A stretch of DNA of 64,000 bases from Parvularculaceae bacterium (GTDB lineage Bacteria; Pseudomonadota; Alphaproteobacteria; Caulobacterales; Parvularculaceae): NCBI GenBank assembly GCA_021776435.1, contig JAJFFW010000041.1, forward strand, positions 6,351-70,350. The letters run 5' to 3'. The notes beneath the pieces were generated by a model that made no database searches, was not told the DNA's origin, and worked only from the letters and a program-made list of their open reading frames with translations. Both the position numbers and the translations under genes were made by a program. Positions 1 through 64,000 of this stretch are shown here, one piece after another; positions within the stretch are counted from its first letter, which is position 1; each line of letters opens with the position of its first letter.

Positions 1-79
1 GTCTTTGCTATAGAAGCGCGCTCTGAAGTCTCGCCCCGCAGGATTCGCGCGGATTAGGAGGGGCGGGCGATTTTCGTTT

Positions 80-164
80 GCGGATGTGGCGGAACTGGTA
101 GACGCGCCAGGTTTAGGTCCTGGTGGGGCAACCCGTGGGGGTTCGAGTCCCTCCATCCGCACCA
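80..164 (+). tRNA. tRNA-Leu (anticodon TAG)
   Basis: 85-nt cloverleaf. Acceptor arms GCGGATG/CATCCGC followed by ACCA; anticodon stem CCAGG/CCTGG with loop TTTAGGT; long variable arm typical of Leu; T-loop GGTTCGAGTCC. Confidence 0.85.
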
Positions 165-192
165 AAAAGCGTGTGTAACGAGGCGAGAAGTT

Positions 193-1530
193 ATGGAAGT
201 CATCGAAGAAAACGCCGAAGGATTAGAGCGGCGGTTTAAGGTAAAAGTTCCTGCGACAGAGCTTGATCAAAAGCTTTTGGAACGCCTCGAGAATCTTAAA
301 GGTCAAATTCACCTTAAAGGATTTCGCAAGGGCAAGGCGCCGGTCTCTTTCCTGAGGAAAATGTATGGCAAGGGCGTCATGGGCGAAATCGTCCAGGAAC
401 TCGTCACTGAGACCAGTCAGAAGGCCTTCAGTGAACGTGATCTGCAACCAGCGACACAACCACATCCCCATTTCCATTGTGACATGGATGCTGTGATCGA
501 TGGCAAAGCGGATCTGGAGTACGATGTTCACGCGGAGATACTGCCTGAGTTTGAACCGATGGAAGTCTCGGAATTAAAGCTTCAGCGCCTGGTCGCGGAT
601 GTTTCGGACGAAGACATTGATGAGGCTGTGAAAAAACTTGCCGAACAGCAGAAGTCTTATTCTTCCCGCAAAACGGGCTCGAAGGCGCAATCCGGAGATA
701 TGGTCGTTGTCGACTTTGTCGGTAGCATAGATGGCGATGCGTTCGATGGCGGTAAAGGCGAGGGTGTCAGTATCATTCTAGGCTCGGGCCAGTTCATCCC
801 CGGCTTTGAGGAGCAGCTTGAAGGTGCGAAAGCCGAAAGCGATGTAGAAGTGAAAGTGACGTTTCCTGCGGATTACGGCGGGGCGGAACTAGCGGGCAAG
901 GATGCAGTTTTTGCCGTTAAGGTTCATGAGGTCAAAGCTCCCGAAGATGTGGTTATTGATGACGAACTGGCGAAAAAGCTAAGCCTTGAAAGCCTTGATG
1001 ATTTGAAGGCTAAAATAAAAGAGCGGCTAGAATCCGATCACAAGGAGCTCTCCCGAGCGCATGTGAAACGCTCTCTGCTCGATAAACTCGATGCGGCGCA
1101 TGATTTTGATCTTCCGCCGAGTATGGTTGATGCTGAATTCAATCAAATCTGGGCTCAGGTTGAGAACGCCGAACGTGACGAAGAAGATAAAGACAAATCT
1201 GAAGACGAACTCAAAGCGGAATACCGTAAAATTTCAGTTCGGCGGGTTCGTCTGGGACTCGTGCTGGCGGAAATCGGCAAACGGGCTGAGGTTCAAGTTC
1301 CCTCTGAGGTGCTCCAGCGCGAAATGATAAATACCGCTCGTGGATATCCTGGTCAGGAGCGCGAGGTATTAGAGTTCTACCAAAAGAATCCTGGCGCATT
1401 GGCTCAGCTTCGTGCGCCCTTGTTTGAGGAACGGGTCGTCGATTACATACTCGAACGGGCTGAGGTCGTGGATGAGAAGGTCTCAAAAGAGGACCTTATG
1501 AAAGAACCAGAAGGCGACGATCTGGCTTAA
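193..1530 (+). CDS. tig: trigger factor (ribosome-associated PPIase chaperone)
   Basis: 445-aa ORF. N-terminal ribosome-binding signature GFRKGKAP. FKBP-like core '...VVDFVGSIDGDAFDGGKGEG...FIPGFEEQLEG'. Synteny tig-clpP-clpX-lon. Confidence 0.95.
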   Translation: MEVIEENAEGLERRFKVKVPATELDQKLLERLENLKGQIHLKGFRKGKAPVSFLRKMYGKGVMGEIVQELVTETSQKAFSERDLQPATQPHPHFHCDMDAVIDGKADLEYDVHAEILPEFEPMEVSELKLQRLVADVSDEDIDEAVKKLAEQQKSYSSRKTGSKAQSGDMVVVDFVGSIDGDAFDGGKGEGVSIILGSGQFIPGFEEQLEGAKAESDVEVKVTFPADYGGAELAGKDAVFAVKVHEVKAPEDVVIDDELAKKLSLESLDDLKAKIKERLESDHKELSRAHVKRSLLDKLDAAHDFDLPPSMVDAEFNQIWAQVENAERDEEDKDKSEDELKAEYRKISVRRVRLGLVLAEIGKRAEVQVPSEVLQREMINTARGYPGQEREVLEFYQKNPGALAQLRAPLFEERVVDYILERAEVVDEKVSKEDLMKEPEGDDLA

Positions 1531-1765
1531 GCTTTGTTGAAGCCTGTCATGCCGGGGGTCTTCATTCCGGGTGTGGCCTACGTTAACTCGTTTACATGGA
1601 ACAATTTCTTGCATTTTTGGAAGAATAACTCTCGCTTAAGCGCGATGGATTATCATAACGATCAGGTGTGGATTTGTTTCGATTGAGCCGACTTCCCATA
1701 TAGGCTGAATCAAGTGTGATAAGCTGTCGCATGTTGCTGCTGCTTCATCGGATTAAGAGGAATTG

Positions 1766-2401
1766 ATGAGAGACCCCCACGATATTTTCATGAATACGCT
1801 TGTGCCCATGGTCGTTGAGCAATCCAGCCGCGGTGAAAGGGCGTATGATATTTATTCGCGTCTCTTGAAGGAGCGAATTATCTTCCTTTCAGGGCCTGTG
1901 CACGATACTGTCTCGACGTTAATCGTCGCGCAGCTGCTCTTTCTCGAGGCCGAAAACCCAAAGAAAGAAATTGCCCTTTACATTAATTCACCCGGTGGAT
2001 CGGTGTCTGCGGGCCTCGCGATGTATGACACGATGCGGTATATCAGTCCCGCTGTTTCTACGATGTGCGTAGGGATGGCTGCCTCAATGGGGTCCTTATT
2101 GCTGACGGCAGGTGAGAAAGATTTAAGGTTCTCGCTGCCAAATTCGAGGATCATGGTGCATCAGCCTTCTGGAGGCTTTCAAGGCCAGGCGTCTGATATT
2201 GAGCGCCACGCACAAGATATTATTGAGGTTAAACGGCGACTTAACGAAATTTACGTACACCATACGGGGCAACCGTATGAAATGATCGAGAACACGCTTG
2301 ATCGTGATCATTTCATGACTCCAGAATATGCGGTTGAATTTGGCTTGATTGATAAGGTTTTGACTGAACGTGCGACCGGATCTGACGAAAAAGAAGGTTA
2401 A
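1766..2401 (+). CDS. clpP: ATP-dependent Clp protease proteolytic subunit
   Basis: Starts '[34 protein letters not shown]'. Catalytic Ser in GMAASMGS and His in [11 protein letters not shown] at 1766 has an AAGAGG SD 6 nt upstream; the ORF track starts 3 nt earlier at a TTG. Confidence 0.95.
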
Positions 2402-2598
2402 ATGTCAATTTGGTCTCGTTGGGAGAAACATTTCTTGATTGAGCTAAGCGGAATATGGTCGAATAATGTGAAAATGAAGGGCATGGCGCCCTTCGTGCAC
2501 GATTTGCGTACGAGCCGCTGATGTCGTCCTGAATGGGACCTGAGCTGTAATGGCAGGCTATCCGTCGGCGTGCGGCGCGAATAAGGAGTATTGTAAGG

Positions 2599-3885
2599 GT
2601 GAGCAAAGTTGGTGGCAAAAGCGGCGGAGATGGGAAAAACACCCTCTACTGCTCGTTCTGTGGAAAAAGTCAGCACGAAGTCAGAAAGCTGATCGCGGGA
2701 CCCACGGTGTTTATCTGCGATGAGTGTGTTGAGCTCTGCATGGACATCATTCGCGAGGAATCAAAGTCTTCGCTCGTGAAGGCAAGCGATGGTGTTCCGA
2801 GCCCGCAGCAGATTCAAAAAGTGCTAGCCGATTATGTCATCGGACAAAGCCACGCCAAGCGCGTATTGGCTGTCGCCGTTCACAACCATTTCAAACGTCT
2901 CAATCACGCCAGTAAGAATAATGATGTAGAGCTGGCAAAATCGAACATTCTTCTTGTCGGTCCGACTGGTTCGGGCAAAACTTTACTTGCTCAGACGTTG
3001 GCGCGCATTCTTGATGTTCCATTTACAATGGCGGATGCAACGACACTGACCGAAGCTGGCTATGTCGGCGAAGATGTTGAAAACATTATTCTGAAGCTTC
3101 TTCAGTCTGCGGATTATAATGTGGAACGCGCTCAGCGCGGAATTGTCTATATAGACGAAGTCGACAAGATCAGTCGTAAATCTGATAATCCTTCGATCAC
3201 ACGTGATGTGTCGGGGGAGGGCGTCCAGCAGGCGCTCTTGAAGATTATGGAAGGCACTGTTGCGTCTGTTCCCCCGCAAGGCGGGCGTAAGCATCCACAG
3301 CAGGAATTTTTACAAGTTGATACGACCAATATTCTGTTCATTGTCGGAGGCGCTTTCGCGGGGCTTGAGAAAGTCATCGCCAGTCGCGGTTCCGGCTCTT
3401 CAATTGGGTTTGGCGCTGAGGTAAAAAGCGCAGATGACCGGCGCGTTGGAGATATTTTACGCCAAGTGGAGCCTGAAGACCTCTTGAAATTTGGTCTTAT
3501 TCCCGAATTTGTTGGTCGGCTGCCTGTGATTGCCACCCTTGAAGACCTGGACGAAGACGCATTGGTTCAGATTTTGACCACACCGAAGAATGCGCTCGTT
3601 AAACAATATCAGCGCTTGTTCGAAATGGAGGACGTGAAGCTGACTTTCACGGACGATGCAAGAGTGGCTATAGCCGGCAGAGCGATCAAGCGTAAAACCG
3701 GCGCACGAGGCTTGCGGTCGATTATGGAGGGAATCCTTCTCGATTCGATGTTTGAATTGCCGACACTGGAAGGCGTGGTTGAAGTAGTTGTGAACGGCGA
3801 AGTTGTCGGAGGGCGGGCGAAACCACTCTACATCTACGAGGAGCGTCGCGATCAAGGGAATGTCGAGGCTGACGCAAGCGCTTAG
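2599..3885 (+). CDS. clpX: ATP-dependent Clp protease ATP-binding subunit ClpX
   Basis: Zinc-binding domain '[11 protein letters not shown]...CDECV'. Walker A GPTGSGKT, Walker [14 protein letters not shown]-loop region 'SIGFGAE'. GTG start. Confidence 0.95.
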
Positions 3886-3915
3886 TGTTTGTTTTCCTTC
3901 TTGGTTTATCCTCAA

Positions 3916-3945
3916 CTTGAAAGTGCGGCGAACAACGCCACATTA
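3916..3945 (+). promoter_or_regulatory. candidate sigma32 (heat-shock) promoter of lon
   Basis: CTTGAAA-N15-CCACATTA, compared with the consensus CTTGAAA-N13-15-CCCCATNT. Lies about 110 nt upstream of the lon ATG. Confidence 0.35.
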
Positions 3946-4054
3946 AGTATGCTTGCCGCTATAGTAGCGCTGGTCGTTCAGTGACCTGTCGCGACGCGGC
4001 GTGAGCTGATATGACCAGAGCGCCATAATGGGCTCTGAGTGTTAGGAGATTTGG

Positions 4055-6445
4055 ATGACCGCGACTGAACAATTTCCAGTCCTTCCGCTACGCGATATCG
4101 TTGTATTCCCAACAATGATCGTGCCGCTTTTTGTCGGCCGCGATAAATCGGTTCGCGCGCTTGAGAATGTCATGCAAAATGACAAGAAGATTCTGTTAGT
4201 TGCGCAAAAAGACGCCGGCGATGATGATCCGGCTCCGGAGGACATCTACGATGTTGGCGTTGTTGCTTCGGTATTGCAGCTTCTTAAGCTACCCGATGGC
4301 ACGGTCAAGGTTTTGGTCGAGGGAGAGCGCCGAGCGAAAGTCGGCAAATATTCGAAAACGGATGAGTATTTTGAAGCGGAGGCAATCCCTCTTGACGAGT
4401 CGATGGGAGATAAGTCCGAGGTTGAAGCATTAGCACGCTCGGTTTTGTCGCAGTTCGAATCTTACGTGAAGTTGAACAAACGCGTACCCCCGGAAGTAAT
4501 CGTTTCAATCAATCAGATTGAAGATACGGCAAAGCTTGCGGATACGGCAGCTTCTCATCTCAATATCAAAGTTTCCGAAAAGCAGGAACTTTTGGAACTG
4601 ACTACAGTTGCTCAACGACTTGAGCGCGTCTACGCGCTTATGGAAGGGGAAATGAGCGTCCTGCAGGTTGAGAAAAAGATTCGCAATCGCGTCAAACGTC
4701 AGATGGAGAAAACCCAGCGAGAATATTATCTCAACGAACAAATGAAAGCGATCCAGAAAGAGCTGGGCGAAAGCGACGAAGGTCGCGATGAGATCGCCGA
4801 ACTTGAAGACAAAATCAACAATACAAAACTTTCAAAAGAAGCCCGCACGAAGGTGGACGCCGAGATCAAGAAGCTTCGGCAGATGTCACCCATGTCAGCG
4901 GAATCAACTGTCGTACGCAATTATCTTGACTGGATACTTTCGATCCCGTGGAACCTGCGTTCGCGCGTGAAGTCAGATCTCGGTAAAGCGCTCGAAGTGC
5001 TCGATAAAGACCATTACGGTCTTGAAAAAGTCAAAGAGCGTATTCTCGAATATCTCGCCGTTCAAAAGCGCACGAATAAGTTAAAAGGTCCGATCCTCTG
5101 CCTCGTGGGCCCGCCAGGCGTCGGCAAAACCTCGTTGGGTAAATCGATCGCAAAAGCGACCGGCCGTGAGTTCGTACGCGTTTCACTTGGCGGTGTACGG
5201 GATGAAGCTGAAATCCGCGGTCACCGGCGTACTTATATTGGCTCAATGCCGGGCAAGGTCATTCAATCGATGAAGAAGGCCAAAAAATCAAATCCACTCT
5301 TCTTGCTCGATGAAGTCGATAAGATGGGATACGATTTCAGAGGCGACCCTGCGTCCGCGCTACTTGAAGTTCTAGACCCAGAACAAAATTCGAGTTTCCA
5401 AGATCATTATCTCGAAGTTGATTATGACTTGTCCGACGTCATGTTCATCACGACGGCAAACAGTCTCAATATGCCGCAACCTCTACTCGACCGTATGGAG
5501 ATTATTCGCTTGCCGGGTTATACGGAGGATGAAAAAGTTGAAATTGCTCGCCGTCATCTCATTCCCAAGCAACTCGAAAATCATGGGCTTAAGGAATCGG
5601 AATGGTCAATCACTGACGAGGGTTTGCATCAACTTATCCGTCTTTATACGCGCGAAGCGGGTGTGCGTAATCTGGAACGAGAAATTGCCCAGTTGGCGCG
5701 CAAGGCCGTTCGGGAAATCGAATCCAGCAAAACGAAGATACTCGTTGTGAGCGTAGATAATCTTGCGGATTATGCCGGCGTGGCTAAGTTTCGTTATGGC
5801 GAAATTGACGGCGAAGACAGGGTCGGAGTCGTTACAGGGCTTGCATGGACATCAGTGGGCGGCGAAATCTTGACTATCGAGGCCGTGAAGATGGCTGGTA
5901 AGGGGCGCATGACTCCGACAGGTAACCTCAAAGAGGTGATGAAAGAGTCAGTTTCGGCAGCTTCGTCTTATGTGCGTTCAAGGGCGACGGAGTTCGGGAT
6001 TGAGCCGCCGGTTTTTGAGAAGACCGACATTCACATCCACGTCCCTGAAGGCGCTACCCCGAAAGATGGGCCATCAGCCGGTGTCGCGATGGCGGTAGCG
6101 ATCGTGTCTGTGCTGACAGGTGTTGAAGTCCATAAAGATATTGCAATGACTGGTGAGATTTCCTTGCGTGGGCATGTGTTGGCTATTGGCGGTTTAAAGG
6201 AGAAACTCCTTGCCGCATTACGAGCCGGTATCAAGAAAGTGCTGATCCCTAGTGATAATGAAAAAGACCTCGCGGACATTCCCGATAAAGTCAAAAAGGG
6301 CCTTGAAATCGTACCGGTCGAAAATGTCGATGAGGTTTTGGAGCATGCATTGGTCAGACCTCTGACGCCAATTGAATGGACCGAACCGACGGCGCCGCCG
6401 GTTTCGGTCGAGACTGTCAGCACAGGTTCAGTCGTTACCCACTGA
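4055..6445 (+). CDS. lon: ATP-dependent protease Lon (LonA)
   Basis: 796 aa. LON N-domain, Walker A GPPGVGKTS, Walker B LFLLDEVDK, protease catalytic site 'PKDGPSAGVAM'. Confidence 0.95.
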   Translation: MTATEQFPVLPLRDIVVFPTMIVPLFVGRDKSVRALENVMQNDKKILLVAQKDAGDDDPAPEDIYDVGVVASVLQLLKLPDGTVKVLVEGERRAKVGKYSKTDEYFEAEAIPLDESMGDKSEVEALARSVLSQFESYVKLNKRVPPEVIVSINQIEDTAKLADTAASHLNIKVSEKQELLELTTVAQRLERVYALMEGEMSVLQVEKKIRNRVKRQMEKTQREYYLNEQMKAIQKELGESDEGRDEIAELEDKINNTKLSKEARTKVDAEIKKLRQMSPMSAESTVVRNYLDWILSIPWNLRSRVKSDLGKALEVLDKDHYGLEKVKERILEYLAVQKRTNKLKGPILCLVGPPGVGKTSLGKSIAKATGREFVRVSLGGVRDEAEIRGHRRTYIGSMPGKVIQSMKKAKKSNPLFLLDEVDKMGYDFRGDPASALLEVLDPEQNSSFQDHYLEVDYDLSDVMFITTANSLNMPQPLLDRMEIIRLPGYTEDEKVEIARRHLIPKQLENHGLKESEWSITDEGLHQLIRLYTREAGVRNLEREIAQLARKAVREIESSKTKILVVSVDNLADYAGVAKFRYGEIDGEDRVGVVTGLAWTSVGGEILTIEAVKMAGKGRMTPTGNLKEVMKESVSAASSYVRSRATEFGIEPPVFEKTDIHIHVPEGATPKDGPSAGVAMAVAIVSVLTGVEVHKDIAMTGEISLRGHVLAIGGLKEKLLAALRAGIKKVLIPSDNEKDLADIPDKVKKGLEIVPVENVDEVLEHALVRPLTPIEWTEPTAPPVSVETVSTGSVVTH

Positions 6446-6678
6446 AGGTGTTTTCTATCTCAATGAGCAGCATAAAGGGTGTGGAAATCTTTGAGTCCCC
6501 ACTCTGCATTTTTGCAAGGTTTGTTGCACCCAATTTTTCCGCGTATCGTAAGCGCGTTGGTGGCGGTGGGGCGTTTGTCTTTTTGGTTTTTAGAGCGATT
6601 GGGCGGCGTTTTTCGACGAGGGCTCATTTTTTCTAAAGCGTGTTGCGCTCAGCGCTCCGGCGCATACGGAGAGACGCC

Positions 6679-7245
6679 ATGGGTAAGACTTTCGATCAGC
6701 TTAATGATGGCCTTCTGGATTTTATTGCGAAACAGAAATTATTCTTCGTTGCGACGGCGCCGCTTTCGATCGACGGCCATGTCAATCTCTCGCCGAAGGG
6801 CTATGATAGCCTTGTCGTGCTTGATTCTCTGACCGTGGCATATATCGACCTTGGCGGTTCCGGTATTGAGACGCAGGCGCATTTGCGCGAAAATTCCCGT
6901 ATTACGTTAATGTTTTGTGCGTTGGAGGGGCCAGCGAAAATACTGCGTTTATACGGTCAGGGCGAAGCGATCACTTTCGACGACCCTCGTTTTGACGATC
7001 TAATGGGTCATTTCCCTTCGTTTAGTAGGGCGCGCGCTGTGGTGAAAATCCAAATCGAACGCATTGCTGATTCATGTGGGTGGGGTGTGCCGTTCTTCGC
7101 GTTTCAAGGCGAGAGAGACCAATTGGCGCGCAGCGTTGTCGCCAGACCGTTTGAGGACTGGACTGCGCACCGCTTCGCCACCAACTCCGTCAGCGTTGAT
7201 GGCCTGCCGGGGTTAACACCGCAGAACAAGGAAACGTCTTCGTGA
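6679..7245 (+). CDS. pyridoxamine 5'-phosphate oxidase-family (FMN-binding split-barrel) protein
   Basis: 'MGKTFDQLNDGLLDFIAKQKLFFVATAP...DGHVNLSPKG' resembles PNPOx-like split-barrel proteins. The ATG at 6679 is preferred over the upstream non-ATG start in the ORF track. Confidence 0.55.
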   Translation: MGKTFDQLNDGLLDFIAKQKLFFVATAPLSIDGHVNLSPKGYDSLVVLDSLTVAYIDLGGSGIETQAHLRENSRITLMFCALEGPAKILRLYGQGEAITFDDPRFDDLMGHFPSFSRARAVVKIQIERIADSCGWGVPFFAFQGERDQLARSVVARPFEDWTAHRFATNSVSVDGLPGLTPQNKETSS

Positions 7246-7676
7246 CGAATCCTCGGTCTTGGACGCCGATGACAACGACCGTAGCACCATTGCGGCGTCG
7301 CCCGCTTTTCCCGATCAGATAAGGCGGAACATTCACCGCATGACAATGTTTTTCTTGAGCTCACAACACTCTAAATTTGCAGAGCCTGGCGGCAATGTGT
7401 TGAGTTTTCACGGACGTGATCTGAGTGAAACGAATCGCACATGCGCGAAACCCTATTAATTACGGCAAGGGGAAGCGTAGAAATACGGGATCTGGGGATG
7501 TGAAATTTATGTTCTTTTTATTTAAAATGCCAATAAAATCAAATAGTTACATGGATATGGCGCTGTGTGGCGCGGAATCTCTCGGTTTTCTCTTTGCCCG
7601 GCGCACCTTCGCGCGCGATATTTGAAGGATAGGAAATCCCTTATAATCCCCGCATCACAGCAGAAAGGGTGGAGGA

Positions 7677-7949
7677 ATGAATAAGAACGAATTTATCGAT
7701 CGTGTCGCCGACTTGGCAGGCATGAGCAAAGCTGACGCTGCGCGCGCCGTCGATGCCGTTTTCGACACCATCACAGAAACATTGAAAAAAGGCGACGATG
7801 TCCGACTTGTTGGCTTCGGAGCATTTTCAGCCGCACAGCGCGCCGCACGTGAAGGCCGTAATCCACGGACTGGTGAAACGATCCAGATTCCTGCCAGCAT
7901 TCAGCCGAAGTTTTCTGCTGGTAAAGGTTTGAAAGAAGCTCTCAACTAA
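7677..7949 (+). CDS. hupB: DNA-binding protein HU
   Basis: 90 aa, 'MNKNEFIDRVA...GFGAFS...REGRNPRTGETIQIPA'. GGAGGA SD immediately upstream. Confidence 0.93.
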   Translation: MNKNEFIDRVADLAGMSKADAARAVDAVFDTITETLKKGDDVRLVGFGAFSAAQRAAREGRNPRTGETIQIPASIQPKFSAGKGLKEALN

Positions 7950-8023
7950 AAATCGTCATCAGCCTCGATTTCTGACGATAAGGGCGCGTAAGTACCCACT
8001 AGATCGATTCTGGGATTATCGGT

Positions 8024-8056
8024 GACAGACAGATGCCTTCCGCGCGTCTGTCTGTC
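8024..8056 (+). terminator. stem-loop downstream of hupB (possible terminator)
   Basis: GACAGACAGA-N13-TCTGTCTGTC, a 10-bp perfect stem. No clear T-tract follows. Confidence 0.3.
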
Positions 8057-8129
8057 GCTGCCTTAAATGTGATAAAGTGGGCGGTCGATGCGATACGATT
8101 GCAAATATTTCTTAGATTCCCTTGTTAGA

Positions 8130-8170
8130 GCATGATGCGAAAAAGTGGGAACCGGTTTTTCGCATCATGC
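8130..8170. repeat. perfect 15-bp-stem palindrome
   Basis: GCATGATGCGAAAAA-gtgggaaccgg-TTTTTCGCATCATGC. Confidence 0.8.
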
Positions 8171-8184
8171 GATAAAACAAAAAT

Positions 8185-8227
8185 CTATAGCAAAATGCCG
8201 ATTCAACCTTATCGCATTTTGCTATAG
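8185..8227. repeat. perfect 14-bp-stem palindrome
   Basis: CTATAGCAAAATGC-cgattcaaccttatc-GCATTTTGCTATAG. Confidence 0.8.
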
Positions 8228-8275
8228 TGCTTGCCTGTGACCTAAGAGCGCGATAGGAAGTGCCCCCTTAGGAAT

Positions 8276-8351
8276 GGGCGGTTAGCTCAGCTGGTAGAGC
8301 ATCTCGTTTACACCGAGAGGGTCGGCGGTTCGAACCCGTCACCGCCCACCA
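8276..8351 (+). tRNA. tRNA-Val (anticodon TAC)
   Basis: 76 nt. GGGCGGT...ACCGCCCACCA acceptor, D-arm AGCTCAGCTGGTAGAGC, anticodon loop TTTACAC, T-arm GGCGGTTCGAACCCGTC. Confidence 0.9.
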
Positions 8352-8360
8352 CGCAGTCTG

Positions 8361-8759
8361 TTGTTTTTTCTCATATTTTCAGAAAGTCATGTAAGGTTCG
8401 AACTCGACCGCATTGCCGAGCGCCGCGGCTACCCTCTCATGATGGTCAGCGATAACGGGACGGAACTCACTTCAAACGCCATTCTTCAGTGGCAGGAAGA
8501 CCGCAAGGTCGAATGGCATTACATCCAGCCGGGAAAACCGATGCAGAATGGCTTTGTCGAGAGCTTTAAAGGGCGACTGCGCGATGAGTGCCTCAACGAG
8601 CATCTGTTCCGCAACTTCGCTCACGCACGAAACGTTATCGAAACATGGAGACGCGATTACAATCAGAACCGACCACACACGAGCCTCAACGGGCTCTCAC
8701 CAACCGAAGTTGCAACCCGGTCCACCTTGGATCATAACCAGAACAGGCCGAGCCTATAA
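8361..8759 (+). mobile_element. truncated IS3-family transposase (C-terminal part of the OrfB/rve DDE domain only)
   Basis: '...[61 protein letters not shown]...[28 protein letters not shown]' is the conserved C-terminal integrase-core segment. The N-terminal two-thirds, OrfA and the frameshift site are missing. Homology appears to start about 40 nt after the tRNA-Val 3' end. Confidence 0.8.
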
Positions 8760-9055
8760 ACGCGGGCAATCAGGGAGCAGGTCAGGCATACCGTGTTCAC
8801 CGAGCGCGGCAGGGTTCATTTGCGCTGCAAAACGCTGAGTTGATGGCAAAATTCCAAGAGTTCCGCTTCTAATACGCGGCGCGAGCGAAGCGCGTTGCGA
8901 ATGAAAAACCCCACTCAGCGTATGAAATCGCGCATGCCGAATTGCGAACTCGAGTCACCATACATTACGTATACAGATGAATAGAGTTTTCGATAGGCAT
9001 TTCAGCTGTCTCGCGAACGCGTACATTCCTACAGCCAACGCCTGCTTAAGAACGC

Positions 9056-12000
9056 TCAATGCTCTGGTGCTTGCGCCAGCTCGGCCTCGACTTTGCGGCC
9101 CTCTGAGGCGCGCGGCTTGGATAGGCCAGCGAGCATCAGATAGGCGACCGGGGTCAGGAACAATGTGAAGACGGTGGCAAAGCCAAGTCCGCCCACCACG
9201 ATCCAGCCGAGGGCGGCGCGCGATTCAGCCCCCGCGCCGGCGCCGAGGATCAGCGGCACGCCGCCGAGAAGAGTTGAAATCGCCGTCATCAAAACGGGTC
9301 GCAATCGGGTGATCGAGGCGTGCTCGATCGCCTCGCGCACAGACTCGCCGCGATCGCGCAGCTGGTTAGCGAATTCGACAATCAAAATGCCGTTCTTGGC
9401 CATAATGCCGATCAGCAGCACCAGCCCGATCTGGCTGTAATAATTGATCGATCCGCCCGTCAGTACGATCGCATAAACAGCGGCTGCAAGGCCGAAGGGC
9501 ACGGTCACCATAATAATCAGGGCACTGATAAAGCTTTCAAATTGTGCGGCCAGCACCAAAAACACGATCAGCGCGGCAAAGCCGAAGACCAAAAATGTTG
9601 CGTTGTTTTGCTGTTGCAGCAACCGCGCCTCGCCAAGCGGCGCCACCGAGAGCGAGCCGGTCAGCATTTCGTCCGCAGCTTGGCGCATGGCTGTCACCGC
9701 CTCGCCAAGCCGCGCACCCTCAGCCAGGCTCGCCGTCACCGGCACCGCCCGTCGGCGTTGTTCACGCGCTAGGTTAGAGGCAACCGCCACCTCGTTGATC
9801 GTCGCTACAGATGATAACGGCACGAACCCGCCGCTCGCCGTGCGGACGAAGAGATTAGCAAGGTCGGTCGGGTCATTGACCGGCTCGCCGCCCGCTGAGA
9901 TCAGGACTTCGATGATGTCATCGCCGACAAAAATTTGCGCACCACGATATTCGTCCGCCATCGCCTGCAGCGTCGTGGTGATGGCGTTGACCGGCACGCC
10001 GAGCGAGGTCGCCGCCTCGCGGTCAATGGCGACAGTGATCTGTGGCTGTGAGGTTTGGAAGTTGAGCCGCACATCGGCAAACAGCGGATTGGCTTGCAAC
10101 ACGCCGACAAGTTGCTCGGCAGCGTCCGCGGCGGCGTCATAATCGTCGCCGACAACGGCAAACTGCAAGCCCTGACCAGCGCCCCTGATGCCCAGTGAAT
10201 TACTGCGCCGGATGATCGCATTAGCGCCCGGTATATCGCTGACCAGGGCGCGCACCTGCGCTTCAAAATCTTCCTGTGATTTTTCCCGATCGGCCCAGTC
10301 CGGCAGGCGGAGGATAACAAACGAAAGGTTAGATCCGCGAATACCGTTGATCGACATCACCGTCGTCGCTTCACCACCTTCAACCAGCGGCATCAGCCGA
10401 GATTCCATCTCAAGCACTTTGCGGTCGAGATAATCAAAGCTCGCGCCTTCTTGCCCCACAACCATAAAGAAAACTGCGCCGCGATCTTCCGTCGGCGTGA
10501 GTTCTTTTGGCACAATGCCGAAAACCAGAATTGCGCCAGCGGCAAAAGCAAGTGACGCACCAATGGGCACGGCCGGCAAGCGCAAACAGAAACGCAACAC
10601 CATGCAATAGGCGGCGGAAAGAGGCCCCGCAGGTTTTCGCTTGTGTGCGGGCTGATCCATCTCGGCCAACGTTTCAGGGCGCACCTCGCGTCCGAAGCGC
10701 ACCGTCAGCACAGGGCATAATGTCAGCGCCACAAACGAGGAGACGATAACCGCGAAGGCGAGCACGAAACCAAATTCAGAAAATAACCGTCCGGCCTGAC
10801 CAGGCAGGAACGAGATTGGAACGAACACCGCCGCTAGCGTCACCGTAGTCGAAAGAACGGCGAAGATAATCTCGCGCGTGCCAATCACCGCTGCGGCGCG
10901 CTTGCCCGCTCCCTTGGCGCGCCAGCGTTGGATATTTTCGGTCACGACAATGGCATCATCGACCACCAGACCGGTCGCCATGACCAGCGCCAGCAGGGTG
11001 ATCAAATTGATCGAAAAACCCGCAAGCCATAACGCAGCGACTGTGCCGAGTAGTGATACCGGAATGGTCACCGCGGGAATAATCGTCGCGCGCACCGAGC
11101 GCAGGAATGCAAAGATAATCAACACAACTATTACCGTCGCCAGCAGCAAGCTTTTGAAAACTTCCTTGACGGCCTCGTTGATGAAAATGGAATCATCGAC
11201 CGTGACGTCGATCAGCACATTCGCAGGCAAGGAAGCCTGAAGGCTGGCAACCGCGTCGCGCACGCCGTTTGAGACGGCCACCGTATTCGATTGCGCCTGA
11301 CGGATAATACCGATGCCGATGCCCGGATCGCCATTGACGCGCGCTGTTGTCGTCTCATCCTCAAAACCCCACTCTACCAGCGCCACATCGGCAAGCCGGG
11401 TCTCGTCATCGAGGCGCATGGCGCCGATTTCTTCGGGCGTGGTGGCGGGCGCTTCGGCTCGAATGAGGATTTGCTGGGTGTCGTTGCGCAGGCGGCCGCT
11501 TGGCGCGCTCTGCGAGGCGGTGGCCACAAGGCGCGCCACATCTTCAACGGAAAACCCTCGCGCGGCCAGCGAAACCGGCATGATCCGCACTCGTATGACG
11601 CGATTTCTGACACCATAATCATTGGCCTGCGCCACCCCCTCAACCGATTGCAGGCGGGGCAAGATGACATCATCGACAAGGTCGGCAAGCGTTCCCGCAT
11701 CCATACCGGAGGCAGAGACCGATAGACGCATGATCGGCGACGCGTCGTTGTCAGCCTTGATCACGACAGGCTCTTCCACGTCCAGCGGCAATTGGCGGGC
11801 GATCGCGGAGACTGCATTTTTGACATCAGTCGCCGCAAGATTGATGTCGACGCTGGGCGAGAATTCTGCGGAGATGTTACTGCGTGCGAAGCTCGACGAG
11901 GAAGAGATTGAGACAACGCCGTCTACTTGTGCGACTGCGCTTTCGATGACCGATGTCACTTCCGCGTCAATTGATTCCGGCGTCGCGCCCGGGTAATTCG

Positions 12001-12202
12001 TTCGGATCGATATGACCGGCTGATCAATATCGGGCAGTTCGCGCACCTCGATGCCGAGCGTCGCAGCAAGACCAGCCAGGATAATGATCAGACTAACGAC
12101 AGCGGCAAGGATCGGACGTTGAATGAATATGCCGATAAATCCGCCTGCGCCGCCATGGGAGTCATTGAGCGTAGACGAGAGAAAGGGATCTTCTTGCGCC
12201 AT
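9056..12202 (-). CDS. RND efflux transporter, inner-membrane permease (AcrB/HAE1-like)
   Basis: 1048 aa with the 12-TM/two-large-loop pattern. N-terminus 'FIQRPILAAVVSLIIILAGL...LPDIDQPVISIRTNYPGATPE' and 'VVDDAIVVTENI' are typical of AcrB-family pumps. Confidence 0.9.
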   Translation of the reverse strand: MAQEDPFLSSTLNDSHGGAGGFIGIFIQRPILAAVVSLIIILAGLAATLGIEVRELPDIDQPVISIRTNYPGATPESIDAEVTSVIESAVAQVDGVVSISSSSSFARSNISAEFSPSVDINLAATDVKNAVSAIARQLPLDVEEPVVIKADNDASPIMRLSVSASGMDAGTLADLVDDVILPRLQSVEGVAQANDYGVRNRVIRVRIMPVSLAARGFSVEDVARLVATASQSAPSGRLRNDTQQILIRAEAPATTPEEIGAMRLDDETRLADVALVEWGFEDETTTARVNGDPGIGIGIIRQAQSNTVAVSNGVRDAVASLQASLPANVLIDVTVDDSIFINEAVKEVFKSLLLATVIVVLIIFAFLRSVRATIIPAVTIPVSLLGTVAALWLAGFSINLITLLALVMATGLVVDDAIVVTENIQRWRAKGAGKRAAAVIGTREIIFAVLSTTVTLAAVFVPISFLPGQAGRLFSEFGFVLAFAVIVSSFVALTLCPVLTVRFGREVRPETLAEMDQPAHKRKPAGPLSAAYCMVLRFCLRLPAVPIGASLAFAAGAILVFGIVPKELTPTEDRGAVFFMVVGQEGASFDYLDRKVLEMESRLMPLVEGGEATTVMSINGIRGSNLSFVILRLPDWADREKSQEDFEAQVRALVSDIPGANAIIRRSNSLGIRGAGQGLQFAVVGDDYDAAADAAEQLVGVLQANPLFADVRLNFQTSQPQITVAIDREAATSLGVPVNAITTTLQAMADEYRGAQIFVGDDIIEVLISAGGEPVNDPTDLANLFVRTASGGFVPLSSVATINEVAVASNLAREQRRRAVPVTASLAEGARLGEAVTAMRQAADEMLTGSLSVAPLGEARLLQQQNNATFLVFGFAALIVFLVLAAQFESFISALIIMVTVPFGLAAAVYAIVLTGGSINYYSQIGLVLLIGIMAKNGILIVEFANQLRDRGESVREAIEHASITRLRPVLMTAISTLLGGVPLILGAGAGAESRAALGWIVVGGLGFATVFTLFLTPVAYLMLAGLSKPRASEGRKVEAELAQAPEH

Positions 12203-12207
12203 TCCTG

Positions 12208-13362
12208 TCAGTTTCCTGAAATGGCGTTTCCGGCGCCAGGTGAGAGGCGCAGGGGTTGGGGCTCGCCAAGCGGAATGCCGGGACGCACCCTGTCTGCTCC
12301 CTCAGAGACGACTTCGTCACCGGGGGCGATCTCGCCTTCAACCAACACAATCTCATCTGTGCGCTGAAGTATGGTCACATGAGCACGCACCGCGCCGCCG
12401 TCAAGCCCGCGCTTCCACACATAGGCCCCGGCGCGGTCCCATTGAATGGCGAGGCCTGGAACGGACACCGCCGGGGCGCCAAGGCTGGTTGTTGAAACCG
12501 CGAATACTGCGCCCGGCAACAGCCGGTTATCGGTATTTTCAAATGTCGCTTCGACCCGCAAGGTGCGAGAAGCCGAATTGACGCGGCTGTCGATGGCGGA
12601 GACGGCGCCCTCATAACGACGTCCGGCGGCGGACGCGAGCGTGGCGCTGACCATCTGGCCAATCTCGATAAAGCTCGCTGTTTCCTGCGGCACGGCAAAC
12701 TCGATGACGATCGACGACGTGTCATCAAGAGTGGCGATCACATCGCCCGCGCGGATATAATCGCCGGGTTCGATTTCGGTAAGGCCAGCAATCCCGGTAA
12801 AGGGCGCTTTGATCGACCGTTGATCAACGGCGAATTGCGCGGCCCGCAAATCTGCTTCGAGAGTTTTGAAATTGTTGAAAGCCGCCTCGGCTTCCAGCGC
12901 AGATGCGGCATTGGCCTTTGCGAGGTCAGCATAGCGTTCGGAATTTTCTTTCGCCACCGGATATTGCGCGTGGGCGCGGTTGAGCGCGATGTGTTGTTGT
13001 TCATCATCGATGAGGATCATCACATCGCCCGCCGTCAGCCTTGCGCCGGGGGTGAAGGCAACCTCTTTAACCAGGCCCGTGACTTCGGAGGTGATGGTAA
13101 TGCTCTTTAGCGAACGGCCCTGGCCAATAACGTCGATGGTTTTGCCGAGTGCAGCTTCCTGTGCTGTGGAAATCGTCACCGCCGGCGCATAACCGCCGCG
13201 TCCGCCCCCTCGGTTACCGCCTTGGCTGGACTGCGCGCCATCTTGTGCCGGAGCCCCGCCAGCGGTTTTGTTTTGTCCCGTGGTCAGCACCAGCCCTGTG
13301 ATCGCCGCACCGGCAATCAATACGAAAACAGCGCCCAGATTAAGGGTTGCTCGAAGCTTCAT
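12208..13362 (-). CDS. RND efflux periplasmic adaptor (membrane fusion protein, HlyD_D23 family)
   Basis: 384 aa. N-terminal anchor, lipoyl/barrel-sandwich motifs ('GDVMILIDDEQ', 'IKAPFTGIAG'). Lies 5 nt upstream of the RND permease. Confidence 0.88.
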   Translation of the reverse strand: MKLRATLNLGAVFVLIAGAAITGLVLTTGQNKTAGGAPAQDGAQSSQGGNRGGGRGGYAPAVTISTAQEAALGKTIDVIGQGRSLKSITITSEVTGLVKEVAFTPGARLTAGDVMILIDDEQQHIALNRAHAQYPVAKENSERYADLAKANAASALEAEAAFNNFKTLEADLRAAQFAVDQRSIKAPFTGIAGLTEIEPGDYIRAGDVIATLDDTSSIVIEFAVPQETASFIEIGQMVSATLASAAGRRYEGAVSAIDSRVNSASRTLRVEATFENTDNRLLPGAVFAVSTTSLGAPAVSVPGLAIQWDRAGAYVWKRGLDGGAVRAHVTILQRTDEIVLVEGEIAPGDEVVSEGADRVRPGIPLGEPQPLRLSPGAGNAISGN

Positions 13363-13860
13363 TCTCTCTCCGTCGGTGCGGCTCCACCGGGCAGCCTTAT
13401 TATTGCGCCATTATTGCGCCGTTTAGCCTTGGCGGGTGCGTATAACACTTCGCCATCCTAACACAGCTATAACGCATCACATCTTACGATCCGTCGCCCT
13501 TTTCAGATCAAGATTGGGTTACCGGCTTTGATGCGGTTGGGGGAAGGTGCGATTGACCTCCAGAAAGTGAATTTTATTCTATAAATCAATTACTTAATAA
13601 AAAATTTTGATAAATAAAGGGTTCCCCTTGCCCAAAACTCGATTCTGGTGTGCTCGTGGCGTCATTCACCGAGAGGTTGGGAGCGGTTCAGGTCACTTGA
13701 TTGCGTAACCGTTCTGCTACGGACTTTTGAGAGTTGTCAGACCATCGCGAATACCCGTCCACACAACCCCATTGGCATGATTGCGCAGAAAGGTATTCCA
13801 GATTTGCGGCAGTCGGACACAACTTCGAATTTTCGATGCCGATGGAAGGGCATTTCCCCT

Positions 13861-14922
13861 TTAATTTTCGGATGGCAAAGCAGGCTCAACACTCGGAATA
13901 ATGGTCGAATCTGATAGGAATGTCATGTCATACCAATCAACAATCGCCGCGCCGATCTCAGCTCCGTGGTCTTCCTGAACGAAGTGGATACCGTCACCCA
14001 GAAATTGGGCGTCCAGATTTTTCCAATCACGGGCCATCGCTTCAGCCCGGGTTTTCGGAATCAGGGCGCCGGGATCGAAATAGAACATCAGTTTTGGCGT
14101 GGAGGATGATGGCAACCACTCGGCGAATGGCGAAATTCGCGCAGCGACATCTTCCGGTTTACCGTCAAAGGGAATCTGCCGTGGCCACACAAGGGTCGGC
14201 AAGCGTGAACCGAAGGTCGGAAACGGCTCGCGATAGGCTGCCATCTCTTCATCGGTCAATTCACGTACGACACTGAGCGGCAGGACGTTCTCAACGAAGA
14301 AATTACGTCCCATGATCATCAATTCCCCAATGCCTTTTGTGCGAAACATTTTAAAAAGCCGTTGGGGGAGCGGGGCCAAATCATTCATAGAGGATATACG
14401 CAGTATGGCTTCCATAAAGACAATGCCTTTGACATTCTCTTGATGCCGGAATGCGTAATCAAACCCTAGCGCTGATCCCCAGTCATGAATGACAAGGGTG
14501 ACATTTTGCAAGTCCATCGCCTCAATAAAACTGTCGATGTAATCCGCATGTTCAATAAAAGTGTAACCGATGTCCGGTCGGTCGGAAGCTCCGAAGCCGA
14601 TGTTGTCGACTGCGATCGCGTGCGCGCCCGATGCTGCGACGACGGGAAGAACATTACGCCAGAGATAGGACGACGTAGGGTTGCCGTGAAGGAACAAAAA
14701 AACCGGGCCGTCCGGATCTCCCTCGTCGATATAGTGCATGCGTGATCCATCGATAGTAATGTAGTGCGACTTGAATGGATAATTGGCCCAAACCTCCGAC
14801 ATTTGCCTCTCCGGTTTTTGTACCGGGTCGGCGTTGAGCGTCGTCAGATAAAAAGCAAAGCCTGCAAGCAGGGAAAGCCCGATTAGAATAAGGCCAAAAA
14901 TCCATTGGAAGAATGTTGCCAT
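13861..14922 (-). CDS. dhaA: haloalkane dehalogenase, HLD-II (DhaA/LinB-like), with extra N-terminal transmembrane anchor
   Basis: 'FLFLHGNPTSSYLWRNVLP' (halide-binding Asn), 'LVIHDWGSALGF' (nucleophile Asp plus Trp), 'GIVFMEA' (catalytic Glu), 'GIHFVQEDH' (His). Collinear with DhaA as I recall it. Preceded by the hydrophobic segment 'FFQWIFGLILIGLSLLAGFAFYL'. Confidence 0.85.
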   Translation of the reverse strand: MATFFQWIFGLILIGLSLLAGFAFYLTTLNADPVQKPERQMSEVWANYPFKSHYITIDGSRMHYIDEGDPDGPVFLFLHGNPTSSYLWRNVLPVVAASGAHAIAVDNIGFGASDRPDIGYTFIEHADYIDSFIEAMDLQNVTLVIHDWGSALGFDYAFRHQENVKGIVFMEAILRISSMNDLAPLPQRLFKMFRTKGIGELMIMGRNFFVENVLPLSVVRELTDEEMAAYREPFPTFGSRLPTLVWPRQIPFDGKPEDVAARISPFAEWLPSSSTPKLMFYFDPGALIPKTRAEAMARDWKNLDAQFLGDGIHFVQEDHGAEIGAAIVDWYDMTFLSDSTIIPSVEPALPSEN

Positions 14923-15109
14923 GTCGGATGTCCCCTCGTCAGCGCTGCGTACGACTTGATTGTGAAAGCTAACTGTTCAGCGAGCAATGTAAAGCGGCAG
15001 ACAACTCATTGAGACCATCCTTATCGCACTCTTTGCCCCTAAGTGTGTTGAATGAAATTAATATATGCCTTTCAGGCGCGCTGATGTCACAGGGGCTCCT
15101 GAACAGGGC

Positions 15110-16618
15110 TTAGAAATATTTTGAGGGTCTACCTGAGGGAATGAATGGGATGCCTTTGCCAACATTTCTGAATGTGATTGGCAGCGTGAACGAGATTGAA
15201 AAATCAGGCGATTGATCCGTTAATCCGATAGACGCGGATGCGAGGAGCGTGCGTCCTCTTGGCGTTGCGATTGCGGTGCCGAACACTAGACGGGCGTCAT
15301 TCGTTGCCGTGCCGATCGATTCAATGCCGTTCTGTCTTGTTTTCTTCGTATGTCGATTGATGAATGAAGTGCTGATCGATACGCGGTCACTGATGGCGAA
15401 ATTGAACCCCGCAAACCAGCCGAATGAGTCACCAGGATCGATGACACCAAACTCGTCAAACTCCTGCTGGAGATTAAGAGCGTAGTCGGCGCCGCCGAAA
15501 TAGACGAGGGGATCGTTACGCCAGACGAAATTCGCGCCCGGAGAAACTGCGTAATGGCCTCCACCTGTTGGAGGATTCACCAGTCGGCTTTCACCACCAC
15601 GGTCGATGACTTCACTCTCGATTTCAAATGGGTTGCGACCGGTCGGGAATCGAGCGGTCGCCTTCAATACGGTCGCCGGAATGAGTCCATTGTTGGAAAT
15701 CGGCTGCCAGGACAATGTCGCCTCGATATCGCCGAGGTCGACATCGCTAACCGTACGTTCACGGATATCGGCTGTTCCAATACCCAATATTTCCTTATCA
15801 CGCCTATAAACCCCGGGAACTCTCGCCTCAAGTTGAAGTCGCTCAGCGATCCCGTAACGCACCGTCAAGGAACTTGTGACGATATCCCGGCGCAAATCAT
15901 CAACGCGGATCGTTCCGATAACAATCGCGTCAAAAATGGAAAACCCGTTGATAGCAACATTGTTGCCTGAGAGGTGCGAATAATCGAAACCAGGTTCGAT
16001 CTGTAACGAACCAGGGGAGAGTAGAATGCCGCCAGTATCAATCAACAGCTGATCGATGGGCCTCTCTGAAGCGGGACGTGCGGTTTCATTCGCATCAGAC
16101 GATTCCGTATTTTGGCTATCGGTTGATCGTCGTGATTGGGTGATCTCATCCGGTCCGTTCTCTTTCGGACGCAACGCTCCTTGTGTGGTCTCAGTGTTGA
16201 AACCCTTTGGCGCGACCGGGCGTGGGCTGTTTTCAGCTATTGTGTTAATTGTTTTTTGCTCGCTGTTTTGGTCGACCCTGACGCCAGAATCATAACCGCT
16301 GACAGGGCCACCTTTGCTTGCCAATGCAGCATCAGGGTTCGTGCCATCGGCTATTTGTTCTTTTAAAAGTTGGAGCTCTTCAAACTGAGCCTTGAGTATT
16401 TGAAACTGACCTTCAATAGCCTGACTTTGCTTTTGTAACTCCTCGGCTTGAAGTCGCAAAACCGATTCCTGCAGTTCTATCCGTTGTAGAAAGTCAATAT
16501 TCGTCTCGGTTTGGGCGTATGCGTTGAGACTTGTCAGGGATACGAAGGATAGACATGTAATGCGAAGTGAATTCTTCTGCATCGCGGATGTTACGTTCAT
16601 TCGCTTGGTATTCAACAT
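15110..16618 (-). CDS. FapF-like outer-membrane beta-barrel with N-terminal coiled coil
   Basis: Signal peptide '...LSFVSLTSLNAYAQ'. Heptad coiled coil 'LQRIELQESVLRLQAEELQKQSQAIEGQFQILKAQFEELQLLKEQI'. Polar low-complexity linker, then alternating-hydrophobic beta-strand region containing 'ARFPTG' and a C-terminal Phe ('SKYF'). Alternative starts at 16648 (GTG), 16600 and 16582. The ATG at 16618 sits 7 nt after a G8 run that could serve as its SD. Confidence 0.7.
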   Translation of the reverse strand: MLNTKRMNVTSAMQKNSLRITCLSFVSLTSLNAYAQTETNIDFLQRIELQESVLRLQAEELQKQSQAIEGQFQILKAQFEELQLLKEQIADGTNPDAALASKGGPVSGYDSGVRVDQNSEQKTINTIAENSPRPVAPKGFNTETTQGALRPKENGPDEITQSRRSTDSQNTESSDANETARPASERPIDQLLIDTGGILLSPGSLQIEPGFDYSHLSGNNVAINGFSIFDAIVIGTIRVDDLRRDIVTSSLTVRYGIAERLQLEARVPGVYRRDKEILGIGTADIRERTVSDVDLGDIEATLSWQPISNNGLIPATVLKATARFPTGRNPFEIESEVIDRGGESRLVNPPTGGGHYAVSPGANFVWRNDPLVYFGGADYALNLQQEFDEFGVIDPGDSFGWFAGFNFAISDRVSISTSFINRHTKKTRQNGIESIGTATNDARLVFGTAIATPRGRTLLASASIGLTDQSPDFSISFTLPITFRNVGKGIPFIPSGRPSKYF

Positions 16619-16666
16619 GAATACACCCCCCCCAAAGAGTTGACGCACTTCGCTGCCTCAGTAGAA

Positions 16667-17125
16667 TCAATTCCCACCAAGCGCTGCCATTAATGATGAT
16701 ACGGCATCTGGCGCTGTGCCGTTTATGATCGCGATATTAATCGTCAGCGTGTTGTTGATAATGTTATTATTTCCTTCGATATTCGCCAGTTGGAATATTC
16801 CATTTGCGCCGGCGAAGCTGCCCAGGGCGCCACTCAACTGCACGTGATTCTCATCGGAAAAGGATACACCAACACCATCTGGCAGCGTGTTGGCGCCACC
16901 GCTGTTGGCGATAGAACCGCCAAATAGGATAGAGAAGGCGATGCCGCCAAACCCGCCGCGTAATTCACCCATTTCTTTATCTGACAGAGCTTCATTTCCG
17001 CATTCGTGTTTGGAAACGCCAAGTGCATCGCAAAGCGTTGTAGACTCTGCGTTGGCATTCGTAGGAACAACAAAGGCTAAAACGGCCAGAGCAGTAGATG
17101 CTTTAATAAATCGAATAAACATCAT
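16667..17125 (-). CDS. small secreted Gly/Asn-rich protein (occupies the FapE position)
   Basis: 152 aa. Signal peptide 'MMFIRFIKASTALAVLAFVVPTNANA'. G/N/A-rich mature part. Located between the C39 peptidase and the barrel, as fapE is in Pseudomonas. Confidence 0.55.
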   Translation of the reverse strand: MMFIRFIKASTALAVLAFVVPTNANAESTTLCDALGVSKHECGNEALSDKEMGELRGGFGGIAFSILFGGSIANSGGANTLPDGVGVSFSDENHVQLSGALGSFAGANGIFQLANIEGNNNIINNTLTINIAIINGTAPDAVSSLMAALGGN

Positions 17126-17180
17126 GTGACTCCCATATACAAAATAAAACCAAACTCGAGATCATGACCAACACAAGCAC

Positions 17181-17876
17181 TTAGAACTCATTTCCTGACG
17201 GCGTAATTGACACACTGGTTTGATTCCAAAGTGAAATGAGCGTATTCATTCGACCGTACAGCGCGTAATCACGCATAAATACAGTGTTCTGCAGTTCCGA
17301 ATCTGCATCTACCAGGGCGAGGACAACACCATCCCATTCTTTTGAGAACTCAATAGTATTCTGTGTACGGTTACCAAAAGCGGGATCGGCGACGAACACT
17401 TTTCCGTCTTTCGCAGCTCTAATAACGACGAAATGGGCGTATCCGCGAACGGTTGTCAGCGCGATGACGGGCGCTTTCAGCTTCTCTAAACTTTCAACCC
17501 CGTCCAGGCGAAAACCTCCACCTAAAAGACCTTTTCGTTCACCTGCTTGTTTCAACTCAAGTAGGGAAAACCCATACTGATTAATATTATCACGTTGCTT
17601 TTCAGAAACATTCTCGAAGATATCATTGATGATGTCGCGTTCACTTATGGTCAGATCAAAATGGAATTGCAGTAAAGTGGCGAGCGCCGCTGCTCCACAA
17701 CTCAGATCTTCCGTCTGGCGGATGACGCCACCATAGCGCATATCGATGAATGATTTCACAGGTAGATAGACTGGTGATGTATGGGGCAGGGTGGATGTCA
17801 AACGTAACTGCCCCTGCGCAGGCATGATTGAGGCTAACATTATCAGCGCGACAAAGCCTACGAAGCTGCGCATCAA
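17181..17876 (-). CDS. periplasmic C39-family cysteine peptidase (FapD-like)
   Basis: 231 aa. Signal peptide 'MMRSFVGFVALIMLASIMPAQG'. Catalytic Cys in 'EDLSCGAAALATLLQF', His in 'GYAHFVVIRA', and 'VADPAFGN'. A 4-nt overlap with the upstream gene suggests translational coupling. Confidence 0.75.
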   Translation of the reverse strand: MMRSFVGFVALIMLASIMPAQGQLRLTSTLPHTSPVYLPVKSFIDMRYGGVIRQTEDLSCGAAALATLLQFHFDLTISERDIINDIFENVSEKQRDNINQYGFSLLELKQAGERKGLLGGGFRLDGVESLEKLKAPVIALTTVRGYAHFVVIRAAKDGKVFVADPAFGNRTQNTIEFSKEWDGVVLALVDADSELQNTVFMRDYALYGRMNTLISLWNQTSVSITPSGNEF

Positions 17877-18763
17877 AAACCTCCCAAATTCGTCATAGTA
17901 ATGCCAATTTTATTGCTCACCTGGTTGAGTGAACCGGCGGTTTGGGAAATTTGGGCGACGCCCGTAAAGTTATTAAATGAGTTCGAGAGTCGGGTGACGC
18001 GTGTTTGTTCCTCATTGAGGTTGTACTCATTATCCTTGTTCACCGAAACTGCCGCGAGCTCGGCATCGCCAATCAGCGCTGCCGGAACCGCGTCATTGAT
18101 TCCGATTGAAAATGCGAGCGCGAATGCATTTATCTGCTGGTTGAGGGCGCCTGCGGACTGGTTTATGCCGACCACACCGGACGTATTATTGAAACTATCC
18201 TCTATCCGTGTCTGCAACGTATGCGCCCGGTCAAACACGCGATTGGCGATTAGGGTTTGCGACGTATCAAGGAGAGCAATTGCGCCGCCGCCAGTTGATA
18301 CGCCTGCAATTGATATCACGTTGGCTTGGCTCTCGCCCACCCCTGCGCTCATATTGAAGCCAGCAAGACCGTGAAAAGCATTCACCGAATTCTCTAAACT
18401 TACTTCGTAGCCGTTGTTTAAAGTGACAGAATTGCCGGCGGTGTCTTGTGAAATCGCGGCGTAAGCGGCTGCGAAGGCGGATGCCGCGACGAACAGGGGG
18501 CCGTCCGCTTCAAACGGGTTTGGCGTCTCTGAACCGTAAAACCCGTTGCGCCCCGTCGGTTCCGGCTCGCCTGGAAGCACACCAATGTAGATATATGCGG
18601 GGTTTTCCGGATTGTAGGCCTCAGATGTCTCCGCCTCCACTGGTGGTTGTGAAGAGTCAACCGACGTCTCTAGCGCAGCGGCGATATCGAACCCGGAGAG
18701 AACGATGATCACTGCCAGGCCTAGAACGACTGACCGCATTGGCCGCGTCGATCGAACATTCAT
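17873..18763 (-). CDS. secreted amyloid-repeat protein, paralog 3 (Fap subunit-like)
   Basis: Signal peptide 'MNVRSTRPMRSVVLGLAVIIVLSG'. Three imperfect repeats: 'AFHGLAGFNMSAGVGESQANVISIA', 'SFNNTSGVVGINQSAGALNQQINAFALA', 'SFNNFTGVAQISQTAGSLNQVSNKIGIT'. Start moved to the ATG at 18763. Confidence 0.65.
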   Translation of the reverse strand: MNVRSTRPMRSVVLGLAVIIVLSGFDIAAALETSVDSSQPPVEAETSEAYNPENPAYIYIGVLPGEPEPTGRNGFYGSETPNPFEADGPLFVAASAFAAAYAAISQDTAGNSVTLNNGYEVSLENSVNAFHGLAGFNMSAGVGESQANVISIAGVSTGGGAIALLDTSQTLIANRVFDRAHTLQTRIEDSFNNTSGVVGINQSAGALNQQINAFALAFSIGINDAVPAALIGDAELAAVSVNKDNEYNLNEEQTRVTRLSNSFNNFTGVAQISQTAGSLNQVSNKIGITMTNLGGF

Positions 18764-18895
18764 GAAATCATGAATGCAATGAGTGATAGAAAAAACACAT
18801 TGAGCCATCGTGACTTTCTCCAACAAGTCTTCGCAATTAGCGCGCTGACGTAAATCATGAATCGTCAGCGCGCACTTTTCTTTGGTGGTCTTAAA

Positions 18896-19894
18896 CTAGT
18901 TCGTAGAAAGACCGATGCCAGCGAGACTCGAGATCGCTGCGACACTGACTACGGTCGACTGGTTATTATGGTAACCGGTTGACTGATTCACATTGATGAT
19001 GCCGGAATTACCTGAAAACGATCCTGTAATCGTATCGTATTTCACAGTATTTTCGTCATCGACAACATTGAAACCATTGACCTGAGCGATACCTGCATCG
19101 GCCAGAGCATAGGCGGCATCGTCGCCAATCGCCGCAGCGAGTGCGTTCGATTGATTGTTACTGTTGCCGGTGTTCTGGTTGAATTGAAGGACGCCAGAGT
19201 TGCCTCTGAAGCTATTATCGATCGTTGCATTCAGATGGCCGGGCGCAAGTGTAATCAATTGGGCCGGCGTGGCGGCAAGGACTTCGTCTAACGAAGCTCC
19301 CGGATCGCCCTGGAATGGGGTCAGTTCGTGGTGAAAGGTTTCGTTGAAGACGTTCACCTGATCTGAATAGGCTTCAGAATGGGCGAATGTGCCAGTAATC
19401 AGAATGGGCTCGCCTGTGGCATTATCGACCTCACCATTGGGCGATCCATTATCAGTAGCGCCTGTCAACGCGATGGAGGCGAAATTGCCCTGTTGGGCCA
19501 TATTACCAGAATCCTGGTTCGCCTGCATAATGCCCTGATTATTATTGAACGAACTCAATGTTTCGGACGTTTTGTTGATCATCATATTTTGGGATTGACT
19601 CAGGGTAGCGGCGTCGCCCTCCGGTCCCAGTTCGCCTTCGTCGCCAAAATAGCTGACGCGATTAAAGCCGTTCCATTGATTGCCGAAAGCATGGGCTTCA
19701 GCGGCGCCCTCCAGATCCCTGTTGAACATGACGTCAATAGTCGCGAATTTAAACTTCACGACGAAGATGTCGATGTCGATACTTTTTGCTTTGTCTACGT
19801 CCCAACTCAAAAAGACATCTGCTTGGGCCGCGCCTGATGCGAACACAGCTGTTGCTGCGACGCCTGACAGGATTATAGCCTTGAGATTTTTCAT
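18896..19894 (-). CDS. secreted amyloid-repeat protein, paralog 2 (FapB/FapC-like)
   Basis: Signal peptide 'MKNLKAIILSGVAATAVFASGAAQA'. Repeats 'SFNNNQGIMQANQDSGNMAQQGNFASIA', 'SFRGNSGVLQFNQNTGNSNNQSNALAAA', 'SFSGNSGIINVNQSTGYHNNQSTVVSVA'. Confidence 0.7.
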   Translation of the reverse strand: MKNLKAIILSGVAATAVFASGAAQADVFLSWDVDKAKSIDIDIFVVKFKFATIDVMFNRDLEGAAEAHAFGNQWNGFNRVSYFGDEGELGPEGDAATLSQSQNMMINKTSETLSSFNNNQGIMQANQDSGNMAQQGNFASIALTGATDNGSPNGEVDNATGEPILITGTFAHSEAYSDQVNVFNETFHHELTPFQGDPGASLDEVLAATPAQLITLAPGHLNATIDNSFRGNSGVLQFNQNTGNSNNQSNALAAAIGDDAAYALADAGIAQVNGFNVVDDENTVKYDTITGSFSGNSGIINVNQSTGYHNNQSTVVSVAAISSLAGIGLSTN

Positions 19895-19916
19895 GACTTA
19901 CATTTCTCCCAATGAA

Positions 19917-21020
19917 TTAAAAAGCGCCGCTGACAGTATTGGCGGCGGGATTACCGACGACAGAAAGCGAAACGACATTCGCCTGGTTCGCCATATTGCC
20001 GGTCGTCTGATTGAAACCAATGATTCCGGAGTTTCCGTTGAAAGATCCGTTGATGCGGGACAGCTTATTAATGCCGACGAGGCCATCTCCTGAGTCGGAT
20101 TCCATCACTTCATTGAAAACAGTGTATTGGCCAAGGTCCGCTTCAGACAACGCCACACCCGTTTCGGCAAGTGAAACAGCAAGGGATAGCGCGTTAGCCT
20201 GATTGTTCATATTACCAGCGGCTTGGTTCCCGTGGAGAACGCCGGAATTGCCAGAAAACGATGCATCGACAACTGCGTTCCTGAATACGACGTTCACTGT
20301 CTTCACGTGGTTTGCGAAAAGAGAGGGATCTGTCGGTAGAAATGCAGCGCCATCAGCGTTGAGGCCCGCGAGAACAGCACTACGTACGAGGTCGACGTTT
20401 GCGAAACCACCCTGATCAAGCGGCGCGTCTGGGAAACTCGAGGTGTAGCTCCCAAAATTACCTTCCGATGCATCACTGAGGGGGTTCTCGGGACCGCCAT
20501 TGATCGATGCGGCCGTTCCTTCGTCGGGGCGCAGGAATACGACGCCGTTATTTTGGCTGACTGCGGCCTGAGATTCGGCGAAGCCGCCCGGCGTGCGCGG
20601 ATGTTCACCCGTTGTAGGTGGCTCACCCGGAGTTGTCGGGGGCAATGGACTATCGGGCGCGCCCGAGAAGTCATAGGCGATTGAGGTCGCACTGCCTTGG
20701 TTGTTCTGGTTACCGCTAGCCTGGTTTGCAGAAATAAGACCGGTGCTGTTGTTGAAGGACTGAAAGATATAATCCTGCTTTTCCGCACAATTGGAACAAG
20801 CAGTATTTGCAAAGTTGTTTTGATTGACGAGAGCGAAAGATTCAGCGAATTTTTCCGCATCGATAAAAATATTGGCATCAGCCGTTATGAATTTAGCAAT
20901 GCCAATTCTCTCAAAAATCAAAATGTCTTTCTCATGTTGTATAGCGACGTTGAGGTCGCCATCTGCTAAAGCGGGTGTGACGGCTAATAGAGATGCCCCC
21001 GCAAACAATAGCTTCTTCAT
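19917..21020 (-). CDS. secreted amyloid-repeat protein, paralog 1 (FapB/FapC-like) with Pro/Thr-rich linker
   Basis: ATG at 21020 preceded by GGAGAA. Signal peptide 'MKKLLFAGASLLAVTPALA'. Repeats 'SFNNSTGLISANQASGNQNNQGSATSIA', 'SFSGNSGVLHGNQAAGNMNNQANALSLA', 'SFNGNSGIIGFNQTTGNMANQANVVSLS'. CxxC ('CSNC') and a 'PLPPTTPGEPPTTGEHPRTPGG' linker. Confidence 0.7.
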   Translation of the reverse strand: MKKLLFAGASLLAVTPALADGDLNVAIQHEKDILIFERIGIAKFITADANIFIDAEKFAESFALVNQNNFANTACSNCAEKQDYIFQSFNNSTGLISANQASGNQNNQGSATSIAYDFSGAPDSPLPPTTPGEPPTTGEHPRTPGGFAESQAAVSQNNGVVFLRPDEGTAASINGGPENPLSDASEGNFGSYTSSFPDAPLDQGGFANVDLVRSAVLAGLNADGAAFLPTDPSLFANHVKTVNVVFRNAVVDASFSGNSGVLHGNQAAGNMNNQANALSLAVSLAETGVALSEADLGQYTVFNEVMESDSGDGLVGINKLSRINGSFNGNSGIIGFNQTTGNMANQANVVSLSVVGNPAANTVSGAF

Positions 21021-21243
21021 CGAGTTCTCCTTTTTCGAGAAGGGAGCCCCAAAACGGTCCGGCCCCAAGTGCAATTTGATCTTTGCCCGAGATGCTTCGG
21101 CGAAAATTAAAATTTCTTAACTAATCGAAATATTTCTCGATATAAGAGTGAGATGTGAATTTATGCGTACACTGGTGTTTTGCGTGCGTCCGCTCTCATC
21201 GATTCGCTTTGTGTTTTCACCCTGAAAAAACGATTATGATCGC

Positions 21244-21537
21244 ATGCCCAAGAACAGCGAACAATCTTCGAGTCATCCCCATAGGAGAAAACGGACTTTC
21301 ATCGTGAATGGCCGAGCATCTGATGCGGCAGGAAAACCGCCCATCTTTAAGGTTTTGCGCCCCGCTTCGATTTCACGAAAGCCTCAATATATAGAGATTA
21401 AAAAAGCGACCGATAAAATATGGCTTCTCTATGTTTATAATAAAGACGCCGATAGCCCAACTTGCTATGCATTCCATAGCCGTGAAGATGCGCTCGCCGC
21501 CTACGAAGAAATTTGGCCGGAGGCGTCTCGCGAGTAA
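21244..21537 (+). CDS. hypothetical protein (97 aa)
   Basis: ORF only, with no recognisable motif. Its 3' end overlaps the convergent FNR-like gene by 37 nt. Confidence 0.3.
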   Translation: MPKNSEQSSSHPHRRKRTFIVNGRASDAAGKPPIFKVLRPASISRKPQYIEIKKATDKIWLLYVYNKDADSPTCYAFHSREDALAAYEEIWPEASRE

Positions 21538-22286
21538 GGACTTGCTTTGAAATCTTTGTTCCTCTTTTCATGACGGGCTGAAAACGACCTGAGGGCTTCA
21601 ACGTCAAGGATGGTCAATTTTCCACGACCGATCTCAACCACATTTTGACTTTCCAACGTTTTAAGAATTTTGTTGACATAAACGGATGTCAGGCTAATTG
21701 CATCGGCGATGTCGATTTGTCGTAGAGGTAACACCAATGGTTTTGTGTCTGGGGAGCGCCGGCGGCTTTGTGCACGATTAGACAGTTCCACCAAAAGATC
21801 CAACAGACGGTCAAGCGCGGACCCGCCAACGGCATTTATGAGATGCCGGTGCCAACGGTCCTGTTGCATGTCGGCAATATCAGATATGCGCAAGCCTATT
21901 TCTGGGTGATCTTCGATTAATCTACGCATTCGAGTGTGTGGGATTGTGCAGATGGCTGCGTCAGTAAGGCATTCAGCGGTGAAAGTTGAGGACGGACTGG
22001 CCGATGTCATGTGTCCAAAAGTATCGCCGGCGACCAGTATTTCTAGCACTCTGCGCGCACCGGAGCTGTCGTGATGGAATAGCGATATCCATCCGGCAAT
22101 AACTTGGTGATAATGATGAAGCACGTCTCCCTGCTGAACAATCATAGCGTGAGAGCGGAAAACACGATCGGACAGCTTAGCTTCTTCGAGAAGATGGGTG
22201 TATTCTGTTGGTACAGCACCGCATAGGTCGCCGTGCCGATTAAAGCAATGGGCGCAATGCGACGGTATAATAGGTGTCGACGGCAT
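21501..22286 (-). CDS. Crp/Fnr-family transcriptional regulator, FNR-type (N-terminal Cys cluster)
   Basis: 'SHCAHCFNRHGDLCGAV' (C-x2-C-x7-C) plus the central 'AAICTIPH' Cys, as at the FNR [4Fe-4S] ligand positions. cNMP-binding beta-roll. C-terminal HTH 'RQIDIADAISLTSVYVNKILKTLE'. ATG at 22286 has a GGAGAA SD. Confidence 0.8.
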   Translation of the reverse strand: MPSTPIIPSHCAHCFNRHGDLCGAVPTEYTHLLEEAKLSDRVFRSHAMIVQQGDVLHHYHQVIAGWISLFHHDSSGARRVLEILVAGDTFGHMTSASPSSTFTAECLTDAAICTIPHTRMRRLIEDHPEIGLRISDIADMQQDRWHRHLINAVGGSALDRLLDLLVELSNRAQSRRRSPDTKPLVLPLRQIDIADAISLTSVYVNKILKTLESQNVVEIGRGKLTILDVEALRSFSARHEKRNKDFKASPYSRDASGQISS

Positions 22287-22678
22287 ACTTTTCTCCAGAA
22301 ATTTAGAAGTTCTTCCAGTCCGCGAGGTCATGTCAGTCCAACAAGCGCTTCATCCGTTGAAGCGCGGCTAGCCGAGCGTGAATGAGTCTTACTCGGTCGC
22401 GAAATCCTGCTCTGCGTGCAAATACTACGGAAAGCCGGTCACGTGTTCTGATGAAATGCTGGCGTCATGCTTTTCCTCCCCCGAGGCTAGATGGTCCTAC
22501 TCTAAAAGATACATAAATAATAAATATTAGAGATAACTTTGATGCAGATTTAGCAAAATGATTAGTAAAGAATGTATGGGTAAAGAAAGTTGTTAAAGTA
22601 TACAATAACTACCGTGAGTTAAGCCAAAACGTAAGCAAGCCATAGGTTGCGTAGCGGTTACAAATATTCTCAATATCG

Positions 22679-23629
22679 TTAGTATAGATACTGATCGATC
22701 TGAGGTGTCTCCTTGATAAGGTTGGCCTGCGTCAAGGCCCACGCATTGTAATAGGCGTCAGTCAAAACGTTTTTATCCCATACATCAAGGTCGTAGTGTT
22801 GCATGCGAATCCATTCGACGGATTGATCCGCATCAATTGTTATGCCACGGCGATGAAGAAAAATTCGTAAGAGACGTGCTGCGTCATCCGGATCGGCCAT
22901 GATATGGGCCTTTGCTGCACTCCATGCTCTCTTAACAGCGGCAACGGTATCTTCATCATTGGCTAAAATATGCGGAGAAGCGATCAGGGGTTGCGCGCCG
23001 ATATAACCGATTGCATCGGAGATCTCACTCGCGTTGAGTAATAACTGAGCATCGTTTTGCTCAAGCAACAGATCGCCGATTGGCTGCTCGGCGATTGCTG
23101 CATCCATGCCATCACCGAATGCTCGGCCAAGTGAGCCGGGTTCATAATACTTCAAAGTTACGTCGGAAAGATCAATATCGTTGGCATTGAGCAGGCGCGC
23201 AAGCACGACGATAGCATCTGTATCAGGGATTAAGGCTATGGATTTTCCCTTTAGATCAAGGGTATTTTCGATAGCGCTATTTTTATTGACGACTAAAAGA
23301 TGCGCGCTACCCCAGTTATTTATCGCGACCGCTTTGATTTTTGCATTTGCTGCAGCGGCTTGCAATAGAGCCGTTTGAGGCAGCACTGCGAAGTCTGTTG
23401 CTCCAGATGCAAGGGAATTGATAATCGCTTTGTGAGAGGAAACAGCGGCGCCGCTCATATATATGCCCTCGGTAGCCAGAAACCCTCGTTCAGCGGCGAC
23501 GATTGCGGGCACTGCGTCCCATGAACTGGCGTAAGTTATTCTTACGACTTTGAACGTTTGAGCACTGACGACGTTGACTGCGCAAAAGTTCAACGCCAAC
23601 GAAAAGGCCAATAGAATCATCTTGAACAT
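22679..23629 (-). CDS. periplasmic solute-binding protein, NMT1/THI5-like (SsuA/TauA/NrtA-type); orphan
   Basis: Signal peptide 'MFKMILLAFSLALNFCAVNVVSAQ'. Type-2 SBP pattern ('SSWDAVPAIVAAERGFL', 'GKSIALIPDTD'). No adjacent permease or ATPase genes. Confidence 0.6.
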   Translation of the reverse strand: MFKMILLAFSLALNFCAVNVVSAQTFKVVRITYASSWDAVPAIVAAERGFLATEGIYMSGAAVSSHKAIINSLASGATDFAVLPQTALLQAAAANAKIKAVAINNWGSAHLLVVNKNSAIENTLDLKGKSIALIPDTDAIVVLARLLNANDIDLSDVTLKYYEPGSLGRAFGDGMDAAIAEQPIGDLLLEQNDAQLLLNASEISDAIGYIGAQPLIASPHILANDEDTVAAVKRAWSAAKAHIMADPDDAARLLRIFLHRRGITIDADQSVEWIRMQHYDLDVWDKNVLTDAYYNAWALTQANLIKETPQIDQYLY

Positions 23630-24094
23630 AGCTGGAAGTCCCCCCGTCAATCACCGTCATAGCAATTGAGATGTACCACGAATAAACCATTGATAACCAA
23701 AAATAGGAAATCTTGATTCAACTAGTTAAAGTTGAGCCCTATTTTCTCCTCCACCTTCATGGAGAAATGACCCTGGTCTCTTTCAAAAAAAACTTCTCTG
23801 GGGCAAATTCGAGGCGCGGCCCGTGAATGCCCGGAAAGGGTATTGATCCAACTGACTTTCATCCCGTATTTCGGATCGATTCAAGTAAGAAATTTCATTC
23901 CAAATACCGGCCTGTATGCAGACATTATTTTGTTCGTCGCCGTCGGCTCCTCTGTTTTCCAAGTGAAACAAATAATTGCAAAGGGAGAGATCAACGGAAC
24001 CGCAAATTGATGTGATTGCTTTATCAGAGCTATGTTTTTAGATGATTATCTGATACGGAAAGCTAAACAATAGTGGTGAGCGCCGAGGTGAAAA

Positions 24095-24541
24095 ATGTTT
24101 GAGTGGTTGACGCCAGAACTGGGGCAAATCCTTGAGGGCGTGTCCGGGGTTTTTACAGCGTTTCTTGGGGGCTTGGCAATTTTGTATGCAGCTGGCCAAC
24201 TGCATGCTGAAAAAACCCGATCGAAAGTTGAATGGGCAACTAAACTGTTCGCTGACCATCTACAAAGATCTCTTGAGTTTCCTGACCTGGCGACACCTGA
24301 TCCCAAGACATTGAGTGAGATCGACAAGATGCCGCAATATGAGTGGTTCGTTGGCGTAATGCTCTTTACGATGGAAGCGGTTATAAGTGCATTTCCTAGG
24401 AAACGAGTGTGGCTTGCGCGTGTTGAGGGGCAGCTTTTAATTCACAAAGACTATCTTTCTACGGACCGGTGTGAAGAAAGGTACTTACGGGGAACAACCA
24501 CGGAGATGCGCAAAATTGTTAAATTAGTGCTTGACCGGTAA
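24095..24541 (+). CDS. hypothetical membrane protein (148 aa)
   Basis: ORF with an N-terminal hydrophobic helix 'VSGVFTAFLGGLAILYAAG' and a GGTGA SD-like sequence upstream. No family recognised. Confidence 0.4.
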   Translation: MFEWLTPELGQILEGVSGVFTAFLGGLAILYAAGQLHAEKTRSKVEWATKLFADHLQRSLEFPDLATPDPKTLSEIDKMPQYEWFVGVMLFTMEAVISAFPRKRVWLARVEGQLLIHKDYLSTDRCEERYLRGTTTEMRKIVKLVLDR

Positions 24542-24711
24542 TGTGAAGTAATCATTTGATCAAAATTTCATGGCTCATGATATGGCTTCAAAATTCTTTC
24601 CACTGTCATTCAAATCCCTGTTAGGCATGGGCTTTAGAAGTTTTGGACATTATTATTAGAGCGCCGAGAGAAAACCGTTTCACACTTTTCGCTCGATGAT
24701 CTCATCAATAA

Positions 24712-26037
24712 TTATGCGGCTTTTCGCACTTTGGCTTTCTGCTGTGCGCTTTGCTCAGCCTCTTGTTGTCCAGTGATCAACCTCACTCCGCGCTGCCAAG
24801 TCAAATAGGACCAAATCCAGCTTAACCCGATGGTTATACGGTTTCGAAACCCAACAAGATAATAAATGTGTGCAAAGCTCCAAAGAAGCCAACCAAGGAA
24901 TCCGCTGAACCTGAGACCGTAAATATCTGCGATCGCCTTGCCGCGCCCGATCGTCGCCATTGAACCCATATCGTGATAGCGAAAGCTGCTAAGCGCCTTG
25001 CTGCTTCGATCTGTAAGAATGCGGCGCGCCACATATTTTCCCATCTGTTTGGCCACAGCGGCGACACCCGGTAGGGGCTCCGTGTCGCCATCGGGCGTAA
25101 GAGACGCTGTATCGCCGATGGCGAAAATATGAGGATGATCAGCAACGGACAAATCGTCCTTGACGATGATCCGACCCATATTGTCTGTTTCCGCAGCCAG
25201 CCATTTCCCTGCTGGCGACGCCTCAACGCCCGCAGCCCAGATAACCGTGCGGGCGGCGATATGGTGCTCGCCCATGTCGACACCGCCGTCATCCACATGA
25301 TTGACACGCGCGTTCAGGGCAATTTCCACACCCAGGCCTTCAAGATGTTGATGGGCTTTCGCCGACAATTTCGGGTTGAAACGCGACAGCACGCGTTCTC
25401 CGGCATCGGCAAGAATGATCCGAGCGCTGTCTGGGTTGATGTGACGAAAATCATAGACCAGGGAGCACCGAGCAAGTTCGGCGATAGCACCGGCGAGTTC
25501 CGCGCCTGTAGGTCCGGCGCCGACGATTATGAAGGTGAGCCACGCTTTGCGCTTCTCGGCATCGTCCTCCATCTCGGCTTTCTCAAAAGCGGTCAAAATA
25601 CGTTGGCGCAATTCAAATGCGTCATCAATGGTCTTAAGGCCGGGCGCCGCGCGGGCCCATTCATTTTTGCCAAAATAGCTGTGACGAGCGCCTGTGGCGA
25701 GGATGAGATAGTCATAAAAAAGCTGCCGCCCGCCTTTCGTCATTAAGGTTTTGGCTTTTGCATCGACGCCTTCGACTGTGTCCATGAAGACCGTCACGTT
25801 TTTGGCGTTACGGACAACGTGTCTGATCGGTGAGGCAATTTCCGCTGGCGTCAGCGCCGCCGTCGCCACCTGATAGAGCAAAGGTTGAAAGAGATGATAA
25901 TTGTGCCGATCGATCAGCGTTACATCGACTTCTGTATTTGCGAGCACTTTAGTCGCCTCAAGGCCGCCAAACCCAGCGCCGACAATTACGACATGCGGGC
26001 GCGCGTTCTCGCTCGCTTCATCTTGCTTATTGTGCAA
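24712..26037 (-). CDS. ndh: type II NADH:quinone oxidoreductase (NDH-2)
   Basis: 441 aa. Two Rossmann motifs 'VVIVGAGFGGLE' and 'FIIVGAGPTGAELAG', 'FAIGD', and a C-terminal membrane-association helix. Confidence 0.88.
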   Translation of the reverse strand: MHNKQDEASENARPHVVIVGAGFGGLEATKVLANTEVDVTLIDRHNYHLFQPLLYQVATAALTPAEIASPIRHVVRNAKNVTVFMDTVEGVDAKAKTLMTKGGRQLFYDYLILATGARHSYFGKNEWARAAPGLKTIDDAFELRQRILTAFEKAEMEDDAEKRKAWLTFIIVGAGPTGAELAGAIAELARCSLVYDFRHINPDSARIILADAGERVLSRFNPKLSAKAHQHLEGLGVEIALNARVNHVDDGGVDMGEHHIAARTVIWAAGVEASPAGKWLAAETDNMGRIIVKDDLSVADHPHIFAIGDTASLTPDGDTEPLPGVAAVAKQMGKYVARRILTDRSSKALSSFRYHDMGSMATIGRGKAIADIYGLRFSGFLGWLLWSFAHIYYLVGFRNRITIGLSWIWSYLTWQRGVRLITGQQEAEQSAQQKAKVRKAA

Positions 26038-26485
26038 TGGGACCCTCTTTGCTTCGCTTGCTCTCTTTGCGAATGTCTGTTGGACGAATGCTCGGTGAGA
26101 AAATATCAGTTCGCGCGTTGGTCATAGTGATCCGCTGTTCGCCAAAGGCAAATCGTAATCGCGTGAGTGAAACGAATGTCTTGCACACGCGGTAGTGAGT
26201 TTTGTTAATCGGAAATTGAGAATGTCTGGAGGATTACCAAGGTTGCGCCGCTTTATGGCATCAATGTTTTTCTCGAGCTCTTCCGGTTCGGACATGTCCA
26301 CGAGATCGTCCACGGAATCTTCGATCCAAAATGTCCAGAACAGCAATACTCACCGCCATGGGATGGTTTTGTATGTCACTGCAAACAATCGCCAGATAAT
26401 GGCGGCGGGAATTGAGTTCCGTCTTGAGTGTCGCGTACGATGATCGATCAACCCGAGCACAAGCAACTTGCTATGGCAATGAGAG

Positions 26486-26525
26486 GACGCCCGAACTCAA
26501 GTTGTGTTCTTGGTGTTCGGGCGTC
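26486..26525. terminator. 11-bp-stem hairpin downstream of the cytochrome operon
   Basis: GACGCCCGAAC-N18-GTTCGGGCGTC followed by TTTGA on the plus strand. The loop is long and the orientation ambiguous. Confidence 0.3.
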
Positions 26526-26669
26526 TTTGATAAATGAAAGCAAGCTGCGTTAGTCGAATTTACTGCATCTTGCTCCGGGTTACAGTGGTCGCGTGGTTTA
26601 ACGCGAGAAAGGTTACACACAACATTTCGCTCGGCGCACTAGCGTCGCACATGGAGAAGGGCAGGGTTG

Positions 26670-27047
26670 CTATTTCGGGCAACCGTCCTCTTTGCACAGC
26701 GCGCGAACATAATTCATTAGCCCTTCTATTTCGTCAGTAGACAGCCGATTGCCCCATGGGGGCATCAACGAATCGAGAGTGTTTACCGGGCCCCCATGCG
26801 TGAGCGTTTTAATGATCATTGGGCCGGTAAATTTCGACATTTCCTTTGCCGCCGTAAGGTTCATTGGTCCAACAGGCAGCTCATCGACGGAGTTTATTCC
26901 ATTGCCAGTGCCGTCAACACCGTGGCATTGAGCGCAATACCAGTCGAAATTCTCTTTCGGCGTGGCGGCAAATCCCGGTGTCGTCTGCGCAAGGAAAGAC
27001 AGACTGGAGAGCGTTGCGATGGCTAGGTTGTACTTGGTTTTCATCAT
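26670..27047 (-). CDS. monoheme class-I c-type cytochrome (periplasmic)
   Basis: 125 aa. Signal peptide, one CXXCH (CAQCH), distal 'MPPWG' Met. Start overlaps the upstream stop (TAATG). Confidence 0.85.
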   Translation of the reverse strand: MMKTKYNLAIATLSSLSFLAQTTPGFAATPKENFDWYCAQCHGVDGTGNGINSVDELPVGPMNLTAAKEMSKFTGPMIIKTLTHGGPVNTLDSLMPPWGNRLSTDEIEGLMNYVRALCKEDGCPK

Positions 27048-27769
27048 TATTCTCCATCTTCGCCAAGGCTGGTGATATATTGGGCGAGCAGTCGCAATTC
27101 GTCATCCGTATACGCTTCGAAGGCCTCGTCGCCATAAACGGGCATGCGCCCATTGGGATAATAGCGAGCGTTATCCTGGAGCATGAAGTAGACCCAATCG
27201 CCATTCAGCCGCTGACCGCCTGTAGTAAATGATGGTCCGGTGAAACCGCCGATATTGCCACGCGAAGATGGGTATTCATGACAACCGAAGCAGACTTGCT
27301 TTTTGGTAAACAGCTTTTCGGCTTTGAATTCGACGCGACGGCTGAGCGGTTCATCCACCACTTCATCGATACTCATTTCAGCATCGACCAAGGACATTAG
27401 ATAGGCGCCGACATCTGCCGCCTCTGCTGTAGAAAGGGCTACATGATCATTGGCGCCTTTCACAAGTGTGCCGTATTTCACACGACGAATTGGGGTCGGA
27501 CTTTCAAGCCAGGTCAGCAACCAGTCTTCATTGAACTTGCTCCCTGCAAACCATAGTGGCGGGCCCTTTATCTTCGAGCGTTGCGCGACTGGCAGCGGTT
27601 CACTCGGGCCGGTCATTTGGTGGCAATTTTCGCAAGCTTTGGCGTCAAATATCTGCTTGCCTTCCGTTACGCCGGCCAATGCGGCAGGCGAGAGCACCCC
27701 CCCGGCGACGGCAAGCATGCCGGCGCCAATCAGGCCCTTGGCCAGGCCAAACAATTTTGTTCGCTTCAT
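27047..27769 (-). CDS. diheme c-type cytochrome (periplasmic)
   Basis: Two CXXCH sites (CENCH, CFGCH). Signal peptide 'MKRTKLFGLAKGLIGAGMLAVAGGVLSPAALA'. ATG at 27769 with GGAG upstream. Confidence 0.85.
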   Translation of the reverse strand: MKRTKLFGLAKGLIGAGMLAVAGGVLSPAALAGVTEGKQIFDAKACENCHQMTGPSEPLPVAQRSKIKGPPLWFAGSKFNEDWLLTWLESPTPIRRVKYGTLVKGANDHVALSTAEAADVGAYLMSLVDAEMSIDEVVDEPLSRRVEFKAEKLFTKKQVCFGCHEYPSSRGNIGGFTGPSFTTGGQRLNGDWVYFMLQDNARYYPNGRMPVYGDEAFEAYTDDELRLLAQYITSLGEDGE

Positions 27770-27831
27770 TGAGCACTCCAATTTCCGTTTTCCGTACACG
27801 CTGGTCAGAGCGCGTTCCGATCCCCCGCAGC

Positions 27832-30612
27832 TTATTTATCAGCTTCGGCCGTTCGCGACAAACCGTCCTCAGAGAAACCGAGCTTTCGCCGCAACATATC
27901 CCGATCCTCAAGGGTAAGCTCTCCATCTGGTATGATCCTGCGGATATTTTCCGTCAACGGCGCTTCGATTGTGGCCGGATCAACGGACTGGTCATATATT
28001 CTCCTCGCATCTGAAGCATTGGAGATTAATGTTCCGCCTGCTTTTGCGTTCTCGCGCGATAGATAGAACCACACATCGCGCGGCAACGAGCCGGGAATGA
28101 CCTCGCCATTCTCTGCCCGTTGATGATTTTGTCGGAAACCATCACTCTGGACATAGTCAACAATTTTGTCGATTTCGTCGCGAGTCAACGGGCCGCCAAA
28201 GCCATCGCCATTGCCAACACCCCAGGGCGGCATAAATTTGTCGAAGCGACCGGTATTGACGATTTTGAACATCGCCTGATGGGTCCGGTCAATATCCGCT
28301 TCAAGCGACAATCCGTCGATGCCCTCGCCGAACTGACCATGACAGCCGGCGCAATTGGCTTCAAACATCTGCTGGCCACTCAGACCGAGAACCGTGCCAT
28401 AGCCAACTTTGATTGGTTTGGAAGGTTGTAACGGGATGATGGTGCCGTCTTCGCGTTCCATCGGCTCGCGTTCGACGAGGCCCGCTTCATCAAAAATGAG
28501 AGGTGTCAGGATTGCAGCCTGCTCTTCTGTTGACTTCTGACGATATTTCATCCGCACCGTTCCATACCGGTTCGCGTCGTAGTGTTCGCCTTTCATCTTG
28601 GCGAACTCACGATTGTCTGCGCCGCCGACATTGATGACAACTTTTCCAGCGAGTAGGGGGGCGATCCCGTTAGAACCGTCGCCTTTGCTCGTATAAGCGA
28701 TGCCGTCGCCGTCATCATCCTCGCGAATGAATCCGGTATAGATTTCACCGGTTCGCTCGGATTCCGACTGCATGGAGCCACTCTGATCGACAGTCTGCAC
28801 CCACCAGCGCGAGAAGCGTTCAATCTGCGCATCGGTTCGGTGCGCCGGCGTCGCAAAGATCATCTCTCGCATAGCTGCGAGAGCGATGCCGACCCCGTAG
28901 GGTTCAACCACAACAGTGTCGTCGCCGAGCTGAGTGCGATAGACGCCGAATTCTTCAACCCAGTATTCGCTGTTGAGGAGGTTGAAGGTCTTGCGCGCCG
29001 CTGCCAGAAAGTCTTCGTCCTCGGTTAGATAATAGGCCGCCAAAAGCGCTCTAATGCCAGCCCAGTTGGGCGCGCTCAGATTGTTATCGCCAATCGATTG
29101 TCCGTCAACTGTATAAGACTCATTGAAAGATCCATCGGTATTTTGCACTTCGAGAAGGAAGCGGCCATTGCGCTCAACAATTTTCTGCGCGCGCCGGCTC
29201 GTCTTGGAATATTTCTCGAGAAGCTCCCAAGTTTGCGCCATATCTTGCAAGGCGACGATTGCCATCGTCATGTCGCGCATCGTTATTTGCGCGCCAGTTC
29301 CATTTTTAGGCGTCCATTCGGATACCAGAATGCCGTCCTTCAGGTGCATAGCCTCGATATTCTTGAAAACAGCGTTGGTTAGCGATTCCGCGACCAGCCC
29401 CATCTCTTTTTCGATGAACCCCCCGTCAACCGGCGGATTGTCTGTAAACACCATCGGGCGGCGCATTGCGGTCATGGCATAGGTGCTAGATCCCCAAATC
29501 CAGGACGCCTGGTCCCAGAGCTGGCTTGACTTGTCCTTGAGGCTCATCGACCAGAGGCGTTCCGGGATGTCGCCGACCCATAAAATGTTGGGTTCGATCT
29601 CATGGGGAATATAGCGCAGCCCTTGAGCCGGATCGTATTCGGCCGGATTGATGCCCATCAGCTTTTTGCCATCGGTGAACATCGACGATTTGACTTCGAG
29701 GATGGTGTTGGTCGCCGCCATCGTCAGACCCCAGCCGCGCATCCCTTCTTCGGCGTCATTACCCAGCATCGACACTTCAGTGCCGAGCGATACCGGCGAT
29801 ACCTCGTTATGCTCTGAGTGGAAAAAATAGTCCGACCACTGCATGCGCCGCTTCACAAATTGACCGATCGCGCCGAGATCGAAGGTCGTATTCATTTTGT
29901 CGGGATCGAAGCGTTGGGTGTAATCGTTCATATAAACGTTTGGTTGTCCCCAGCCACCCTTCTTATCGCTCATGGGGTCTTCGAAGCTGTCGGTATTGTC
30001 GAGCTTGCCTGTGAAATGAGGGTCAACCGACTTGTACTGGACGTAACTGACCTGAATGTCGTCAAAAACTCGCGGGAAGCCGGTCCGTTGATAAACCATC
30101 GGCAAGTACAGGCCGAGCATGATGTCTTTGTTGGAGAAGGTGCGCTCGCCGCGGTCGCGCTGGATCTTGTTATAGGACGAGTGACGCAGGGCCTGCATCG
30201 TCCAGTAAGGCGCATGCACCATATGGACGCCGGCGTGTCCGCGACCGCCGGTGTAATCGAGCAGATAGCGCGCGTAGAAATATATCTCCTTGGAAGTGAT
30301 CCATTGGAAGCCACGGCGATAGGCGACCGGCACACCGGCTTTGGCGAAGTCGTTGTAGCCCTCCATGCCAATCTTGAAGCCCTCATTGGCCATGAAGGTT
30401 GCGTCGTTCGTATAGAATCGCCGGTCCACAACTTTGCTGTCGAGAGGTGATCGATACATGCTGAGGTCGGGCTGTAGCGCGCCGCCCTTGATGTGAACGA
30501 TCCGGCCGTCCGGCGTGTAGAGTAGATTTTTGGCGATCACGATCGGTGTGATAAATAGACAGCCGCCGAGGATCAGTGCGATCACGCGTTTACGTGTTTT
30601 GGTACCTGTCAT
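27832..30612 (-). CDS. membrane-anchored 926-aa periplasmic protein of unknown family with C-terminal monoheme cytochrome c domain
   Basis: N-terminal anchor 'VIALILGGCLFITPIVIA'. About 700 aa that I cannot assign; the segment '...NGRFLLEVQNTDGSFNES...NWAGIRALLAAYYLTEDEDFLAAARKTFNLL' is reminiscent of alpha/alpha-toroid repeats. Then 'CAGCHG...FMPPWG'. Confidence 0.75.
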   Translation of the reverse strand: MTGTKTRKRVIALILGGCLFITPIVIAKNLLYTPDGRIVHIKGGALQPDLSMYRSPLDSKVVDRRFYTNDATFMANEGFKIGMEGYNDFAKAGVPVAYRRGFQWITSKEIYFYARYLLDYTGGRGHAGVHMVHAPYWTMQALRHSSYNKIQRDRGERTFSNKDIMLGLYLPMVYQRTGFPRVFDDIQVSYVQYKSVDPHFTGKLDNTDSFEDPMSDKKGGWGQPNVYMNDYTQRFDPDKMNTTFDLGAIGQFVKRRMQWSDYFFHSEHNEVSPVSLGTEVSMLGNDAEEGMRGWGLTMAATNTILEVKSSMFTDGKKLMGINPAEYDPAQGLRYIPHEIEPNILWVGDIPERLWSMSLKDKSSQLWDQASWIWGSSTYAMTAMRRPMVFTDNPPVDGGFIEKEMGLVAESLTNAVFKNIEAMHLKDGILVSEWTPKNGTGAQITMRDMTMAIVALQDMAQTWELLEKYSKTSRRAQKIVERNGRFLLEVQNTDGSFNESYTVDGQSIGDNNLSAPNWAGIRALLAAYYLTEDEDFLAAARKTFNLLNSEYWVEEFGVYRTQLGDDTVVVEPYGVGIALAAMREMIFATPAHRTDAQIERFSRWWVQTVDQSGSMQSESERTGEIYTGFIREDDDGDGIAYTSKGDGSNGIAPLLAGKVVINVGGADNREFAKMKGEHYDANRYGTVRMKYRQKSTEEQAAILTPLIFDEAGLVEREPMEREDGTIIPLQPSKPIKVGYGTVLGLSGQQMFEANCAGCHGQFGEGIDGLSLEADIDRTHQAMFKIVNTGRFDKFMPPWGVGNGDGFGGPLTRDEIDKIVDYVQSDGFRQNHQRAENGEVIPGSLPRDVWFYLSRENAKAGGTLISNASDARRIYDQSVDPATIEAPLTENIRRIIPDGELTLEDRDMLRRKLGFSEDGLSRTAEADK

Positions 30613-30678
30613 TGCTCCATGCCTCCGATGCGCGCGCGACCGTCGTACTCATTGATGCGGCCGCTAAAATAAACGTCT

Positions 30679-32193
30679 TTAAAAAATCACTTCCAGATTG
30701 GCCCGCAACACGAATGGCGGTGCTGGACCGAGGTCGGGCTCGATAACCCGAATGAGGCCGGACACGGTCATGCGAATTTGCGGATCCGGGCTGAAGATCA
30801 ATGAGGGGGCGACCATGCCGGTGAAGCCCCCCGAAAAGGAGGGTCTGTCGACGACGTCGAACACAAAAGCCTCGTCTCCGATCATCCCGCAGCCGCCGAC
30901 GGCGCCGGCGACGTCGACCGCGTCGCAGACGTGGATTTCCGGTTCCGGAATCTTGCCGGCATAGGAATCGTTTTGCTTATCGAACCCGACAAAGGTCAGA
31001 TCCATGGCCACAAAATCTTTGTAGATCGGCTTGACGAAGGATGCGAAATACGTGGTCGTGTCACCAAAATCGATACCGTCTTCTTCCTGTACGAATTTAT
31101 GGATCACGCCGATATGCCCGGCGCTGCGGCCCAGGAAGCTGTTGGGAGCGAACTGTCGAGTGAGGAATCCGCCGGTCAGGAAGCTAAAGTCGCCGGTGCC
31201 CGGCTGCAGGGTTGAAGGCAGGCGTCCATCGGCTGAGAAGCGACCAAAAATGCCGTCATTGAATGGAAAATCACCAATGAAGGCGTTGTCGAAATTCGCG
31301 CCGCCCGGAGCGAATGACAACGGCCCGGCAGACGGCGCGCCGAAAGCCCCGCCGTCGCCCATGGCCGGTCCATCACATAGCGCTCGATTGCCGAGATTGA
31401 AATTGTGAAAGAAGCATCTGGGATCGCCCCACACGCCCATATCCACATTCGCCTTCATGACCGCATCGAAACCCTGCGCCGCGATCGTGTTCGGAGGTTG
31501 CGGCCGTTTCGTCGTGACCCGTCCGTTCGAGCCAAAGGTCTCGTCATTGGCGCCGGTCGGAAAGAAGACGGCGCCGACAACGGCGAGGCCGAACGGATGA
31601 TTGCCCTGATCCCACACTTTTTTCTTGAGGAACACGCCGACGTCGCCGATCTCCTGCGTGCTGCCTGCGTTCTCTATGCTAATGAATTGTTGACCATTGG
31701 GATGAATGAAACCGTCAACGCTTGAACTCAGATAAGGCACGTTAACGCGGAGCGTGAAACCGTGAAGATACTTTCTGTTCAGGTCGAAACCATAGAGAAA
31801 ATCAAAATCGGTCAGATTGCGCTCGACTGTGGAATCTCCGAAGACGGCGAGGTTGGGAGATCCATTGCGAAAGAAGTCGTCGCCCTCGATACGCGTGTAA
31901 CGGTGGGTTAGTCCGACCGACACGGCGCCGGGGGGGAGAACGAAGGCATGCTGCGTAAAGGCAGGGCGCAAAAGCGGCGGAATAAAGGTCAGGATTTGCG
32001 TCTTGATCTGATTGCGCTCGAAGGCTTTTTGCTCTTCGCCTCCCAGCACGCCTTGCTCCGTACCCAATTCTAAATAGCGATCCGCTGCTGTGGGTTTATC
32101 TTTGTCCACATCTTCTTGAGCTTGGGCGCCGCCGCCCGCTGCAATCGAAAGAAGAAAAGCAAGACTTGCTCCGCTCCGGAGGAAATATTTCAT
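30679..32193 (-). CDS. outer-membrane beta-barrel protein (MetA-pathway/FapF-type transporter family-like)
   Basis: Signal peptide '...LLSIAAGGGAQAQ'. 'AVVGAVFFPTGAND' motif, alternating beta-strand pattern, C-terminal 'LEVIF'. No CXXCH. Confidence 0.7.
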   Translation of the reverse strand: MKYFLRSGASLAFLLSIAAGGGAQAQEDVDKDKPTAADRYLELGTEQGVLGGEEQKAFERNQIKTQILTFIPPLLRPAFTQHAFVLPPGAVSVGLTHRYTRIEGDDFFRNGSPNLAVFGDSTVERNLTDFDFLYGFDLNRKYLHGFTLRVNVPYLSSSVDGFIHPNGQQFISIENAGSTQEIGDVGVFLKKKVWDQGNHPFGLAVVGAVFFPTGANDETFGSNGRVTTKRPQPPNTIAAQGFDAVMKANVDMGVWGDPRCFFHNFNLGNRALCDGPAMGDGGAFGAPSAGPLSFAPGGANFDNAFIGDFPFNDGIFGRFSADGRLPSTLQPGTGDFSFLTGGFLTRQFAPNSFLGRSAGHIGVIHKFVQEEDGIDFGDTTTYFASFVKPIYKDFVAMDLTFVGFDKQNDSYAGKIPEPEIHVCDAVDVAGAVGGCGMIGDEAFVFDVVDRPSFSGGFTGMVAPSLIFSPDPQIRMTVSGLIRVIEPDLGPAPPFVLRANLEVIF

Positions 32194-32244
32194 ACCAAAG
32201 CCCCCTTTTGGGAAAATTATTAACCAAAATCTATTTCGTCATAC

Positions 32245-32259
32245 GCAACTGGCGTGCCA
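32245..32259 (-). promoter_or_regulatory. sigma54 (-24/-12) promoter
   Basis: The minus strand reads cTGGCACGCCAGTTGCg, an exact TGGCAC-N5-TTGC, 52 nt upstream of the ATG at 32193. Confidence 0.7.
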
Positions 32260-32384
32260 GACGCTCACGAACTCGTGATATCGTCTTGTGTTTTGTTTTT
32301 GTTGATAGATTTTGAAATCTGCAAGATTCTCCGTACTGACGATGCTGATTGGAGGTGAACAAAATTATCAATTTTTCGAATTCA

Positions 32385-32401
32385 TTGAACGAATGATTCA
32401 A
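32385..32401. promoter_or_regulatory. 17-bp palindrome, candidate enhancer (bEBP) site
   Basis: TTGAACGAATGATTCAA. 15/17 identical to the site at 38063-38079. About 130 nt upstream of the sigma54 promoter. Confidence 0.5.
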
Positions 32402-32425
32402 CCTCCCGCCATCGAGCTGGGCGCG

Positions 32426-34795
32426 TCACTTTCGGCGACGAGCCCGACGAATGACAACCAAACCTGTTCCAAACACTAGGAATGCAATGAATAACGGCAG
32501 ACCACGAGTTTTCATTGGGTCTTCCGGAGCGGGCAAGACCAACCAGTACCAGGGCGTCAGGGTGTGTTTGGAGGCGATTTCCCCATTGCTGCCATTCCAG
32601 TTGGCGAACGAAATCGGAATGAATTCACCTTCATTAAAGGAAACATCGCGCGGATCTTCAGCCTGACGGCTGCGCGACATCATGACGCGCCAGCGGCCAT
32701 ACTGCCATTCTCCACTTGCGGTTACGGATTGATCATCGCTGCGCGGATGAAGCCTTTGATCGTCGCCGACACCATCTAAAATCGTGATCTTCGGCTCGAT
32801 AACAGGATCTGCGCTACCGGCGTTCCAGTACCAGATGGCAGTTGGATGCGACTTATCACCATGTCGGAAGAATGGCTTTTCGACCGTTGGTCCAGTCTGG
32901 AATGAACCCGCCGTGGGAAGCTGGATGGCCAGAGCATCGGAGAAGAGTTGCAAAGTACGGTCTTGCGTCGCCAGCGCATCCGCGTCGCCCGGCCGACTGA
33001 GCGTGCGGTCGTCTAACTCCAGCAGGATAGCGATGTCATCATCATTGTAGAGCAATCGCACTGTCAGAGCGTCGGAGAGCGGCTTGAAAAGCCTTTCCCC
33101 TTTCATGATGTTGGCGAGAAGCATCAGCGTTGTCGGTTTTGCGGAGGCCCAGACCTCGTCATTGACGTTATCGGGGAGGGGGCCATCGATTCTGACACCC
33201 TGAATCGTTCGTTCACGGCTAACTGGAGTTGTGTAGTTTCGTAGCGTGTAGACATAGTTGGCGATATGCCAACGGTCCTCTTCGTCGATCTTATCCTCAT
33301 GAGCTGGCATTGGCGTGCCTGGAATGCCGACCGATAGCCGTGTGAAAATATTGCGGATTGTCCCTTCGGTATCTTCGGCAATTTCCGTGACACGCCAGGT
33401 CCATGGTTTGGTGAGGTCGCGCGGCCAGATGCGGTTTCCCCATTCGTCTTTGAGTCGCTTATCGACGGATGGGTTGCCTCGACCATCCGTTCCGTGACAG
33501 ATCGAACAAGTTTTTTCAAATAGATTTTTCCCCAATGCAACAGAGTCTTCCGTAAACGGAACGGGATTTTCGGCCGTACTCCGTTCGATAACGCTAAGGG
33601 GTTTGTTCTTGTAGCGTCCTTCGTCGTCGAAATCGGCATCAGGCGCGTCCGCAGGCGCCCATGTCCCGACGAGGTCAAACCCCTTGACGACCTTGATTAG
33701 TTCCCGGATTTGAGCGTCGCTTAGAACGCTTTCCCATGCCGGCATCGCGGTTCCTGGCAGACCCGTTTTGATGGTGTGAAAGAGATCCTCGTCAGAAGGG
33801 GGATTCGTTTTGAACGGGGACGTTTTATATTTGAACATCCCGATTGTGAAATCACGAGGCGCCGGATACACAAATTCGGCGGCGGGTCCGTCACCCGCCC
33901 CATCTTCACCGTGGCATACGGCGCAATGCAGTTCGTAAAGATCGCGACCGTGCAGGTTTTGGCGTTCATTCTCGATCGTGTCTTTCATTGACGTCACCGC
34001 TTTGGAGACGTCTTGATTCCACATTCTCGGCACTTGCCCCACATGGTCGTAAAGGAAGGTGATGACGCTCCAAACTTCTTCCTCGCTCAACACGTCTTTC
34101 CAAACGGGCATTGCTGAGTTCCATGGAGCGCCTTCTTTTGGCAACCCAGGACCGCCGGTGGTGATGCGCCAGAACAAATAGGCTTCTTGCAACTGCGCGA
34201 TCGTTCCGACATCACGGAAATTAGCGGGTGGCGGATTCAGCCCTGGCGCAAATATACCGTGCCCATCGAGAAGGTCGCCATGGCAGAAAAAACAATTTGT
34301 ATAATAGATATCAGATCCCTTCTCCACGGTCCGTTGATAATTTGTGGCGGCGGCGTCTGGGTCCGTTTTGAATGTTTCGAGGATTTCGTTGCGGAGGGGG
34401 TTTTCCAACGAAGTGAGATCGAAGGTCTTGTCATAGGCCTGCAATTGGCGTGGAGGGGCCGGGTGGACCTGTCGCAATTCGACCGGCGCAATGAGGGATT
34501 GTTTGACAACAGAGAATGCAATCAACCCCGCTAGACCCGTCGCTAATCCAAGGAACGCCCACCGAATTGGCCATTTTCCCTTGTCCTCGAGTGTGGATTT
34601 GATCGGCGCTTTGAACTCAGCCCACCTGCTGTCGTCGAATGAATAAAAGAGCAACACACCCACTGCGATGATGATCATATACTGGGCGAGTACGGATTTT
34701 GGCATGACTGGAGGAAAGGCATTGTCGAGAATAAGATAAGCAACGACAAGAACGAGTACGGCCTGCAGTAGGGCGGGTATTTTGAATCTCTTCAT
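32426..34795 (-). CDS. membrane-bound triheme cytochrome c fused to a DOMON/EB_dh-like haem-binding domain
   Basis: 789 aa. N-terminal TM helices. Three CXXCH sites (CFFCH, CAVCH, CSICH). The C-terminal about 220 aa ('DALAIQLP...FRHGD...AIWYWNAG...GRWRVMMSRSR...ISFANWNGSNGEIASKHTLTPWYWL') follow the pattern of the ethylbenzene-dehydrogenase/NarI-type-II gamma-subunit domain. C-terminal TM 'LPLFIAFLVFGTGLVVI'. Confidence 0.8.
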   Translation of the reverse strand: MKRFKIPALLQAVLVLVVAYLILDNAFPPVMPKSVLAQYMIIIAVGVLLFYSFDDSRWAEFKAPIKSTLEDKGKWPIRWAFLGLATGLAGLIAFSVVKQSLIAPVELRQVHPAPPRQLQAYDKTFDLTSLENPLRNEILETFKTDPDAAATNYQRTVEKGSDIYYTNCFFCHGDLLDGHGIFAPGLNPPPANFRDVGTIAQLQEAYLFWRITTGGPGLPKEGAPWNSAMPVWKDVLSEEEVWSVITFLYDHVGQVPRMWNQDVSKAVTSMKDTIENERQNLHGRDLYELHCAVCHGEDGAGDGPAAEFVYPAPRDFTIGMFKYKTSPFKTNPPSDEDLFHTIKTGLPGTAMPAWESVLSDAQIRELIKVVKGFDLVGTWAPADAPDADFDDEGRYKNKPLSVIERSTAENPVPFTEDSVALGKNLFEKTCSICHGTDGRGNPSVDKRLKDEWGNRIWPRDLTKPWTWRVTEIAEDTEGTIRNIFTRLSVGIPGTPMPAHEDKIDEEDRWHIANYVYTLRNYTTPVSRERTIQGVRIDGPLPDNVNDEVWASAKPTTLMLLANIMKGERLFKPLSDALTVRLLYNDDDIAILLELDDRTLSRPGDADALATQDRTLQLFSDALAIQLPTAGSFQTGPTVEKPFFRHGDKSHPTAIWYWNAGSADPVIEPKITILDGVGDDQRLHPRSDDQSVTASGEWQYGRWRVMMSRSRQAEDPRDVSFNEGEFIPISFANWNGSNGEIASKHTLTPWYWLVLPAPEDPMKTRGLPLFIAFLVFGTGLVVIRRARRRK

Positions 34796-34802
34796 GGCGC
34801 CT

Positions 34803-35630
34803 TCAACCGTTCTGGCTTTCGAGAAATTTCACGATGGCCTCGAGTTCTTTGATCGTCAGTTCATCTACGAAGTAATCGGGCATCATCGGCTCGTAACCAT
34901 CGGCAATCACCGACATCGGATCGATGATGCTCTGGCGGATCTGTTCAGTGGTCAGGCGCGCCCCCACAGTTCTAAGATCGGGACCGATATCCACCTCGCT
35001 GTCGAGAATGCTGTGGCAGGCTGTGCAACCGTAATTCATCAAAAGGTCTGCGGCGGTCGCCGTCTCGCCAGAAACCGCAGGCTCAGCGGCGGAATCATTT
35101 GCAGGTTCCGGCGCCGGTTCGAGCCGGGCGGTCGGCAGAGCGACTGTCACATCGTGCCCGTCCTTGGATTCAAGAAACGCAATGATTGCGTCCATTTCCA
35201 TCTGAGATAGCTGAATCGGCGCTTGGTTGACCGGTGGCATGGGCGATATCTGGTCATCGGTGCCTTTCTTGCCAAAGCCCGGCACGACATAGGCGCTTGG
35301 TTCCGTCATCGATTCCCGAATATAGCTGGCAGCATCGACCGCATCTCCTTCATAGCCCTCAGCGGAGATCCGCGATGCAGAGGTGTCGACGACGTTTAAG
35401 GCCAGGAGGTCAGGCGCCCGCCCCATATTGTTGTGACATAACGCGCAAGTCCCTTTTCCTGTGAAAAGCTTTTCTCCCAATCGGGTGAAATCCGCCATCG
35501 TCAGTGAGCTGACGTCGATTGTTGTTTCCTCCGGCGGCTCGCCCTGCACTTGCGGCAAAAGGTTAGCGACCCCGGTGAAGACCAGAGTGAGGAGAAGGCT
35601 GAACCCCGCGACTTTTCCCAACACCCGCAT
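34803..35630 (-). CDS. diheme c-type cytochrome
   Basis: 275 aa. N-terminal anchor or signal. CALCH and CTACH. Start overlaps the upstream stop (TGATG). Confidence 0.85.
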   Translation of the reverse strand: MRVLGKVAGFSLLLTLVFTGVANLLPQVQGEPPEETTIDVSSLTMADFTRLGEKLFTGKGTCALCHNNMGRAPDLLALNVVDTSASRISAEGYEGDAVDAASYIRESMTEPSAYVVPGFGKKGTDDQISPMPPVNQAPIQLSQMEMDAIIAFLESKDGHDVTVALPTARLEPAPEPANDSAAEPAVSGETATAADLLMNYGCTACHSILDSEVDIGPDLRTVGARLTTEQIRQSIIDPMSVIADGYEPMMPDYFVDELTIKELEAIVKFLESQNG

Positions 35631-37486
35631 CAGCTTTGCTCAACATATGGTTTGCGTGTCTCGCCGAGCGACGCAAGCCAGAAAATGAATAGCACCATGA
35701 GTAAGAATAGCACTGTCACGATTGTCATCATGTTGCCCGCATAACCGATCGTCGGAATAAAATTATCAGGTGAGGCGTCCTTAAGAACACCATAAACGTG
35801 CCAGTGTCCGCGGACAGATGACCGGACATACCCCATCAACGCCATCAACCAGGTGAATGCTACCGGCAAAGCAAACAATGCGTATTGCGAGCGTTCGCTA
35901 ACTTGCCCCCAACGTGAGGGTAAAATCTTTGCGTTCCGATACATGAAAGAGTCGAGGATGACGCCGCTGATGATGACGAACAGTGTCGAGACCACCTGGA
36001 TCACGCTCGCTCCCACTTTGTAAACCGTGTTGGTGAAGTAGCCGTAATAAACGCCAGCGAAAATAACGTTGATAATCGCCACCAGATAGATCGCTGTCAT
36101 CAAGGCGTTGCCTGATTTTTCCCACGACACCGTCGCCACCTTGTCTGACCGCCTATAGAGCTGAAAAGAGAGGAAGGTGCAGATGAGCATCAAGTTCACG
36201 GCGATGTTCTTGGCGGGCATGATGCCTAGCGGTCCGAGAATATGATGGTGGCTGCCGCCGAGTGTGGCGATTTCGTCGGAAGACAAAATGAGCGTGTGCG
36301 GAGTGACCCAGACCAGAAAGCCCAGAACCAACACTCCCGCGATGTATTTGATAATCCAGTCGTATCGCTTCGAACCTTCCGAGCGCGACATGCCCGACCA
36401 CAGATAATAATTGGCGGCCAGCAAAATTGTACCGATCAAAACCGCCTGAACGATGAATAGCCAGGCGAGAATTCCGCCCATCGCGGTGATCCCCATCTGC
36501 TGTGAATACGCGTAAATTTCGGCCATCAACCAATACCCAGCGAAGGGCAGAGGCAGGAGCGCCAGAACAGCAATGAAATTGGCTGTGTAGCCCATCCAGT
36601 CGTAATGGGCTTTGTCCGCCTTCGTCGTTGAACTTAAAAATTTAAAAGCCGCATAAGCGCCCACCATTGCCCCGCCGAAGGCGATGTTGGCGATGAACCG
36701 ATGCAAATTGAGCGGGTTCCACAAGGGGCCCCTCATGATTTCCCAGATTCCGCCGGTCACGACACCAGCCTCGGTGACGCCGCTCGGCGCCATGGTGAAG
36801 GTGGCCCAGGAATTGGCGATGAAAAGCAAGCTCGTCCCAACGGCGTTGAGCAGTAGACCGAGCGTTAAATGGAGCCATTTGCCGTTGCCTGAGCTGAGGC
36901 GGCGCCAACTGTAGTAATAGATGTAAAGTAGCGTGCTCTCGGCAAAGAAAAGACCTGCATAGACTAACACCTGCGATCCAAAAACGCGCATTAAGAAGGC
37001 CATGAATCCGGGATAGAGAAGGAAGAGAACAAAAGACAGCGTGCCGCCTAAAAGCGCCGTTATGGAATAGGCGGTCAGGCTGATCTTCATGAACTCGTGC
37101 GCCATGTCGTCATATCGTCGATCGTGAGTGGTTTGCCCGATCCATTCGATGACGACGACAAAGAGTGGTACAGCGAGAACAAAGGCTGCGAAGAACAGAT
37201 GCAGTTGCGCCACCACCCATACGACCGATCGACTACTAACACCAATGTTCGGATAATCTCTCGGGCCAAGCTTCGGGGCGCCGACACTTTCCTCTGTCAC
37301 CGGAGGTGAGGTCAGATCTTGATCTGTGATGCCGGACGAGATCAACGTATCACTCGCCTGAGCCTCGACAGACCCCGCAGCCACTGCGGCTAGCAGAAAA
37401 ATTGCAAGCACAGCCCAAAACCGAAGACCGGGACGTGTCAAGCCTGTGCGCCACGTTGGCATTAATTTCTCCTTGAACATCATCAT
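35630..37486 (-). CDS. cytochrome bd-like oxidase subunit I (CydA) homolog, extended, without Q-loop
   Basis: Many TM helices (I estimate about 14). CydA-like motifs 'VAQLHLFFAAF' (His19-type), 'FFAESTLLYIYYYSW' (Glu99/Glu107 region), 'IANSWATFTMAPSG' (compare 'ANGWMQNP'), 'NPLNLHRFIANIAFGG'. Only a short loop where CydA has the Q-loop. No cydB nearby. First ATG at 37486; the ORF track begins at a TTG at 37489. Confidence 0.75.
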   Translation of the reverse strand: MMMFKEKLMPTWRTGLTRPGLRFWAVLAIFLLAAVAAGSVEAQASDTLISSGITDQDLTSPPVTEESVGAPKLGPRDYPNIGVSSRSVVWVVAQLHLFFAAFVLAVPLFVVVIEWIGQTTHDRRYDDMAHEFMKISLTAYSITALLGGTLSFVLFLLYPGFMAFLMRVFGSQVLVYAGLFFAESTLLYIYYYSWRRLSSGNGKWLHLTLGLLLNAVGTSLLFIANSWATFTMAPSGVTEAGVVTGGIWEIMRGPLWNPLNLHRFIANIAFGGAMVGAYAAFKFLSSTTKADKAHYDWMGYTANFIAVLALLPLPFAGYWLMAEIYAYSQQMGITAMGGILAWLFIVQAVLIGTILLAANYYLWSGMSRSEGSKRYDWIIKYIAGVLVLGFLVWVTPHTLILSSDEIATLGGSHHHILGPLGIMPAKNIAVNLMLICTFLSFQLYRRSDKVATVSWEKSGNALMTAIYLVAIINVIFAGVYYGYFTNTVYKVGASVIQVVSTLFVIISGVILDSFMYRNAKILPSRWGQVSERSQYALFALPVAFTWLMALMGYVRSSVRGHWHVYGVLKDASPDNFIPTIGYAGNMMTIVTVLFLLMVLFIFWLASLGETRKPYVEQS

Positions 37487-37617
37487 CAAGCTGGTTGTAA
37501 GATCCAGTTGAGTGGCAATCCCTGGCCTGCCATTATCGCTTGATCAATCGCGTAGAAAACTGCGGCGGTGGCCGTCAAGACAACGATCCAGATTATCAGT
37601 GAGCGACGCTCCTTCAT
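37486..37617 (-). CDS. 43-aa single-TM micro-protein, translationally coupled to the bd-like gene
   Basis: My own translation: MKERRSLIIWIVVLTATAAVFYAIDQAIMAGQGLPLNWILQPA. AAGGGA SD upstream. Its TGA stop overlaps the bd-like ATG (TGATG). Below the ORF-track size cut-off. Confidence 0.5.
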   Translation of the reverse strand: MKERRSLIIWIVVLTATAAVFYAIDQAIMAGQGLPLNWILQPA

Positions 37618-37640
37618 GGCCTATCATATCCCTTAGCTGG

Positions 37641-37814
37641 TTACGTTACGTGCGGAGCCACGCCGTGCGGGAAGATTGTCAGCCACCAGAAGAAGGCCAT
37701 AACTGCTATCAGCGCGCCGCCGAACAGCCATGGACCGGTGCGGTCTCCCTTAACATTTGGCTCATCCGCTCGATCTTCCGACCCATGCGATGATCTTTCC
37801 ATTTCCGGCGGCAT
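37641..37814 (-). CDS. 57-aa single-TM micro-protein, first gene of the minus-strand operon
   Basis: My own translation: MPPEMERSSHGSEDRADEPNVKGDRTGPWLFGGALIAVMAFFWWLTIFPHGVAPHVT. Lies 23 nt upstream of the next ORF. Confidence 0.45.
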   Translation of the reverse strand: MPPEMERSSHGSEDRADEPNVKGDRTGPWLFGGALIAVMAFFWWLTIFPHGVAPHVT

Positions 37815-37984
37815 AGCGGCTCCCTTTTCAATTTCTAACTGGGTATTCGATCAAATTTCAGCGATCGATCGAGCTTCCTCTTTTTTACCCCGCCAACGCT
37901 CTGTAAACGGCCGACATATCTGCATTGACCAGCTTGGATCGCGGTGGTTGAGACGGTTTTCCGGCGATGTTGAGCGATCTATTA

Positions 37985-37999
37985 GCAACTTCCAGGCCA
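37985..37999 (-). promoter_or_regulatory. candidate sigma54 promoter (minus strand)
   Basis: The minus strand reads cTGGCCTGGAAGTTGCt. GG and GC have the correct 12-nt register. About 170 nt upstream of the ATG at 37814. Confidence 0.5.
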
Positions 38000-38062
38000 G
38001 ATGATTGATAAGCGAAAATTGATGATTTTGATGCGTTCGAGCGCCGTCGCTATTGAATGCAA

Positions 38063-38079
38063 TTGAATGAATTATTCAA
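38063..38079. promoter_or_regulatory. 17-bp palindrome, candidate enhancer (bEBP) site shared by divergent promoters
   Basis: TTGAATGAATTATTCAA (extends to ATTGAAT-N5-ATTCAAT). An extra half-site TTGAAT lies at 38053-38058. Confidence 0.5.
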
Positions 38080-38205
38080 TTTCTGGGTAGGGCGTCGATA
38101 CATTGAACGAACTATTCCCACACGACACTTTGCGCCTTGTTCCAACTGGCGGATAAAACCTTGAGTCTGGAGCGCCAGGATGCGGCGGCAGAGGCAATGT
38201 TGGGT

Positions 38206-38220
38206 TGGCACGATTACTGC
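38206..38220 (+). promoter_or_regulatory. candidate sigma54 promoter (plus strand)
   Basis: tTGGCACGATTACTGCt. TGGCAC is exact and the -12 element is CTGC. Confidence 0.55.
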
Positions 38221-38357
38221 TCAAAGAGCCATGAAAAAAGAGCCGTGAAGACTGATCTAAGAGCGCCGACCTGCCAAACAAGCCAAGAGAATTCGACTTC
38301 ACAATGTTCGGCGCAAAGCCGGTAAGAGTTTTCGTTTCCTCGTTAGAAGAACCAAAC

Positions 38358-38501
38358 ATGAGCCAAATAGCCGAGAGTCAAATTGAACAACGACGCTCAA
38401 CGTGGCGTAACAAACTCTTTGATCTTTTTATCCTTTCGGGCCTGACAATGAATCTCATCGTTATTGGATGGCTCGTTGGATACTGGGTCCTGCACATATG
38501 A
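38358..38501 (+). CDS. 47-aa single-TM micro-protein
   Basis: MSQIAESQIEQRRSTWRNKLFDLFILSGLTMNLIVIGWLVGYWVLHI. Internal ATG of the 65-aa ORF-track entry. First ORF after the plus-strand sigma54 promoter. Confidence 0.4.
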   Translation: MSQIAESQIEQRRSTWRNKLFDLFILSGLTMNLIVIGWLVGYWVLHI

Positions 38502-38545
38502 TGGCTGCTGAAATCCGAATTCGAAATAAAAGTGAGACCTAAGCG

Positions 38546-40738
38546 ATGGCTCAACCTTTAGAGAACGAAGCAAGTGCCCTTGGAAAAGATGAGAAGGGCG
38601 GAAAACTCGACCTTCCCTCATATGCTTCGGTCTTGGTCGCCGTCGATGCTTCTGACCACGCCAATCGAGCGACCGTAGAGGCGGCGGCGATTGCCAAGGC
38701 ATTTGACGCTCGCATGACGGCGACTCACGTCTATGCAGCGAAACTTCATGATCTGCGGTTTCGGCAGATGGAGGGTGGGCTTCCCGAACAGTTCCGCGAG
38801 GAGAGCGAATTGGAGCGTCAACGGGATGTCCATGACGATCTTATCACCCGCGGACTCTCGATCATCACGGACTCTTATCTCGATCACGCCGCGCGTGTCT
38901 GTGAGCAAACCGGGGTCAACTTTGAGCGTCGGTCACTCGAAGGCAAGAATTATCGAGCTTTGGTCGCAGAGACGAACTCAGGTGATTATGATCTTTTAAT
39001 CATCGGCTCTTTAGGGTTGGGTGCGGTGCCTGGAAATACACTGGGGTCAGTCTGCGATCGAGTGGCGCGCCGAACTAATATCGACACACTGGTGATCAAA
39101 GATACGATCCGTCCGCTCGCCGATGGACCGATCGTTGTCGCCATTGACGGATCGTCTCGTGCTTATGGCGGTCTCATGACAGCGCTTGCTCTGGCTGAAT
39201 GCTGGCGTGTTCCAGTCGAGGTGATTGCCGCCTTCGATCCCTATTATCATTATGTCGCCTTCAACCGTATCGCCGGCGTGTTGTCCGAAGAAGCGGGCAA
39301 GGTGTTTCGCTTTGAAGAGCAAGAACAGCTGCACGAGGAGATCATCGATTCCGGTCTCGCCAAAATCTATCAGGGCCATCTGAGCGTCGCCCGCCAGATT
39401 GCCGACGAGTATGACGTCCAATTGAAGACGACGCTTCTCGATGGCAAACCGCATGCCGCCATCGAAAAATATCTCACTAGGGCGAAACCTTCCCTCCTCG
39501 TGGTCGGTAAGGTGGGCATCCATGCTGATCCCGATCTCGACATCGGCGGTACGACAGAAAATTTGTTGCGCAATGCCGCCTGCTCGATTCTGCTCAGTCA
39601 ACGCGAACATAAGCCCCGCATCGACCTGATCGCGGCCGAAACCATTTCCTGGACCAAAGAGGCCGAACAAAGAATGGAAGCCGTGCCTTCTTTCGTTTCT
39701 TCGATGGCGAGAATGGCGATCTTGCGCTACGCGCAGGATAAAGGGCACACCGTGATCACCGAGCGGATCGTTGAGGAAGCCACCGCCAAGTTGATGCCGC
39801 ACCGCGCCGAAGAGACCATGCGCCAGATCGTCGAAGCCCACGATGATGGCAAACTTGATTCACTAAATCCCGAGATCGAGACGCCAGGCTGGTCGGATGA
39901 AGCGATTGGGCTCTTATCGGAAATCGAGAGCTCTTCGACACGGGACAATGTCGCCAAGCGAGCTGAGAAGAAGGCGCGCCAGCAAGGTCAGCCCATTGTC
40001 CTCGTGGCGCATGTTATGGACTTTCTAGAATCCTCTTATGTTGAAGTGGCGCCGTTGCATTGGACGGCTCCGGCGCTCGCACGCCTCATGAAAGTCCCCG
40101 CTGGTATAATGCGCGACGGCGTGAAGGCGCGGGTTGAGGACTATGCGCGGCGCGAAGACCTGCACGAGATTACTCTCCACATCACCGAAATCGGATTGAC
40201 CGAAGCGCGCAGTGAGATGGAAACGATGGCGGCGGGCAGCGCTTCGCAGTCAGCGACTGGAAGTTTTCCACAGAAAGCAAGTAAATGTCCGTTTGCGGAT
40301 AGTGTGCAAAATGACGAATTATCTGTGCCGCCCCCTGACGCTAATTTCGGCTCTGAATGGACCCCAGAAGCTAAAGCCCGCCTCAACGCCGTGCCGGTCG
40401 GATTCTGTAGAGACATGGTGGTGAAGGCGGCGGAAACCATAGGCGGCGTCAACGGCCTTTCGGAAATCGATTCCGAGTTTGTTAAGCAATTGCTTCGCAC
40501 ATTCCGAACTGGGGCGGAGGGCGTAAGCGAGGCTCTGCCTTGGGATGCAGATGCGAGGATTCGAGTCTCCCGAGCCCCGAAGATGGTCCGCGGTATGTTG
40601 ATTCGTGAGATCGAAAATTGGACCCGGCGTCACGGGCGCGACAGCGTCGATGAAGCGGCGGTGGACTCAGTCAAGGATCAATGGATGAAGCGCGGATTTT
40701 TTCATCTCGACCCCAGCGATCCGAGGAGCGGGCTCTAA
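38546..40738 (+). CDS. tandem universal-stress-protein (USP) domains fused to five PCP_red-like modules
   Basis: 730 aa. Two USP folds ('VLVAVDASDHANRA...LLIIGSLGLGAVPGNTLGSVCDRVARR', 'IVVAIDGSSRAY...LLVVGKVGIH...GGTTENLLRNAACSILL'). Then five modules of about 45 aa beginning 'W[TSD]xxA...(V/A)P' (for example 'WTKEAEQRMEAVPSFVSSMARMAILRYA'). Confidence 0.75.
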   Translation: MAQPLENEASALGKDEKGGKLDLPSYASVLVAVDASDHANRATVEAAAIAKAFDARMTATHVYAAKLHDLRFRQMEGGLPEQFREESELERQRDVHDDLITRGLSIITDSYLDHAARVCEQTGVNFERRSLEGKNYRALVAETNSGDYDLLIIGSLGLGAVPGNTLGSVCDRVARRTNIDTLVIKDTIRPLADGPIVVAIDGSSRAYGGLMTALALAECWRVPVEVIAAFDPYYHYVAFNRIAGVLSEEAGKVFRFEEQEQLHEEIIDSGLAKIYQGHLSVARQIADEYDVQLKTTLLDGKPHAAIEKYLTRAKPSLLVVGKVGIHADPDLDIGGTTENLLRNAACSILLSQREHKPRIDLIAAETISWTKEAEQRMEAVPSFVSSMARMAILRYAQDKGHTVITERIVEEATAKLMPHRAEETMRQIVEAHDDGKLDSLNPEIETPGWSDEAIGLLSEIESSSTRDNVAKRAEKKARQQGQPIVLVAHVMDFLESSYVEVAPLHWTAPALARLMKVPAGIMRDGVKARVEDYARREDLHEITLHITEIGLTEARSEMETMAAGSASQSATGSFPQKASKCPFADSVQNDELSVPPPDANFGSEWTPEAKARLNAVPVGFCRDMVVKAAETIGGVNGLSEIDSEFVKQLLRTFRTGAEGVSEALPWDADARIRVSRAPKMVRGMLIREIENWTRRHGRDSVDEAAVDSVKDQWMKRGFFHLDPSDPRSGL

Positions 40739-40773
40739 CCGACTTGACGCAACGAATGAAAGGCGGCCGGTCG

Positions 40774-42033
40774 ATGAACACATTGCTGTTACTGGCGATC
40801 AACCTGACACGACGTTGCAATCTGGCGTGTACGCACTGTTATCTGGATGCGGAGACGCTGAGCCGCGCTGCTCCAGACGAGTTGACGACGCAAGAAGTTT
40901 GCGACTTACTCGATGCGATCGCAAAGCGTGGTGATGAGACCATGGTCGTGCTGACCGGTGGCGAACCCCTCGTGCGCGCCGATCTGGAAACCCTAATTGG
41001 TCACGGCGCCAGACGCGGACTTGCCGTCGTCGTAGGAACCAACGGAACCCTCTTGACCGAGCGGCGTGTCTTGTCACTGAAGAAGGCTGGCGCGCTCGGC
41101 GTTGGCATCAGCCTCGACTCGCTCGACGCAGAAATTCACGACGACTTCAGGGGTAAGCCAGGGGCTTGGGAGAGAACCATGAGCGGGATCGAGGCCTGTC
41201 GTCGCCATGATCTGTCGTTTCAGATCCACTTCACGGTTACAGAGCGCACGGTCGGCGAGATTGATGCTATAATTGAATTCTCCAGGGGCGTCGGCGCCCG
41301 CGTGCTCAATGTCTTCTTCCTAATTTGTACCGGGCGCGCTGAGTCGATTTCCGACCTTGCACCGAAGCGCTACGAGGAAGTGCTCAGGCAGCTGATCGAG
41401 GCTCAAGAACACAACCCCGACCTCATCATTCGGCCGCGATGTGCGCCGCATTCAAAGCGCATCGCCCATCAAAGAGACCCAGACAGCCAGGTCAATCAAA
41501 TTAGCGGCAGGGACGGTGATGGTTGTATCGCTGCAACGCATTACTGCCGCATTACAGCAACGGGGGGTGTGACCGCATGTCCTTATATCGCCGAAGAGGC
41601 CGGTAATATTCGCACACGGCCATTCCTTGAAATCTGGGAACAGGCGCCGGAATTCGGTGCATTGCGCCAGCCGACATTGGAGGGCGCCTGCGGGGTTTGT
41701 GAATATAAGTTGTTGTGCGGTGGATGCCGGGCGCGGCCACAGGCAGCGGGTGAGGGTCTGATGGGCGCTGATAATCTGTGCACCTATTCGCCTCGCGGTG
41801 CAGCGGTAATCGAACCCTTGGCTGATCAAGTTCTGGCCAAAATCACCTGGAGCACGGACGCCGCCGGGCGGTTGTCGAATGTGCCGTCATTCTTGCGCGG
41901 CCTTGTTCGCCGGCGGGCCGAGGCTTATGTCGCGGGTCGTGGAGAATCGCAGGTGACGATCGAACATTTGTCGGAATTGACCGCTCGGCGCTTTGGCGCC
42001 GGCGGCCCGCGCAATCCGGGAGCCCGGATATGA
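40774..42033 (+). CDS. radical SAM/SPASM enzyme, AhbD/NirJ-like (tetrapyrrole-modifying family), with C-terminal PCP_red-like module
   Basis: 'LTRRCNLACTHCY' (CX3CX2C), 'VLTGGEPL', SPASM Cys cluster 'CPYI...ACGVCEYKLLCGGCRARP'. C-terminal 'WSTDAAGRLSNVPSFLRGLVRRRAEAYV'. Alternative ATG at 40756; the ORF-track start at 40681 overlaps the upstream gene. Confidence 0.75.
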   Translation: MNTLLLLAINLTRRCNLACTHCYLDAETLSRAAPDELTTQEVCDLLDAIAKRGDETMVVLTGGEPLVRADLETLIGHGARRGLAVVVGTNGTLLTERRVLSLKKAGALGVGISLDSLDAEIHDDFRGKPGAWERTMSGIEACRRHDLSFQIHFTVTERTVGEIDAIIEFSRGVGARVLNVFFLICTGRAESISDLAPKRYEEVLRQLIEAQEHNPDLIIRPRCAPHSKRIAHQRDPDSQVNQISGRDGDGCIAATHYCRITATGGVTACPYIAEEAGNIRTRPFLEIWEQAPEFGALRQPTLEGACGVCEYKLLCGGCRARPQAAGEGLMGADNLCTYSPRGAAVIEPLADQVLAKITWSTDAAGRLSNVPSFLRGLVRRRAEAYVAGRGESQVTIEHLSELTARRFGAGGPRNPGARI

Positions 42034-43484
42034 GCGATATCGATGTTCTCGTTATCGGCGGCGGCATCTCCGGCCTCGCCACGGCATGGCGCCTTGCACG
42101 CCGGGGAATATCCGTAGAAGTCTGGGATCGCGAGAAACGGCCGGGCGGCAAAATCTCAAGCGCTCGTCAGGACGGTTATGTCACCGAGCGGGCGGCCTCC
42201 ATGGTGATGAATTTCCGGCCAGAGATAACGCACTTTCTTGGCGAGTCGGGTGTCGATATTCATAAAGTGCGCTGTACACCAACGAAAAAACGTTATCTCG
42301 TCAACGCCGGCAGACTTGGGGCAATCCCGAACACGATCGGCGCCGCCCTCATGCGCGCCCCTTTTAGTCGACGAGGGCGCGCGCGGCTAATGCTCGAACC
42401 ATTCATCCCTAAGGGCGGCCATGAGAGCGAGACTGTCAGCGCCTTCGTTCGCCGGCGTTTCGGGAACGAACTTTTGGAAGGTGCGATGGATTCGTTCGTA
42501 GCCGGAACGCTTGCCTCTGATCCGGACCATGCCTGCGCTCGGGCTGTGCTTCCGCGCCTGACGGCGCTCGAAAATCGCTACGGCAGTATAGCGCTTGGCG
42601 TCATTGCGAAAAAACTTTTGCGGCGTCGCTCGGCGATGCCCAACGAGGCCTTCTCTTTCGCTGGAGGAATGGGCACACTGGTTGAGTCTTTGGCGGCGAT
42701 TCCCGGCGTCGGTTTCCGGCCAGGTAGAACCGTTACGAAGCTGATTCGTGAGCAAAATGGCTGGCGGGTCGAAGCCAGCTCTTCGGATGGTGATATCGCA
42801 TTCAGTGCACGAACTGTCGTTTTATGCACGCCGGCCAAAGTCGCGGCGCGATTAGTCGGGTCCGTCGATGCGGACCTGCAAGGAATGTTGGCCGGCATCG
42901 ATTATGCGCCGCTCTCCGTTGTTCATTTAGGGTTTTCCAAATCGGACATTCGTCATCCGCTTGATGGCGCCGGTTTTTTGGCGCCGCGAAGGGAAGGGTT
43001 GGCCATCAACGGCTGTCTCTGGCCGAGTTCGCTGTTTTCTGGTCGCGCGCCCGCGGGTAGAGTATTGTTGAGTTGTTATCTCGGGGGCGCGCGAAACCCA
43101 GCGGCGGCGTCCTGGGACGATCGTAGGAGTATCGACGCAGTTCTGTCTTCTATCGTCCCCTTGCTCGACATCCGCGGAACCTCTGAAACGGTTCGCATCG
43201 ACCGCCATCGGGAAGCTCTGCCCCTCTATCACGGCCGTTACCTCGCTCATATGCGGGACATTGATCGACGGCTGGCGGATCATCCGGGTCTCCACCTTGA
43301 GGCCAATTACAAAGGAGGCGTCTCTGTCCGGGATCGCATCCTATGCGCCTACAAGGCTGCGGACCGAATTGAGGCCGATCTCGGAACGTCGGCGAAAAGC
43401 ACATGTTATCGTTTGGCGCCGGGTGACAGTCGATATTCAACATTCACCGGCAGTGCACATGCTGTATTTATGGATGGAGCTTGA
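42030..43484 (+). CDS. FAD-dependent protoporphyrinogen/coproporphyrinogen oxidase-like (HemY/CgoX family)
   Basis: 'IDVLVIGGGISGLATAWRL' dinucleotide fold, 'GGKISS...DGYVTERAA', C-terminal 'EALPLYHGRY...HPGLHLEANYKGGVSVRDRI'. ATGA overlap with the radical SAM gene. Confidence 0.7.
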   Translation: MSDIDVLVIGGGISGLATAWRLARRGISVEVWDREKRPGGKISSARQDGYVTERAASMVMNFRPEITHFLGESGVDIHKVRCTPTKKRYLVNAGRLGAIPNTIGAALMRAPFSRRGRARLMLEPFIPKGGHESETVSAFVRRRFGNELLEGAMDSFVAGTLASDPDHACARAVLPRLTALENRYGSIALGVIAKKLLRRRSAMPNEAFSFAGGMGTLVESLAAIPGVGFRPGRTVTKLIREQNGWRVEASSSDGDIAFSARTVVLCTPAKVAARLVGSVDADLQGMLAGIDYAPLSVVHLGFSKSDIRHPLDGAGFLAPRREGLAINGCLWPSSLFSGRAPAGRVLLSCYLGGARNPAAASWDDRRSIDAVLSSIVPLLDIRGTSETVRIDRHREALPLYHGRYLAHMRDIDRRLADHPGLHLEANYKGGVSVRDRILCAYKAADRIEADLGTSAKSTCYRLAPGDSRYSTFTGSAHAVFMDGA

Positions 43485-43491
43485 GGCTATC

Positions 43492-43836
43492 ATGTCGGAA
43501 GCTGGACCCGATAGAGTGCAAGAAGATTACTCACCGTCTGTGCGATTTAAGCCGTTACGGGTGATTATCGCTGTATTGGCCGCTACGCTTGCGGTGTCTG
43601 CTTACGCGAACTGGTATTCAGAGGAGGTATCGCTGCCGCGATATTGCGAGGATCCGGAGCAAAGCCTTCGCCTCTTGGAGAGCGTTATGACACAAGAACG
43701 CCCAGCGGGTGAGGAGAGTCGGCGACCTTATTTGATCGCCGCGAAACTTTTGTATCTGATCCCGCAAGAGGAGAGTGAATCTCTTTCCGCCTATCAAGCA
43801 CGCCTCCGTCAAGAACTGGTCAGCCGATGCCAATGA
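43492..43836 (+). CDS. 114-aa membrane-anchored hypothetical protein
   Basis: 'MSEAGPDRV...LRVIIAVLAATLAVSAYANWY'. Its 3' end overlaps the kinase gene start by 10 nt (43827-43836). The longer ORF-track version overlaps the upstream gene. Confidence 0.45.
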   Translation: MSEAGPDRVQEDYSPSVRFKPLRVIIAVLAATLAVSAYANWYSEEVSLPRYCEDPEQSLRLLESVMTQERPAGEESRRPYLIAAKLLYLIPQEESESLSAYQARLRQELVSRCQ

Positions 43837-45677
43837 ACCCTATGAGCGACGCCAATAAAGAGTCCCCTTGGGCGAATGTGACCATGTTCGCCATGATCAT
43901 CGGGATCGCGGTGATGATGCTTATGGGCGGGATGGCGGCGCATCTTTGGTGGACCGCTGGTGCGGCGACGCCTTCTGGTGACAGACCCGATGCCTTATTC
44001 AACGCCCTCAAACGGTTCGCCCCATTTTACGGCTTTACATTGATCTTGGTAGTAGCGCTGTCCGGTATGCTGGCGCATGCGATAGTCAAATGCTCTGAGG
44101 CGGAAAGCCGTATTGCCTTTGAGCGTCGCTTCCGAGAAACCCTCGGCGGCATCGGGTTGATGACCTTGGGCCTGGATGCGCAGGGCAAGATCACCGATTG
44201 CAACGACGTTTTTCTCCGTCTCGTCGGCCAAGGCATGAATGAGGTCTTCGGGTGCGACTGGATCGAATCCTTCGTCCCTGCCGTTGAACAACTCGAAACC
44301 AAGGCGGCGTTCTTGAAGGCGGCGTCGGGGCCGGCCCCGCATAAACATTATCAGTGCAAGATCGAGACCCGGTTGGGTCGCGAGCACATTATCTCCTGGG
44401 GCGTTTGGTCATTGCACGATCCGCTGAAAAAAACGGTCGGCTACACCTGTATCGGTCAGGATATTACAGAAGCCGACGAAATGAAGGAGCAATTGCGCAA
44501 GCTTTCCCACGCAGTAGAGCAAAGCCCGAGTGTGGTGATGATCGTCAATCTCGAGCAAAAGATCGAATATGTGAACCCCAAATTCACAGAGGCGACCGGT
44601 TACACTCTCGAGGAAATGCGCGGGAAGAACCCCCGTGTCCTGAAATCTGGGGAAACCAGCGCCGACGAATACAAGAATCTTTGGTCCACCGTCAAAGCAG
44701 GCGGTGAATGGCGCGGAGTGTTTCACAATCGTAAAAAGAGCGGCGAGTTGTTTTGGGAATCGGCGGTGATCTCGGCGCTGCGCGATGCTGACGGAGAAAT
44801 CACCCACTTTATTGCTGTCAAGGAAGACATCACGGAACGTGTGCGGCTGGAACACGAAGTTGCCGAGCGCAATCGCGAAATAGCCAAAAACCAGACCATG
44901 GCGGCAATCGGAAAAGTTGCGACGATGCTGGCGCACGACCTGCGTAATCCCTTGTCGTCGGTCAAGATGGGGTTGCAAATGTTATCCAAGAAACCGTCGC
45001 CCGAATGGGGCGAGGCCGAACAGGAACTACAGCAAATTGCGCTCCAGCAACTTCAATATACTGAGGAAATTTTGCAAAACCTGTTGAGTTATTCCCGTCC
45101 CGACGCCCTTCGGCTGGAGTGGCTCAACATCGGCAAGCTTCTCGACGTCGCCGTCTTCATCGCACATCGCGAGGTCGATGGACGTCTGGTCAAGATCACC
45201 ACCTGTCATCAGCACGGATTGCCGACGCTTTACGGAGACCCCGGAAAATTGAAACAAATGTTTTCGAACATCATCAACAATGCGGTCGAGGCGACCAAAG
45301 ATGTTGTCGGGCGCAAGCCGGAAGTCTTGATTTCGACCAATGTTGAGGTGATCGACGATGCGCCATGGATATTGGTGGAGATCAGCGATAATGGTGTCGG
45401 CATCGAATCGGGGACAAGTGACCAGCTGTTCGAGCCGTTCTTCACGACGCGGGCGAAGGGCACTGGCCTTGGCCTCGCAATTGTCAAACGCATCGTCGAT
45501 CAGCACCGCGGCTCTGTGCGTATGCAACGCGGATCACAATGTGGCACCGCAGTACGGATTCTGCTGCCGACGACCGCCGTTTTAGAAGACGTGGATCAGG
45601 GGTCCTCTGCGGTTGAACAATCGAGCCCTCCAATATTAGCGTCAATGGAATCGCATCATGATGGTGATATGTCATGA
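43827..45677 (+). CDS. PAS-domain sensor histidine kinase (NtrB/AtoS-like)
   Basis: Two N-terminal TM helices, two PAS domains, H-box 'LAHDLRNPLSS', N-box 'NIINNAVEA', G-boxes 'DNGVGI' and 'GTGLGLAIV'. Confidence 0.88.
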   Translation: MPMNPMSDANKESPWANVTMFAMIIGIAVMMLMGGMAAHLWWTAGAATPSGDRPDALFNALKRFAPFYGFTLILVVALSGMLAHAIVKCSEAESRIAFERRFRETLGGIGLMTLGLDAQGKITDCNDVFLRLVGQGMNEVFGCDWIESFVPAVEQLETKAAFLKAASGPAPHKHYQCKIETRLGREHIISWGVWSLHDPLKKTVGYTCIGQDITEADEMKEQLRKLSHAVEQSPSVVMIVNLEQKIEYVNPKFTEATGYTLEEMRGKNPRVLKSGETSADEYKNLWSTVKAGGEWRGVFHNRKKSGELFWESAVISALRDADGEITHFIAVKEDITERVRLEHEVAERNREIAKNQTMAAIGKVATMLAHDLRNPLSSVKMGLQMLSKKPSPEWGEAEQELQQIALQQLQYTEEILQNLLSYSRPDALRLEWLNIGKLLDVAVFIAHREVDGRLVKITTCHQHGLPTLYGDPGKLKQMFSNIINNAVEATKDVVGRKPEVLISTNVEVIDDAPWILVEISDNGVGIESGTSDQLFEPFFTTRAKGTGLGLAIVKRIVDQHRGSVRMQRGSQCGTAVRILLPTTAVLEDVDQGSSAVEQSSPPILASMESHHDGDMS

Positions 45678-47059
45678 GCAGGATACTGATCATTGACGAC
45701 GACCACGCGAGTTGCCGCACCTTGGAGCTCCATTTTCGAAGCCAAGGGCATGACATTCATCTCGCGCACAACATGGAGCAGGGTTTCGTAAAGATCGAAG
45801 GTACTAAGCCGGAACTCATCATCCTCGATATCCGAATGCCTGGGATGGACGGCCTGGAAGGATTGCCGCATATCAATGAAATGGCGCCCGACACGCCGGT
45901 TATTATGATTACGGCCTTTCATGACATGGAAAGCACGATCCAGGCGATGAAGCGGGGCGCCTGCGATTACATACAAAAGCCGATTGATATAAACGAGCTC
46001 AACGCTGCTGTAAGCATGGCGTTGACTCGGTTGAAGCTATCGGACTCAGAGCTCGCCGCTGGTGAGGTCCGTGGAACTGTGTCCGCTTCTAGCAGCATGG
46101 TCGGTAGTAGCCGATCGATGAAGGAAATTTACAAGATCATCGGTGTGATCGCCCCAAAACCACTGACCGTTCTGATCGAAGGTGAAAGTGGGACGGGTAA
46201 GGAACTGGTGACGCGCGCGATTCATGACGCCAGCGCCAATGCATCGGGCCCATTCGTCGCCGTCAATTGCGCGGCGCTGGTCGAGACGTTGATCGAGTCC
46301 GATTTATTCGGGCACGAAAAGGGAGCGTTCACGGGCGCAGTGCGTCGCCAGCCCGGCAAGCTCGCCATGGCCAATAATGGAACCATCTTTCTTGATGAGG
46401 TTGGTGAGCTCTCCCCAAAAATTCAGGCGAAACTTCTACGTATTCTTCAGGAACGGGAATATGTTCCGGTCGGCGGGACACAGGTTTGTTATACCAACGC
46501 CCGGGTCGTCGCTGCGACCAATGTCGACCTGCTGGAACAAGTTCGTCTCGGTAAGTTTCGCGAGGACCTTTACTACCGACTTCAAGTTGTGACTATACGC
46601 CTCCCGCCCTTGCGCGAGCGAATAGAAGATATCCCTGAGCTTGTTCAAGCATTGCTTGTACGGGTTAATCAGGAATTGCGCTGTAAGGTCGGCGGTGTAT
46701 CAAACGGTGTGATCGATGCTTTCTATGCTCATCAATGGCCAGGAAATGTCCGTGAGCTGGAGAATGTGTTGATGAAGGCAGTCGCTCTTTGTTCTGGTGA
46801 AATTATCACCGAGGAGCTGATTCCCGAATATATGCGGCGGCGCGAACCGGTATCGAAAAGCCTCGGAAAACCCGTGGCCCAATTGTCGTTGAAGGAAGCG
46901 GATGTTCAACATGTCGCGCGGATATTGGAGTCGACCAACTGGCACCGAGGACGAGCCTGTGAGATCTTGGGAATCTCGCGCCCTCGCTTACGTCGGATAA
47001 TGGTCGAGGCGGGTCTAGATGTGCCCCCCCATGTCACCGCCGAAGATGACGACGCCTGA
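45674..47059 (+). CDS. sigma54-dependent response regulator (NtrC/AtoC family bEBP)
   Basis: REC ('ILIIDDD...LDIRMPGMDG'), AAA+ ('GESGTGKE', 'GAFTGA' sigma54-contact loop, 'FREDLYYRL'), C-terminal Fis-type HTH. ATGA overlap with the kinase gene. Confidence 0.9.
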   Translation: MSRILIIDDDHASCRTLELHFRSQGHDIHLAHNMEQGFVKIEGTKPELIILDIRMPGMDGLEGLPHINEMAPDTPVIMITAFHDMESTIQAMKRGACDYIQKPIDINELNAAVSMALTRLKLSDSELAAGEVRGTVSASSSMVGSSRSMKEIYKIIGVIAPKPLTVLIEGESGTGKELVTRAIHDASANASGPFVAVNCAALVETLIESDLFGHEKGAFTGAVRRQPGKLAMANNGTIFLDEVGELSPKIQAKLLRILQEREYVPVGGTQVCYTNARVVAATNVDLLEQVRLGKFREDLYYRLQVVTIRLPPLRERIEDIPELVQALLVRVNQELRCKVGGVSNGVIDAFYAHQWPGNVRELENVLMKAVALCSGEIITEELIPEYMRRREPVSKSLGKPVAQLSLKEADVQHVARILESTNWHRGRACEILGISRPRLRRIMVEAGLDVPPHVTAEDDDA

Positions 47060-47111
47060 AAAACGCAATCTTGGCGTTTTATGTATGCGAGTTTTTGTGT
47101 CAGTTGATTCT

Positions 47112-49592
47112 TTACGCGATGCCTTTATGTCGGGCTCCATGGTTCCAACGATACGTTGCTATGGTTTTTAACAGATAGTCGATATTCACAGGCTTGACGA
47201 TATAACCGTTGGCGCCGGCATTGAGATATTCTTCACGTGCGCCCTTCATTGCATTTGCAGTAAGAACAATAACCGGCACGTCTTTATACGCTTCTTTTGA
47301 TTGGCGGATGTGTCTTAACGCAACATCGCCGGACATCACCGGCATTTGAATATCCATCAACACAAGGTCGAAATGGTTTTTCTTTAATTGTTCGAGCGCC
47401 TGTTCGCCATTTTCGGCCATCGTCACCAGATATCCCTGCGGCTCAAGCGCCGCCTTCAAAACCATTCGGTTCACCAAGTTATCCTCGGCGACAAGGATGT
47501 TGCAGGGAGAAAAATCGCCATCGTCTTGATCCGGCGCCTCTGGCGCAACTGAATCCGACGTTGCTTTTGCCGCCGTTCGGCGTAAAGGAATTTCAAACCA
47601 GAAAGTCGATCCGCGTCCTGGCGTGCTGTCGACGCAAAGTTCGCCGCCGGCGAGCTGCACGATATCGCGCGATATCGCCAGGCCAAGTCCCGTGCCGCTG
47701 TGCTTGCGGGTTGAGGAGTTGTCGGTCTGGCTAAATCGATCGAAAATAACAGCGCATTGGTCCTGTGAAAGACCTGATCCGGTATCGCTAACACTAAAGC
47801 GCATGCGATCATCCTCAAACTGGCGGACCGAAATTTTAACGCCGCCATCATCGGTGAATTTGACCGCGTTTCCGGCGAGATTCGTCAAGACCTGACGCAG
47901 CCGGTTGATATCGCCAAGATATCGACCCGACAGGGACGCATCGATATCCGAGGACAGATTAATGTTCTTTTGCGCAGCGACGCCCGCAACCGTATCGATT
48001 GCCGATTGAACGAGCGCGGTAATTTCGAAAGGCTCTTCGTCGAGTTCAAAAAGCCCCGCTTCGATTTTTGAAAGATCCAGAACGTTATTAATTAGTGAAA
48101 GAAGCGCCGTTCCCGAGGACATAATCGTTTCGGCAAACTCCCGCTGCTTCTCGTCAAGATCGGTGTTCATGAGAAGCTGCGCCATACCGAGAACGCCATT
48201 GAGCGGCGTGCGGATTTCATGACTCGTATTGGCGAGAAACTGAGATTTTGCGTGATTGGCTTCCTCGGCCCGTTTCTGGCTTTCCACCAGATCGTTGATA
48301 TTGCTGATGCTTATCGCCATACGCTCAGCGACATCTTGTGCATTCCATAACGCCTGCCCGGTTGCGCAAAACCACTGATATTCACCGCTGATCAGACGCA
48401 TTCTGAGCCGCAGTTCGAACGGTTCTTTTTCTCTCAAATGCCGGTTAAGAGCGTGAAGCGTTTGATTGCGATCATCGGGGTGAATGCATTCGATCAAACC
48501 GTAAAGATTGTCCTCAAAGGCGTCTTGCGCATAACCCAGCAAATCTAAAAACTGTTCGGAGTATGTAATCGTTTCCTTTTGAATCTCCCAGTCGAGGAAT
48601 CCATCCGCCGTTGAGATCATAGCGAGTTCAAAACGGTCTCGTTCAGATTTGAGGTCATGCGTGCGGCTTTGAACGATACGTTCCACGACCCGGCGCCGGT
48701 ATATCTGGTAACCGACAAACCAGGAGAGCACGCCGAAGACTGTCAATGTCGCCAGTGCGGCGAGCCAGGCTTCGGCGGCGCTGAGTTTAACTTGATGAGT
48801 AGGCGTAATGAAAACATGCCAATCATTATTGGCGAAACGAAAATGATATGCGTACTGAAATGGCGCCAGCGTTTCGTCAAATCGTGACGAGGCGTCGTCG
48901 CGCGTTATCGAGACATCAAGATCCGCCGCCGCATTTATTCTCGACAGAGCTTTCAGTTTGAGCTCGGGCGAATAGGCAAGACCGATCACAACGCCGAGGA
49001 GCGGACGTGATGCCTGCTCGGTGCGATCACGCGCGCCGTGATCACGCACAGGGATCGCCGCCAAGATCGCGCCTGAAGCGGCGCCCAAGGCGCCGGTGTC
49101 GAGCACGCGCAGCGAATCAAATGCCGGGTCGGACGCCAGTCGCGCAAGCTCCTCCGCGTTGGTCGCGCGCCATAGGCGCTTCAATTCTTCAGCCTCGGCG
49201 GCGCCAGTGTGCGCAAACGCATAGTCAAGTGTAAATGCGCGCGCCTCTTGTGCAGGCTCGCCGCTGGCGATCGGCGCCCAGCCGGCGGCGCGAACCGTTG
49301 ACGTCCGGTCTGTGATCGCTTTTGCGAATAAATCAAACTCATCCGCGTCAACATATTGAGAACTGTCAAAGAGTGACAACACCGCCGTTAAGACGTTTTC
49401 GATACCGTTGAATTGAAATTCAACCGATAAGGCCGCATCGGCGGCGTCTCGAGCGAAATGTTCGCGCTCATAGGTTTCGAGCTTAATCTTTTGGACTGCA
49501 AAAAATTCGAATATTGAAAGCGTTAAACCAAAGATTAAAACCGTCGCGATTATGGCGCGATCTCTATAGCGGGAGAATGTGGTATTCGTCAC
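47112..49592 (-). CDS. hybrid sensor histidine kinase/response regulator with large periplasmic sensor domain
   Basis: 826 aa. TM, about 260-aa periplasmic (CHASE-like) region, TM, PAS, 'SHEIRTPLNGVLG' H-box, HATPase_c ('GTGLGLAISRDIV'), C-terminal REC ('LVLMDIQMPVMSG'). Confidence 0.88.
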   Translation of the reverse strand: MTNTTFSRYRDRAIIATVLIFGLTLSIFEFFAVQKIKLETYEREHFARDAADAALSVEFQFNGIENVLTAVLSLFDSSQYVDADEFDLFAKAITDRTSTVRAAGWAPIASGEPAQEARAFTLDYAFAHTGAAEAEELKRLWRATNAEELARLASDPAFDSLRVLDTGALGAASGAILAAIPVRDHGARDRTEQASRPLLGVVIGLAYSPELKLKALSRINAAADLDVSITRDDASSRFDETLAPFQYAYHFRFANNDWHVFITPTHQVKLSAAEAWLAALATLTVFGVLSWFVGYQIYRRRVVERIVQSRTHDLKSERDRFELAMISTADGFLDWEIQKETITYSEQFLDLLGYAQDAFEDNLYGLIECIHPDDRNQTLHALNRHLREKEPFELRLRMRLISGEYQWFCATGQALWNAQDVAERMAISISNINDLVESQKRAEEANHAKSQFLANTSHEIRTPLNGVLGMAQLLMNTDLDEKQREFAETIMSSGTALLSLINNVLDLSKIEAGLFELDEEPFEITALVQSAIDTVAGVAAQKNINLSSDIDASLSGRYLGDINRLRQVLTNLAGNAVKFTDDGGVKISVRQFEDDRMRFSVSDTGSGLSQDQCAVIFDRFSQTDNSSTRKHSGTGLGLAISRDIVQLAGGELCVDSTPGRGSTFWFEIPLRRTAAKATSDSVAPEAPDQDDGDFSPCNILVAEDNLVNRMVLKAALEPQGYLVTMAENGEQALEQLKKNHFDLVLMDIQMPVMSGDVALRHIRQSKEAYKDVPVIVLTANAMKGAREEYLNAGANGYIVKPVNIDYLLKTIATYRWNHGARHKGIA

Positions 49593-49878
49593 AGCACGAA
49601 CTCCAGTCCCAAAATTATAAACGTAGGAAATATTTAGACACCTTTAGTTTCCAATCTATTACTTTGGCCGTTGTCTTAATCGTTGGGAGAAATATTACGC
49701 CAATGCATAACGGGATTGCGGTAATGTCAGTTCACCCGTCTTATGGTCCGCCTCTACTGCGGGCTCTGTCTGGTCGTAGGTTGCCGTCAGACGAGTCGCC
49801 ACAAATCAACGCCAATCGGAAAGTTTAAACGCCCCAGAGAGGAAATTGTTGGAATTGATCTCGTTTAACCCTTGAAAA

Positions 49879-49911
49879 GAACAAAGAGTGAATATAGAAC
49901 AAACAAGGAAC
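49879..49911 (+). promoter_or_regulatory. tandem GAAC-N7-GAAC-type direct repeats (alphaproteobacterial LexA/SOS-box-like)
   Basis: GAACaaagagtGAATataGAACaaacaagGAAC. The distal pair, 49897-49911, is an exact GAAC-N7-GAAC. Overlaps a possible TTGAAA-N15-TATAGA promoter (49872-49898). Confidence 0.4.
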
Positions 49912-49935
49912 TAAATTTTTTGAAGGATCAAAAGG

Positions 49936-50031
49936 ATGAAAACGGAATCATTGCGTGATGTCATCGGACTCGGCGTACTTTTGATGCTAATCGGAGCCGC
50001 CGGGATATGGAGCACGTGTTTGGGGGCGTAA
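49936..50031 (+). CDS. possible 31-aa hydrophobic micro-protein
   Basis: My own translation: MKTESLRDVIGLGVLLMLIGAAGIWSTCLGA. AAGGA immediately upstream. 25 nt downstream of the SOS-box-like repeat. Confidence 0.25.
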   Translation: MKTESLRDVIGLGVLLMLIGAAGIWSTCLGA

Positions 50032-50083
50032 AACGGCCGGGCGCGGCGACTGGCGTTGCCGTATCAAAAGCGTTGAAAGAGTT

Positions 50084-53000
50084 GTGGAGAAGCCGCCATT
50101 GACTGATTTTGTGCATCTGCATTTGCACTCCGCATATTCGATGGCGGAAGGAGCGATACCGATCTCTAAGCTGGCGTCGTTGTGTATTGAGCATGCCATG
50201 CCGGCTGTGGCGATCACGGACACCAACAATCTTTTTGGGGCCCTGGAAGCGTCGGAGACGCTGAGCGCTGCCGGTGTGCAGCCCCTTATTGGTCTGCAGC
50301 AGGCTTTTACTGGCGCGTCGTTTGGTTTGCCGGAGGACCGCACGGGAGAACGCCCGCCAGCACTCGTATTGTTAGCGCAAACCGAAAACGGATATAACCA
50401 CCTCCTCAAGCTTACGAGTGAAGCATTTTTACGCTCTGCGAGTGAGGACGGTCCCTGTTGCGATCTGGATTGGCTGGCCGATCTTCAAGAGGGGATAATC
50501 TGCCTGACCGGCGGTTTTAACGGGCCTATCGATCGGCTCCTGCGTGAAAGTCGTGTTGAAGATGCAAGAATAGCGCTTTCGCGTCTTTCCGCGATCTTCC
50601 CCAACCGTCTTTATGTAGAGATTCAACGTCACAGAGAGAGGGAGGATAAGACGGATGAAACGGCGCTTATTGACCTTGCCTATGCGTTAGACCTGCCACT
50701 GGTTGCGACGAATGAGCCGTTTTTTCCGAAACCGGATTATTTTGAAGCTCATGATGCTTTGATGTGCATTGCCGACGGGGCTTATGTGCACCAAGAGGAC
50801 CGGCGCCGTGTCACGCCGGATCATTATTTTAAGTCCGCCGATGAAATGGTCGCGCTTTTCGATGACCTGCCTGAGGCGATCGAAAACACGGTCGAGATTG
50901 CTCAGCGTTGTTCGTTCCGGCCGCGGTGTCATGCGCCAATTCTTCCGCGATTTGTCGCCGGTGATGAAAAGGGAGGGGTAGACGCTGAAGCGCACGAACT
51001 TGCTCGTCAGGCGCACGAAGGACTAAAAATGCGGCTGGCTGCAATTGAGCTGGCGGCGCCCGAAGACGATTATTGGCGTCGGCTGGAGATTGAGCTCGGT
51101 ATTATCAACCGTATGGGATTTCCAGGATATTTTTTGATCGTTGCAGATTTTATAAAATGGTCGAAAGCGCAAGACATTCCGGTCGGTCCGGGGCGTGGTT
51201 CCGGCGCCGGATCGCTTGTCGCGTGGGCGCTGACGATTACCGATCTAGACCCCCTTCGTTTTGGACTTCTGTTTGAACGTTTCCTCAATCCGGAACGGGT
51301 TTCGATGCCTGATTTCGACATTGATTTCTGCCAGGACCGTCGTGATGAGGTGATCCGTTACGTCCAGCAGAAATATGGTGAGGATCGGGTTGCGCAGATC
51401 ATTACGTTTGGAAAACTTCAAGCACGGGCGGTTTTGCGTGATGTCGGCCGGGTGCTGAACATGCCTTTCGGTCAAGTCGACCGACTTTGCAAACTGGTGC
51501 CGAATAACCCTGCAAACCCGGTCTCACTTGGGGAGGCTCTAGCGACCGAGCCGCGCCTTGCAGCAGAACGAGACAGCGATGAATCCGTGGCGGCGCTTCT
51601 TGAAAAGGCGTTGAAACTGGAAGGGTTATATCGTCACGCCTCAACACATGCGGCGGGTGTCGTTATAGGCGACAGGCCGTTAAACGAACTTGTTCCGCTT
51701 TATCGTGACCCGCGATCCGATATGCCCGCCACGCAATTCAATATGAAATGGGTTGAACCGGCAGGCCTGGTGAAATTTGATTTTTTGGGTTTGAAGACCC
51801 TGACTGTTATCGCCCGCGCGCTGAAACTTCTCTCGAAGCGCGGTGTTGAAATCGACATCGCGTCGTTGCCTCTCGATGATCGCGCGAGCTTTGACATGCT
51901 AGGGGAGGGTTCGGCTGCAGGTGTATTCCAGCTTGAAAGTTCGGGCATGCGCGCGACGCTGCGATCGATGAAACCTGATACGCTTGAAGATATTATTGCG
52001 CTTGTCTCTCTCTACCGTCCCGGTCCGATGGAGAATATTCCGACATACATAGAGCGAAAGCAAGGTCTTCAGGAGCCGGATTATCTGCATCCCAAGCTCG
52101 AAGGCGTTTTAAAGGAAACCTATGGCGTAATCATCTATCAAGAACAGGTGATGCAGATCGCGCAAATACTCTCCGGTTATACTTTGGGCGAGGCGGATCT
52201 TTTGCGCCGAGCGATGGGAAAGAAAAATAAAGCGGAGATGGATCGCCAGCGCAAGCGTTTTGTTGAAGGGGCTGTCGGGCGAGGCGTTGATGCTGGAAAG
52301 GCGTCAACAATCTTCGACCTGGTGCAAAAATTCGCCGGATACGGATTTAATAAATCTCACGCCGCCGCCTATGCGCTCATTGCCTATCAGACGGCTTATC
52401 TCAAGGCCAATTATCCAGCTGAGTTCCTCGCCGCCTCGATGTCCCTCGACCGGGCGAATACGGACAAGCTGGCGGTCTTTTTGGAAGAGGCCAAGCGCAT
52501 CGGCGTGGAGGTGCGGGCGCCGCATGTGAATTCTTCCCTATCTGATTTTACCGTAGTGGATGGAGCCATCGTTTACGCATTATCGGCGGTGAAAAATGTG
52601 GGTGAGGCGGCGATGGAGCATATCGCAGAGATTCGACAAAAGGGGGGCGAATTTTCCGACCTCCATGCGTTTTCAGAGAGAGTTGATCTGAAGCGTGTCG
52701 GTAAGCGCGCTATGGAAAACCTCGCCCGCGCTGGCGCGTTTGACGGTTTGTGTGCGTCGCGCGCGCAAGGGTTTGCAGCGTCTGAGCTCCTTATTCGGGC
52801 ATCGGCGCAGGCAACTGAAGACCGCCAAAGTGACCAGGTCGGACTTTTCGATCTTGCGGCCGCTCCGGCGCTTGAGCGTCCGAGATTACCGACCGCTGAT
52901 GATTGGCCGCCACTCGCGCGTCTGGATGCTGAGCGCGCCGCGTTGGGTTTTTATTTCAGCGGTCACCCTCTTGATGACTATGAACGTGAGTTACGGCGAC

Positions 53001-53548
53001 TCAAGGTGCTCTCTTATTCAGAGGCTGTAAGCCAGGCGATGAATGGGCGGTCCAGTTTCCAGATGGCGGGGGTCGTTCGTTCGGTCCGTTTTCGCCGATC
53101 AAAGTCCGGACGGCCGTTTGCCTGGGTGGAGTGCTCAGACGCAACCGGAGAATATGAAATCACCGTGTTTTCAGAAACGCTGTCTACATCGCGGGACCTT
53201 TTCGAGACCGGGGCGATGCTGCTTTTTTCTTTGGCTGCTGAGGATCGAGAAGGTGAAATCCGGTTTGCCTGTGAAAGCGTCAAGCGGCTTGATGCAGCTG
53301 CGGCTGGCGCCAAGTCCCAGCTGCGTATCGAGATCAGCACGGAAGCGGCGCTGGAAGGGGTCAAACGACGTCTTAGTGGGGTAAAATCATCTACGGCACA
53401 GGAAAATGGCCAGATTATTGTGAAAATACGTCTCCCTGAGACGGGACGCGAAATTGAGATTTTATTGCCGGACAGTGCGGCTTGTACGCCCGCCATGCGC
53501 GGCGCCCTTAAAACAGTTGAGGGCGTCACGGATGTTGAGCTGGTCTGA
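50084..53548 (+). CDS. dnaE: DNA polymerase III alpha subunit
   Basis: 1154 aa. PHP domain 'FVHLHLHSAYSMAEGA', polymerase core 'GPGRGSGAGSLVAWAL...PDFDIDF', OB fold near the C-terminus. GTG start. Confidence 0.95.
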   Translation: MEKPPLTDFVHLHLHSAYSMAEGAIPISKLASLCIEHAMPAVAITDTNNLFGALEASETLSAAGVQPLIGLQQAFTGASFGLPEDRTGERPPALVLLAQTENGYNHLLKLTSEAFLRSASEDGPCCDLDWLADLQEGIICLTGGFNGPIDRLLRESRVEDARIALSRLSAIFPNRLYVEIQRHREREDKTDETALIDLAYALDLPLVATNEPFFPKPDYFEAHDALMCIADGAYVHQEDRRRVTPDHYFKSADEMVALFDDLPEAIENTVEIAQRCSFRPRCHAPILPRFVAGDEKGGVDAEAHELARQAHEGLKMRLAAIELAAPEDDYWRRLEIELGIINRMGFPGYFLIVADFIKWSKAQDIPVGPGRGSGAGSLVAWALTITDLDPLRFGLLFERFLNPERVSMPDFDIDFCQDRRDEVIRYVQQKYGEDRVAQIITFGKLQARAVLRDVGRVLNMPFGQVDRLCKLVPNNPANPVSLGEALATEPRLAAERDSDESVAALLEKALKLEGLYRHASTHAAGVVIGDRPLNELVPLYRDPRSDMPATQFNMKWVEPAGLVKFDFLGLKTLTVIARALKLLSKRGVEIDIASLPLDDRASFDMLGEGSAAGVFQLESSGMRATLRSMKPDTLEDIIALVSLYRPGPMENIPTYIERKQGLQEPDYLHPKLEGVLKETYGVIIYQEQVMQIAQILSGYTLGEADLLRRAMGKKNKAEMDRQRKRFVEGAVGRGVDAGKASTIFDLVQKFAGYGFNKSHAAAYALIAYQTAYLKANYPAEFLAASMSLDRANTDKLAVFLEEAKRIGVEVRAPHVNSSLSDFTVVDGAIVYALSAVKNVGEAAMEHIAEIRQKGGEFSDLHAFSERVDLKRVGKRAMENLARAGAFDGLCASRAQGFAASELLIRASAQATEDRQSDQVGLFDLAAAPALERPRLPTADDWPPLARLDAERAALGFYFSGHPLDDYERELRRLKVLSYSEAVSQAMNGRSSFQMAGVVRSVRFRRSKSGRPFAWVECSDATGEYEITVFSETLSTSRDLFETGAMLLFSLAAEDREGEIRFACESVKRLDAAAAGAKSQLRIEISTEAALEGVKRRLSGVKSSTAQENGQIIVKIRLPETGREIEILLPDSAACTPAMRGALKTVEGVTDVELV

Positions 53549-53714
53549 TTCGCGAAATACTTTCTTCCTTATTGCTTCAGGCAGTTGAAAACTGATGCTG
53601 ATCGGCGTATAGGGCGCGCCATCTCACACGCAGCGCCATCCTCGGTGGCGAGCTTGGGCTTTTGTCTGGGCGGGCTTACGCGGCGTTGCGGCGGAAAAAC
53701 CGAAGGAGTCTACT

Positions 53715-54578
53715 ATGGCGTTGCCAGAATTTTCTATGCGTCAGCTTTTGGAAGCTGGCGTTCATTTCGGCCATCAGACACATCGCTGGAACCCAAAAAT
53801 GAAATCGTTCATTTTTGGTGACCGTAACGGCATTCACGTTATTGATCTGTCTCAGACTGTTCCATTGCTACATCAGGCGCTCGTCAAAGTTCGCGATGTG
53901 GTCGCAGGCGGCGGGCGTGTTCTTTTTGTCGGCACCAAGCGACAGGCGCAAACGCCAGTCGCTGAAGCGGCTCAACGCTGTGCGCAGTATTATATGAATG
54001 TGCGATGGCTTGGCGGTACGCTTACCAACTGGGAAACCATCTCGAATTCAATTCGACGGATGAAAGACATGGAAGAACGTCTTGCCGGTGGGGGGCAAGG
54101 CCTGACCAAAAAAGAACAGCTTCAACTGACACGGGAAAAGGCGAAACTTGATGCGTCGCTCGGCGGCATCCGCGATATGGGCGGGCTACCGGATTTGATG
54201 TTTGTTATTGATGTCACGAAAGAAGACATCGCCGTCAAAGAAGCCAAGAAGCTTGGTATTCCTGTCGTCGCTATTGTCGACACCAATTGCAGCCCGGACG
54301 GCATTGATTATGTCATCCCGGGAAATGATGACGCCTCGAGGGCGATCGCTCTTTATTGCAACCTGATGGCGGATGCGGTTATCGACGGTATTTCGGCCAG
54401 TCAAGCAGCGCTCGGCGTTGATCTGGGGGCAATGGAAAATGTTCCCGAGGAAACGATATTATCGGAAGAACCGACGACTGCGGCCCCGGATACGACTGCT
54501 GACGAAGTCACGCCCACAGACGATACGGAACCATCGAAAGAAACGACAGCGCCGGCAGCCGCCGCCGCGCCAGCCTGA
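53715..54578 (+). CDS. rpsB: 30S ribosomal protein S2
   Basis: '[22 protein letters not shown]'. Acidic/Pro/Thr/Ala-rich C-terminal tail. Confidence 0.95.
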
Positions 54579-54734
54579 TCGGTTTTTAAGGCTTAACCCA
54601 TTTGTCGTACTCCCTTCATGGGGTGATGTGACGTCAACCGGCGAACTTAAAAACCTGTGTGCTGATTGTAAGCACGCAACGATCCAATCAAGCGTGGGAG
54701 CATTGTGATGCGCCCCGTAGCAAGGAGCAAGAAA

Positions 54735-55643
54735 ATGACTGGCATCACCGCTGCGATGGTGAAGGAACTGCGCGAAATGACCGGCGCAGGCATGATGGAC
54801 TGCAAAGGCGCGCTCAATGAGACTGGTGCGGATATGGAAGCCGCGGTTGATTGGCTGCGCAAGAAAGGTCTGTCAAAGGCTGCGAAAAAAGCCGACCGTA
54901 TGGCGGCTGACGGACTTGTCGCTATTGCGATAGAAACTGGAGCGCGGGGCGCAGAAGGTGTGCTCGTCGAAATTAATTCTGAAACAGATTTTGTCGCACG
55001 CAATGAAGTGTTTCAGTCCATGGTCGGTGAAATTGCACAAATTGCGCTATCTGTGAATGGTGACCTTGACCAATTGCGTAACGCAGATTTTCCCGAATCC
55101 GGTAAATCGGTCGAAGGCCATGTGGCTGAGATGGTTGGCAAGATCGGCGAAAACATGACGCTACGGCGTGCAGAAGGTGTTGCGGTCGATGAAGGTGTTG
55201 TGGCTTCTTATGTGCACGGACAAGTGACGGACGGCGCCGGCAAGATTGGCGTTCTGGTTGGACTGAAATCTTCCGGCGATCGTGAAAAACTGCAAGTCCT
55301 TGGTAAACAGATTGCGATGCATGTAGCGGCGGCGCGGCCGCTGTCGGCGTTTGTCCAAGATCTTGATCCGGCGGTATTGGATCGCGAGAAAACAATTCTC
55401 GCGGATCAGGCTCGCGCCTCTGGAAAACCTGAAAATATCATTGAAAAAATGGTTGAGGGCAGGTTGCGCAAGTTTTACGAGGAATCAGTCCTGCTTGAAC
55501 AGATTTTCGTAATCGATGGTGAAACCAAAGTTGGCAAAGTGATCGAAAACGCAGCCGCGGATGTCGGGGCTCCTGTCGAGCTCGTTGGTTTTGCTCGCCT
55601 GGAACTGGGCGAAGGCGTCGATAAGATCGCTGACGAGGACTAA
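54735..55643 (+). CDS. tsf: translation elongation factor Ts
   Basis: 'MTGITAAMVKELREMTGAGMMDCKGAL'. AAGGAG SD 7 nt upstream of the ATG at 54735; the ORF-track start at 54705 is rejected. Confidence 0.95.
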   Translation: MTGITAAMVKELREMTGAGMMDCKGALNETGADMEAAVDWLRKKGLSKAAKKADRMAADGLVAIAIETGARGAEGVLVEINSETDFVARNEVFQSMVGEIAQIALSVNGDLDQLRNADFPESGKSVEGHVAEMVGKIGENMTLRRAEGVAVDEGVVASYVHGQVTDGAGKIGVLVGLKSSGDREKLQVLGKQIAMHVAAARPLSAFVQDLDPAVLDREKTILADQARASGKPENIIEKMVEGRLRKFYEESVLLEQIFVIDGETKVGKVIENAAADVGAPVELVGFARLELGEGVDKIADED

Positions 55644-55683
55644 TCTTTCGGGATGGTTAATCCTCGAGTCGCCAATTACGAGA

Positions 55684-55710
55684 GCCCGGACAGCGCGTCC
55701 GGGCTTTTTT
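55684..55710 (+). terminator. rho-independent terminator after tsf
   Basis: GCCCGGAC-agcgc-GTCCGGGC followed by TTTTTT. Confidence 0.75.
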
Positions 55711-55849
55711 CGTTCATCGCGAGCTTGCAAATGCGCGCCGCTTTTCTAAGGTGACGCGCAATAAGGCAAAGGCAGACGCTACAGCGCTTCCGGCTTTCGC
55801 GTTCGCGTGTAATTCTGTTTTATCGCGCGTTTTGAAAACAGGTCAAAAC

Positions 55850-56596
55850 ATGACAGACCCTAATACCGCTCCCACTCCTGGCGTGCCGCGTTTCAGTAGA
55901 GTTCTTCTCAAGATATCCGGTGAAGCGCTGATGGGTTCCGGTCAGTATGGGATTGATCAGGACACCGTTAAGCGCATCGCTCGCGAGGTGAAAGACGCCA
56001 AAGAGCTTGGCGTTCAGATCGGGTTGGTGATTGGAGGGGGAAATATTTTTCGGGGTGTTTCAAATGCCGCCCACGGCATGGAGCGGGCGAGCGCCGATTA
56101 TATGGGAATGCTCGCGACGGTCATGAATGCGCTGGCAATGCAAAATGCCCTCGAAGACCTGGGCCTCTATACCCGCGTGATGTCTGCCATAGAGATGATG
56201 GCAATCTGCGAGCCGTATATCCGGCGTCGCGCGCTCAGGCATATGGAAAAGGGGAGGGTTGTTATCTTCGCTGCTGGCACCGGCAATCCGTTTTTCACTA
56301 CCGACACGGCCGCAGCGTTGCGTGCGGCCGAAATGGGGTGCGACGTTCTCTTAAAGGGGACACAAGTCGATGGTGTTTACACAGCCGACCCCAAGTTCAA
56401 TGCTGATGCAGAGCGATTTGATAAACTTTCCTATCACGAGGTTTTACTGCGTGATCTTAAAGTTATGGATCAGGCGGCAATCGCGTTGACGCGCGAAAAC
56501 TCGATACCAATTGTCGTATTCCCGATTGGCAATGCGGGTGGCATAGTGGGTGCGATATCCGGTCTGGGGCCGCATACGATCATAATGGATGATTGA
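55850..56596 (+). CDS. pyrH: UMP kinase
   Basis: '[13 protein letters not shown]', '[10 protein letters not shown]', '[12 protein letters not shown]'. The internal ATG at 55850 is preferred. Confidence 0.93.
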
Positions 56597-56655
56597 AGTA
56601 ATGCCTGTTTTTCGCAGTAAAATCAGATAACAAGACATAAAAGGAGATTACCCAG

Positions 56656-57210
56656 ATGAGCATCGACGGCGTCGACCTGAAAGATCTTGGAAAACGTATG
56701 GAGGGAGCGATTGCGGCGTTGAAAACTGAGTTTTCAGGTTTGCGCACCGGGCGTGCTTCTGCGAGTTTAGTCGAACCGATCACAGTCGACGCTTACGGAT
56801 CGCGTATGCCGATCAGTCAGGTCGGAACTGTCGGCATTCCGGACCCTAGAATGATCTCGATTCAAGTCTGGGATAAAGGGCTGGTTGGCGCGGTCGAAAA
56901 AGCGATCCGCGATTCCGGTCTTGGTATCAATCCAGTGGTTGATGGGACGACAGTCCGTGTGCCGGTGCCGCCGTTAACTGAAGAACGTCGCGTGGATCTT
57001 GTCAAAGTCGCTGGAAAATATGCTGAACACGCACGGGTCTCTATACGTAATGTGAGACGAGAGGGCATGGAGGCTATCAAGAAGGCCGACGGCGCGAGCG
57101 AAGATGAGCAGAAACACTTGTCGGAGCAGGTTCAGAAGCTGACTGATGAGATGGTTAAGAACGTGGACCATGCACTATCGACCAAAGAAGTCGAAATCAT
57201 GCGCGTCTGA
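56656..57210 (+). CDS. frr: ribosome recycling factor
   Basis: 184 aa. '...[28 protein letters not shown]...IRNVRREG'. Confidence 0.95.
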
Positions 57211-57326
57211 AGTGTTTCTCGTGTGACGGGAATCAGTCTGATGCTCAGTCTAATGCGCGCCGACTCTGATGACTTTCAACTCATTGGGGCCGCCAAAGCA
57301 GAGTGTGCTTATAAGGAGACCAGAGT

Positions 57327-58091
57327 GTGACCGCTAAGCCTGTGACACACTACCCTCAGGGAACCGCCAGTGGCGGTCGAACCGGGTTGTCACACGTGGC
57401 GATCATTATGGATGGAAATGGCCGATGGGCTGCCGGGCAAGGATTGCCCCGTGCTGCGGGTCATCGGCAAGGGGTTGAGGCGGCGCGCCGTGCGGTAGAG
57501 GCGGCGAACGAGCTTGGATTAACCCATTTAACCCTTTACAGTTTCTCTACGGAGAATTGGGGTCGTCCAGCTGGCGAAGTCCGCGACCTGATGACTCTGT
57601 TGCGAAAATTTATTGCGCAAGATCTGCCCCGCCTTAAACGTGAGGGTGTGAGAGTCCGTATTATTGGCGACCGAGAAAGCCTTGACCCCGAGCTGCGAAT
57701 TTTAGTGACCCGCGCCGAGAAGGAAACTGGCGGTAATCACAGCTTTACATTGCAGATTGCCTTTAACTATGGCGGGCGCGATGAAATCATTCGCGTCGCC
57801 CGCTCTCTGGCGGTGAAAGCCAGCGAGGGCGTTATTGATCCAAAAAAGATCGCTGGCTCCGATATAGAGCAATTGCTAGATACAAAAGGGATCCCTGATC
57901 CCGAACTTGTTATCCGTACGAGTGGGGAAAAGCGAATTAGTAACTTTCTTTTGTGGCAAGCAGCTTATGCCGAATATGTTTTCTTGGATGTGTTATGGCC
58001 TGATTTTGATCGCTCCCATTTCGAAAAAGCAATCGCCGAATATCAATTGAGAGATCGCCGGTTCGGCGGCATTGGCGCTGGCGCGGGATAA
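57327..58091 (+). CDS. uppS: di-trans,poly-cis-undecaprenyl-diphosphate synthase
   Basis: '[13 protein letters not shown]', '[14 protein letters not shown]', '[21 protein letters not shown]'. Confidence 0.93.
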
Positions 58092-58103
58092 GGTATCTGA
58101 ATC

Positions 58104-58943
58104 GTGGAGGTCAAATCGCAAACCCAGGTATCGAAATCGAGCGGGTCCATGGGCCCACGTATCCTTTCCGCATTCATTTTGATTCCGGGTGCGCTAACGG
58201 CGACCTATATCGGAGGGCCAATTTTTGCGGCTGGCGTGGCCTTTGCCTGCGTGGTGATGATTTTTGAATGGAGCCGAATGGTTGAGGGGCGTGAATTTTC
58301 GCACGCCTTTTATGCGTTGTCTTTTGCCAGCGCCGGGGCGCTGGTTTGCGCTGCAGGAGGTGAGTTCGTATGGGCTTTTGTTATTTGCGTATCAGGAGCG
58401 GCGGGGGCGGCATTTTTTGCAAAAGGACCTTCAGGGACACGTGCGTGGGTTAGTTTTGGTGCGCTCTATTTGATCGCGCCTTCAATTGCTCTTTTATGGC
58501 TTCGCTCCGATGTCCAGAATGGTCGTGCGCTTACTTTCATGTTGCTTGCTATTGTGTGGGCTGCTGATACTGGCGCTTATGCTGCCGGTCGATTGGTTGG
58601 GGGACCGAAAATGAATCCGGCCGTTTCCCCGGCTAAAACGTGGGCTGGTATTATTGGCGGCGTATTATTTGGCGCTTTCGCCGGTGCAGCGGCTGCGCGT
58701 ATTGCTTTCGGGCCGGGCGCGTTATCTCTGTATCTCATTGTGGGGGGAGCGCTTGGGCTTGCTTCAGTGCTTGGCGATGTCGCAGAGTCTGCGTTTAAAA
58801 GGATCTTCGGAGTGAAAGACTCTAGTAGTTTTATTCCAGGTCACGGCGGTGTGTTAGATAGGCTCGATGGCATGATTTTCGCCACGGCGGCTATGACGTC
58901 GGTGCTTTTCGTTTATATTCTAGCCGCAAGGCTTCAAGGATAG
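58104..58943 (+). CDS. cdsA: phosphatidate cytidylyltransferase
   Basis: Polytopic membrane protein with the CTP-transferase signature 'SAFKRIFGVKDSSSFIPGHGGVLDRLDG'. Start uncertain (GTG at 58104 or ATG at 58149). Confidence 0.9.
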   Translation: MEVKSQTQVSKSSGSMGPRILSAFILIPGALTATYIGGPIFAAGVAFACVVMIFEWSRMVEGREFSHAFYALSFASAGALVCAAGGEFVWAFVICVSGAAGAAFFAKGPSGTRAWVSFGALYLIAPSIALLWLRSDVQNGRALTFMLLAIVWAADTGAYAAGRLVGGPKMNPAVSPAKTWAGIIGGVLFGAFAGAAAARIAFGPGALSLYLIVGGALGLASVLGDVAESAFKRIFGVKDSSSFIPGHGGVLDRLDGMIFATAAMTSVLFVYILAARLQG

Positions 58944-58946
58944 GGT

Positions 58947-60161
58947 ATGGAGCAAGTGAGTAAAATGAAATTAGGTCCGCGTCGGGTCACGATTCTGGGT
59001 TCAACCGGGTCGATAGGCGTGAACACGCTCGATTTGTTGGAATTCGCCGCTGCGCGGGGTGAGGCGGAAATCAAGATTGAAGCGCTCACCGCCAATCGCA
59101 ATGTCGCTCTTCTCGCGGAGCAGGCCCATAAATTCCGGCCGAGTTTTGTCGCCGTGGCCGATGAGAGTTTAGCTGAAGATCTAAAATCCGCCGTCGCAGA
59201 GCTTGATATTGAAACGGGCGCAGGCGCCGACGCAATTGAAGAGGCTGCGGCGCGTGACGCCAATTGGGTTATGGCGGCGATCGTTGGCGCGGCGGGATTA
59301 AAGCCGACACTGTGCGCGGCGCGCCGGGGGGCTGCAATTGCGCTTGCCAATAAGGAATGTCTTGTCTGTGCGGGCGATGTGGTGACCGCTGCGGTTCGTG
59401 AAGCGGGCGGAATGCTTTTGCCGGTCGATTCTGAGCACAATGCGATTTTTCAGGTATTCGATTTTGACCACCCAAACCGTGTTTCAAAACTCATTCTGAC
59501 GGCGTCTGGCGGACCATTTCGCACATCGTCAAAGGCGGATATGGCTGCGGCGACGCCAGCCCAAGCTGTGGCCCACCCAAACTGGACGATGGGCGCCAAA
59601 ATTTCGGTTGATTCTGCGACAATGATGAATAAAGGCCTCGAGTTGATCGAAGCGGCGCATTTATTCCCTGTCTCGCATGAGCGGATCGATATCCTGGTTC
59701 ATCCTCAATCCGTTATCCATTCGATGGTGGAATATGTCGACGGGTCTGTCCTCGCTCAACTTGGAACGCCGGATATGCGAACGCCGATTGCCTCGGCGCT
59801 GGCCTGGCCTGACCGTACACCCAGTCCGAGTCCGCGCCTTAATCTGGCGGAAGTCGCGACCTTAACCTTTGAAGCGCCCGATTTAGATCGGTTTCCCGCC
59901 TTGCGTCTTGCTCGGGAAGCGGTTGAGCGCGGGGGTGTCTATCCGGCCACTCTCAATGCCGCCAATGAGATCGCTGTGGCTGCTTTCCTGGCGGGAGGGT
60001 TGAAATTTCTGGACATTGCCGCTGTCACCGAGCAGGTTCTCGGCATGGTGGGGCGACGGAACGGACCAGCGACGCTCGAATCGCTTGAAGACGCGATGGA
60101 GGCTGATGCTGACGCACGACGCTTGGCGGTGGAAGCCGTCGCGGCGCGCGTAGCGGCTTAA
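58947..60161 (+). CDS. dxr: 1-deoxy-D-xylulose 5-phosphate reductoisomerase
   Basis: '[11 protein letters not shown]', 'LANKECLV', '[11 protein letters not shown]', 'LTASGGPFR', 'NKGLELIEA'. Alternative start at 58965. Confidence 0.93.
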
Positions 60162-60179
60162 GAACCCGGAGCTTAGTAA

Positions 60180-61460
60180 ATGTCGGTCGCAGGTATGACG
60201 CTTGAATCGATTTTGGTTTTTCCGATCACTATCGCTGCATTTCTCGCCCTTTTGACGATCATCGTATTCTTCCATGAATTCGGTCATTTTTACGTTGCGC
60301 GACTTCTCGGCGTGCGGGTGGACATTTTTTCGATTGGGTTTGGAAAAACGCTGTGGCGGTGGGTCGATCGAAAGGGGACAGAGTGGCGAATCGCGTTGTT
60401 GCCTTTAGGCGGGTATGTAAAATTTTTCGGGGATTTAAATATTGCTTCTCAGGCGCCGCCAGCGGCTGAGGGGAGCGCTCATTCCGATGTTGAGCCGCAT
60501 CCCGTGACAACCCAATTTCCGCGGCCCGGCCACGAAGAAGAGACGGCGCAGGGCATGACGGCCGAAGAACGGAAGGTCTGTTTTCATTTTAAACCGTTGT
60601 GGGTACGCGCTGCGGTCGTTGCGGCCGGTCCATTCGCCAATTTCATATTGGCTATTGCTATTTTCTGGGTGCTTTTGGTCAGTCTCGGCCAAGTCGTTTA
60701 CGAACCGAGAGTTGCGTTGGTTGAGGAAGCCTCGGCGGCCGCTGAAGCGGGGTTTCAACCAGACGATCTCATTCGGTCAATCAATGGTCGACCGATCCAG
60801 GCGTTTCACGAATTAAGACTAGCTGTGACATTAAGCACTGGCGATCCACTTCGTTTCGAAGTCGATCGAGGTGGCGAGACAATCACTCTCACCGCGACTC
60901 CGAGGCGTCATGAAACGAAAGACGCCTATGGCAACACGATTTCTGTTGGCATGCTTGGGGTCGCAAGTGACAGCAATTCACGCGCCTTTATTCGGCATGG
61001 TCCGATGGGGGCGCTACGTGGAGCGAGCGTGCAAGTATGGCGGATTCTCGCCAGCACAGTGAAAGTCATCGGACGTCTCGTTGTCGGCAAAGAAGATACC
61101 AGTCAACTCGGTGGCCCTTTGAAAATGGCTCAATTTGCTGGGCAATCTGTGATGTCTGGTTTTGACGAGTCAGGTTATGCTTCTCCACCAAGCTTCATCC
61201 AGAAGTTGAAGGTGAGTTTGGTCGACTTCATAAGTTTGGCGGCGATTGTGTCAATATCTATCGGTTTTTTAAATCTTCTTCCAATACCGGTTCTCGACGG
61301 CGGCCATCTAATGTATTACGCCTATGAGGCCGTTGCCGGTAAGCCGTTGGGGGCTAGGGCGCAGGCGATCGGATTTCGGGTGGGTATCGTCTTTCTGGCG
61401 TCGCTCATGCTTTTTGTAACGTGGAATGACATCAATCATCTGCTCTCTTTAAACAGCTAG
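60180..61460 (+). CDS. rseP: RIP zinc metalloprotease RseP (M50 site-2 protease)
   Basis: 'HEFGHF' zinc motif in TM1, PDZ region, 'NLLPIPVLDGGH'. Confidence 0.9.
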   Translation: MSVAGMTLESILVFPITIAAFLALLTIIVFFHEFGHFYVARLLGVRVDIFSIGFGKTLWRWVDRKGTEWRIALLPLGGYVKFFGDLNIASQAPPAAEGSAHSDVEPHPVTTQFPRPGHEEETAQGMTAEERKVCFHFKPLWVRAAVVAAGPFANFILAIAIFWVLLVSLGQVVYEPRVALVEEASAAAEAGFQPDDLIRSINGRPIQAFHELRLAVTLSTGDPLRFEVDRGGETITLTATPRRHETKDAYGNTISVGMLGVASDSNSRAFIRHGPMGALRGASVQVWRILASTVKVIGRLVVGKEDTSQLGGPLKMAQFAGQSVMSGFDESGYASPPSFIQKLKVSLVDFISLAAIVSISIGFLNLLPIPVLDGGHLMYYAYEAVAGKPLGARAQAIGFRVGIVFLASLMLFVTWNDINHLLSLNS

Positions 61461-61470
61461 GTCGGCGGCA

Positions 61471-64000
61471 TGTGTACAGTCAGGTGGGGGAGCGGCGCTT
61501 TTGCCGCCATCGTAATAACGGCAGCTTTTATAAGCGTTGATATTTTTGGTTTCGCGGGGGAGGCCAGTGCGCAGGTTTTGCCAGCGCAATCAGCGCCAAT
61601 CATTCGATCCGTCGCCGTAACCGGCAATCAACGCATCGAAGCTGAAACGGTCGCCTCTTATCTCACCTTACAGGCAGGGCAGCGTGCGGACCCAAAGCTG
61701 CTCGATGTTTCTCTAAAAACCCTGCACAATACGGGGCTTTTTTCTGATGTGTCGTTAGAGCTGCAGGCTGATGGGGGATTACTCGTCACCGTTCGAGAGA
61801 ATCCGATCGTTAATCGCGTCCTTTTTGAGGGCAATAAGAACGTTAAAGAAGATAAATTCACGGAAGAAGTTCAGCTCACAGCACGCGGTATTTTCACCCG
61901 AGCAAAGGTTTCGTCTGACGTTCAACGCATCATAGAAGTTTATCGCCGCACCGGTCGTTTCGCCGCCACGGTCACGCCAAAAGTGACGCCGCTGGCGCAA
62001 AATCGCGTTGATGTTATCTATGAAATTGATGAAGGGCCAAAGACTGGCGTCGCCAAGATTAATTTTGTCGGCAATACAGTTTTCACCAGCACTGAATTGC
62101 GCTCTGTCGTTTTGACGGACGAGAGCCGATGGTGGAAGTTTTTTTCGAGTAACGCGAATTTCGACCCGGATCGTCACGAATTCGATCAAGAGCTTCTACG
62201 CCAGCATTACGGCCGGAATGGTTACGCTGACTTTCAGGTGGTCTCCGCGATTGCTGAACTGACGCCTGACCGGAAGGATTTCTTTATTACCTTCACTATC
62301 GATGAAGGCCCTCAATATACGGTCGCCGATGTCAAGGTGAAAACCACGCTCGCTAAACTCGATGAGAACGTGCTTGAGGCGTTCGTCCCGATTAGGTCAG
62401 GTCAAATATTCGATGGCGAAAAAATTGAAAAGGCGGTTGAGTCAATCACCTTTGCGACCGGGGCTACGGGGTATGCTTTCGTCGACGTCAACCCCAGGTT
62501 GTCTCGGCATCCCGAAAGCAAAATGATCGATATAACGTTTGAGGTTAATGAAGGACCTCGCGTTTATGTTGAGCGGATTAACATCAAAGGTAATACGAGA
62601 ACGGTAGATAAAGTGATCCGGCGCGAAGTGCGCCTCACAGAGGGAGACGCCTTCAATCGCGTGCTTGTCGATCGTTCCCGTGCGCGTATCCGATCGCTTG
62701 GTTTTTTTAGTGAAGTAGAAATTGAAGAAAAACCCGGATCGGCGCCGGACCGGACGGAACTTGATGTTACCCTTGAGGAACAATCAACAGGCTCTTTTAG
62801 CGTCGGTGTTGGTATTTCATCGACGGAGAATTTTATTGTCGATTTCTCTATCGAAGAACGAAACTTGATGGGGCGCGGCCAGGCACTGCGCTTTCGGGTG
62901 CAGGCAAGCTCACGCACCAGATCTGTCGATTTGCGATTCACGCAACCGTATTTTCTGGATCGGAACCTTGCCGCTGGATTTTCTTTATTCAATCAGCGCA
63001 CAGATTTTCGTGAATCCGGATTTGTTCGAAATCGCTCTGGGTTTGGGGTGAATGCTGGATTTCAAGTTTCGGAATTTGGTCGGGGCGGCCTGCAATATCT
63101 TTTCACTTATGATGACGTTGATATTGATTCCATATCTAGGCAGTTGTTAGCCCCGGGCGCTGATCCGACTTCTATTCTGGCTCCCGGATCTAACTTTACG
63201 CTGATCGACACGGTTGATGGTTTTGGCCGCCCTGCGACGGCGGTGCAGGCCAATCTATGTGATTTCGCGGTGCAAAACCTAACTCCGACATGTGAGTCCA
63301 GTGGGCAATTTGTGTCCTCATTGATAGGGTATTCACTCGCTTTCGATCATCGTAATGACCCCATAGATCCGACGAGTGGCTGGCGTGCTAGTCTTGCGCA
63401 AAGTTTTGCTGGCGCTGGCGGCGACGTAAATTACGTACGCTCTGAATTCTCAAGTGCGTATTATCACAGGATTTTCCGTGGATTTATTGGCGCGTTGAAG
63501 TTCCGTGCCGGCTACATCGAAGGTTATGCAGGCGACGATGTTCGCCTTTCGGACCGGTTCTTTGAAGGCGCGTCTACTTTTCGCGGTTTTGAAGTGGCCG
63601 GGATCGGCCCTAGATTCTTAAGTCCCCAGAGAACCAGAAATGGCAAACCGCTCAGTCAGGCAATTGGCGCCAAGCTATATGGAATCGGATCAGCGGAAAT
63701 ATCAATACCTTTGCCGTTACCGAAGCAATACGGTATTAAAGCATCTCTGTTCACTGATTTCGGTACTGTTGGACTGGTTGACGATGCAACTAAATTTATC
63801 AATGGCGATGTGTCATTTTTTGTCGATCCGGATGGCGATGGCATCTTCGTCGAACCTGTTCAGGACGACCTTTCCTTACGAGCCACAGCGGGTGTATCGG
63901 TCAGCTGGGATTCTCCTTTCGGCCCTGTTCGGTTTGATCTCGCGGAAGTGCTTCGGCAGGAATTTTTTGACAAAACCGAGGGATTCAGATTTAGCGCGGG
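61471..64000 (+). CDS. bamA: outer-membrane protein assembly factor BamA (3' end runs just off the window)
   Basis: Open frame from the ATG at 61471 to the window end; not in the ORF track because there is no stop. Signal peptide. POTRA repeats ('IRSVAVTGNQRIEAETV', 'IVNRVLFEGNKNV', 'INFVGNTVF', 'RINIKGNTRT'). The barrel ends '...TEGFRFSAG' at the window edge. Confidence 0.9.

Follow-up and report, generated by a model that had tools for sequence, protein, structure and literature searches.

The window analyzed here, a 64-kb stretch of DNA, carries at positions 15110-21020 a six-gene operon that, with a probability of about 80%, encodes a Fap-type machinery for the biogenesis of functional amyloid (or of an amyloid-like fiber) and represents a distinct clade of such systems. 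The operon is a divergent form of the Fap system known from Pseudomonas, carried by an alphaproteobacterium of marine type, and its clade departs from textbook Fap in having three fiber subunits, a miniature FapE with a predicted protease-cleavage motif, and two conserved neighbor genes. To our knowledge, Fap is one of only two well-studied bacterial functional amyloid secretion systems, and what is known about it comes nearly entirely from Pseudomonas.

Operon layout, fiber subunits, peptidase, and exporter

ORF analysis gave six tightly spaced genes, A to F, all on the minus strand, and a signal peptide could be read from the sequence in each of the six products. Gene starts were chosen from the ribosome-binding site and the signal peptide: A starts at 21020, with an ATG following AAAGGAG, in agreement with the end coordinate of the sequence-only reading; B starts at 19894; C at 18808 (alternatives, 18763 or 18739); D at 17873; E at 17125 or 17122; and F at 16618 or 16648. 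In operon order from A to F, the genes are separated by 22, 87, −1 (C and D overlap), 55, and 48 nt, as expected from the earlier description of six co-directional, closely packed genes. The proposed likeness to the order of fap(A)BCDEF also held, since the arrangement of subunits, D, E, and F is kept both here and in related loci. A FapA-like gene had been said to be missing, and indeed no candidate for this chaperone was found within or beside the operon: the gaps are too small, and the sole upstream ORF (21244-21537, 97 aa), which was considered and rejected, is encoded on the opposite strand, lacks a signal peptide, and gave no family match. Since 6 of 16 Fap-bearing genera are devoid of FapA (PMC3792158), the missing gene is no obstacle to a Fap assignment. 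Promoter-like and terminator-like sites of the operon did not exceed shuffled expectation. The alphaproteobacterial context was confirmed by ClpX, which is 93% identical to that of Hyphococcus and Marinicaulis and places the host in Parvularculaceae.

The first three genes encode secreted fiber subunit paralogues of the FapB/C type, including A (19917..21020, 367 aa; signal peptide, MKKLLFAGASLLAVTPALA), B (18896..19894, 332 aa; signal peptide ending in ASGAAQA), and C (17873..18808, 311 aa), the stop of which overlaps the start of D. With a repeat HMM, three domains were detected in each protein, located at 20667-20777, 20169-20279, and 19953-20063 in A (imperfect repeats, E ~1e-16), at 19460-19570, 19121-19231, and 18929-19039 in B, and at 18296-18406, 18104-18214, and 17888-17998 in C. 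These results bear out the claim of three secreted paralogues, each with three imperfect Asn/Gln/Gly repeats. The repeats are about 36 aa long and of the type SFnNxSGvvgxNQxaGnxNNQxN, and none was present in the other ORFs of the 64-kb window. When compared with NCBIfam models, A matched FapC at 1.5e-12 and FapB at 1.9e-9, B matched FapB at 2.3e-12 and FapC at 3.2e-8, and C matched FapC at 5.4e-19 and FapB at 1.7e-15, while precomputed matches assigned all three to Pfam PF27129 (FapBC). Furthermore, C matched the FapC fibril chains 9u4u/9nqd (phmmer, E = 1e-6), and the subunit repeats align residue by residue with the repeats of the FapC cross-beta core in 9u4u. A single-sequence AF2 model of C had a pLDDT of 31 and gave no usable structure.

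Three repeats are also the rule among the relatives of these proteins, as the repeat HMM found them in 22 of 23 homologues of A, 23 of 25 of B, and 16 of 21 of C. A, B, and C themselves conform to the three-repeat rule of FapB and FapC, which applies to >93% (about 94%) of the corresponding genes (PMC12392863). Two subunit genes occur in 94.5% of Fap clusters (PMC12392863). Instead of this pair, a nucleator FapB and a major FapC, the window locus has three orthologous paralogue groups, of which A and B are sisters and C is separate in a neighbor-joining tree; three subunits rather than two had likewise been counted in the sequence-only reading.

Gene D (17181..17873) encodes a FapD-like periplasmic C39 cysteine peptidase of 230 aa that matched Pfam Peptidase_C39 at 2.3e-20 and NCBIfam C39_FapD at 2.9e-39. 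Its catalytic residues, placed earlier in LSCGAAALA and GYAHFVV, were predicted from the homologue alignment to be C59 (17697-17699) and H147 (17433-17435). These two residues, like Q53 and D163, do not vary among 27 homologous sequences, Aeromonas FapD included.

Gene F (15110..16648) encodes a FapF-like outer-membrane exporter of 502-512 aa, for which residue positions are given in the 512-aa numbering. Downstream of the signal peptide, the AF2 model and heptad analysis placed a coiled-coil helix at residues 52-100 (16349-16495), with N, I, L, L, I, L, L, and I at the heptad d positions, and the coiled coil is presumably trimeric, by homology with FapF. An 85-residue disordered polar linker (16067-16321, of low confidence in the AF2 model), a plug helix at residues 196-204 (16037-16063), and a beta-barrel at residues 215-493 (15170-16006, pLDDT >90) follow, so that the coiled coil, linker, and barrel proposed from the letters were all recovered. 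A barrel ending in Phe had also been proposed, and this stood in part: the last strand ends with PITF at residue 492 and the protein itself ends in Phe, but a 20-residue tail extends beyond the barrel. F matched the FapF crystal chains 5o65/5o67/5o68 at 8e-34 (phmmer) and NCBIfam FapF at 2.6e-44. In the Foldseek search, the AF2 model matched FapF structures with TM values of 0.85-0.88 (E = 2.5e-23), and the top 18 matches were all FapF chains, whereas the next-best fold, COG4313, reached only 5.6e-10. Thus, the predicted structure contains the FapF-type barrel that had been anticipated.

All six proteins scored below the NCBIfam equivalog cut-offs, with 34-69 bits for the subunits (cut-offs, 190-195), 135 bits for D (330), 14.5 bits for E (250), and 152 bits for F (700). 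Since the Aeromonas fapBCDEF genes, which are in canonical order, also fell below them (78, 173, 249, 47, and 371 bits), these cut-offs appear to be tuned to proteins closely related to those of Pseudomonas. Of the HMMER matches expected for the Fap families, those to FapB/C, FapD, and FapF proved significant, but FapE was matched only weakly (E = 0.015, residues 106-137 only). The Fap-like identity is carried by F, D, and the subunits, which match FapF, FapD, and FapB/FapC by sequence, and in the case of F also by fold.

D and F additionally matched NCBIfam FilB (1.3e-28, 100 bits versus a cut-off of 475) and FilC (2e-12, 47 bits versus 630). The Fil genes of Acinetobacter baumannii, a "putative pilus system," share with the window a C39 peptidase and a FapF-like barrel, and no literature describing them was found. 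It is conceivable, albeit unlikely, that a Fap-related machinery serves here for a non-amyloid product, with A, B, and C being secreted adhesins or a Fil-like, non-amyloid surface fiber. In line with this, C39 peptidases and FapF-like barrels are paired with different cargo across a wider superfamily (Cupriavidus, a Vibrio plasmid, Polymorphobacter, Croceicoccus, and Acinetobacter), the N-terminal regions and linkers of A and B are long and carry no repeats, and the paralogues are three, not two. However, the Fap scores are far better than the Fil scores, and both the alignment with the FapC core and the adherence to three repeats argue against a non-amyloid product. Unlike the window locus, Fil has a different cargo and the extra genes FilA, FilE, and FilF, for which no equivalents were found at the locus, and FilC is the most remote of the barrels compared in the tree (23% identity). 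We infer that the subunits of this Fap-type operon form amyloid.

The small protein E and a candidate cleavage site

Gene E (16667..17125) encodes a mini-FapE-like protein, and the earlier description of a 152-aa secreted Gly/Asn-rich product was accurate (14% Gly, 11% Asn, signal peptide present). The signal peptide is followed by a leader-like motif, L45-SDKEMGELRGG58, a conserved Gly/aromatic segment, and a C-terminal Asn-rich repeat-like segment. Judged from profile comparisons, the link to FapE is weak. At about 150 aa, E is much shorter than the NCBIfam FapE model (247 positions), and profile similarity is marginal: 5 of 21 syntenic homologues matched that model, as did 11 of 146 family members at E <= 0.001 (best, 3.4e-7). 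Apart from FapB, no family other than FapE was matched recurrently by the E family. When the E family was compared with a single Aeromonas FapE by hhalign, only a 19-residue motif was aligned, at a probability of 7%. The position in the operon, which is between D and F in all related loci examined, and a Sec signal followed by a predicted processed N-terminus both fit FapE. The C-terminus was also considered as a true FapB/C repeat; this was rejected, as the repeat HMM detected it in 1 of 21 sequences and not in the window protein, and the segment is better termed repeat-like.

The leader-like motif, LSDKEMGELRGG (16952..16993), is a predicted C39 cleavage site, with the cut after G58, as deduced from conservation among homologues. 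R-G-G is invariant in 21/21 syntenic E homologues, and among 149 distinct family members, position −12 is L/M/V/I in 98%, −10 is D/E in 91%, −8 is E/D in 79%, −7 is L/M in 99%, and −4 is L/I/M in 73%. The motif fits the classical double-glycine leader consensus LSxxELxxIxGG at each position, and no double-glycine-like motif was found in the A, B, C, and F families. A related motif, ELAHLRGR, is present in the N-terminal part of Aeromonas FapE. Because an invariant R-G-G follows a motif resembling a double-glycine leader, E is a probable substrate of the FapD-like peptidase. Work on Pseudomonas located FapD in the periplasm and showed its catalysis to be required, and FapE was the sole protein shortened at its N-terminus, by about 70 residues (PMC5557850). 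According to the same work, canonical C39 sites are absent from the Fap proteins of Pseudomonas (PMC5557850), in contrast to the explicit double-glycine-type motif of the window protein. The clade thereby offers a candidate FapD site, the invariant leader-like LSxxE(L/M)xx(L/I)RGG in a FapE-like protein, so that the substrate and recognition site of FapD, unclear since 2017 (PMC5557850), become testable.

The full match of the motif to the leader consensus, and the fact that the closest solved structures to D are peptidase domains of bacteriocin ABC exporters, also bear on a different possibility, namely, a bacteriocin or peptide-maturation module in which E is the real secreted peptide cargo and the repeat proteins are surface proteins unconnected with it. 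We regard such a module as highly improbable, since both E and D have Sec signal peptides, D contains no ABC transporter domain, E matched no bacteriocin family, and in the loci examined E is always accompanied by the FapBC genes and F. Moreover, the motif comes after the signal peptide, and its cleavage would therefore be periplasmic.

Distribution of the clade and its linked neighbor genes

The locus belongs to a distinct syntenic Fap clade of Alphaproteobacteria, Nitrospira, and Methylomirabilota that is devoid of FapA. Gene order and the A, B, and C orthologue groups are conserved in >20 genomes and many metagenome contigs. Between 2 and 4 subunit genes are present in these loci, with three in nearly all alphaproteobacterial loci and four in Nitrospira. 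Scanning genome contigs with F as a single sequence yielded no match, whereas the alignment-based scan did. In RefSeq/GenBank, relatives checked in the window clade and in a second alphaproteobacterial Fap-like group are labeled "hypothetical protein," "C39 family peptidase," or "transporter." That this distinct clade occurs in Sphingomonadales, Hyphomonadaceae, Rhodospirillales, Parvularculaceae, and Nitrospira, all of them common in the environment, widens the range in which amyloid-type matrix fibers are expected.

The sequence-only reading had taken fap operons to be described mainly from Gamma-, Beta-, and Deltaproteobacteria. This agrees with the picture of 2013, in which Fap was confined to these classes (PMC3792158), but not with the far wider GTDB screens of 2025, in which about 1,600 clusters were counted; these fall in Desulfobacterota, Nitrospirota, and Bacillota as well as in "many families in the Pseudomonadota" (PMC12822426). 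As many Pseudomonadota families have already been reported in these screens, the taxonomic novelty alone is smaller than first assumed. No bacterial classes are given in the supplement to the 2025 review (PMC12822426), and no literature naming FapC together with Alphaproteobacteria was found.

The span of the clade over three phyla implies horizontal transfer, and a slight dip in G+C was observed at 16-18 kb (0.478 versus 0.51-0.59 in the flanks). Both observations are consistent with a horizontally acquired remnant that is decaying or silent and has no current function. Yet such a remnant is scarcely credible: none of the six ORFs is disrupted, and each retains a signal peptide and a ribosome-binding site; the catalytic residues do not vary, nor does the cleavage motif; and synteny is conserved, including two neighbor genes.

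The first of these neighbors, directly upstream of the operon, encodes a Crp/Fnr-family regulator of 276 aa (21501..22331, minus strand; Pfam cNMP_binding and HTH_Crp_2). It carries an N-terminal C-x2-C-x7-C motif plus a central Cys, resembling FnrL/FnrN, and its best NCBIfam match is FnrL (1.1e-15). A regulator homologue adjoins the operon in 15 related loci, and the Cys motif is kept in the five closest. No FNR box (TTGAT-N4-ATCAA, <=2 mismatches) was found in the 480 nt upstream of gene A. The second neighbor encodes an orphan periplasmic solute-binding protein of the SsuA/NMT1 type (22679..23650, minus strand, 323 aa; signal peptide; Pfam NMT1, 4e-20); neither an ABC permease nor an ATPase is encoded nearby. 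This gene adjoins the operon in Alphaproteobacteria, Nitrospira, and Methylomirabilota. In a reverse test with the binding protein as the sole query, 57 metagenome loci were obtained, 35 of which contain Fap-like genes; when only loci with enough flank were counted, the proportion was about 30/34. The binding protein and the Crp/Fnr regulator are specifically linked to the operon. Because this linkage is tight as well as specific, it suggests that the binding protein is an accessory component of the Fap clade; no mention of it was found in the published Fap work searched.

Proposed mechanism and relation to known systems

We propose that all six products are exported by Sec, as their signal peptides predict, and that A, B, and C would then cross the outer membrane in an unfolded state via the FapF-like channel, by analogy with FapF. 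The FapD-like peptidase most likely cleaves E after R-G-G, which would free a propeptide of ~32 residues shaped like a double-glycine leader. The mature E of ~94 residues may license secretion, or it may nucleate and anchor the fiber, as proposed for FapE; this processing and role are suggested by the motif together with the published Pseudomonas work. Outside the cell, the repeats would stack into a cross-beta fiber that constitutes a biofilm or adhesion matrix. The FnrL-like regulator next to the operon probably governs its expression, and the conserved orphan binding protein would act as an accessory factor.

More tentatively, these features may together define a separate Fap subtype common to Alphaproteobacteria, Nitrospira, and Methylomirabilota, in which a C39 peptidase matures a mini-FapE by cutting after the R-G-G of a genuine double-glycine-type propeptide, an SsuA-fold protein serves as an accessory, and control is of the O2-sensing FnrL type. 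Such a subtype is a possibility to which we attach limited credence. If so, the SsuA-fold protein could take the place of FapA as a holdase or, alternatively, sense a ligand, and the FapD class would gain its first substrate and recognition motif defined from sequence.

Curli resemble Fap in that Sec-exported repeat subunits polymerize only after passing a dedicated outer-membrane channel. The analogy has also been drawn in a review (PMC12822426), but no component of curli (csgBAC/csgDEFG) is homologous to the window proteins, a C39 peptidase is absent, and the channel, CsgG, is of a different type. Much closer is Pseudomonas fapABCDEF, which shares with the window locus the three-repeat Asn/Gln/Gly subunits, the periplasmic C39 peptidase, the gene order, and a small accessory subunit located between peptidase and exporter. 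The exporters are alike as well, both consisting of a coiled coil, a disordered linker, a plug helix, and a FapF-type barrel, with about 29% identity between the barrels of the window F and UK4 FapF. Unlike the Pseudomonas system, the window operon has three orthologous subunit genes, no FapA, and a linked Fnr-like regulator and orphan binding protein. The Aeromonas caviae locus (L032, fapBCDEF) resembles the window in the absence of FapA, in gene order, and in scores below the equivalog cut-offs, whereas it encodes two subunits, and its FapE is 215 aa long. The Aeromonas FapF groups with that of Pseudomonas (42% identity) rather than with the window clade (29%).

Operon layout and Fap-type gene products

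Six ORFs, all in the same direction, were found on the minus strand of the window at 15110-21074. Judged from start-codon context, the repeat-bearing subunit paralogues A, B and C start at 21020 (an ATG behind AAAGGAG, the end coordinate already given by the sequence-only reading), 19894 and 18808 (alternatively 18763 or 18739). They are followed by D, a FapD-like C39 peptidase, from 17873, E, a 152-aa FapE-like protein, from 17125, and F, a FapF-like outer-membrane exporter, from 16618 or 16648, all on the minus strand. The genes are spaced by 22, 87, -1, 55 and 48 nt, and a typical Sec signal peptide was read directly from the sequence at the N terminus of all six products (e.g., A, VTPALA/DG; B, GAAQA/DV; D, MPAQG/QL; E, TNANA/ES; F, LNAYA/QT). 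ORFs, starts and gaps thus confirmed every particular of the six co-directional minus-strand genes that the sequence-only reading had described. The G+C content of the block at 16001-18000 is 0.478, lower than that of the upstream flank (0.51-0.59) and the second lowest of all 2-kb blocks in the window after 22001-24000 (0.468); the low value fits the patchy, multi-phylum distribution of such operons.

Each of A, B and C contains three repeats of about 36 residues, of the type SFnNxSG-vv-g-x-NQ-x-a-G-n-x-NNQ-x-N, and a repeat HMM run over the 64-kb window found no other repeat-bearing ORF; the three secreted paralogues with three repeats apiece were therefore as first described. The best NCBIfam match was FapC for A (E 1.5e-12, 47.9 bits; cut-off 195) and C (E 5.4e-19, 69 bits; cut-off 195) and FapB for B (E 2.3e-12, 46.9 bits; cut-off 190). 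In a public gene catalogue, all three carry a precomputed match to PF27129 (FapBC), a more recent Pfam family, and C aligns repeat on repeat with 9u4u and 9nqd, the fibril chains of FapC solved by cryo-EM (E 1e-6). The window subunits would accordingly be expected to form amyloid.

D was the only one of the six proteins recognized by a local copy of Pfam, as a C39 peptidase (E 2.3e-20), and its best NCBIfam match was FapD (E 2.9e-39, 135 bits; cut-off 330). Residues Q53, C59, H147 and D163 are invariant among 27 homologues, and C59 and H147 are the very Cys and His picked out earlier.

In F, the signal peptide is followed by a 49-residue helix with N, I, L, L, I, L, L and I at the heptad d positions, an 85-residue linker rich in Ser, Ala, Thr, Glu, Pro and Asn, and a barrel whose last strand ends in PITF at residue 492. 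The proposed architecture of signal peptide, coiled coil, polar linker and Phe-terminated barrel was thereby borne out, and a 20-residue tail beyond the last strand also ends in Phe (KYF). This tail, RNVGKGIPFIPSGRPSKYF (15110-15170, minus strand), is shared only with the closest relative, L002. F matched FapF best in NCBIfam (E 2.6e-44, 152 bits; cut-off 700), and phmmer aligned its residues 198-492 with residues 20-333 of the FapF crystal chain (E 8e-34). An AF2 model built on an alignment of 22 homologues gave pLDDT values above 90 for the barrel, 80-95 for the long helix and below 50 for the linker (110-194), with a short plug helix at 196-204. When this model was compared with the PDB by Foldseek, the 18 best matches were all FapF chains (E 2.5e-23; TM 0.85-0.88 on the target; rmsd about 2.6-2.7 Å for the top matches), and the next fold was COG4313 (E 5.6e-10). 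The barrel is 29% identical to that of Pseudomonas UK4 FapF; in a published survey, FapF proteins from outside Pseudomonadales average a similar 32% (PMC3792158). By homology with FapF, F presumably trimerizes.

HMMER searches with the Fap families had been put forward as the check on this assignment. Matches were significant for A to D and F, but weak for E (FapE, E 0.015, 14.5 bits; cut-off 250), and all scores fell below the NCBIfam equivalog cut-offs. These low scores do not argue against Fap, because a canonical-order fapBCDEF locus of Aeromonas caviae (L032) is also under every cut-off (78, 173, 249, 47 and 371 bits).

A double-glycine motif in E and a candidate FapD substrate

E is composed of 14% Gly and 11% Asn and, with its signal peptide, answers to the small secreted Gly/Asn-rich protein first described at this position. 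About 30 residues past the signal peptide, R-G-G is invariant in 21 of 21 syntenic E proteins, preceded by [LM]-[ST]-[DE]-x-[ED]-[LM]-x-x-x. Motif frequencies were calculated from 149 distinct E-family members with R-G-G as the search anchor: L/M/V/I occupies position -12 in 98%, S/T position -11 in 52%, D/E position -10 in 91%, E/D position -8 in 79%, L/M position -7 in 99% and L/I/M position -4 in 73%. The 100% occurrence of R at -3 and G, G at -2/-1 holds by construction, since R-G-G anchored the search, and independent support for it comes from the 21 syntenic homologues. Classical bacteriocin leaders are cut by C39 peptidases at a double-glycine site of consensus LSxxELxxIxGG. By its residue pattern, the E-family motif is this classical consensus, and in the window it reads L45-S-D-K-E-M-G-E-L-R-G-G58. 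No such motif was found in the A, B, C or F family, all of which were checked for it. Aeromonas FapE has a related motif (LADGELAHLRGR), as do the proteins at the E position in Polymorphobacter (ITDYELATMRGG) and Croceicoccus (LSEEVLARQRGG).

GG is the site at which C39 domains cut, and Pseudomonas FapD is periplasmic, with an active-site Cys needed for secretion (Rouse et al. 2017, PMC5557850). In that work, FapE alone among the Fap proteins shed about 70 N-terminal residues, the target of FapD was called unclear, and the Pseudomonas Fap proteins were stated to have no canonical C39 sites, in contrast to the double-glycine-type motif of the window E. Our search of the later literature found no paper that settles the FapD target. 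Taken together with the motif, we infer that E is a likely FapD substrate, which D would cleave.

The homology between E and FapE is weak. FapB aside, FapE was the only NCBIfam family matched repeatedly by the E family (5/21 and 11/146; best 3.4e-7), and the region matched is the Asn-rich segment GALGSFAGANGIFQLANIEGNNNIINNTLTINI at the C terminus, which fits the published likeness of the FapE C terminus to amyloid repeats (PMC5557850). The subunit repeat HMM did not detect this segment, and when the E family was aligned with one canonical FapE by hhalign, the leader motif was the only part aligned. Among 1.84 billion representative proteins, the E family makes up 180 clusters at 50% identity.

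Distribution and relation to other Fap systems

The ClpX encoded in the window is 93% identical to that of Hyphococcus luteus, other Hyphococcus species and Marinicaulis aureus and 88-91% identical to that of many Parvularculaceae MAGs. This places the host in Parvularculaceae (Alphaproteobacteria), in keeping with the context first assumed. About 55 relatives of F were found at 90% clustering, nearly all without a protein name (the few named ones are "hypothetical protein" and, once, "autotransporter"), from Rhodospirillales, Hyphomonadaceae, unclassified "Proteobacteria" MAGs and, once, Dissulfurispira. Scanning one genome per GTDB species with an alignment of F returned 24 loci, a lower bound like all locus counts from our pattern-based scans. 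They come from the cultured Ferruginivarius sediminum and Parasphingorhabdus sp. JC815, from MAGs of Erythrobacter, Dongiaceae, Rhodospirillaceae, Hyphomonadaceae, Hypericibacter and "Alphaproteobacteria", from three Nitrospira and two Methylomirabilota, and from three more distant delta/Thermodesulfobacteriota.

The order A-B-C-D-E-F is kept in nearly all alphaproteobacterial loci, where each subunit best matches its positional counterpart; in syntenic loci the stop codon of C runs into the start of D, and E is 146-190 aa long. In two Nitrospira loci (L023 and L024) the subunit genes number four (A, B, B, C), and in the Methylomirabilota loci two. The more distant Dissulfurispira locus (L007, Nitrospirota) combines two FapBC genes with a C39 peptidase and an F-like barrel, lacks E and is followed by two OmpH/Skp-type chaperone genes. 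In cultured F. sediminum WD2A32 (L008), F lies together with the binding protein and the regulator described below, and no A-E genes were found within 8 kb upstream; either F is separated from the remaining genes or the system is partly lost. In five Sphingomonadales-type loci (L009, L010, L012, L019 and L022; Parasphingorhabdus, Erythrobacter and one alphaproteobacterial MAG), C is longer (347-379 aa), with four to five repeats versus the usual three.

In neighbour-joining trees without support values, A, B and C each formed an orthologous group, the A group being sister to the B group, and Aeromonas FapB and FapC lay outside all three. In the F-barrel tree, the window-type operons of Alphaproteobacteria, Nitrospira and Methylomirabilota stood apart from Pseudomonas and Aeromonas FapF, from Acinetobacter FilC and from a second group comprising Cupriavidus (L036), a Vibrio plasmid (L035), Indioceanicola (L033), Polymorphobacter (L034) and Croceicoccus (L037), the last three on alphaproteobacterial plasmids or chromids. 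This second group is Fap-like but different, falling outside canonical Fap as well as the window clade. Its two annotated alphaproteobacterial loci (Polymorphobacter and Croceicoccus) encode a C39 peptidase and a FapF-like barrel, together with a protein of about 230 aa at the E position that bears a related RGG motif; RefSeq labels the genes "hypothetical protein", "C39 family peptidase" or "transporter".

The sequence-only reading had placed fap operons mainly in Gamma-, Beta- and Deltaproteobacteria. A 2013 survey indeed limits Fap to these classes (PMC3792158), but GTDB-wide screens of 2025, with 1,172 and then 1,602 clusters, reach wider, to "many families in the Pseudomonadota", Desulfobacterota, Nitrospirota and Bacillota (PMC12392863, PMC12822426). 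No paper naming FapC together with Alphaproteobacteria was found in our literature search. More than 90% of the clusters in the 2025 screens are fapABCDEF or fapBCDEF, and 94.5% have two subunit genes (PMC12392863, PMC12822426), in contrast to the three or four paralogues of the window clade; the clade also has no FapA, as in 6 of the 16 genera of the 2013 survey (PMC3792158). Thus, the Fap-type system itself is of a known kind, and what looks new is a conserved variant architecture in which three or four subunit paralogues are combined with a mini-FapE bearing an explicit double-glycine propeptide, the absence of FapA and a linked regulator and binding protein.

Linked regulator, binding protein and surrounding genes

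Directly upstream of the operon, at 21501-22331 (minus strand), lies a Crp/Fnr regulator (Pfam cNMP_binding and HTH_Crp_2; best NCBIfam FnrL), a homologue of which adjoins the operon in 15 related loci. An N-terminal C-x2-C-x7-C and a central Cys are common to the window regulator and the four homologues closest to it; we take these to be the FnrL/FnrN-type Fe-S motif, which Sphingomonadales homologues lack. On account of this motif, the regulator may sense oxygen and place the operon under oxygen control. Only one perfect FNR-box palindrome, TTGATCCGCATCAA (22823-22836), occurs in the 64-kb window; it sits within the ORF of the binding protein, about 490 nt before the regulator start, and none was found upstream of A. 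A 97-aa ORF at 21244-21537 (plus strand), between the regulator and A, overlaps the regulator 3′ end; it is a gene call in a public catalogue, is weakly conserved in L002 only and matched no protein family.

Upstream of the regulator, at 22679-23650 (minus strand), an orphan periplasmic SsuA/NMT1-type binding protein is encoded, with no ABC permease or ATPase found nearby. It recurs beside the operon in Alphaproteobacteria, Nitrospira and Methylomirabilota, usually convergent with F. In a reverse test, metagenome contigs searched by the binding-protein subfamily alone yielded 57 loci, 35 of them with Fap-like genes. Where at least 1.5 kb lay beyond the binding-protein gene, F was missing in only four loci and about 30 of 34 had a Fap-like operon, typically in the order crp(-), binding protein(+), F E D C B A(-). 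These counts indicated that the linkage to this Fap-like clade, which spans three phyla, is specific. Sphingomonadales and Hyphomonadaceae loci lack the binding protein, which is therefore not essential to the core machinery; it may have a role in the Fap-like system.

Elsewhere in the window, genes at 80-161, 193-6445, 8276-8348 and 9056-14922 include two tRNAs and a four-ORF run (193-6445) containing ClpX at 2599-3885. Other neighbours are an RND efflux pair (adaptor and AcrB-type pump) and a haloalkane dehalogenase, which scored 370 bits, above its NCBIfam cut-off of 241.

Follow-up and report, generated by a model that had tools for sequence, protein, structure and literature searches.

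The locus and the protein family

The DNA analysed here, a 64,000-nucleotide stretch of a Parvularculaceae genome (hereafter the window), carries a long gene that combines a large domain of no evident family with a cytochrome c, and it raises the question of what such a protein does and with which partners. The original prediction considered it an anchored protein with the signature of a substrate-oxidising dehydrogenase and the best candidate, in an operon with a bd-like gene, for setting what the system respires on. This idea is partly supported by the results presented below: an enzyme-type fold and a link to electron carriers were found, but neither the anchor nor the bd-like partner stood up to the comparison of homologues.

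The open reading frame of 926 codons was uninterrupted at 27832-30612, as predicted, and reading and translation placed it on the minus strand. Homologues formed 95 clusters (39-100% identity), and the AF2 model (pLDDT 87.2, pTM 0.90) depicted one compact architecture. The N-termini of all 95 homologues were Sec signal peptides, with an A-x-A before a conserved KN(L/Y)(L/I)YTPDGR segment (K-N/V-x-L-Y-T-P-D-G-R). In the window's protein the signal peptide comprises residues 1-27 (30532-30612, minus strand), with a predicted cleavage between VIA and KN, and the model presented a helix at residues 3-20 followed by a segment with pLDDT <50. Judging from the sequence, the protein is predicted to be soluble in the periplasm once cleaved at Ala27. 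A membrane anchor was discarded, as the signal peptides of all homologues are of the cleavable type and the Cys in the signal peptide was not part of a conserved lipobox. The charged tail that had been described was confirmed, and its last 10 residues were disordered in the model. The 926-aa protein is a real, exported member of an undescribed family.

Fold and conserved residues of the toroid

About 700 residues had been considered unplaceable, which holds for sequence models but not for the fold. The AF2 model, Foldseek and residue conservation delimited an (alpha/alpha)6 toroid at approximately residues 65-615 (28768-30420, minus strand) with about 14 long helices, and the stretch in which toroid repeats had been guessed (NGRFLLEVQ...LLNSEYW, 483-551) corresponds to helices of this domain. 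Foldseek matched it to cellobiose 2-epimerases, YihS, AGE and 7tkv (E 4e-5 to 1e-3; TM (target) 0.45-0.6; identity 8-13%), the top match being 7tkv, a thioredoxin-fused toroid. At E<=1e-3, the search against the PDB yielded 30 matches, all of them AGE-type toroids except one chain pair (CPF_2247, alpha-amylase, PDB 3ren). The toroid has, therefore, the (alpha/alpha)6 barrel of the AGE/cellobiose 2-epimerase superfamily, and the non-haem domain belongs by fold to an enzyme-type superfamily and to no known structural family.

At the sequence level, PF07221 did not match the 926-aa protein itself at E<=1. Weak matches were found in 15 of 40 homologues (best E=6e-6), the one score printed, that of homologue P0217, being 20.6 bits against a cut-off of 23.4; PF06662 weakly matched 25 of the 40. 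Alignment with hhalign of the toroid family profile and E. coli YihS was restricted to 31 columns of one hairpin (probability 0.4%), and the HMM search against the PDB aligned only that same hairpin repeat motif. As modelled, the likeness to the AGE/cellobiose-2-epimerase enzymes is one of fold level only. The catalytic His pair of YihS (His248/His383) had no alignable counterpart within these hairpin alignments; in the toroid, H337 and H423 were the only invariant or near-invariant His.

Across all clades (23 sequences), W259, Y326, Y334, D360, D367, N418, H423, R582 and E617 were invariant, and H337 and E623 were each present in 22 sequences. Conservation also disclosed a DxDxDG loop (D632, D634, D636 and G637; 28702-28719, minus strand) with the three Asp invariant and G637 in 21 of the 23 sequences, haem-less and distant members included; from its motif, this loop may be a calcium site. 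The pocket residues, Y326, Y334, H337, H423 and R582 among them, were identical in clades with and without the fused haem, so the toroid chemistry would be independent of the fusion itself. As to the conserved metal or cofactor ligands whose search had been proposed, no redox cofactor site and no conserved Cys were found in the toroid, and the residues specific to the haem clade offered no cofactor ligands beyond a short insertion (D212, K217 and W221). PQQ was discarded as the toroid cofactor, since pqqC (TIGR02111) was absent from the genome carrying the window (98.6% complete) and from seven of nine carrier genomes, and the fold is a toroid and not a beta-propeller. The homologue alignment showed, in addition, a conserved N-terminal hairpin on the mature protein. 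Distant relatives of the toroid include T9SS-secreted and giant surface proteins.

The cytochrome domain and the electron carriers

The sole Pfam/NCBIfam match of the 926-aa protein was a class I c-type cytochrome domain at residues 745-823 (28144-28380, minus strand), with both PF13442 (37.4 bits, cut-off 27) and PF00034 (30.4 bits, cut-off 21.3) above the gathering score. The haem motif CAGCH is at residues 754-758 (28339-28353, minus strand), and FMPPWG at residues 793-798 provides the axial Met794; C754, C757, H758 and M794 were each at least 90% conserved in 40 homologues. With its CxxCH, distal Met and above-cut-off matches, this is a class I domain with a His/Met haem, as had been read from CAGCH...MPPWG. 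Profile matches included CcoP, the cytochrome domain of cd1 NirS and c6.

Orthologues mostly devoid of the cytochrome would have spoken against the original prediction, and this was not the case: 89 of the 95 homologues carried it, and four of the six exceptions were fragments. The two complete homologues without it were both from Gemmatimonadota, and in P0084, the one of them with downstream sequence to inspect, a separate gene for a 148-aa cytochrome c was located directly downstream. The apparent Gemmatimonadota loss is a gene fission, and the cytochrome fusion was gained once and then retained. In a haem-less sister clade of the toroid, a gene for an amicyanin-like blue-copper protein was found directly upstream of the barrel gene described below. 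The reading that this clade points to a non-redox function was discarded on account of that copper protein and of the fission in Gemmatimonadota. Since the cytochrome is kept in 89 of 95 homologues, split off in P0084 and matched by a copper protein in the haem-less clade, the functional link of the toroid to one-electron carriers is under selection, as expected for an oxidoreductase.

The amicyanin-like protein displayed type 1 copper ligands (H...C-x2-H-x2-M), with H113, C150, H153 and M156 invariant in the alignment, and its profile aligned to the whole amicyanin chain (E=3.6e-6) with the ligands in register, which identifies it as a cupredoxin; Pfam cupredoxin models did not match it. It also accompanied 11 haem-bearing loci, and no copy was found in the 64-kb window. 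There, the gene next downstream of the toroid gene encodes a 250-aa di-haem cytochrome c (27047-27799, minus strand; two cytochrome c domains in Pfam), also found 3' of the toroid gene in loci L011, L012, L013, L014, L026 and L037, and is followed by one for a 125-aa mono-haem cytochrome c (26670-27047, minus strand; PF13442/PF00034), co-located in L011, L013, L014, L026 and L037. Cytochrome c genes occurred after distant toroids too, and Redoxin/AhpC-TSA genes adjoined distant toroids.

The outer-membrane barrel is the constant partner

Directly upstream of the toroid gene, a 504-aa outer-membrane beta-barrel is encoded at 30679-32193 (minus strand), recognised by its signal peptide, C-terminal Phe, AF2 model (pLDDT 83, pTM 0.75) and Foldseek matches to FapF (5o65/5o67, E 2e-12) and to the COG4313 channel 4rl8 (TM (target) 0.79). 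PF13557 scored 19.1 bits, below its gathering cut-off of 22, and DSSP of the model counted about 15 strand elements, a figure for elements and not a strand count. The barrel gene occupied this position in 39 of 40 testable loci, and the pairwise identities of barrel and toroid were correlated (r=0.93) with an equal mean identity. The constant and obligate partner of the toroid is, therefore, the barrel and not the bd-like oxidase.

The barrel has the fold of the COG4313/FapF barrels (PF13557; PDB 4rl8, 5o65) and, like Pput2725 with its lumen-occluding plug, a conserved N-terminal segment before the first strand. It differs from them by about 200 additional residues, a large loop insertion and its obligate pairing with a toroid gene. 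Membership in Cyc2 was discarded, because no CxxCH was found in the window's barrel and its nearest folds are the 12-stranded FapF/COG4313. In a second toroid-barrel pair of the same genome (contig C60), the N-terminus of a FapF-like barrel carries a fused class I cytochrome c, and a plastocyanin/azurin-type gene is located alongside.

The bd-like operon and its regulation

The unit upstream of the barrel gene (32426-37489, minus strand) comprises, according to Pfam, genes for a bd-like CydA homologue (35630-37489), a 275-aa cytochrome c (34803-35630) and a protein with a tri-haem c and an EB_dh haem b domain (32426-34795), all on the minus strand. This composition matches the TO_1 bd-like terminal-oxidase cluster of Nitrospirota, and the unit was likened to the OR-N bd-family oxidases, which are bd families devoid of the quinol site (bioRxiv 10.1101/2021.11.15.468770; 10.1101/2021.01.16.426971). 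The published TO_1 composition includes neither the toroid protein nor the barrel. The co-occurrence that had been proposed as a check was rare: of the 42 loci, no more than 6 had a bd-like gene within 10 kb of the toroid pair, the other 36 having none nearby, and by this measure the toroid is not a TO_1 subunit.

In the window, a pattern match placed a sigma54-type -24/-12 promoter, TGGCACGCCAGTTGC, at 32245-32259 (minus strand), 52 nt upstream of the barrel ATG, and a similar motif before the bd-like operon (37985-37999). The palindrome TTGAACGAATGATTCAA (TTGAA-N7-TTCAA; 32385-32401), a candidate enhancer-binding site, had three matches in the window against 0.17 expected, with a second copy (38063-38079) between the bd-like operon and a divergent haem-tailoring operon. 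The window also carries genes for an NtrC-type sigma54 activator (45674-47059) and a PAS histidine kinase (43827-45677), homologues of which flanked the toroid-barrel pair in several other loci. The strict pattern TGGC[AC][CT]-N5-[TC]TGC was present upstream of the barrel genes (cupredoxin genes in the haem-less clade) in 2 of 30 other loci, so sigma54 control holds for this genome and its nearest relative and not for the family. Since the sigma54-type promoters and the palindrome are common to both units, a link of the toroid module to the bd-like operon is plausible in this genome.

Distribution of the module

Carriers were found in at least 10 phyla, including Alpha- and Gammaproteobacteria, Methylococcales, NC10, Nitrospinota, Gemmatimonadota, Planctomycetota and Bacteroidota. 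A cultured and non-pathogenic carrier is Shewanella hanedai JCM 20706, in which the pair spans 8408-12646 of locus L020. The neighbours varied from a bd-like oxidase to an Idr/Aio-like molybdoenzyme accompanied by peroxidases and COX1, or to none, as in S. hanedai and other Gammaproteobacteria, where the pair stands alone; this variety of terminal systems agrees with a unit through which electrons enter a shared pool of carriers. In locus L004, genes for two di-haem peroxidases and an Idr/Aio-like molybdoenzyme were located immediately downstream of the pair, and the iodate-reductase literature makes no mention of the pair. No glycan-metabolism genes were conserved beside it in the loci compared.

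Proposed function

As the gene of the toroid-haem protein is consistently accompanied by those of its own channel and a small electron carrier, we believe that the protein probably represents a novel type of redox enzyme in the periplasm, with the toroid most likely handling the substrate. We infer that the toroid would be catalytic and redox active, and likewise which way the electrons flow and what kind of substrate is used. The dehydrogenase originally proposed gains from the enzyme-superfamily toroid and from the maintained carrier link but loses from the lack of a redox cofactor site in the toroid, and the fold's known relatives in Foldseek, which are non-redox isomerases, epimerases, hydrolases and lyases, also count against an enzyme of this kind. 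On this evidence, we give an even chance to the hypothesis that the toroid-haem protein and the barrel make up a portable module of channel, periplasmic oxidoreductase and one-electron carrier in which the toroid handles the substrate. The protein would be soluble and periplasmic, with a calcium-motif toroid and its conserved polar pocket rigidly joined to one His/Met c-type haem, and with the FapF/COG4313-type barrel encoded upstream it would form a portable two-gene module. Through the barrel, a small molecule that may be hydrophobic or amphipathic would cross the outer membrane; the toroid would bind and transform it, and single electrons would move between the site in the toroid and the haem fused to it, and from that haem to the periplasmic cytochrome c/cupredoxin pool. 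In the genome studied, the likeliest path would lead from the substrate through the toroid and its own haem c to the di-haem (250 aa) and mono-haem (125 aa) cytochromes c, and from these through the tri-haem c/haem b protein and the bd-like oxidase to oxygen.

A more specific version, which we find doubtful, is that the toroid is a new redox domain without a classical organic cofactor. The Tyr/His/Asp/Arg pocket would bind and deprotonate a small, electron-rich molecule delivered by the COG4313-type channel, from which the adjacent c-haem would directly take electrons one by one; in the sister clade, a docked amicyanin-like copper protein would do so. Candidate substrates would be a phenol/hydroquinone, an enediol-forming sugar or a metal ion.

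Other explanations were weighed. A toroid without a cofactor site could be a non-catalytic scaffold that docks on the barrel, possibly through the conserved N-terminal hairpin, and holds the c-haem at the inner face of the outer membrane, where an entering solute (Fe2+, Mn2+, a quinone or other shuttle) would be oxidised or reduced by outer-sphere transfer, as in a functional analogue of Cyc2. We consider this unlikely, even if the lock-step evolution of barrel and toroid (r=0.93) and the contig C60 paralogue, whose cytochrome on the barrel N-terminus follows the Cyc2 design principle, are in its favour. The haem-less clade keeps the toroid and all pocket residues beside a separate cupredoxin, and it is difficult to see why a scaffold would conserve the pocket and the DxDxDG loop; moreover, the barrel resembles FapF/COG4313, whereas Cyc2 has a 16-stranded OprP-like porin, and periplasmic Fe(II) oxidation would bring encrustation (PMC8406198 / bioRxiv 10.1101/228056).

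It is also conceivable, and in our opinion quite unlikely, that electrons run from the pool through the fused haem to the toroid, which would be a terminal reductase or detoxifying enzyme for a reactive or oxidised small molecule, such as one formed as a side product by neighbouring oxidases or during iodate reduction. Reductases of the periplasm typically have cytochromes c or pseudoazurin/amicyanin-type proteins as their electron carriers, and the peroxidase and molybdoenzyme genes of L004, the Redoxin/AhpC-TSA genes beside distant toroids and the thioredoxin fusion in 7tkv point the same way. However, the toroid has no evident catalytic metal or cofactor site, the stand-alone pairs of Gammaproteobacteria have no such neighbours, and the Redoxin genes may simply serve cytochrome c maturation. 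It seems very unlikely to us that the protein is a carbohydrate-active enzyme without redox function (an epimerase, isomerase, lyase or hydrolase) whose substrate is a glycan of the envelope or one taken up, with the cytochrome incidental or regulatory. The electron carrier was kept through fusion, fission and cupredoxin replacement, cytochrome-rich neighbourhoods recur, glycan-metabolism genes are not conserved beside the pair, and the YihS alignment was not significant beyond one hairpin motif. These observations have to be set against the fold and weak Pfam matches to sugar epimerases/isomerases, an invariant Tyr/His/Asn/Arg/Asp/Glu set that would resemble sugar-acting sites, and the distant relatives in T9SS-secreted and giant surface proteins.

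Comparison with known systems and significance

The 926-aa protein shares the six-hairpin toroid and the hairpin motif with the AGE superfamily (cellobiose 2-epimerase, N-acylglucosamine 2-epimerase, YihS sulfoquinovose isomerase; PF07221), and fusion of the toroid to a redox domain with the thioredoxin-fused Bab1_2064 (PDB 7tkv). In contrast to the AGE superfamily, it is exported, has a toroid of about 550 residues with insertions and a DxDxDG loop, carries a fused cytochrome c and has an outer-membrane barrel as its partner, with identities of 8-13%. Type II alcohol dehydrogenase, with its fused cytochrome c, and the methylamine dehydrogenase-amicyanin system likewise have a periplasmic domain wired to a class I cytochrome or amicyanin-type cupredoxin, and the toroid family resembles such quinohaemoprotein/quinoprotein dehydrogenases with dedicated carriers, its fused and unfused versions being in sister clades. 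It differs from them in its catalytic fold, a toroid and not a beta-propeller, in the absence of pqqC and in having no TTQ-type partner and no conserved Cys. Cyc2 of iron oxidisers is a fused cytochrome-porin with an N-terminal haem and a 16-stranded OprO/OprP-like porin (PMC8406198 / bioRxiv 10.1101/228056). As in Cyc2, an outer-membrane barrel is tied here to a mono-haem c-type cytochrome, and the contig C60 paralogue fuses both; in contrast, the window's barrel is FapF/COG4313-like and haem-free, and its main partner is a 900-residue toroid protein.

If the toroid were redox active, the (alpha/alpha)6 barrel would have its first dehydrogenase or reductase, and the module would be a self-contained, horizontally mobile unit of channel, enzyme and carrier, supplying electrons to respiratory chains or drawing them off in at least 10 phyla. 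Without a classical cofactor, the toroid would represent a type of electron-entry enzyme not recognised before, coupled in many phyla to whichever terminal oxidase or reductase is present. The module could also point to an electron donor for the enigmatic bd-like (OR-N/TO_1) oxidases, and with S. hanedai JCM 20706 in culture its function is directly testable. Even if the toroid were only a scaffold, the strict association of barrel, toroid and carrier would represent an undescribed envelope complex.

Results

The toroid-cytochrome c gene is an ORF of 926 codons running without interruption through 27832-30612, as first proposed, but it lies on the minus and not the plus strand. Pfam and NCBIfam scans recognised nothing in its product beyond the class I cytochrome c domain already noticed in the sequence (residues 745-823; PF13442, 37.4 bits; PF00034, 30.4 bits), whose CAGCH haem motif (754-758) and FMPPWG distal-ligand motif (793-798) show conservation of 90% or more across 40 homologues, and a PDB sequence search matched cytochromes only. 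We collected 95 homologue clusters from many phyla (39-100% identity), which public records name 'c-type cytochrome' or 'hypothetical'; no description of the family was found in the papers searched. Every complete N-terminus showed a typical Sec signal peptide with an A-x-A end, after which the mature protein starts with the conserved sequence K-N/V-x-L-Y-T-P-D-G-R, and the Cys of the window's signal peptide was not conserved as a lipobox among the homologues. These peptides are cleavable, contrary to the N-terminal anchor of the original prediction. Since cleavage is predicted after Ala27, the window's protein is probably soluble in the periplasm.

The AlphaFold2 model, with 40 homologues as input, was confident (pLDDT 87.2, pTM 0.90) and displayed about 14 long helices at residues 65-610, beyond which come a linker rich in beta structure, then the cytochrome domain and lastly a tail of helices. 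Foldseek against the PDB retrieved AGE-type (alpha/alpha)6 toroids (cellobiose 2-epimerases, YihS and N-acylglucosamine 2-epimerases), with the thioredoxin-fused toroid 7tkv as top match, although the similarity was weak (E 4e-5 to 1e-3, target TM 0.45-0.6, identity 8-13%). Pfam matches among family members were also weak (PF07221 in 15/40, PF06662 in 25/40), and when profiles were searched, or compared with E. coli YihS by hhalign, a single hairpin repeat aligned and nothing more. Taken together, these results bear out the earlier guess of a toroid and, as modelled, the family belongs to the AGE-type superfamily at fold level only: the fold is like that of the AGE/YihS enzymes, whereas sequences align over one repeat, too short a stretch for catalytic residues to be compared. 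A representative search also disclosed distant copies of the toroid domain (P0222, P0225, P0226 and P0230), found in a T9SS-tailed protein and also within giant proteins of 1,800-5,500 aa, of which the two scanned (P0225 and P0226) carry the surface-protein domains DUF11/SdrD_B/GEVED; the wider superfamily is thus used outside the cell as well.

In 23 toroid sequences representing all clades, W259, Y326, Y334, H337, D360, D367, N418, H423, R582, E617 and E623 were invariant or nearly so (H337 and E623 in 22/23), and a calcium-type DxDxDG loop (632-637) was common to the set. Beyond this loop, the conserved cofactor or metal ligands that were to be looked for did not emerge: across all clades the toroid alignment showed neither a conserved Cys nor a further set of metal ligands.

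The comparison covered 42 loci free of redundancy, drawn from the window, from homologue searches and from GTDB genomes. A barrel homologue was directly upstream of the toroid gene on the same strand in 39 of the 40 with upstream DNA, while a bd-like oxidase gene, the association originally proposed, occurred within 10 kb in only 6/42. The window's barrel (30679-32193, minus strand) is a 504-aa protein that begins with a signal peptide and ends in Phe. Its model (pLDDT 83, pTM 0.75) matched FapF (E 2e-12) and the COG4313 channel 4rl8 (target TM 0.79); COG4313 channels are 12-stranded, use the N-terminus as a plug and are implicated in hydrophobic-molecule uptake (PMC4493636). Pairwise identities of toroid and barrel were correlated (r=0.93 over 32 loci) with equal means (47% and 48%). 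The real partner of the toroid protein is the outer-membrane barrel. In proteobacterial barrels some 100 extra residues (~227-335 in the window's copy), with helices and conserved Cys pairs, form an insertion that is missing in the paralogue and missing or much shorter in the aligned Planctomycetota, Gemmatimonadota and L006 copies. In a Methylococcales locus (L001 6314-9974, on a 1.4-Mb contig) densely packed with transposases, an IS66-family transposase insertion splits the barrel gene and leaves the toroid gene intact.

As the original prediction implied, the cytochrome domain is present in most orthologs, with exactly one CxxCH in 89/95 homologues and four of the six exceptions being fragments. 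A single cytochrome gain, at the base of the two haem-bearing clades (support 100/99), and a single loss, in Gemmatimonadota, account for the maximum-likelihood tree of the toroid region. The apparent loss is a fission, since there a 729-aa toroid gene is directly followed by a 148-aa cytochrome c gene. The haem-less sister clade (KSB1, Saprospiraceae, Cytophagia and Thermoanaerobaculia; toroid proteins of 662-677 aa) had neither a haem motif in the toroid protein nor cytochrome neighbours, and its toroids retain essentially all residues invariant in the haem clades. Directly upstream of the barrel it carries a 220-aa gene whose only Pfam label is CarboxypepD_reg-like. An alignment of seven such proteins showed an invariant His...Cys-x2-His-x2-Met, and their profile matched amicyanin over its full length (E=3.6e-6), copper ligands falling in register; Pfam cupredoxin models did not match this domain. 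They belong to a family of exported proteins of ~220-295 aa that combine an amicyanin-like type 1 copper domain (H...C-x2-H-x2-M) with a transthyretin/CarboxypepD_reg-like sandwich (L043 7799-8467; L045 7817-8473; L004 8645-9481; L005 7363-8151 and 12475-13988; L006 13044-13931), and Gemmatimonadota loci have up to four copies. The cupredoxin fusion adjoins 11 haem-bearing loci and 6/6 haem-less loci.

A second pair, 34% identical, is present in the genome that the window comes from (contig C60; L010 9771-14417). Its barrel protein, of 519 aa, carries a fused class I cytochrome c (residues 34-109) N-terminal to the FapF-like barrel, and is followed by a 756-aa toroid-cytochrome c, with a divergent 153-aa plastocyanin/azurin-family gene; TamB/Omp85 genes are next door. 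Two more distant toroid proteins have cytochrome c genes after them. The toroid always comes with a one-electron carrier. That this carrier has been fused, split off or replaced while the toroid stayed unchanged argues for selection on electron exchange with the toroid itself or with its complex with the barrel.

Upstream of the barrel gene we found a perfect sigma54-type promoter (TGGCACGCCAGTTGC, 32259-32245, minus strand) and a palindrome (TTGAACGAATGATTCAA, 32385-32401) that recurs almost identically at 38063-38079, in the interval separating the bd-like operon from a divergent haem-tailoring operon (USP/PCP_red, radical SAM-SPASM and amine-oxidase-type flavoprotein genes). The pattern TTGAA-N7-TTCAA has three matches in the window against 0.17 expected, and -24/-12-type motifs precede both operons (37985-37999 and 38206-38220). 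These shared motifs suggest that the three units may form one regulon. PAS kinase and NtrC-type activator genes lie at 43827-47059, and their homologues border the pair in a number of other phyla. The bd-like unit upstream of the pair (bd-like CydA, cytochrome c, and tri-haem c plus EB_dh haem b) matches in composition the Nitrospirota TO_1 cluster and the quinol-site-less bd families. It is plausible that the pair is co-regulated with the bd-like oxidase in this organism, although the oxidase link is not a family-wide rule. Di-haem c and mono-haem c genes follow the toroid gene here; the former also does so in six other loci, and the latter in five of those. Just 3' of these, on the same strand, is a 441-aa NDH-2/sulfide:quinone-reductase-like flavoprotein with an NDH2_C domain (24712-26037); the other loci gave no sign of its conservation beside the module.

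The pair has only unrelated genes around it in Shewanella hanedai JCM 20706 and other Gammaproteobacteria, and among 301 sampled alphaproteobacterial genomes it occurs in only five, from five different families. The pair has the look of a mobile accessory module. In a Planctomycetota MAG (L004 8645-18639) two genes for di-haem peroxidases (CCP_MauG) lie directly downstream of the pair, together with a small 184-aa gene and genes for an Aio/Idr-like Rieske-molybdopterin enzyme, a porin, a cytochrome c and COX1, a respiratory island of iodate-reductase-like or arsenite-oxidase-like type.

Discussion

The main weakness of an enzymatic reading is its redox centre, since none was recognised in the toroid alignments and pqqC was not found in the window's own genome nor in 7/9 carrier genomes. 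A non-catalytic scaffold, in which the toroid holds the haem at the channel mouth, would be compatible with this, and we regard it as unlikely, if the foremost of the alternatives. Somewhat less probable is a reductase or detoxifying enzyme, which would share the carriers and the weakness with an oxidoreductase but run electrons in the opposite direction. The AGE-type fold could also suit a glycan enzyme with no redox role; the constant company of one-electron carriers makes this improbable.

That carriers are fused, split or swapped around an unchanged toroid favours instead a portable oxidoreductase module, in which the barrel would serve as outer-membrane channel and the toroid as periplasmic oxidoreductase, passing electrons on through the carrier. 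Its substrate, its cofactor and the direction of electron flow are matters of inference. To our mind the chances are about even that the family is such a channel, oxidoreductase and carrier module, which in this genome would feed the bd-like oxidase.

What the first reader, a model, noticed from the sequence alone, without database searches (positions are those of the whole stretch)
35630..37486. CydA homolog retains the haem-ligand helices but lacks the Q-loop and the CydB partner
Motifs match E. coli CydA as I recall it. 'AQLHLFF' aligns with the His19 helix. 'FFAESTLLYIYYYSW' aligns with 'FFLESTFVGLFFFGW' (Glu99/Glu107). 'ANSWATFTMAPSG' aligns with 'ANGWMQNPVG'. 'NPLNLHRFIANIAFGG' aligns with 'NPVAQVKFVHTVASG', but the His is displaced by about 3 residues. 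The segment after this helix ('KFLSSTTKADKAHYDWMGY') is only about 20 residues where CydA has the long quinol-binding Q-loop. The protein continues for about 300 further residues of TM helices, which could replace CydB. An N-terminal cleavable-looking signal and a ~60-residue periplasmic extension precede the first conserved helix.
Basis: partly seen in the sequence, partly recalled or inferred. Interest (0 to 1): 0.6.

Follow-up and report, generated by a model that had tools for sequence, protein, structure and literature searches.

The report
Known cytochrome bd-like OR-N2 subunit
This gene encodes a member of an already catalogued but never purified family of cytochrome-bd-like membrane haem proteins that lack the quinol loop and the CydB partner and are wired to c-type cytochromes; it is a well-preserved example in an unusual host, not a new kind of enzyme.

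Summary
ORF 35630-37462(-), 610 aa from the likely ATG, is a CydA homologue (Pfam PF01654, 72.7 bits, N-terminal 60% of the profile only). The predicted fold's best matches are solved CydA chains. The His19, Glu107 and His186 equivalents are kept. Glu99 is a conserved Tyr. The quinol residues Lys252 and Glu257 are invariant Gly. The 98.6%-complete genome has no CydB.

It is not new. The residue signature, about 14 TM helices and an operon with c-cytochromes plus an EbdC/NxrC-like haem-b protein match the OR-N2 subfamily of Murali, Gennis and Hemp (2021). This is the "cytochrome bd-like oxidase" of Nitrospira, Nitrospina and Kuenenia (Lücker 2010, 2013).

- Glu99 is not retained.
- The Q-loop belongs after TM6, not TM5.
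- His186 is not displaced.

The C-terminal half shows no likeness to CydB.

Two upstream micro-proteins (57 and 43 aa) are conserved in 77-78 of 80 related loci and recur in Nitrospira. This genome has neither NXR nor the iodate-reductase-type genes that flank the module in many Gammaproteobacteria.

The function remains unproven. A cytochrome-c-fed terminal reductase is the leading guess.

The parts
35630..37462 (-). bd-like CydA homologue (OR-N2 type), 610 aa from the ATG at 37462. The alternative TTG at 37489 gives 619 aa.
   Evidence: ORF. RBS AAGGAG 7 nt before the ATG. 610-aa public calls are 100% identical. PF01654 at 72.7 bits. AF2 model with pLDDT 71.7 and pTM 0.71: N-terminal helix plus 13 TM helices. 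Foldseek top ten are all CydA chains.
37355..37462 (-). N-terminal signal or anchor, residues 1-36: basic n-region, hydrophobic core 15-32, AQA|S at 34-37.
   Evidence: Hydropathy peak. Helix 11-33 in the model, followed by a segment with pLDDT below 50. Cleavage was not tested.
36332..37237 (-). Region demonstrably homologous to CydA TM1-TM6 (residues 76-377 against E. coli CydA 7-294).
   Evidence: hhalign at 96.3% probability, E=1.6e-9, against a 31-sequence canonical CydA profile. HMMER hits to PDB CydA chains.
37199..37201 (-). His88 codon, equivalent to E. coli His19 (axial ligand of the active-site haem).
   Evidence: Aligned by HMMER and hhalign. His in 37 of 40 aligned family members.
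36959..36961 (-). Tyr168 codon at the position of E. coli Glu99. The glutamate is lost.
   Evidence: Alignments. Tyr in 37 of 40. The OR-N2 reference has Y183 at this column.
36938..36940 (-). Glu175 codon, equivalent to E. coli Glu107 (proton-channel glutamate).
   Evidence: FFAES aligns with FFLES. Glu in 21 of 40, including all proteobacterial members.
36869..36871 (-). His198 codon, invariant. Equivalent to E. coli His126 by HMMER and by Murali's table.
   Evidence: His in 40 of 40. HMMER aligns it with His126, hhalign does not. The OR-N2 reference has H213.
36701..36703 (-). His254 codon, equivalent to E. coli His186 (haem b558 ligand). It is followed by invariant Arg255.
   Evidence: Aligned with the His186 equivalents of M. 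smegmatis bd-II and E. coli. His in 40 of 40.
36473..36502 (-). QQMGITAMGG (residues 321-330): the short periplasmic TM6-TM7 link that stands where the Q-loop starts. Lys252 is replaced by Gly324 and Glu257 by Gly329.
   Evidence: hhalign pairs it with E. coli QKTKLAAIEA. G324, I325, G329 and G330 are invariant and M323 is present in 39 of 40.
35633..36331 (-). C-terminal residues 378-610 (the end of TM8 and TM9-TM13), with invariant periplasmic His389 (39/40), Glu397, His406 and His555, Ser548 at the Glu445 column, and Met415 at the Met393 column.
   Evidence: Model helices. Conservation. Column equivalences come from Murali Table S6 at a constant -15 offset. No significant profile similarity to CydA or CydB.
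37486..37617 (-). 43-aa single-TM micro-protein with the motif FYxxDxxIMxxQGLPLN. Likely a small subunit.
   Evidence: Found just upstream of the bd-like gene in 78 of 80 related loci. The motif recurs in the 70-aa peptide of the Nitrospira locus L122. No Pfam or NCBIfam family.
37641..37814 (-). 57-aa single-TM micro-protein with the motif WGPxLF...FFWWLxIxxHGV. Likely a small subunit.
   Evidence: Conserved in 77 of 80 loci, same order and strand. A similar 40-aa peptide is present in Nitrospira L122.
34803..35630 (-). Membrane-anchored dihaem cytochrome c (275 aa, CxxCH at 62 and 202). Its ATG overlaps the bd-like stop codon (TGATG).
   Evidence: Pfam Cytochrom_C. Haem motifs, TM segment and overlap. 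Present in 78 of 80 loci.
32426..34795 (-). 789-aa trihaem cytochrome c fused to an EB_dh (EbdC/NxrC-like haem b) domain, with three N-terminal TM segments and one C-terminal.
   Evidence: Pfam Cytochrome_CBB3 x3 plus EB_dh at 67.7 bits. CxxCH at 168, 291 and 430 and four TM peaks. Full-length match in 66 of 80 loci; most of the others show a partial match on short contigs. It is the only EB_dh domain in the genome.
37985..37999 (-). TGGCCTGGAAGTTGC, a -24/-12-like (sigma-54 type) site 171 nt upstream of the 57-aa gene.
   Evidence: Pattern match. The pattern as a whole is not clearly above chance in the window (19 found against 10.8 expected). A NtrC-type activator gene lies at 45674-47059.

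Best explanation
The gene encodes the polytopic haem-b subunit of an OR-N2-type "cytochrome bd-like" complex.

Shown here. The first six helices are homologous to CydA TM1-TM6. They keep the active-site His (His88 for His19), one proton-channel Glu (Glu175 for Glu107), His198 and the b558-type His (His254 for His186). The Q-loop is reduced to a 10-residue stub whose quinol residues are glycines. The genome has no CydB. The gene is translationally coupled to a membrane-anchored dihaem cytochrome c. That gene is followed 7 nt later by a trihaem-c/EbdC-like haem-b protein. Two conserved single-TM micro-proteins are encoded just upstream.

Inferred. These five products form one membrane complex of about 20 TM helices, similar in size to CydABX. 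Five periplasmic c-haems and one periplasmic b-haem would pass electrons to the His254 haem, and on to a high-spin haem on His88 inside the four-helix bundle. There a small oxidant, most likely O2, would be reduced with protons taken from the cytoplasm through the Glu175 path, which would contribute to the proton-motive force. Cytochrome c, not quinol, would be the donor.

My odds: about 0.95 that it is an OR-N2 member, about 0.8 for the wiring to c-cytochromes, and about 0.4 for O2 reduction as the catalysed reaction.
For: Family identity:
- The Pfam, PDB-sequence and hhalign hits cover only the N-terminal half of CydA.
- The AF2 fold's top ten Foldseek matches are all CydA chains.
- The residue signature H88/Y168/E175/H198/H254/M415-N419/S548/W554/Y182/Y184 equals the published OR-N2 row H99/Y183/E190/H213/H269/M430-N434/S563/W569/Y197/Y199. 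The offset is a constant -15, except -11 for the first residue.
- The protein is 31-46% identical over its full length to Nitrospira bd-like proteins. Nitrospira locus L122 has the same gene order, including both micro-peptides.

Strong constraint: the bd-like protein is 67-86% identical across Alpha-, Gamma- and Zetaproteobacteria, while its operon neighbours are 45-65% identical in all but the closest Parvularculaceae locus.

Synteny: the dihaem cytochrome c is present in 78 of 80 loci, the EB_dh fusion in 66 of 80 and the micro-peptides in 77-78 of 80.

No CydB and no second CydA in the genome.

Function, from the literature only. Murali et al. treat OR-N as oxygen reductases with alternative donors. 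CydAA' shows that neither CydB nor haem d is needed for O2 reduction. The cluster is among the 40 most transcribed genes in N. moscoviensis. It is called TO_1 in Manganitrophaceae.
Against: - No member of the family has been purified or assayed, so O2 reduction is conjecture.
- The strict anaerobe Kuenenia carries the same cluster.
- Glu99 and Glu445, both close to the active-site haems in E. coli and Geobacillus, are Tyr and Ser here. Three-haem chemistry of the canonical kind is therefore not guaranteed.
- The Met393 equivalent is Met only in part of the family (21 of 40).
- This genome already has two aa3-type oxidases.
- The conserved periplasmic loops are modelled with pLDDT below 50, so no geometry could be checked.
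Confidence: 0.6

Rival explanations
1. The complex is a quinone-coupled electron-transfer module, functionally like an alternative complex III. It would move electrons between the quinone pool and periplasmic c-cytochromes in either direction. A new quinone site would lie in the four extra helices, and the complex would reduce no terminal oxidant itself.
For: - Proposed in the literature for the NXR-linked cluster (Lücker 2013; Mundinger 2019).
- Fits the presence of the cluster in strictly anaerobic Kuenenia.
- Fits the gammaproteobacterial context, where the module is followed in 33 of 46 loci by Idr/Aio-type Mo enzyme genes and two dihaem peroxidases. All of these need electrons from cytochrome c.
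- This genome already has aa3 oxidases for O2.
Against: - Every residue known to bind quinol in CydA is gone (Lys252 and Glu257 are Gly).
- No NrfD/ActC-type or cytochrome-b-type quinone subunit is in the operon.
- The His19-type open-coordination haem site, which has no obvious role in simple electron transfer, is retained in 37 of 40 members.
- The Foldseek match to ActC is weak (6btm_C, E=0.048, TM-score 0.18-0.23).
Confidence: 0.22
2. It is a terminal reductase or detoxifying enzyme for an oxidant other than O2, such as H2O2, NO or a reactive halogen species like HIO. The reaction would take place at the His88 haem, fed by c-cytochromes.
For: - The active-site surroundings differ from O2-reducing bd oxidases (Glu99 is Tyr, Glu445 is Ser).
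- In many Gammaproteobacteria the module is linked to iodate-reductase-type genes and peroxidases, whose chemistry yields HIO and H2O2 (PMC8692401).
- In nitrite oxidisers and anammox bacteria it is linked to N-oxide chemistry.
Against: - This 98.6%-complete genome has neither Idr/Aio nor NXR nor CCP/MauG homologues, yet it keeps the module intact and highly conserved. A partner-specific by-product is therefore an unlikely substrate.
- There is no direct evidence for any substrate.
Confidence: 0.12
3. It is a decaying remnant of cydA left after loss of cydB, with no function of its own.
For: Only the N-terminal 60% of the CydA profile matches. The genome has no CydB. Related orders carry canonical CydA.
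Against: - The frame is intact at 610 aa, with a strong RBS and translational coupling to the next gene.
- More than 5,900 homologues of 584-650 aa were found, and 412 species-level genome matches.
- Identity is 67-86% across proteobacterial classes, and 55 columns are invariant out to Nitrospira.
Confidence: 0.01

Closest known systems
OR-N2 subfamily of the cytochrome bd superfamily (Murali, Gennis and Hemp 2021). This is the "cytochrome bd-like oxidase" of Nitrospira, Nitrospina and Kuenenia (Lücker 2010, 2013) and TO_1 of Ca. Manganitrophus.
   Same: About 14 TM helices. No Q-loop or quinol residues. No CydB. The same signature residues (H19, Y for E99, E107, H126, H186, S for E445, W). 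An operon with several c-cytochromes and an EbdC/NxrC-like haem-b protein. Two upstream micro-peptides also occur in a Nitrospira locus.
   Different: The host is an alphaproteobacterium with no NXR. The cytochrome c and EbdC-like parts are fused into one 789-aa protein with three haem c sites. Identity to the Nitrospira proteins is only 31-46%. The downstream partners here are an outer-membrane barrel-like protein and a 926-aa cytochrome c fusion, not NXR or Idr-type genes.
Canonical cytochrome bd quinol oxidase CydABX (qOR1 to qOR3; E. coli 6rko/6rx4, G. thermodenitrificans 5doq, M. smegmatis 9r2g)
   Same: Homologous TM1-TM6 with the His19, Glu107, His126 and His186 equivalents. The overall fold is CydA-like. 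The N-terminus is outside and the C-terminus inside.
   Different: No CydB. No Q-loop (Lys252 and Glu257 are Gly). Glu99 is Tyr and Glu445 is Ser. There are about four extra TM helices and an N-terminal signal or anchor. The likely donor is cytochrome c rather than quinol.
CydAA' (qOR4a/qOR4b) of Caldivirga maquilingensis
   Same: A bd-superfamily enzyme that works without CydB and without haem d. This shows that neither is required for O2 reduction (abstract).
   Different: CydAA' keeps the quinol site in one paralogue and pairs two CydA-like subunits. This genome has only one CydA-family gene.
OR-C family (CydA with a C-terminal haem c domain)
   Same: No quinol site, and cytochrome c is the presumed donor.
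   Different: In OR-C the haem c motifs sit in CydA itself, which has 8 TM helices and keeps Glu99. Here CydA has no CxxCH and the c-haems are on separate subunits.
cbb3-type cytochrome c oxidase (CcoNOP). Works alike only; not related.
   Same: Membrane-anchored mono- and dihaem c subunits feed a polytopic catalytic subunit. The Pfam and NCBIfam hits of the neighbouring cytochromes are to CcoP- and FixO-type domains.
   Different: The catalytic subunit has a different fold (haem-copper superfamily). No relationship is claimed.

Membership tests
OR-N2 (cytochrome bd-like oxidase) | N-terminal four-helix haem bundle homologous to CydA, with the His19 ligand kept | tested here: met
   PF01654 at 72.7 bits. 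hhalign at 96.3%. His88 aligns with His19 and is His in 37 of 40 members.
OR-N2 (cytochrome bd-like oxidase) | Quinol-binding site and Q-loop missing | tested here: met
   The TM6-TM7 link is about 10-25 residues. Lys252 is Gly324 and Glu257 is Gly329, both invariant.
OR-N2 (cytochrome bd-like oxidase) | About 14 predicted TM helices | tested here: met
   The AF2 model has an N-terminal helix 11-33 plus 13 membrane-length helices. The hydropathy peaks agree.
OR-N2 (cytochrome bd-like oxidase) | Signature columns of Murali Table S6: Tyr at E99, Glu at E107, His at H126, His at H186, Ser/Ala at E445, Trp, and Tyr/Tyr at F114/F116 | tested here: met
   Y168, E175, H198, H254, S548, W554, Y182 and Y184 lie at a constant -15 offset from reference TKS59798.1. 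The N-terminal columns were checked by my own alignments. The C-terminal ones rest on spacing and a weak R..W motif match.
OR-N2 (cytochrome bd-like oxidase) | Operon with several c-type cytochromes and an EbdC (EB_dh) homologue | tested here: met
   A dihaem cytochrome c and a trihaem-c + EB_dh fusion lie directly downstream, overlapping by 1 nt and 7 nt apart. The arrangement is conserved in 66-78 of 80 loci.
OR-N2 (cytochrome bd-like oxidase) | Phylogenetic placement within the OR-N2 clade, using the authors' HMMs or tree | not testable with these tools
   The authors' HMMs and reference sequences are not on hand. Indirect support: full-length 31-46% identity to Nitrospira bd-like proteins and the same gene order in Nitrospira locus L122.
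OR-N2 (cytochrome bd-like oxidase) | Oxygen reductase activity (implied by the family name) | not testable with these tools
   No member has been purified. The papers read here call the function enigmatic or undetermined.
Canonical cytochrome bd quinol oxidase (CydAB, qOR) | CydB partner subunit | tested here: not met
   The best PF02322 match in the 98.6%-complete genome scores 19.8 bits against a 35.6 cut-off, on another contig.
Canonical cytochrome bd quinol oxidase (CydAB, qOR) | Q-loop with Lys252 and Glu257 | tested here: not met
   Both positions are invariant Gly, and the loop is a 10-residue stub.
Canonical cytochrome bd quinol oxidase (CydAB, qOR) | Full ligand set: His19, His186 + Met393, Glu445, and Glu99 | tested here: not met
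   His19 and His186 are kept. Glu99 is Tyr168 and Glu445 is Ser548 (40 of 40). The Met393 column is Met415 in only 21 of 40 members.
Alternative complex III | NrfD-type quinol-binding membrane subunits (ActC/ActF) and an ActB Fe-S subunit | tested here: not met
   No such Pfam or NCBIfam families were found in the module. Foldseek to 6btm_C gives only E=0.048 and TM-score 0.18-0.23.

The most novel reading that the evidence does not exclude
OR-N2 is a partner-independent "socket": a cytochrome-c-fed terminal reductase that different lineages plug into different periplasmic or outer-membrane redox enzymes. The partner would be NXR in nitrite oxidisers and Idr/Aio-type Mo enzymes in marine Gammaproteobacteria. 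In this alphaproteobacterium, which has neither, the partner would be the downstream outer-membrane barrel-like protein, the 926-aa cytochrome c fusion and the dihaem cytochrome c (27047-32193). Together they would form an envelope-spanning conduit that delivers electrons from an outside or periplasmic donor to the bd-like haem site. The invariant periplasmic His389/His406/His555/Glu397 cluster might hold a metal or dock the cytochromes.
Probability: 0.15. Interest if true: 0.7.

Novelty: new member of a known kind. Interest (0 to 1): 0.3.

Why it matters
[quoted passage not shown] They are the presumed terminal oxidases of globally important nitrite oxidisers, yet none has been purified.

This copy adds little on its own, because it comes from a draft genome of 142 contigs. 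It does add one useful constraint. The five-gene core is kept intact and under strong constraint in a genome that has neither NXR nor an iodate/arsenite-type partner, and that already owns two aa3 oxidases. Whatever the complex does is therefore not tied to nitrite or iodate chemistry.

The near-universal pair of micro-proteins, conserved out to Nitrospira, should be included in any expression or structural work on the family.

Tried and rejected
1. I tested whether the C-terminal half resembles CydB, the C-terminal half of CydA, or the protein's own N-terminal half (internal duplication). hhalign probabilities were all below 6%. A first N-versus-C comparison gave 99.6% only because my two fragments overlapped, and I discarded it.

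2. My first canonical CydA profile held only two sequences, because I read one record of a multi-record file. I redid it with 31 sequences.

3. NCBIfam has no model for the bd-like protein or for either micro-protein. Pfam has none for the micro-proteins.

4. Residue-level geometry, such as which Met or His faces His254, could not be examined.

6. The ISME J version of Murali et al. and the PNAS 2010 Nitrospira paper are not held. I used the bioRxiv version and its supplements instead.

7. I considered an NXR-anchor role in this genome and rejected it. The only type II DMSO-reductase-family enzyme is a cytoplasmic NarG (TIGR01580, 2201 bits). The only EB_dh domain is the one in this operon.

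8. I considered an Idr partner here and rejected it. The genome has no Rieske_3 domain and no AioA- or CCP-like tblastn hits.


Full report
**What is there.** On the minus strand, 35630..37489 is an open frame of 619 codons from a TTG. An ATG at 37462 is preceded by AAGGAG at 7 nt. Public gene calls identical to the window's protein are 610 aa long (P0001 and P0002). I therefore number the protein from that ATG.

Pfam's Cyt_bd_oxida_I model matches at E=2.9e-20 (72.7 bits, cut-off 26.2). Only profile positions 2-251 of 418 are covered. NCBIfam has no model for it.

Against PDB sequences the single protein finds M. smegmatis bd-II CydA (9r2g_A, 2e-10) and Geobacillus CydA (5doq_A, 4.7e-9). A 15-member family profile also finds both E. 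coli enzymes. hhalign of a 40-sequence family alignment against a 31-sequence canonical CydA profile gives 96.3% probability for residues 76-377 against E. coli 7-294, which is TM1 to just past TM6.

An AlphaFold2 model (pLDDT 71.7, pTM 0.71) has an N-terminal helix and 13 membrane-length helices. Its ten best Foldseek matches in the PDB are all CydA chains (E from 2e-7 to 9e-5, probability 1.00, TM-score 0.42-0.56 normalised by target). CydB chains, which share the fold, come next.

**Residue by residue.** These equivalences come from HMMER and hhalign:
- His88 aligns with His19.
- Glu106 aligns with Glu37.
- Glu175, in FFAES, aligns with Glu107.
- His254 aligns with His186.

The histidines align, both with E. 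coli and with the AHMW motif of the M. smegmatis enzyme.

Three corrections are needed.
1. The FFAES/FFLES motif holds only Glu107. Glu99 lies upstream, and its column is Tyr168 here, Tyr in 37 of 40 family members.
2. The Q-loop of CydA lies between TM6 and TM7, as the Murali supplement also states. The Q-loop is nevertheless missing. TM6 is joined to TM7 by the conserved stub QQMGITAMGG, which hhalign pairs with E. coli QKTKLAAIEA. The quinol residues Lys252 and Glu257 fall on invariant Gly324 and Gly329.
3. The C-terminal half is not detectably similar to CydB, to CydA's C-terminal half, or to the protein's own N-terminal half (below 6% probability). CydA itself has four helices after TM5, so the surplus is about four helices rather than a CydB-sized domain.

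A weak but consistent motif match pairs GYVRSSVRGHWHV with AEYGRQPWAI. Together with the published table, it places Ser548 at the Glu445 column and Trp554 at the conserved Trp.

**No CydB.** The genome is 2.96 Mb in 142 contigs and 98.6% complete. It has exactly one PF01654 match, which is this gene. It has no PF02322 match above the cut-off (19.8 against 35.6 bits).

**It is a known family.** Lücker et al. 2013 describe the "conspicuous cytochrome bd-like oxidase" of Nitrospina, Nitrospira and Kuenenia in terms almost identical to the finding. It has 14 TM helices. The N-terminal part aligns with CydA and the haem b ligands are conserved. The Q-loop is replaced and all quinol-binding residues are lacking. 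It sits in a conserved cluster with an alternative NxrC and mono- and dihaem cytochromes c.

Murali, Gennis and Hemp 2021 formalised this as the OR-N family. Their Table S6 row for OR-N2 reads H269, M430/N434, S563, H99, Y183, E190, H213, W569, Y197, Y199. Residues H254, M415/N419, S548, Y168, E175, H198, W554, Y182 and Y184 of the window's protein lie at a constant offset of -15. H88 lies at -11.

[quoted passage not shown] That is the context here:
- The bd-like stop codon overlaps the ATG of a membrane-anchored dihaem cytochrome c (TGATG).
- Seven nucleotides after that gene starts a 789-aa protein with three CxxCH sites, an EB_dh domain and four TM segments.

The family is also listed for Proteobacteria. 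Later papers still call the function undetermined.

**Relatives.**
- More than 5,900 proteins match at E<=1e-5. The best 120 are 71-100% identical and 584-650 aa long.
- 412 species-representative genomes encode a relative.
- At 50% clustering, 1,133 representatives match.
- Named carriers are mostly sulfur-oxidising Gammaproteobacteria: Parabeggiatoa, Thiomargarita, Sedimenticola, Thiodiazotropha, Thiolapillus and Sulfuricaulis. Zetaproteobacteria also appear.
- The nearest relatives are Parvularculaceae and Sphingomonadales MAGs.
- In a tree, the window plus these two form a supported clade (SH-aLRT 98). It is nested in a tight proteobacterial clade dominated by Gammaproteobacteria.
- In an even sample of 121 Pseudomonadota genomes, 55 have canonical CydA. 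Eight, including the window's own genome, have the truncated-match bd-like type, and no other genome of the same class does. Lateral acquisition is the simplest reading.
- A distant representative (34% identical, full length) pulls out the Nitrospira proteins. Some Nitrospira members are 45-46% identical to the window's protein.

**Conserved neighbourhood.** Across 80 related loci the following are found:
- the dihaem cytochrome c follows the bd-like gene in 78;
- the trihaem-c/EB_dh protein is present at full length in 66, and most of the others show a partial match on short contigs;
- two small ORFs upstream, 57 aa (37641-37814) and 43 aa (37486-37617), each with one TM segment, are present in the same order in 77 and 78 of the 80.

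The micro-protein motifs are WGPxLF...FFWWLxIxxHGV and FYxxDxxIMxxQGLPLN. Neither has a Pfam or NCBIfam family. In Nitrospira sp. Kam-Ns4a the orthologous cluster reads [40 aa][70 aa], bd-like, 439 aa, cytochrome c, and cytochrome c x2 + EB_dh. The 70-aa peptide carries DHYLMDMQGL and the 40-aa peptide carries LWFFYWF. They are therefore very probably small subunits, playing the role that CydX, CydS or CydH play in bd oxidases.

Counting TM segments gives 13-14, 1, 1, 1 and 4. The putative complex is thus about as large in the membrane as CydABX. This is inference.

**What the module is not tied to.**
- This genome has a cytoplasmic NarG (TIGR01580, 2201 bits), NuoG, a formate dehydrogenase and one unclassified Mo enzyme. 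It has no periplasmic NXR-type enzyme.
- The only EB_dh domain in the genome is the one in this operon.
- In 33 of 46 related loci with enough downstream sequence, the module is followed by two dihaem CCP/MauG-like genes, a Rieske gene and an AioA-like Mo subunit. By the synteny criterion of Reyes-Umana et al. this is the iodate reductase gene set.
- The window's genome has none of these. Downstream here lie a barrel-like 504-aa protein, a 926-aa protein ending in a cytochrome c domain, and a dihaem cytochrome c. These are shared with the closest Parvularculaceae locus (L003) and, for the first two, the Sphingomonadales locus (L005).
- Two aa3-type oxidases are present elsewhere in the genome.

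**How it most likely works.**

Shown: the protein has a CydA-type haem bundle with His19- and His186-type ligands. It has no canonical quinol site. It is translationally coupled to periplasmic c-haem carriers and an EbdC-like haem b protein. The catalytic-looking subunit is far better conserved than its partners, at 67-86% identity. The partners are 45-65% identical in all but the closest locus.

Inferred: electrons would enter through the periplasmic haems and reach the His254 haem. Its sixth ligand may be Met415 or the nearly invariant Met323. They would then reduce a small oxidant at the His88 haem, with protons supplied through Glu175.

O2 is the leading candidate, by analogy with the superfamily and with CydAA', which needs neither CydB nor haem d. 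The replacement of Glu99 and Glu445, the presence of the cluster in Kuenenia, and the absence of any assay keep my odds for that step near 0.4. The main rival is a quinone-coupled, ACIII-like role. A further rival is a reductase for another oxidant.

The invariant periplasmic His389, Glu397, His406 and His555 lie in loops that the model cannot place (pLDDT below 50). They are unexplained. They could be cofactor or docking sites.

**Verdict.** The class is already described, so this is a new member of a known kind in an unusual host and context. Interest is modest.

Noticed in passing
window 37486-37617 and 37641-37814 (-); L122 7496-7618 and 7703-7915: Two single-TM micro-proteins (43 and 57 aa) precede the bd-like gene in 77-78 of 80 related loci. 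Recognisable counterparts occur in a Nitrospira locus (motifs MQGL and FFWW/FFYW). They have no Pfam or NCBIfam family and are not mentioned in the OR-N descriptions I read.
   Followed up: yes
L011 15716-21571, and 32 other gamma- or zetaproteobacterial loci among L006-L082: In 33 of 46 loci with at least 2.5 kb of downstream sequence, the bd-like module is followed on the same strand by four genes. These are two dihaem CCP/MauG-like genes, a Rieske gene (arsenite_ox_S at 113.8 bits) and an AioA-like Mo subunit (arsenite_ox_L at 405 bits). This is the idrP1-P2-B-A iodate-reductase gene set by synteny. It is absent from the window's genome.
   Followed up: partly
window 38546-43484 (+); L122 825-1286: A divergent gene set accompanies the module in 48, 44 and 35 of 80 loci. 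It comprises a Usp + PCP_red repeat protein, a radical SAM/SPASM + PCP_red protein and a HemY/amine-oxidase-like flavoprotein. In Nitrospira a PCP_red protein sits two genes upstream of the second bd-like paralogue. Another finding of this scan covers this set.
   Followed up: partly
window 27832-32193 (-); genome contig C60 21058-24216: The barrel-like 504-aa protein and the 926-aa protein downstream of the module have a paralogous adjacent pair on contig C60 (36% and 34% identity). The C60 copy aligns only to residues 5-665, so it lacks the C-terminal cytochrome c domain.
   Followed up: no
window 32245-32259 (-), 37985-37999 (-), 38206-38220 (+); 43827-47059 (+): GG-N10-GC (sigma-54-like) sites lie in all three intergenic gaps of the module. 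A PAS histidine kinase and a NtrC-type sigma-54 activator are encoded nearby. The loose pattern itself is only marginally above chance in the window (19 found against 10.8 expected).
   Followed up: partly
genome-wide (G000) and the 121-genome phylum sample: The genome lacks canonical cydAB although sampled genomes of the same order have it. The bd-like type occurs in 8 of the 121 sampled Pseudomonadota genomes (the window's own included), and in no other genome of the same class. The tree nests the alphaproteobacterial copies among Gammaproteobacteria, which suggests lateral acquisition.
   Followed up: partly
genome contig C19 10797-12239 (+): A 481-aa divergent COX1-superfamily protein (PF00115, 43.9 bits) has no NCBIfam match at E<=1e-10. 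It is a third, unclassified haem-copper-oxidase-like gene beside two aa3-type CtaD genes.
   Followed up: no

Follow-up and report, generated by a model that had tools for sequence, protein, structure and literature searches.

The region at positions 37985-38220 of the DNA analysed here, a stretch of 64,000 nucleotides from a bacterium of the Parvularculaceae (the window), separates two operons that point away from each other. One encodes a bd-like oxidase module with c-type cytochromes; the other encodes haem-tailoring enzymes followed by a sensor kinase and an NtrC-class regulator. Candidate sigma-54 promoters face outwards at either end of the region and palindromic sequences lie between them. 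This arrangement raises the question of whether the two operons are activated together from shared sites, and by the very regulator that one of them encodes. Overall, we consider it likely that 37985-38220 is a bidirectional, enhancer-dependent control region and that the kinase-regulator pair acts through three sites, UAS1 to UAS3, on three operons.

Promoters and putative enhancer sites of the intergenic region

The promoter facing the cydA-like operon, P(bd), occupies positions 37985-37999 on the minus strand (TGGCCTGGAAGTTGC), with its GG at 37998-37997 and its GC at 37986-37985 as read from the sequence. The promoter facing the haem-tailoring operon, P(haem), lies at 38206-38220 on the plus strand (TGGCACGATTACTGC). 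The GG-N10-GC register claimed for both in the original prediction is present in TGGCCTGGAAGTTGC and TGGCACGATTACTGC alike, and every sequence quoted in that prediction was recovered at its position. Transcription from sigma-54 promoters starts approximately 12 nt downstream of the GC; the predicted starts are at ∼37973 for P(bd) and ∼38232 for P(haem). We scored promoters by their match to TGGCACG-N4-TTGCW, for which the maximum is 15. The core of P(bd), TGGCCTGGAAGTTGCT, scored 13/15 and that of P(haem), TGGCACGATTACTGCT, scored 14/15, which places both within the 200 best-scoring sites of the genome. Both combine GG-N10-GC with flanks resembling TGGCAC-N5-TTGCW, as is characteristic of sigma-54 promoters. 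Moreover, both are intergenic and correctly oriented, and both are conserved at orthologous loci, as described below.

Enhancer-binding proteins act from inverted repeats, usually two or more, located ∼70-200 bp upstream of the −24 element and functioning independently of orientation. Two inverted repeats at suitable distances from the −24 elements lie between P(bd) and P(haem). UAS1, at 38063-38079 (centre 38071), is a palindrome with perfect arms, TTGAATGAATTATTCAA. UAS2, at 38103-38119, is a degenerate copy, TTGAACGAACTATTCCC, with three mismatches and one good arm only. The two are 40 bp apart, centre to centre. Measured from its centre, UAS1 is 73.5 bp away from the GG of P(bd) and 136.5 bp away from that of P(haem); UAS2 is 113.5 and 96.5 bp away, respectively. 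A further copy, UAS3 (TTGAACGAATGATTCAA), lies outside the region at 32385-32401. UAS1 had been reported to be 15/17 identical to this site, and it is: the two differ at positions 6 and 11 and have the central GAAT in common. The original prediction placed a single operator between the divergent promoters. The shared layout is backed by phylogenetic footprinting in ∼60 loci, but the window contains two sites, at 38063 and 38103, rather than one.

Other candidate elements of the region fared less well in comparison with L004, a locus from the same genus. The proposed half-site TTGAAT at 38053-38058 is present in the window but not conserved in the L004 alignment, and we rejected it as an element. 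Similarly, the three TTGAT direct repeats (38005-38032) can be read at 38005-38009, 38019-38023 and 38028-38032, but all three are changed in L004, in which the T-tract TTTTTCGCTT is the sole part of this stretch to be kept. The repeats are probably no conserved element, and we did not retain them as a demonstrable one. We also searched for a convincing IHF site between the UAS and the promoters of 37985-38220 and found none. The best matches to the WATCAANNNNTTR consensus, at 37998-38010 and 38154-38166, each have one mismatch, are poorly placed and are not conserved in L004 or L006; an IHF site was accordingly rejected as a demonstrable element. The distance between UAS1 and the −24 element of P(bd), ∼74 bp, is short for looping without a bend.

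Conservation across related loci

In the genome collection, 412 relatives of the CydA-like protein were found, and the comparison used the best 80 of these 412 loci. Most of the 80 are from sulfur-oxidizing Gammaproteobacteria (Sedimenticola, Thiodiazotropha and relatives of Beggiatoa/Thiomargarita), together with a few Alphaproteobacteria. The cydA-like gene was present in only one of 60 genomes from the same family and order. The cluster is therefore patchily distributed, and the comparison had to rely on distant Proteobacteria.

In the related loci, the palindrome has the consensus TTGAAC-RAWTY-GTTCAA. Its density between −1100 and −250 relative to the cydA-like gene is 2.01 per kb, versus 0.091 per kb elsewhere in the 80 loci, which amounts to a 22-fold enrichment upstream of the cydA-like operon among the best 80 of the 412 loci. 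Of the 70 loci with enough upstream sequence to be eligible, 59 contain one or more sites and 45 contain two or more. The palindromes usually occur in two or three copies, the spacings peaking at 41 and 59 bp with 41 bp the commonest. A degenerate second site at 40-42 bp is the rule across loci. UAS1 is conserved in the alphaproteobacterial alignment, and UAS2 has a counterpart at the same position in L004, 41 bp from the first site. The presence of the palindrome follows that of the divergent operon: where the upstream sequence extends for 6.5 kb or more, a site was found in 45 of the 47 loci that have the divergent operon versus none of the three that do not.

The promoters are conserved with their orientation. 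Counting promoters that scored at least 12.5/15, a −24/−12 element on the correct strand was found in 87% of loci towards the cydA-like gene and in 88% in the divergent direction, although the loci share ancestry and these percentages overstate the number of independent observations. On the wrong strand, the corresponding values were 3% on the cydA-like side and 0% on the divergent side; random pieces yielded 6%. Promoters on the bd side belong to the class TGGC-N7-TTGCT and often read TGGCCTGG-N3-TTGCT, exactly as in the window; this form is identical or nearly so in L004, L011-L017, L025 and L032. Divergent promoters belong to the class TGG(C/T)A-N6-(C/T)TGC, the majority having CTGC at −12, an unusual form that P(haem) shares.

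Two Burkholderiales genomes were reached through the regulator, independently of the cydA-like search. In both, the cydA-like operon diverges from an operon comprising the Usp/PCP_red, oxidase, kinase and regulator genes, and the arrangement is compact and GC-rich. Two palindromes 42-43 bp apart lie between the divergent operons, with TGGTCCG(G/A)ATGTTGC(T/A) on one flank and TGGCACG-N4-CTGC on the opposite one. The counterpart of P(bd) in these genomes reads TGGTCCGGATGTTGCT. The promoter/enhancer pattern thus spans three proteobacterial classes, the Alpha-, Beta- and Gammaproteobacteria, in ∼60 loci. Together, these data support the view that the elements are real and that, judged by their sequences, they form a typical enhancer-dependent pair of divergent sigma-54 promoters conserved in dozens of Proteobacteria.

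A more modest reading is that the architecture is only partly functional, with P(bd) or UAS2 inactive and the operons not truly co-activated from one enhancer. P(bd) does have a non-canonical TGGCCT −24 element and the lower score of the pair (13/15), UAS2 keeps a single good arm, and UAS1 is close to P(bd). These apparent defects are nevertheless the common condition: TGGCCTGG-N3-TTGCT is the majority form on the bd side in many loci, and a degenerate second site at 40-42 bp is found across loci. We therefore regard partial function as improbable, and favour a region in which both promoters and both sites participate.

Predicted target operons

Operon 1 (32426-37814, minus strand) is the predicted target of P(bd), and its gene order is conserved in the 80 loci compared, the best 80 of 412. 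It begins with genes for membrane proteins of 57 and 43 aa, followed by those for the CydA-like protein (619 aa) and a cytochrome c (275 aa). The last gene encodes a 789-aa fusion of a tri-haem cytochrome c to an EB_dh haem-b domain. A copy of the cydA-like gene from the same genus (G001:C70:9610-11454, locus L003) was reported with one in-frame TAA stop, which may reflect a pseudogene, an error in sequencing or the edge of the alignment. In the Burkholderiales (L093:1-6181 and L095:1-4750), the cydA-like operon encodes two cytochromes c followed by a ∼1177-aa molybdopterin enzyme. This enzyme replaces the tri-haem/EB_dh fusion, which indicates that the bd-like core is combined with different redox partners while the regulator stays the same.

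Operon 2 (38358-47059, plus strand) is the predicted target of P(haem), and its synteny is likewise conserved. Its genes, which overlap or are at most 45 bp apart, encode in order a 47-aa membrane protein, a Usp/PCP_red protein, a radical SAM/SPASM enzyme nearest to NirJ2 and AhbD, a flavoprotein resembling protoporphyrinogen oxidase (HemY-like), a small membrane protein, the kinase and the regulator. The micro-proteins that open operons 1 and 2 (57 and 43 aa, 37486-37814, minus strand; 47 aa, 38358-38501, plus strand) are single-pass proteins with translated matches in many related loci; for this reason, all three are probably real genes. In Gammaproteobacteria, the divergent operon starts with genes for a 794-aa HEAT-repeat (PBS-lyase-like) protein and a 272-aa beta-sandwich protein, located before the Usp/PCP_red gene. 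These two genes occur in 60 loci in all (e.g., L034:5728-8984, minus strand); neither the window nor the Burkholderiales versions have them.

A third promoter unit accompanies UAS3. P3, a sigma-54 promoter at 32245-32259 on the minus strand (TGGCACGCCAGTTGC), scored 14.5/15, the joint best in the genome, and UAS3 is 135.5 bp upstream of its GG. P3 precedes operon 3 (27832-32193, minus strand), a predicted target comprising genes for a 504-aa protein without a family match and a 926-aa protein with a cytochrome c domain at its end. Counterparts of P3 are conserved in L004 and L006, the only loci with homologues of operon 3. A second zone of palindrome enrichment in the related loci lies directly after the cytochrome c/EB_dh gene, 5.0-6.5 kb downstream of the start of the cydA-like gene, and each palindrome there is followed 84-135 bp on by a sigma-54 promoter. 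This unit is conserved in ∼30 loci.

What lies behind the third unit differs between lineages. In Gammaproteobacteria, it precedes genes for two di-haem cytochrome c peroxidases, a Rieske protein and a molybdoenzyme of the AioA/IdrA type, a content that matches idrABP1P2 (idrP1P2BA-like; cf. PMC10149662, PMC8692401). Such Idr-like genes were found behind the third unit at L081:15870-21587 and at 28 other gammaproteobacterial loci. This gene content suggests that many sulfur oxidizers regulate Idr-like genes together with the bd-like module. A search of the window's genome for Idr-like genes returned none.

The kinase-regulator pair and its predicted sites in the genome

The original prediction had an activator of the NtrC family at the end of the plus-strand operon, and the domain content, GAFTGA motif and location of the last gene of operon 2 bear this out. 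The regulator (45674-47059, plus strand) has a REC, an AAA+ and an HTH_8 region, corresponding to the Pfam domains Response_reg, Sigma54_activat, AAA_lid_14 and HTH_8. It carries the phospho-acceptor Asp52, a Walker A motif (GESGTGKE), the sequence EKGAFTGA and a Walker B motif (LDEVGE). With the Asp, both Walker motifs, GAFTGA and a C-terminal Fis-type helix-turn-helix, it has the defining features of an NtrC-class enhancer-binding protein.

Orthologues of the regulator share 56-63% identity and are clearly apart from the next paralogue. In nine of 10 genomes they adjoin the cluster, where they end the divergent operon, and the same position is found in the Burkholderiales. The search gave no orthologue in G070, a genome of the same genus whose contig ends inside the operon; this gap may reflect an incomplete assembly. 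Comparison with characterized families did not yield a name for the regulator. ZraR is among its best family and structure matches, and its homologues in a large protein database have generic names only. Its scores are below the NCBIfam equivalog cut-offs of AtoC (408 vs 714), NtrC (408 vs 559), ZraR (374 vs 760), NtrX (306 vs 600) and NorR (295 vs 476), and below that of GlrR as well. No NCBIfam equivalog cut-off was reached, and we therefore rejected its assignment to any named family tested, these six included.

The gene immediately 5′ of the regulator encodes a sensor histidine kinase (43827-45677, plus strand) with two N-terminal membrane helices, two cytoplasmic PAS domains, HisKA and HATPase. 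Orthologues of the kinase (41-56% identity) occupy this same position in nine genomes. The outer loop between the two membrane helices is very short. This topology, together with the cytoplasmic location of the PAS domains, makes an intracellular or membrane signal, such as redox state, oxygen or a cofactor, likelier than a periplasmic ligand. More specifically, the PAS domains suggest a redox- or oxygen-related cue.

These features are consistent with the following mechanism. The membrane-anchored double-PAS kinase would phosphorylate Asp52 of the regulator, dimers of which would occupy UAS1 and UAS2 and assemble an AAA+ ring. By DNA looping, the ring would reach the sigma-54 holoenzyme, and its GAFTGA loops would open both promoters. 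The same regulator would work from UAS3 on P3. The predicted regulon would accordingly comprise three operons: operon 1 with the cydA-like/cytochrome c genes, operon 2 with those for haem tailoring, the kinase and the regulator, and operon 3 with the 504-aa and 926-aa cytochrome pair. Since the kinase and regulator genes are the last of a tightly spaced plus-strand operon, activation of that operon should feed back positively. The layout of the operon thus suggests autoregulation by the regulator, as the original prediction had proposed. Basal expression of the kinase and regulator would require a weak constitutive promoter. Neither sigma-70 promoters nor terminators were enriched in 32150-47300, and a basal promoter for the two genes was not found there.

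That the regulator recognizes the UAS specifically is suggested by two observations: the sites co-occur with the regulator operon, and 10 orthologues share an unchanged recognition helix, ILG-SRPRL-R, while just 5% of the preceding linker is invariant. The genome (2.96 Mb in 142 contigs, ∼98.6% complete) also encodes the sigma factor, RpoN, as a 501-aa open frame on contig C35 (PF04552, 232 bits).

We then considered how specific the sites are to the cluster. In the whole 2.96-Mb genome, the degenerate 17-mer occurs only at 38063 and 32385. The genome-wide search proposed with the original prediction thus revealed no spread of unrelated copies. Allowing up to three mismatches, the window contains five copies versus 0.97 expected. 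We also scanned the genome with a position weight matrix built from 122 sites of other genomes, this genus being left out. UAS1 ranked first (23.9 bits), UAS3 fourth (22.2 bits) and UAS2 12th (16.3 bits). Among the top matches, UAS1, UAS2 and UAS3 are the only ones with a strong, correctly oriented sigma-54 promoter nearby; the remainder are intragenic and have no such promoter in their vicinity. On these grounds, we rejected C93:17005, C2:14731 and position 48669 of the window as extra regulon members. The last of these (48669-48685, TTGAACGATACGTTCCA, 21.5 bits) is located within a hybrid kinase gene (47112-49592) that adjoins the regulator gene. This match is probably due to chance, though its location is notable. 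In other carriers, consensus-like palindromes (e.g., TTGAATGAATCATTCAA and TTGAACAAATTGTTCAA) are likewise found beyond the stretches analysed around the cluster (G064:C16:5314, G062:C50:9665 and G062:C1:223631), and may represent further regulon members in those genomes.

The sigma-54 promoters could be real while the palindromes are bound by another factor, such as a global redox or oxygen regulator, with the cluster regulator binding elsewhere. The outer arms of the palindrome, TTGA...TCAA, faintly recall FNR/CRP-type boxes, the matrix finds comparably strong matches beyond the cluster in this genome, and in other genomes exact matches to the loose palindrome pattern likewise lie outside it. 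An FNR/CRP-type box is, however, a 14-bp sequence, TTGAT-N4-ATCAA, whereas the palindromes are 17 bp long with a 5-bp centre. Their placement, 60-200 bp upstream of −24/−12 elements and in pairs about four helical turns apart, is typical of enhancer-binding proteins, they co-occur with the regulator operon, and the NtrC-class regulator is the sole DNA-binding protein conserved in the cluster. Moreover, the out-of-cluster matches in this genome are intragenic, one of them merely encoding the FabH motif HQANERIIQ. We consider a different binding factor improbable, slightly more so than partial function of the architecture, and retain the cluster regulator as the probable ligand of UAS1-3. Finally, chance matches in an AT-rich spacer with no regulatory role can be dismissed with near certainty: the loose pattern TGGC-N8-TGC is indeed not rare on its own (19 in the window vs 10.8 expected), but the degenerate 17-mer is unique to two cluster sites in the genome, and the 22-fold enrichment with strand-specific promoters in ∼60 loci of three proteobacterial classes already refutes a fortuitous origin.

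Relation to known systems and biological meaning

The closest textbook parallels are in E. coli. In zraP/zraSR (hydHG), divergent sigma-54 promoters share sites for the NtrC-class regulator ZraR in a short intergenic region, and the zraSR operon encodes its own kinase and regulator, resulting in positive autoregulation. The locus described here resembles this system in the sites shared by divergent promoters and in having the kinase and regulator genes inside one of the controlled operons. It differs in the regulator, which at 374 bits is well short of the ZraR cut-off of 760 and hence is not ZraR, in the motif, in the double-PAS kinase with almost no periplasmic part, and in its respiratory and haem-related targets. 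In hyc/hyp-fhlA, activator sites lie between divergent sigma-54 operons, and fhlA, at the far end of one, is autoregulated by read-through; FhlA is a formate-binding sigma-54 activator without a receiver domain. The likeness is that the activator gene ends one of the activated divergent operons. By contrast, the regulator of the window is part of a two-component system and scores 260 bits versus the FhlA cut-off of 830, and the motif and targets are unrelated.

In terms of biological setting, the nearest parallel is the perchlorate island of Azospira suillum PS, in which PcrP, PcrS, PcrR and rpoN are required for expression of the neighbouring molybdoenzyme operon (PMC3884062). That operon has a conserved RpoN motif upstream, and the island is horizontally mobile (PMC3884062). 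Both cases place a sigma-54-dependent two-component system within an oxyanion-respiration gene cluster. The kinases differ: PcrS, which has a HAMP linker and a large periplasmic domain, depends on PcrP as a separate PAS protein (PMC3884062), whereas the kinase described here carries two cytoplasmic PAS domains of its own. No binding site for PcrR is described in PMC3884062.

By gene neighbourhood, the likeness is to Azoarcus sp. DN11, in which an atoS/atoC-like pair, a kinase and a sigma-54 regulator, adjoins the iodate-reductase genes. The pair, upstream of idrABP1P2, is merely noted, with no site, promoter or function described (PMC10149662). The window's genome differs in that it contains no Idr-like genes. 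In cultured bacteria, idr expression is induced by iodate and low oxygen, and the iodate literature that we searched names no characterized regulator. The paper cataloguing the bd-like oxidases contains nothing on their regulation. Neither the motif, nor regulation of the bd-like oxidase, nor a regulator of idr was described in the literature searched; the only related statements concern the atoS/atoC-like genes of Azoarcus DN11 and PcrPSR/RpoN. The type of switch is a textbook one, and what is new, in that it is absent from the literature searched, is the regulator family, the TTGAAC-RAWTY-GTTCAA motif and the regulon.

A broader proposal, which we advance tentatively and consider rather doubtful, is that the kinase-regulator pair and TTGAAC-N5-GTTCAA constitute a mobile regulon for the bd-like (OR-N2) oxidase, haem tailoring and the gammaproteobacterial Idr-like genes, and that the pair senses the cue behind the induction of idr by iodate and low oxygen. 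If so, the motif could predict the physiological role of the bd-like complex.

The regulon links a cydA-like protein wired to c-type cytochromes with NirJ2/AhbD-like and HemY-like enzymes and with the Idr-like genes of many marine sulfur oxidizers. A defined cis-code and a single regulator provide a practical handle on this poorly understood respiratory and haem-tailoring module. A constitutively active form of the regulator should switch on the whole module in a cultivable relative, and the inducing signal would then indicate what the bd-like complex respires or detoxifies.
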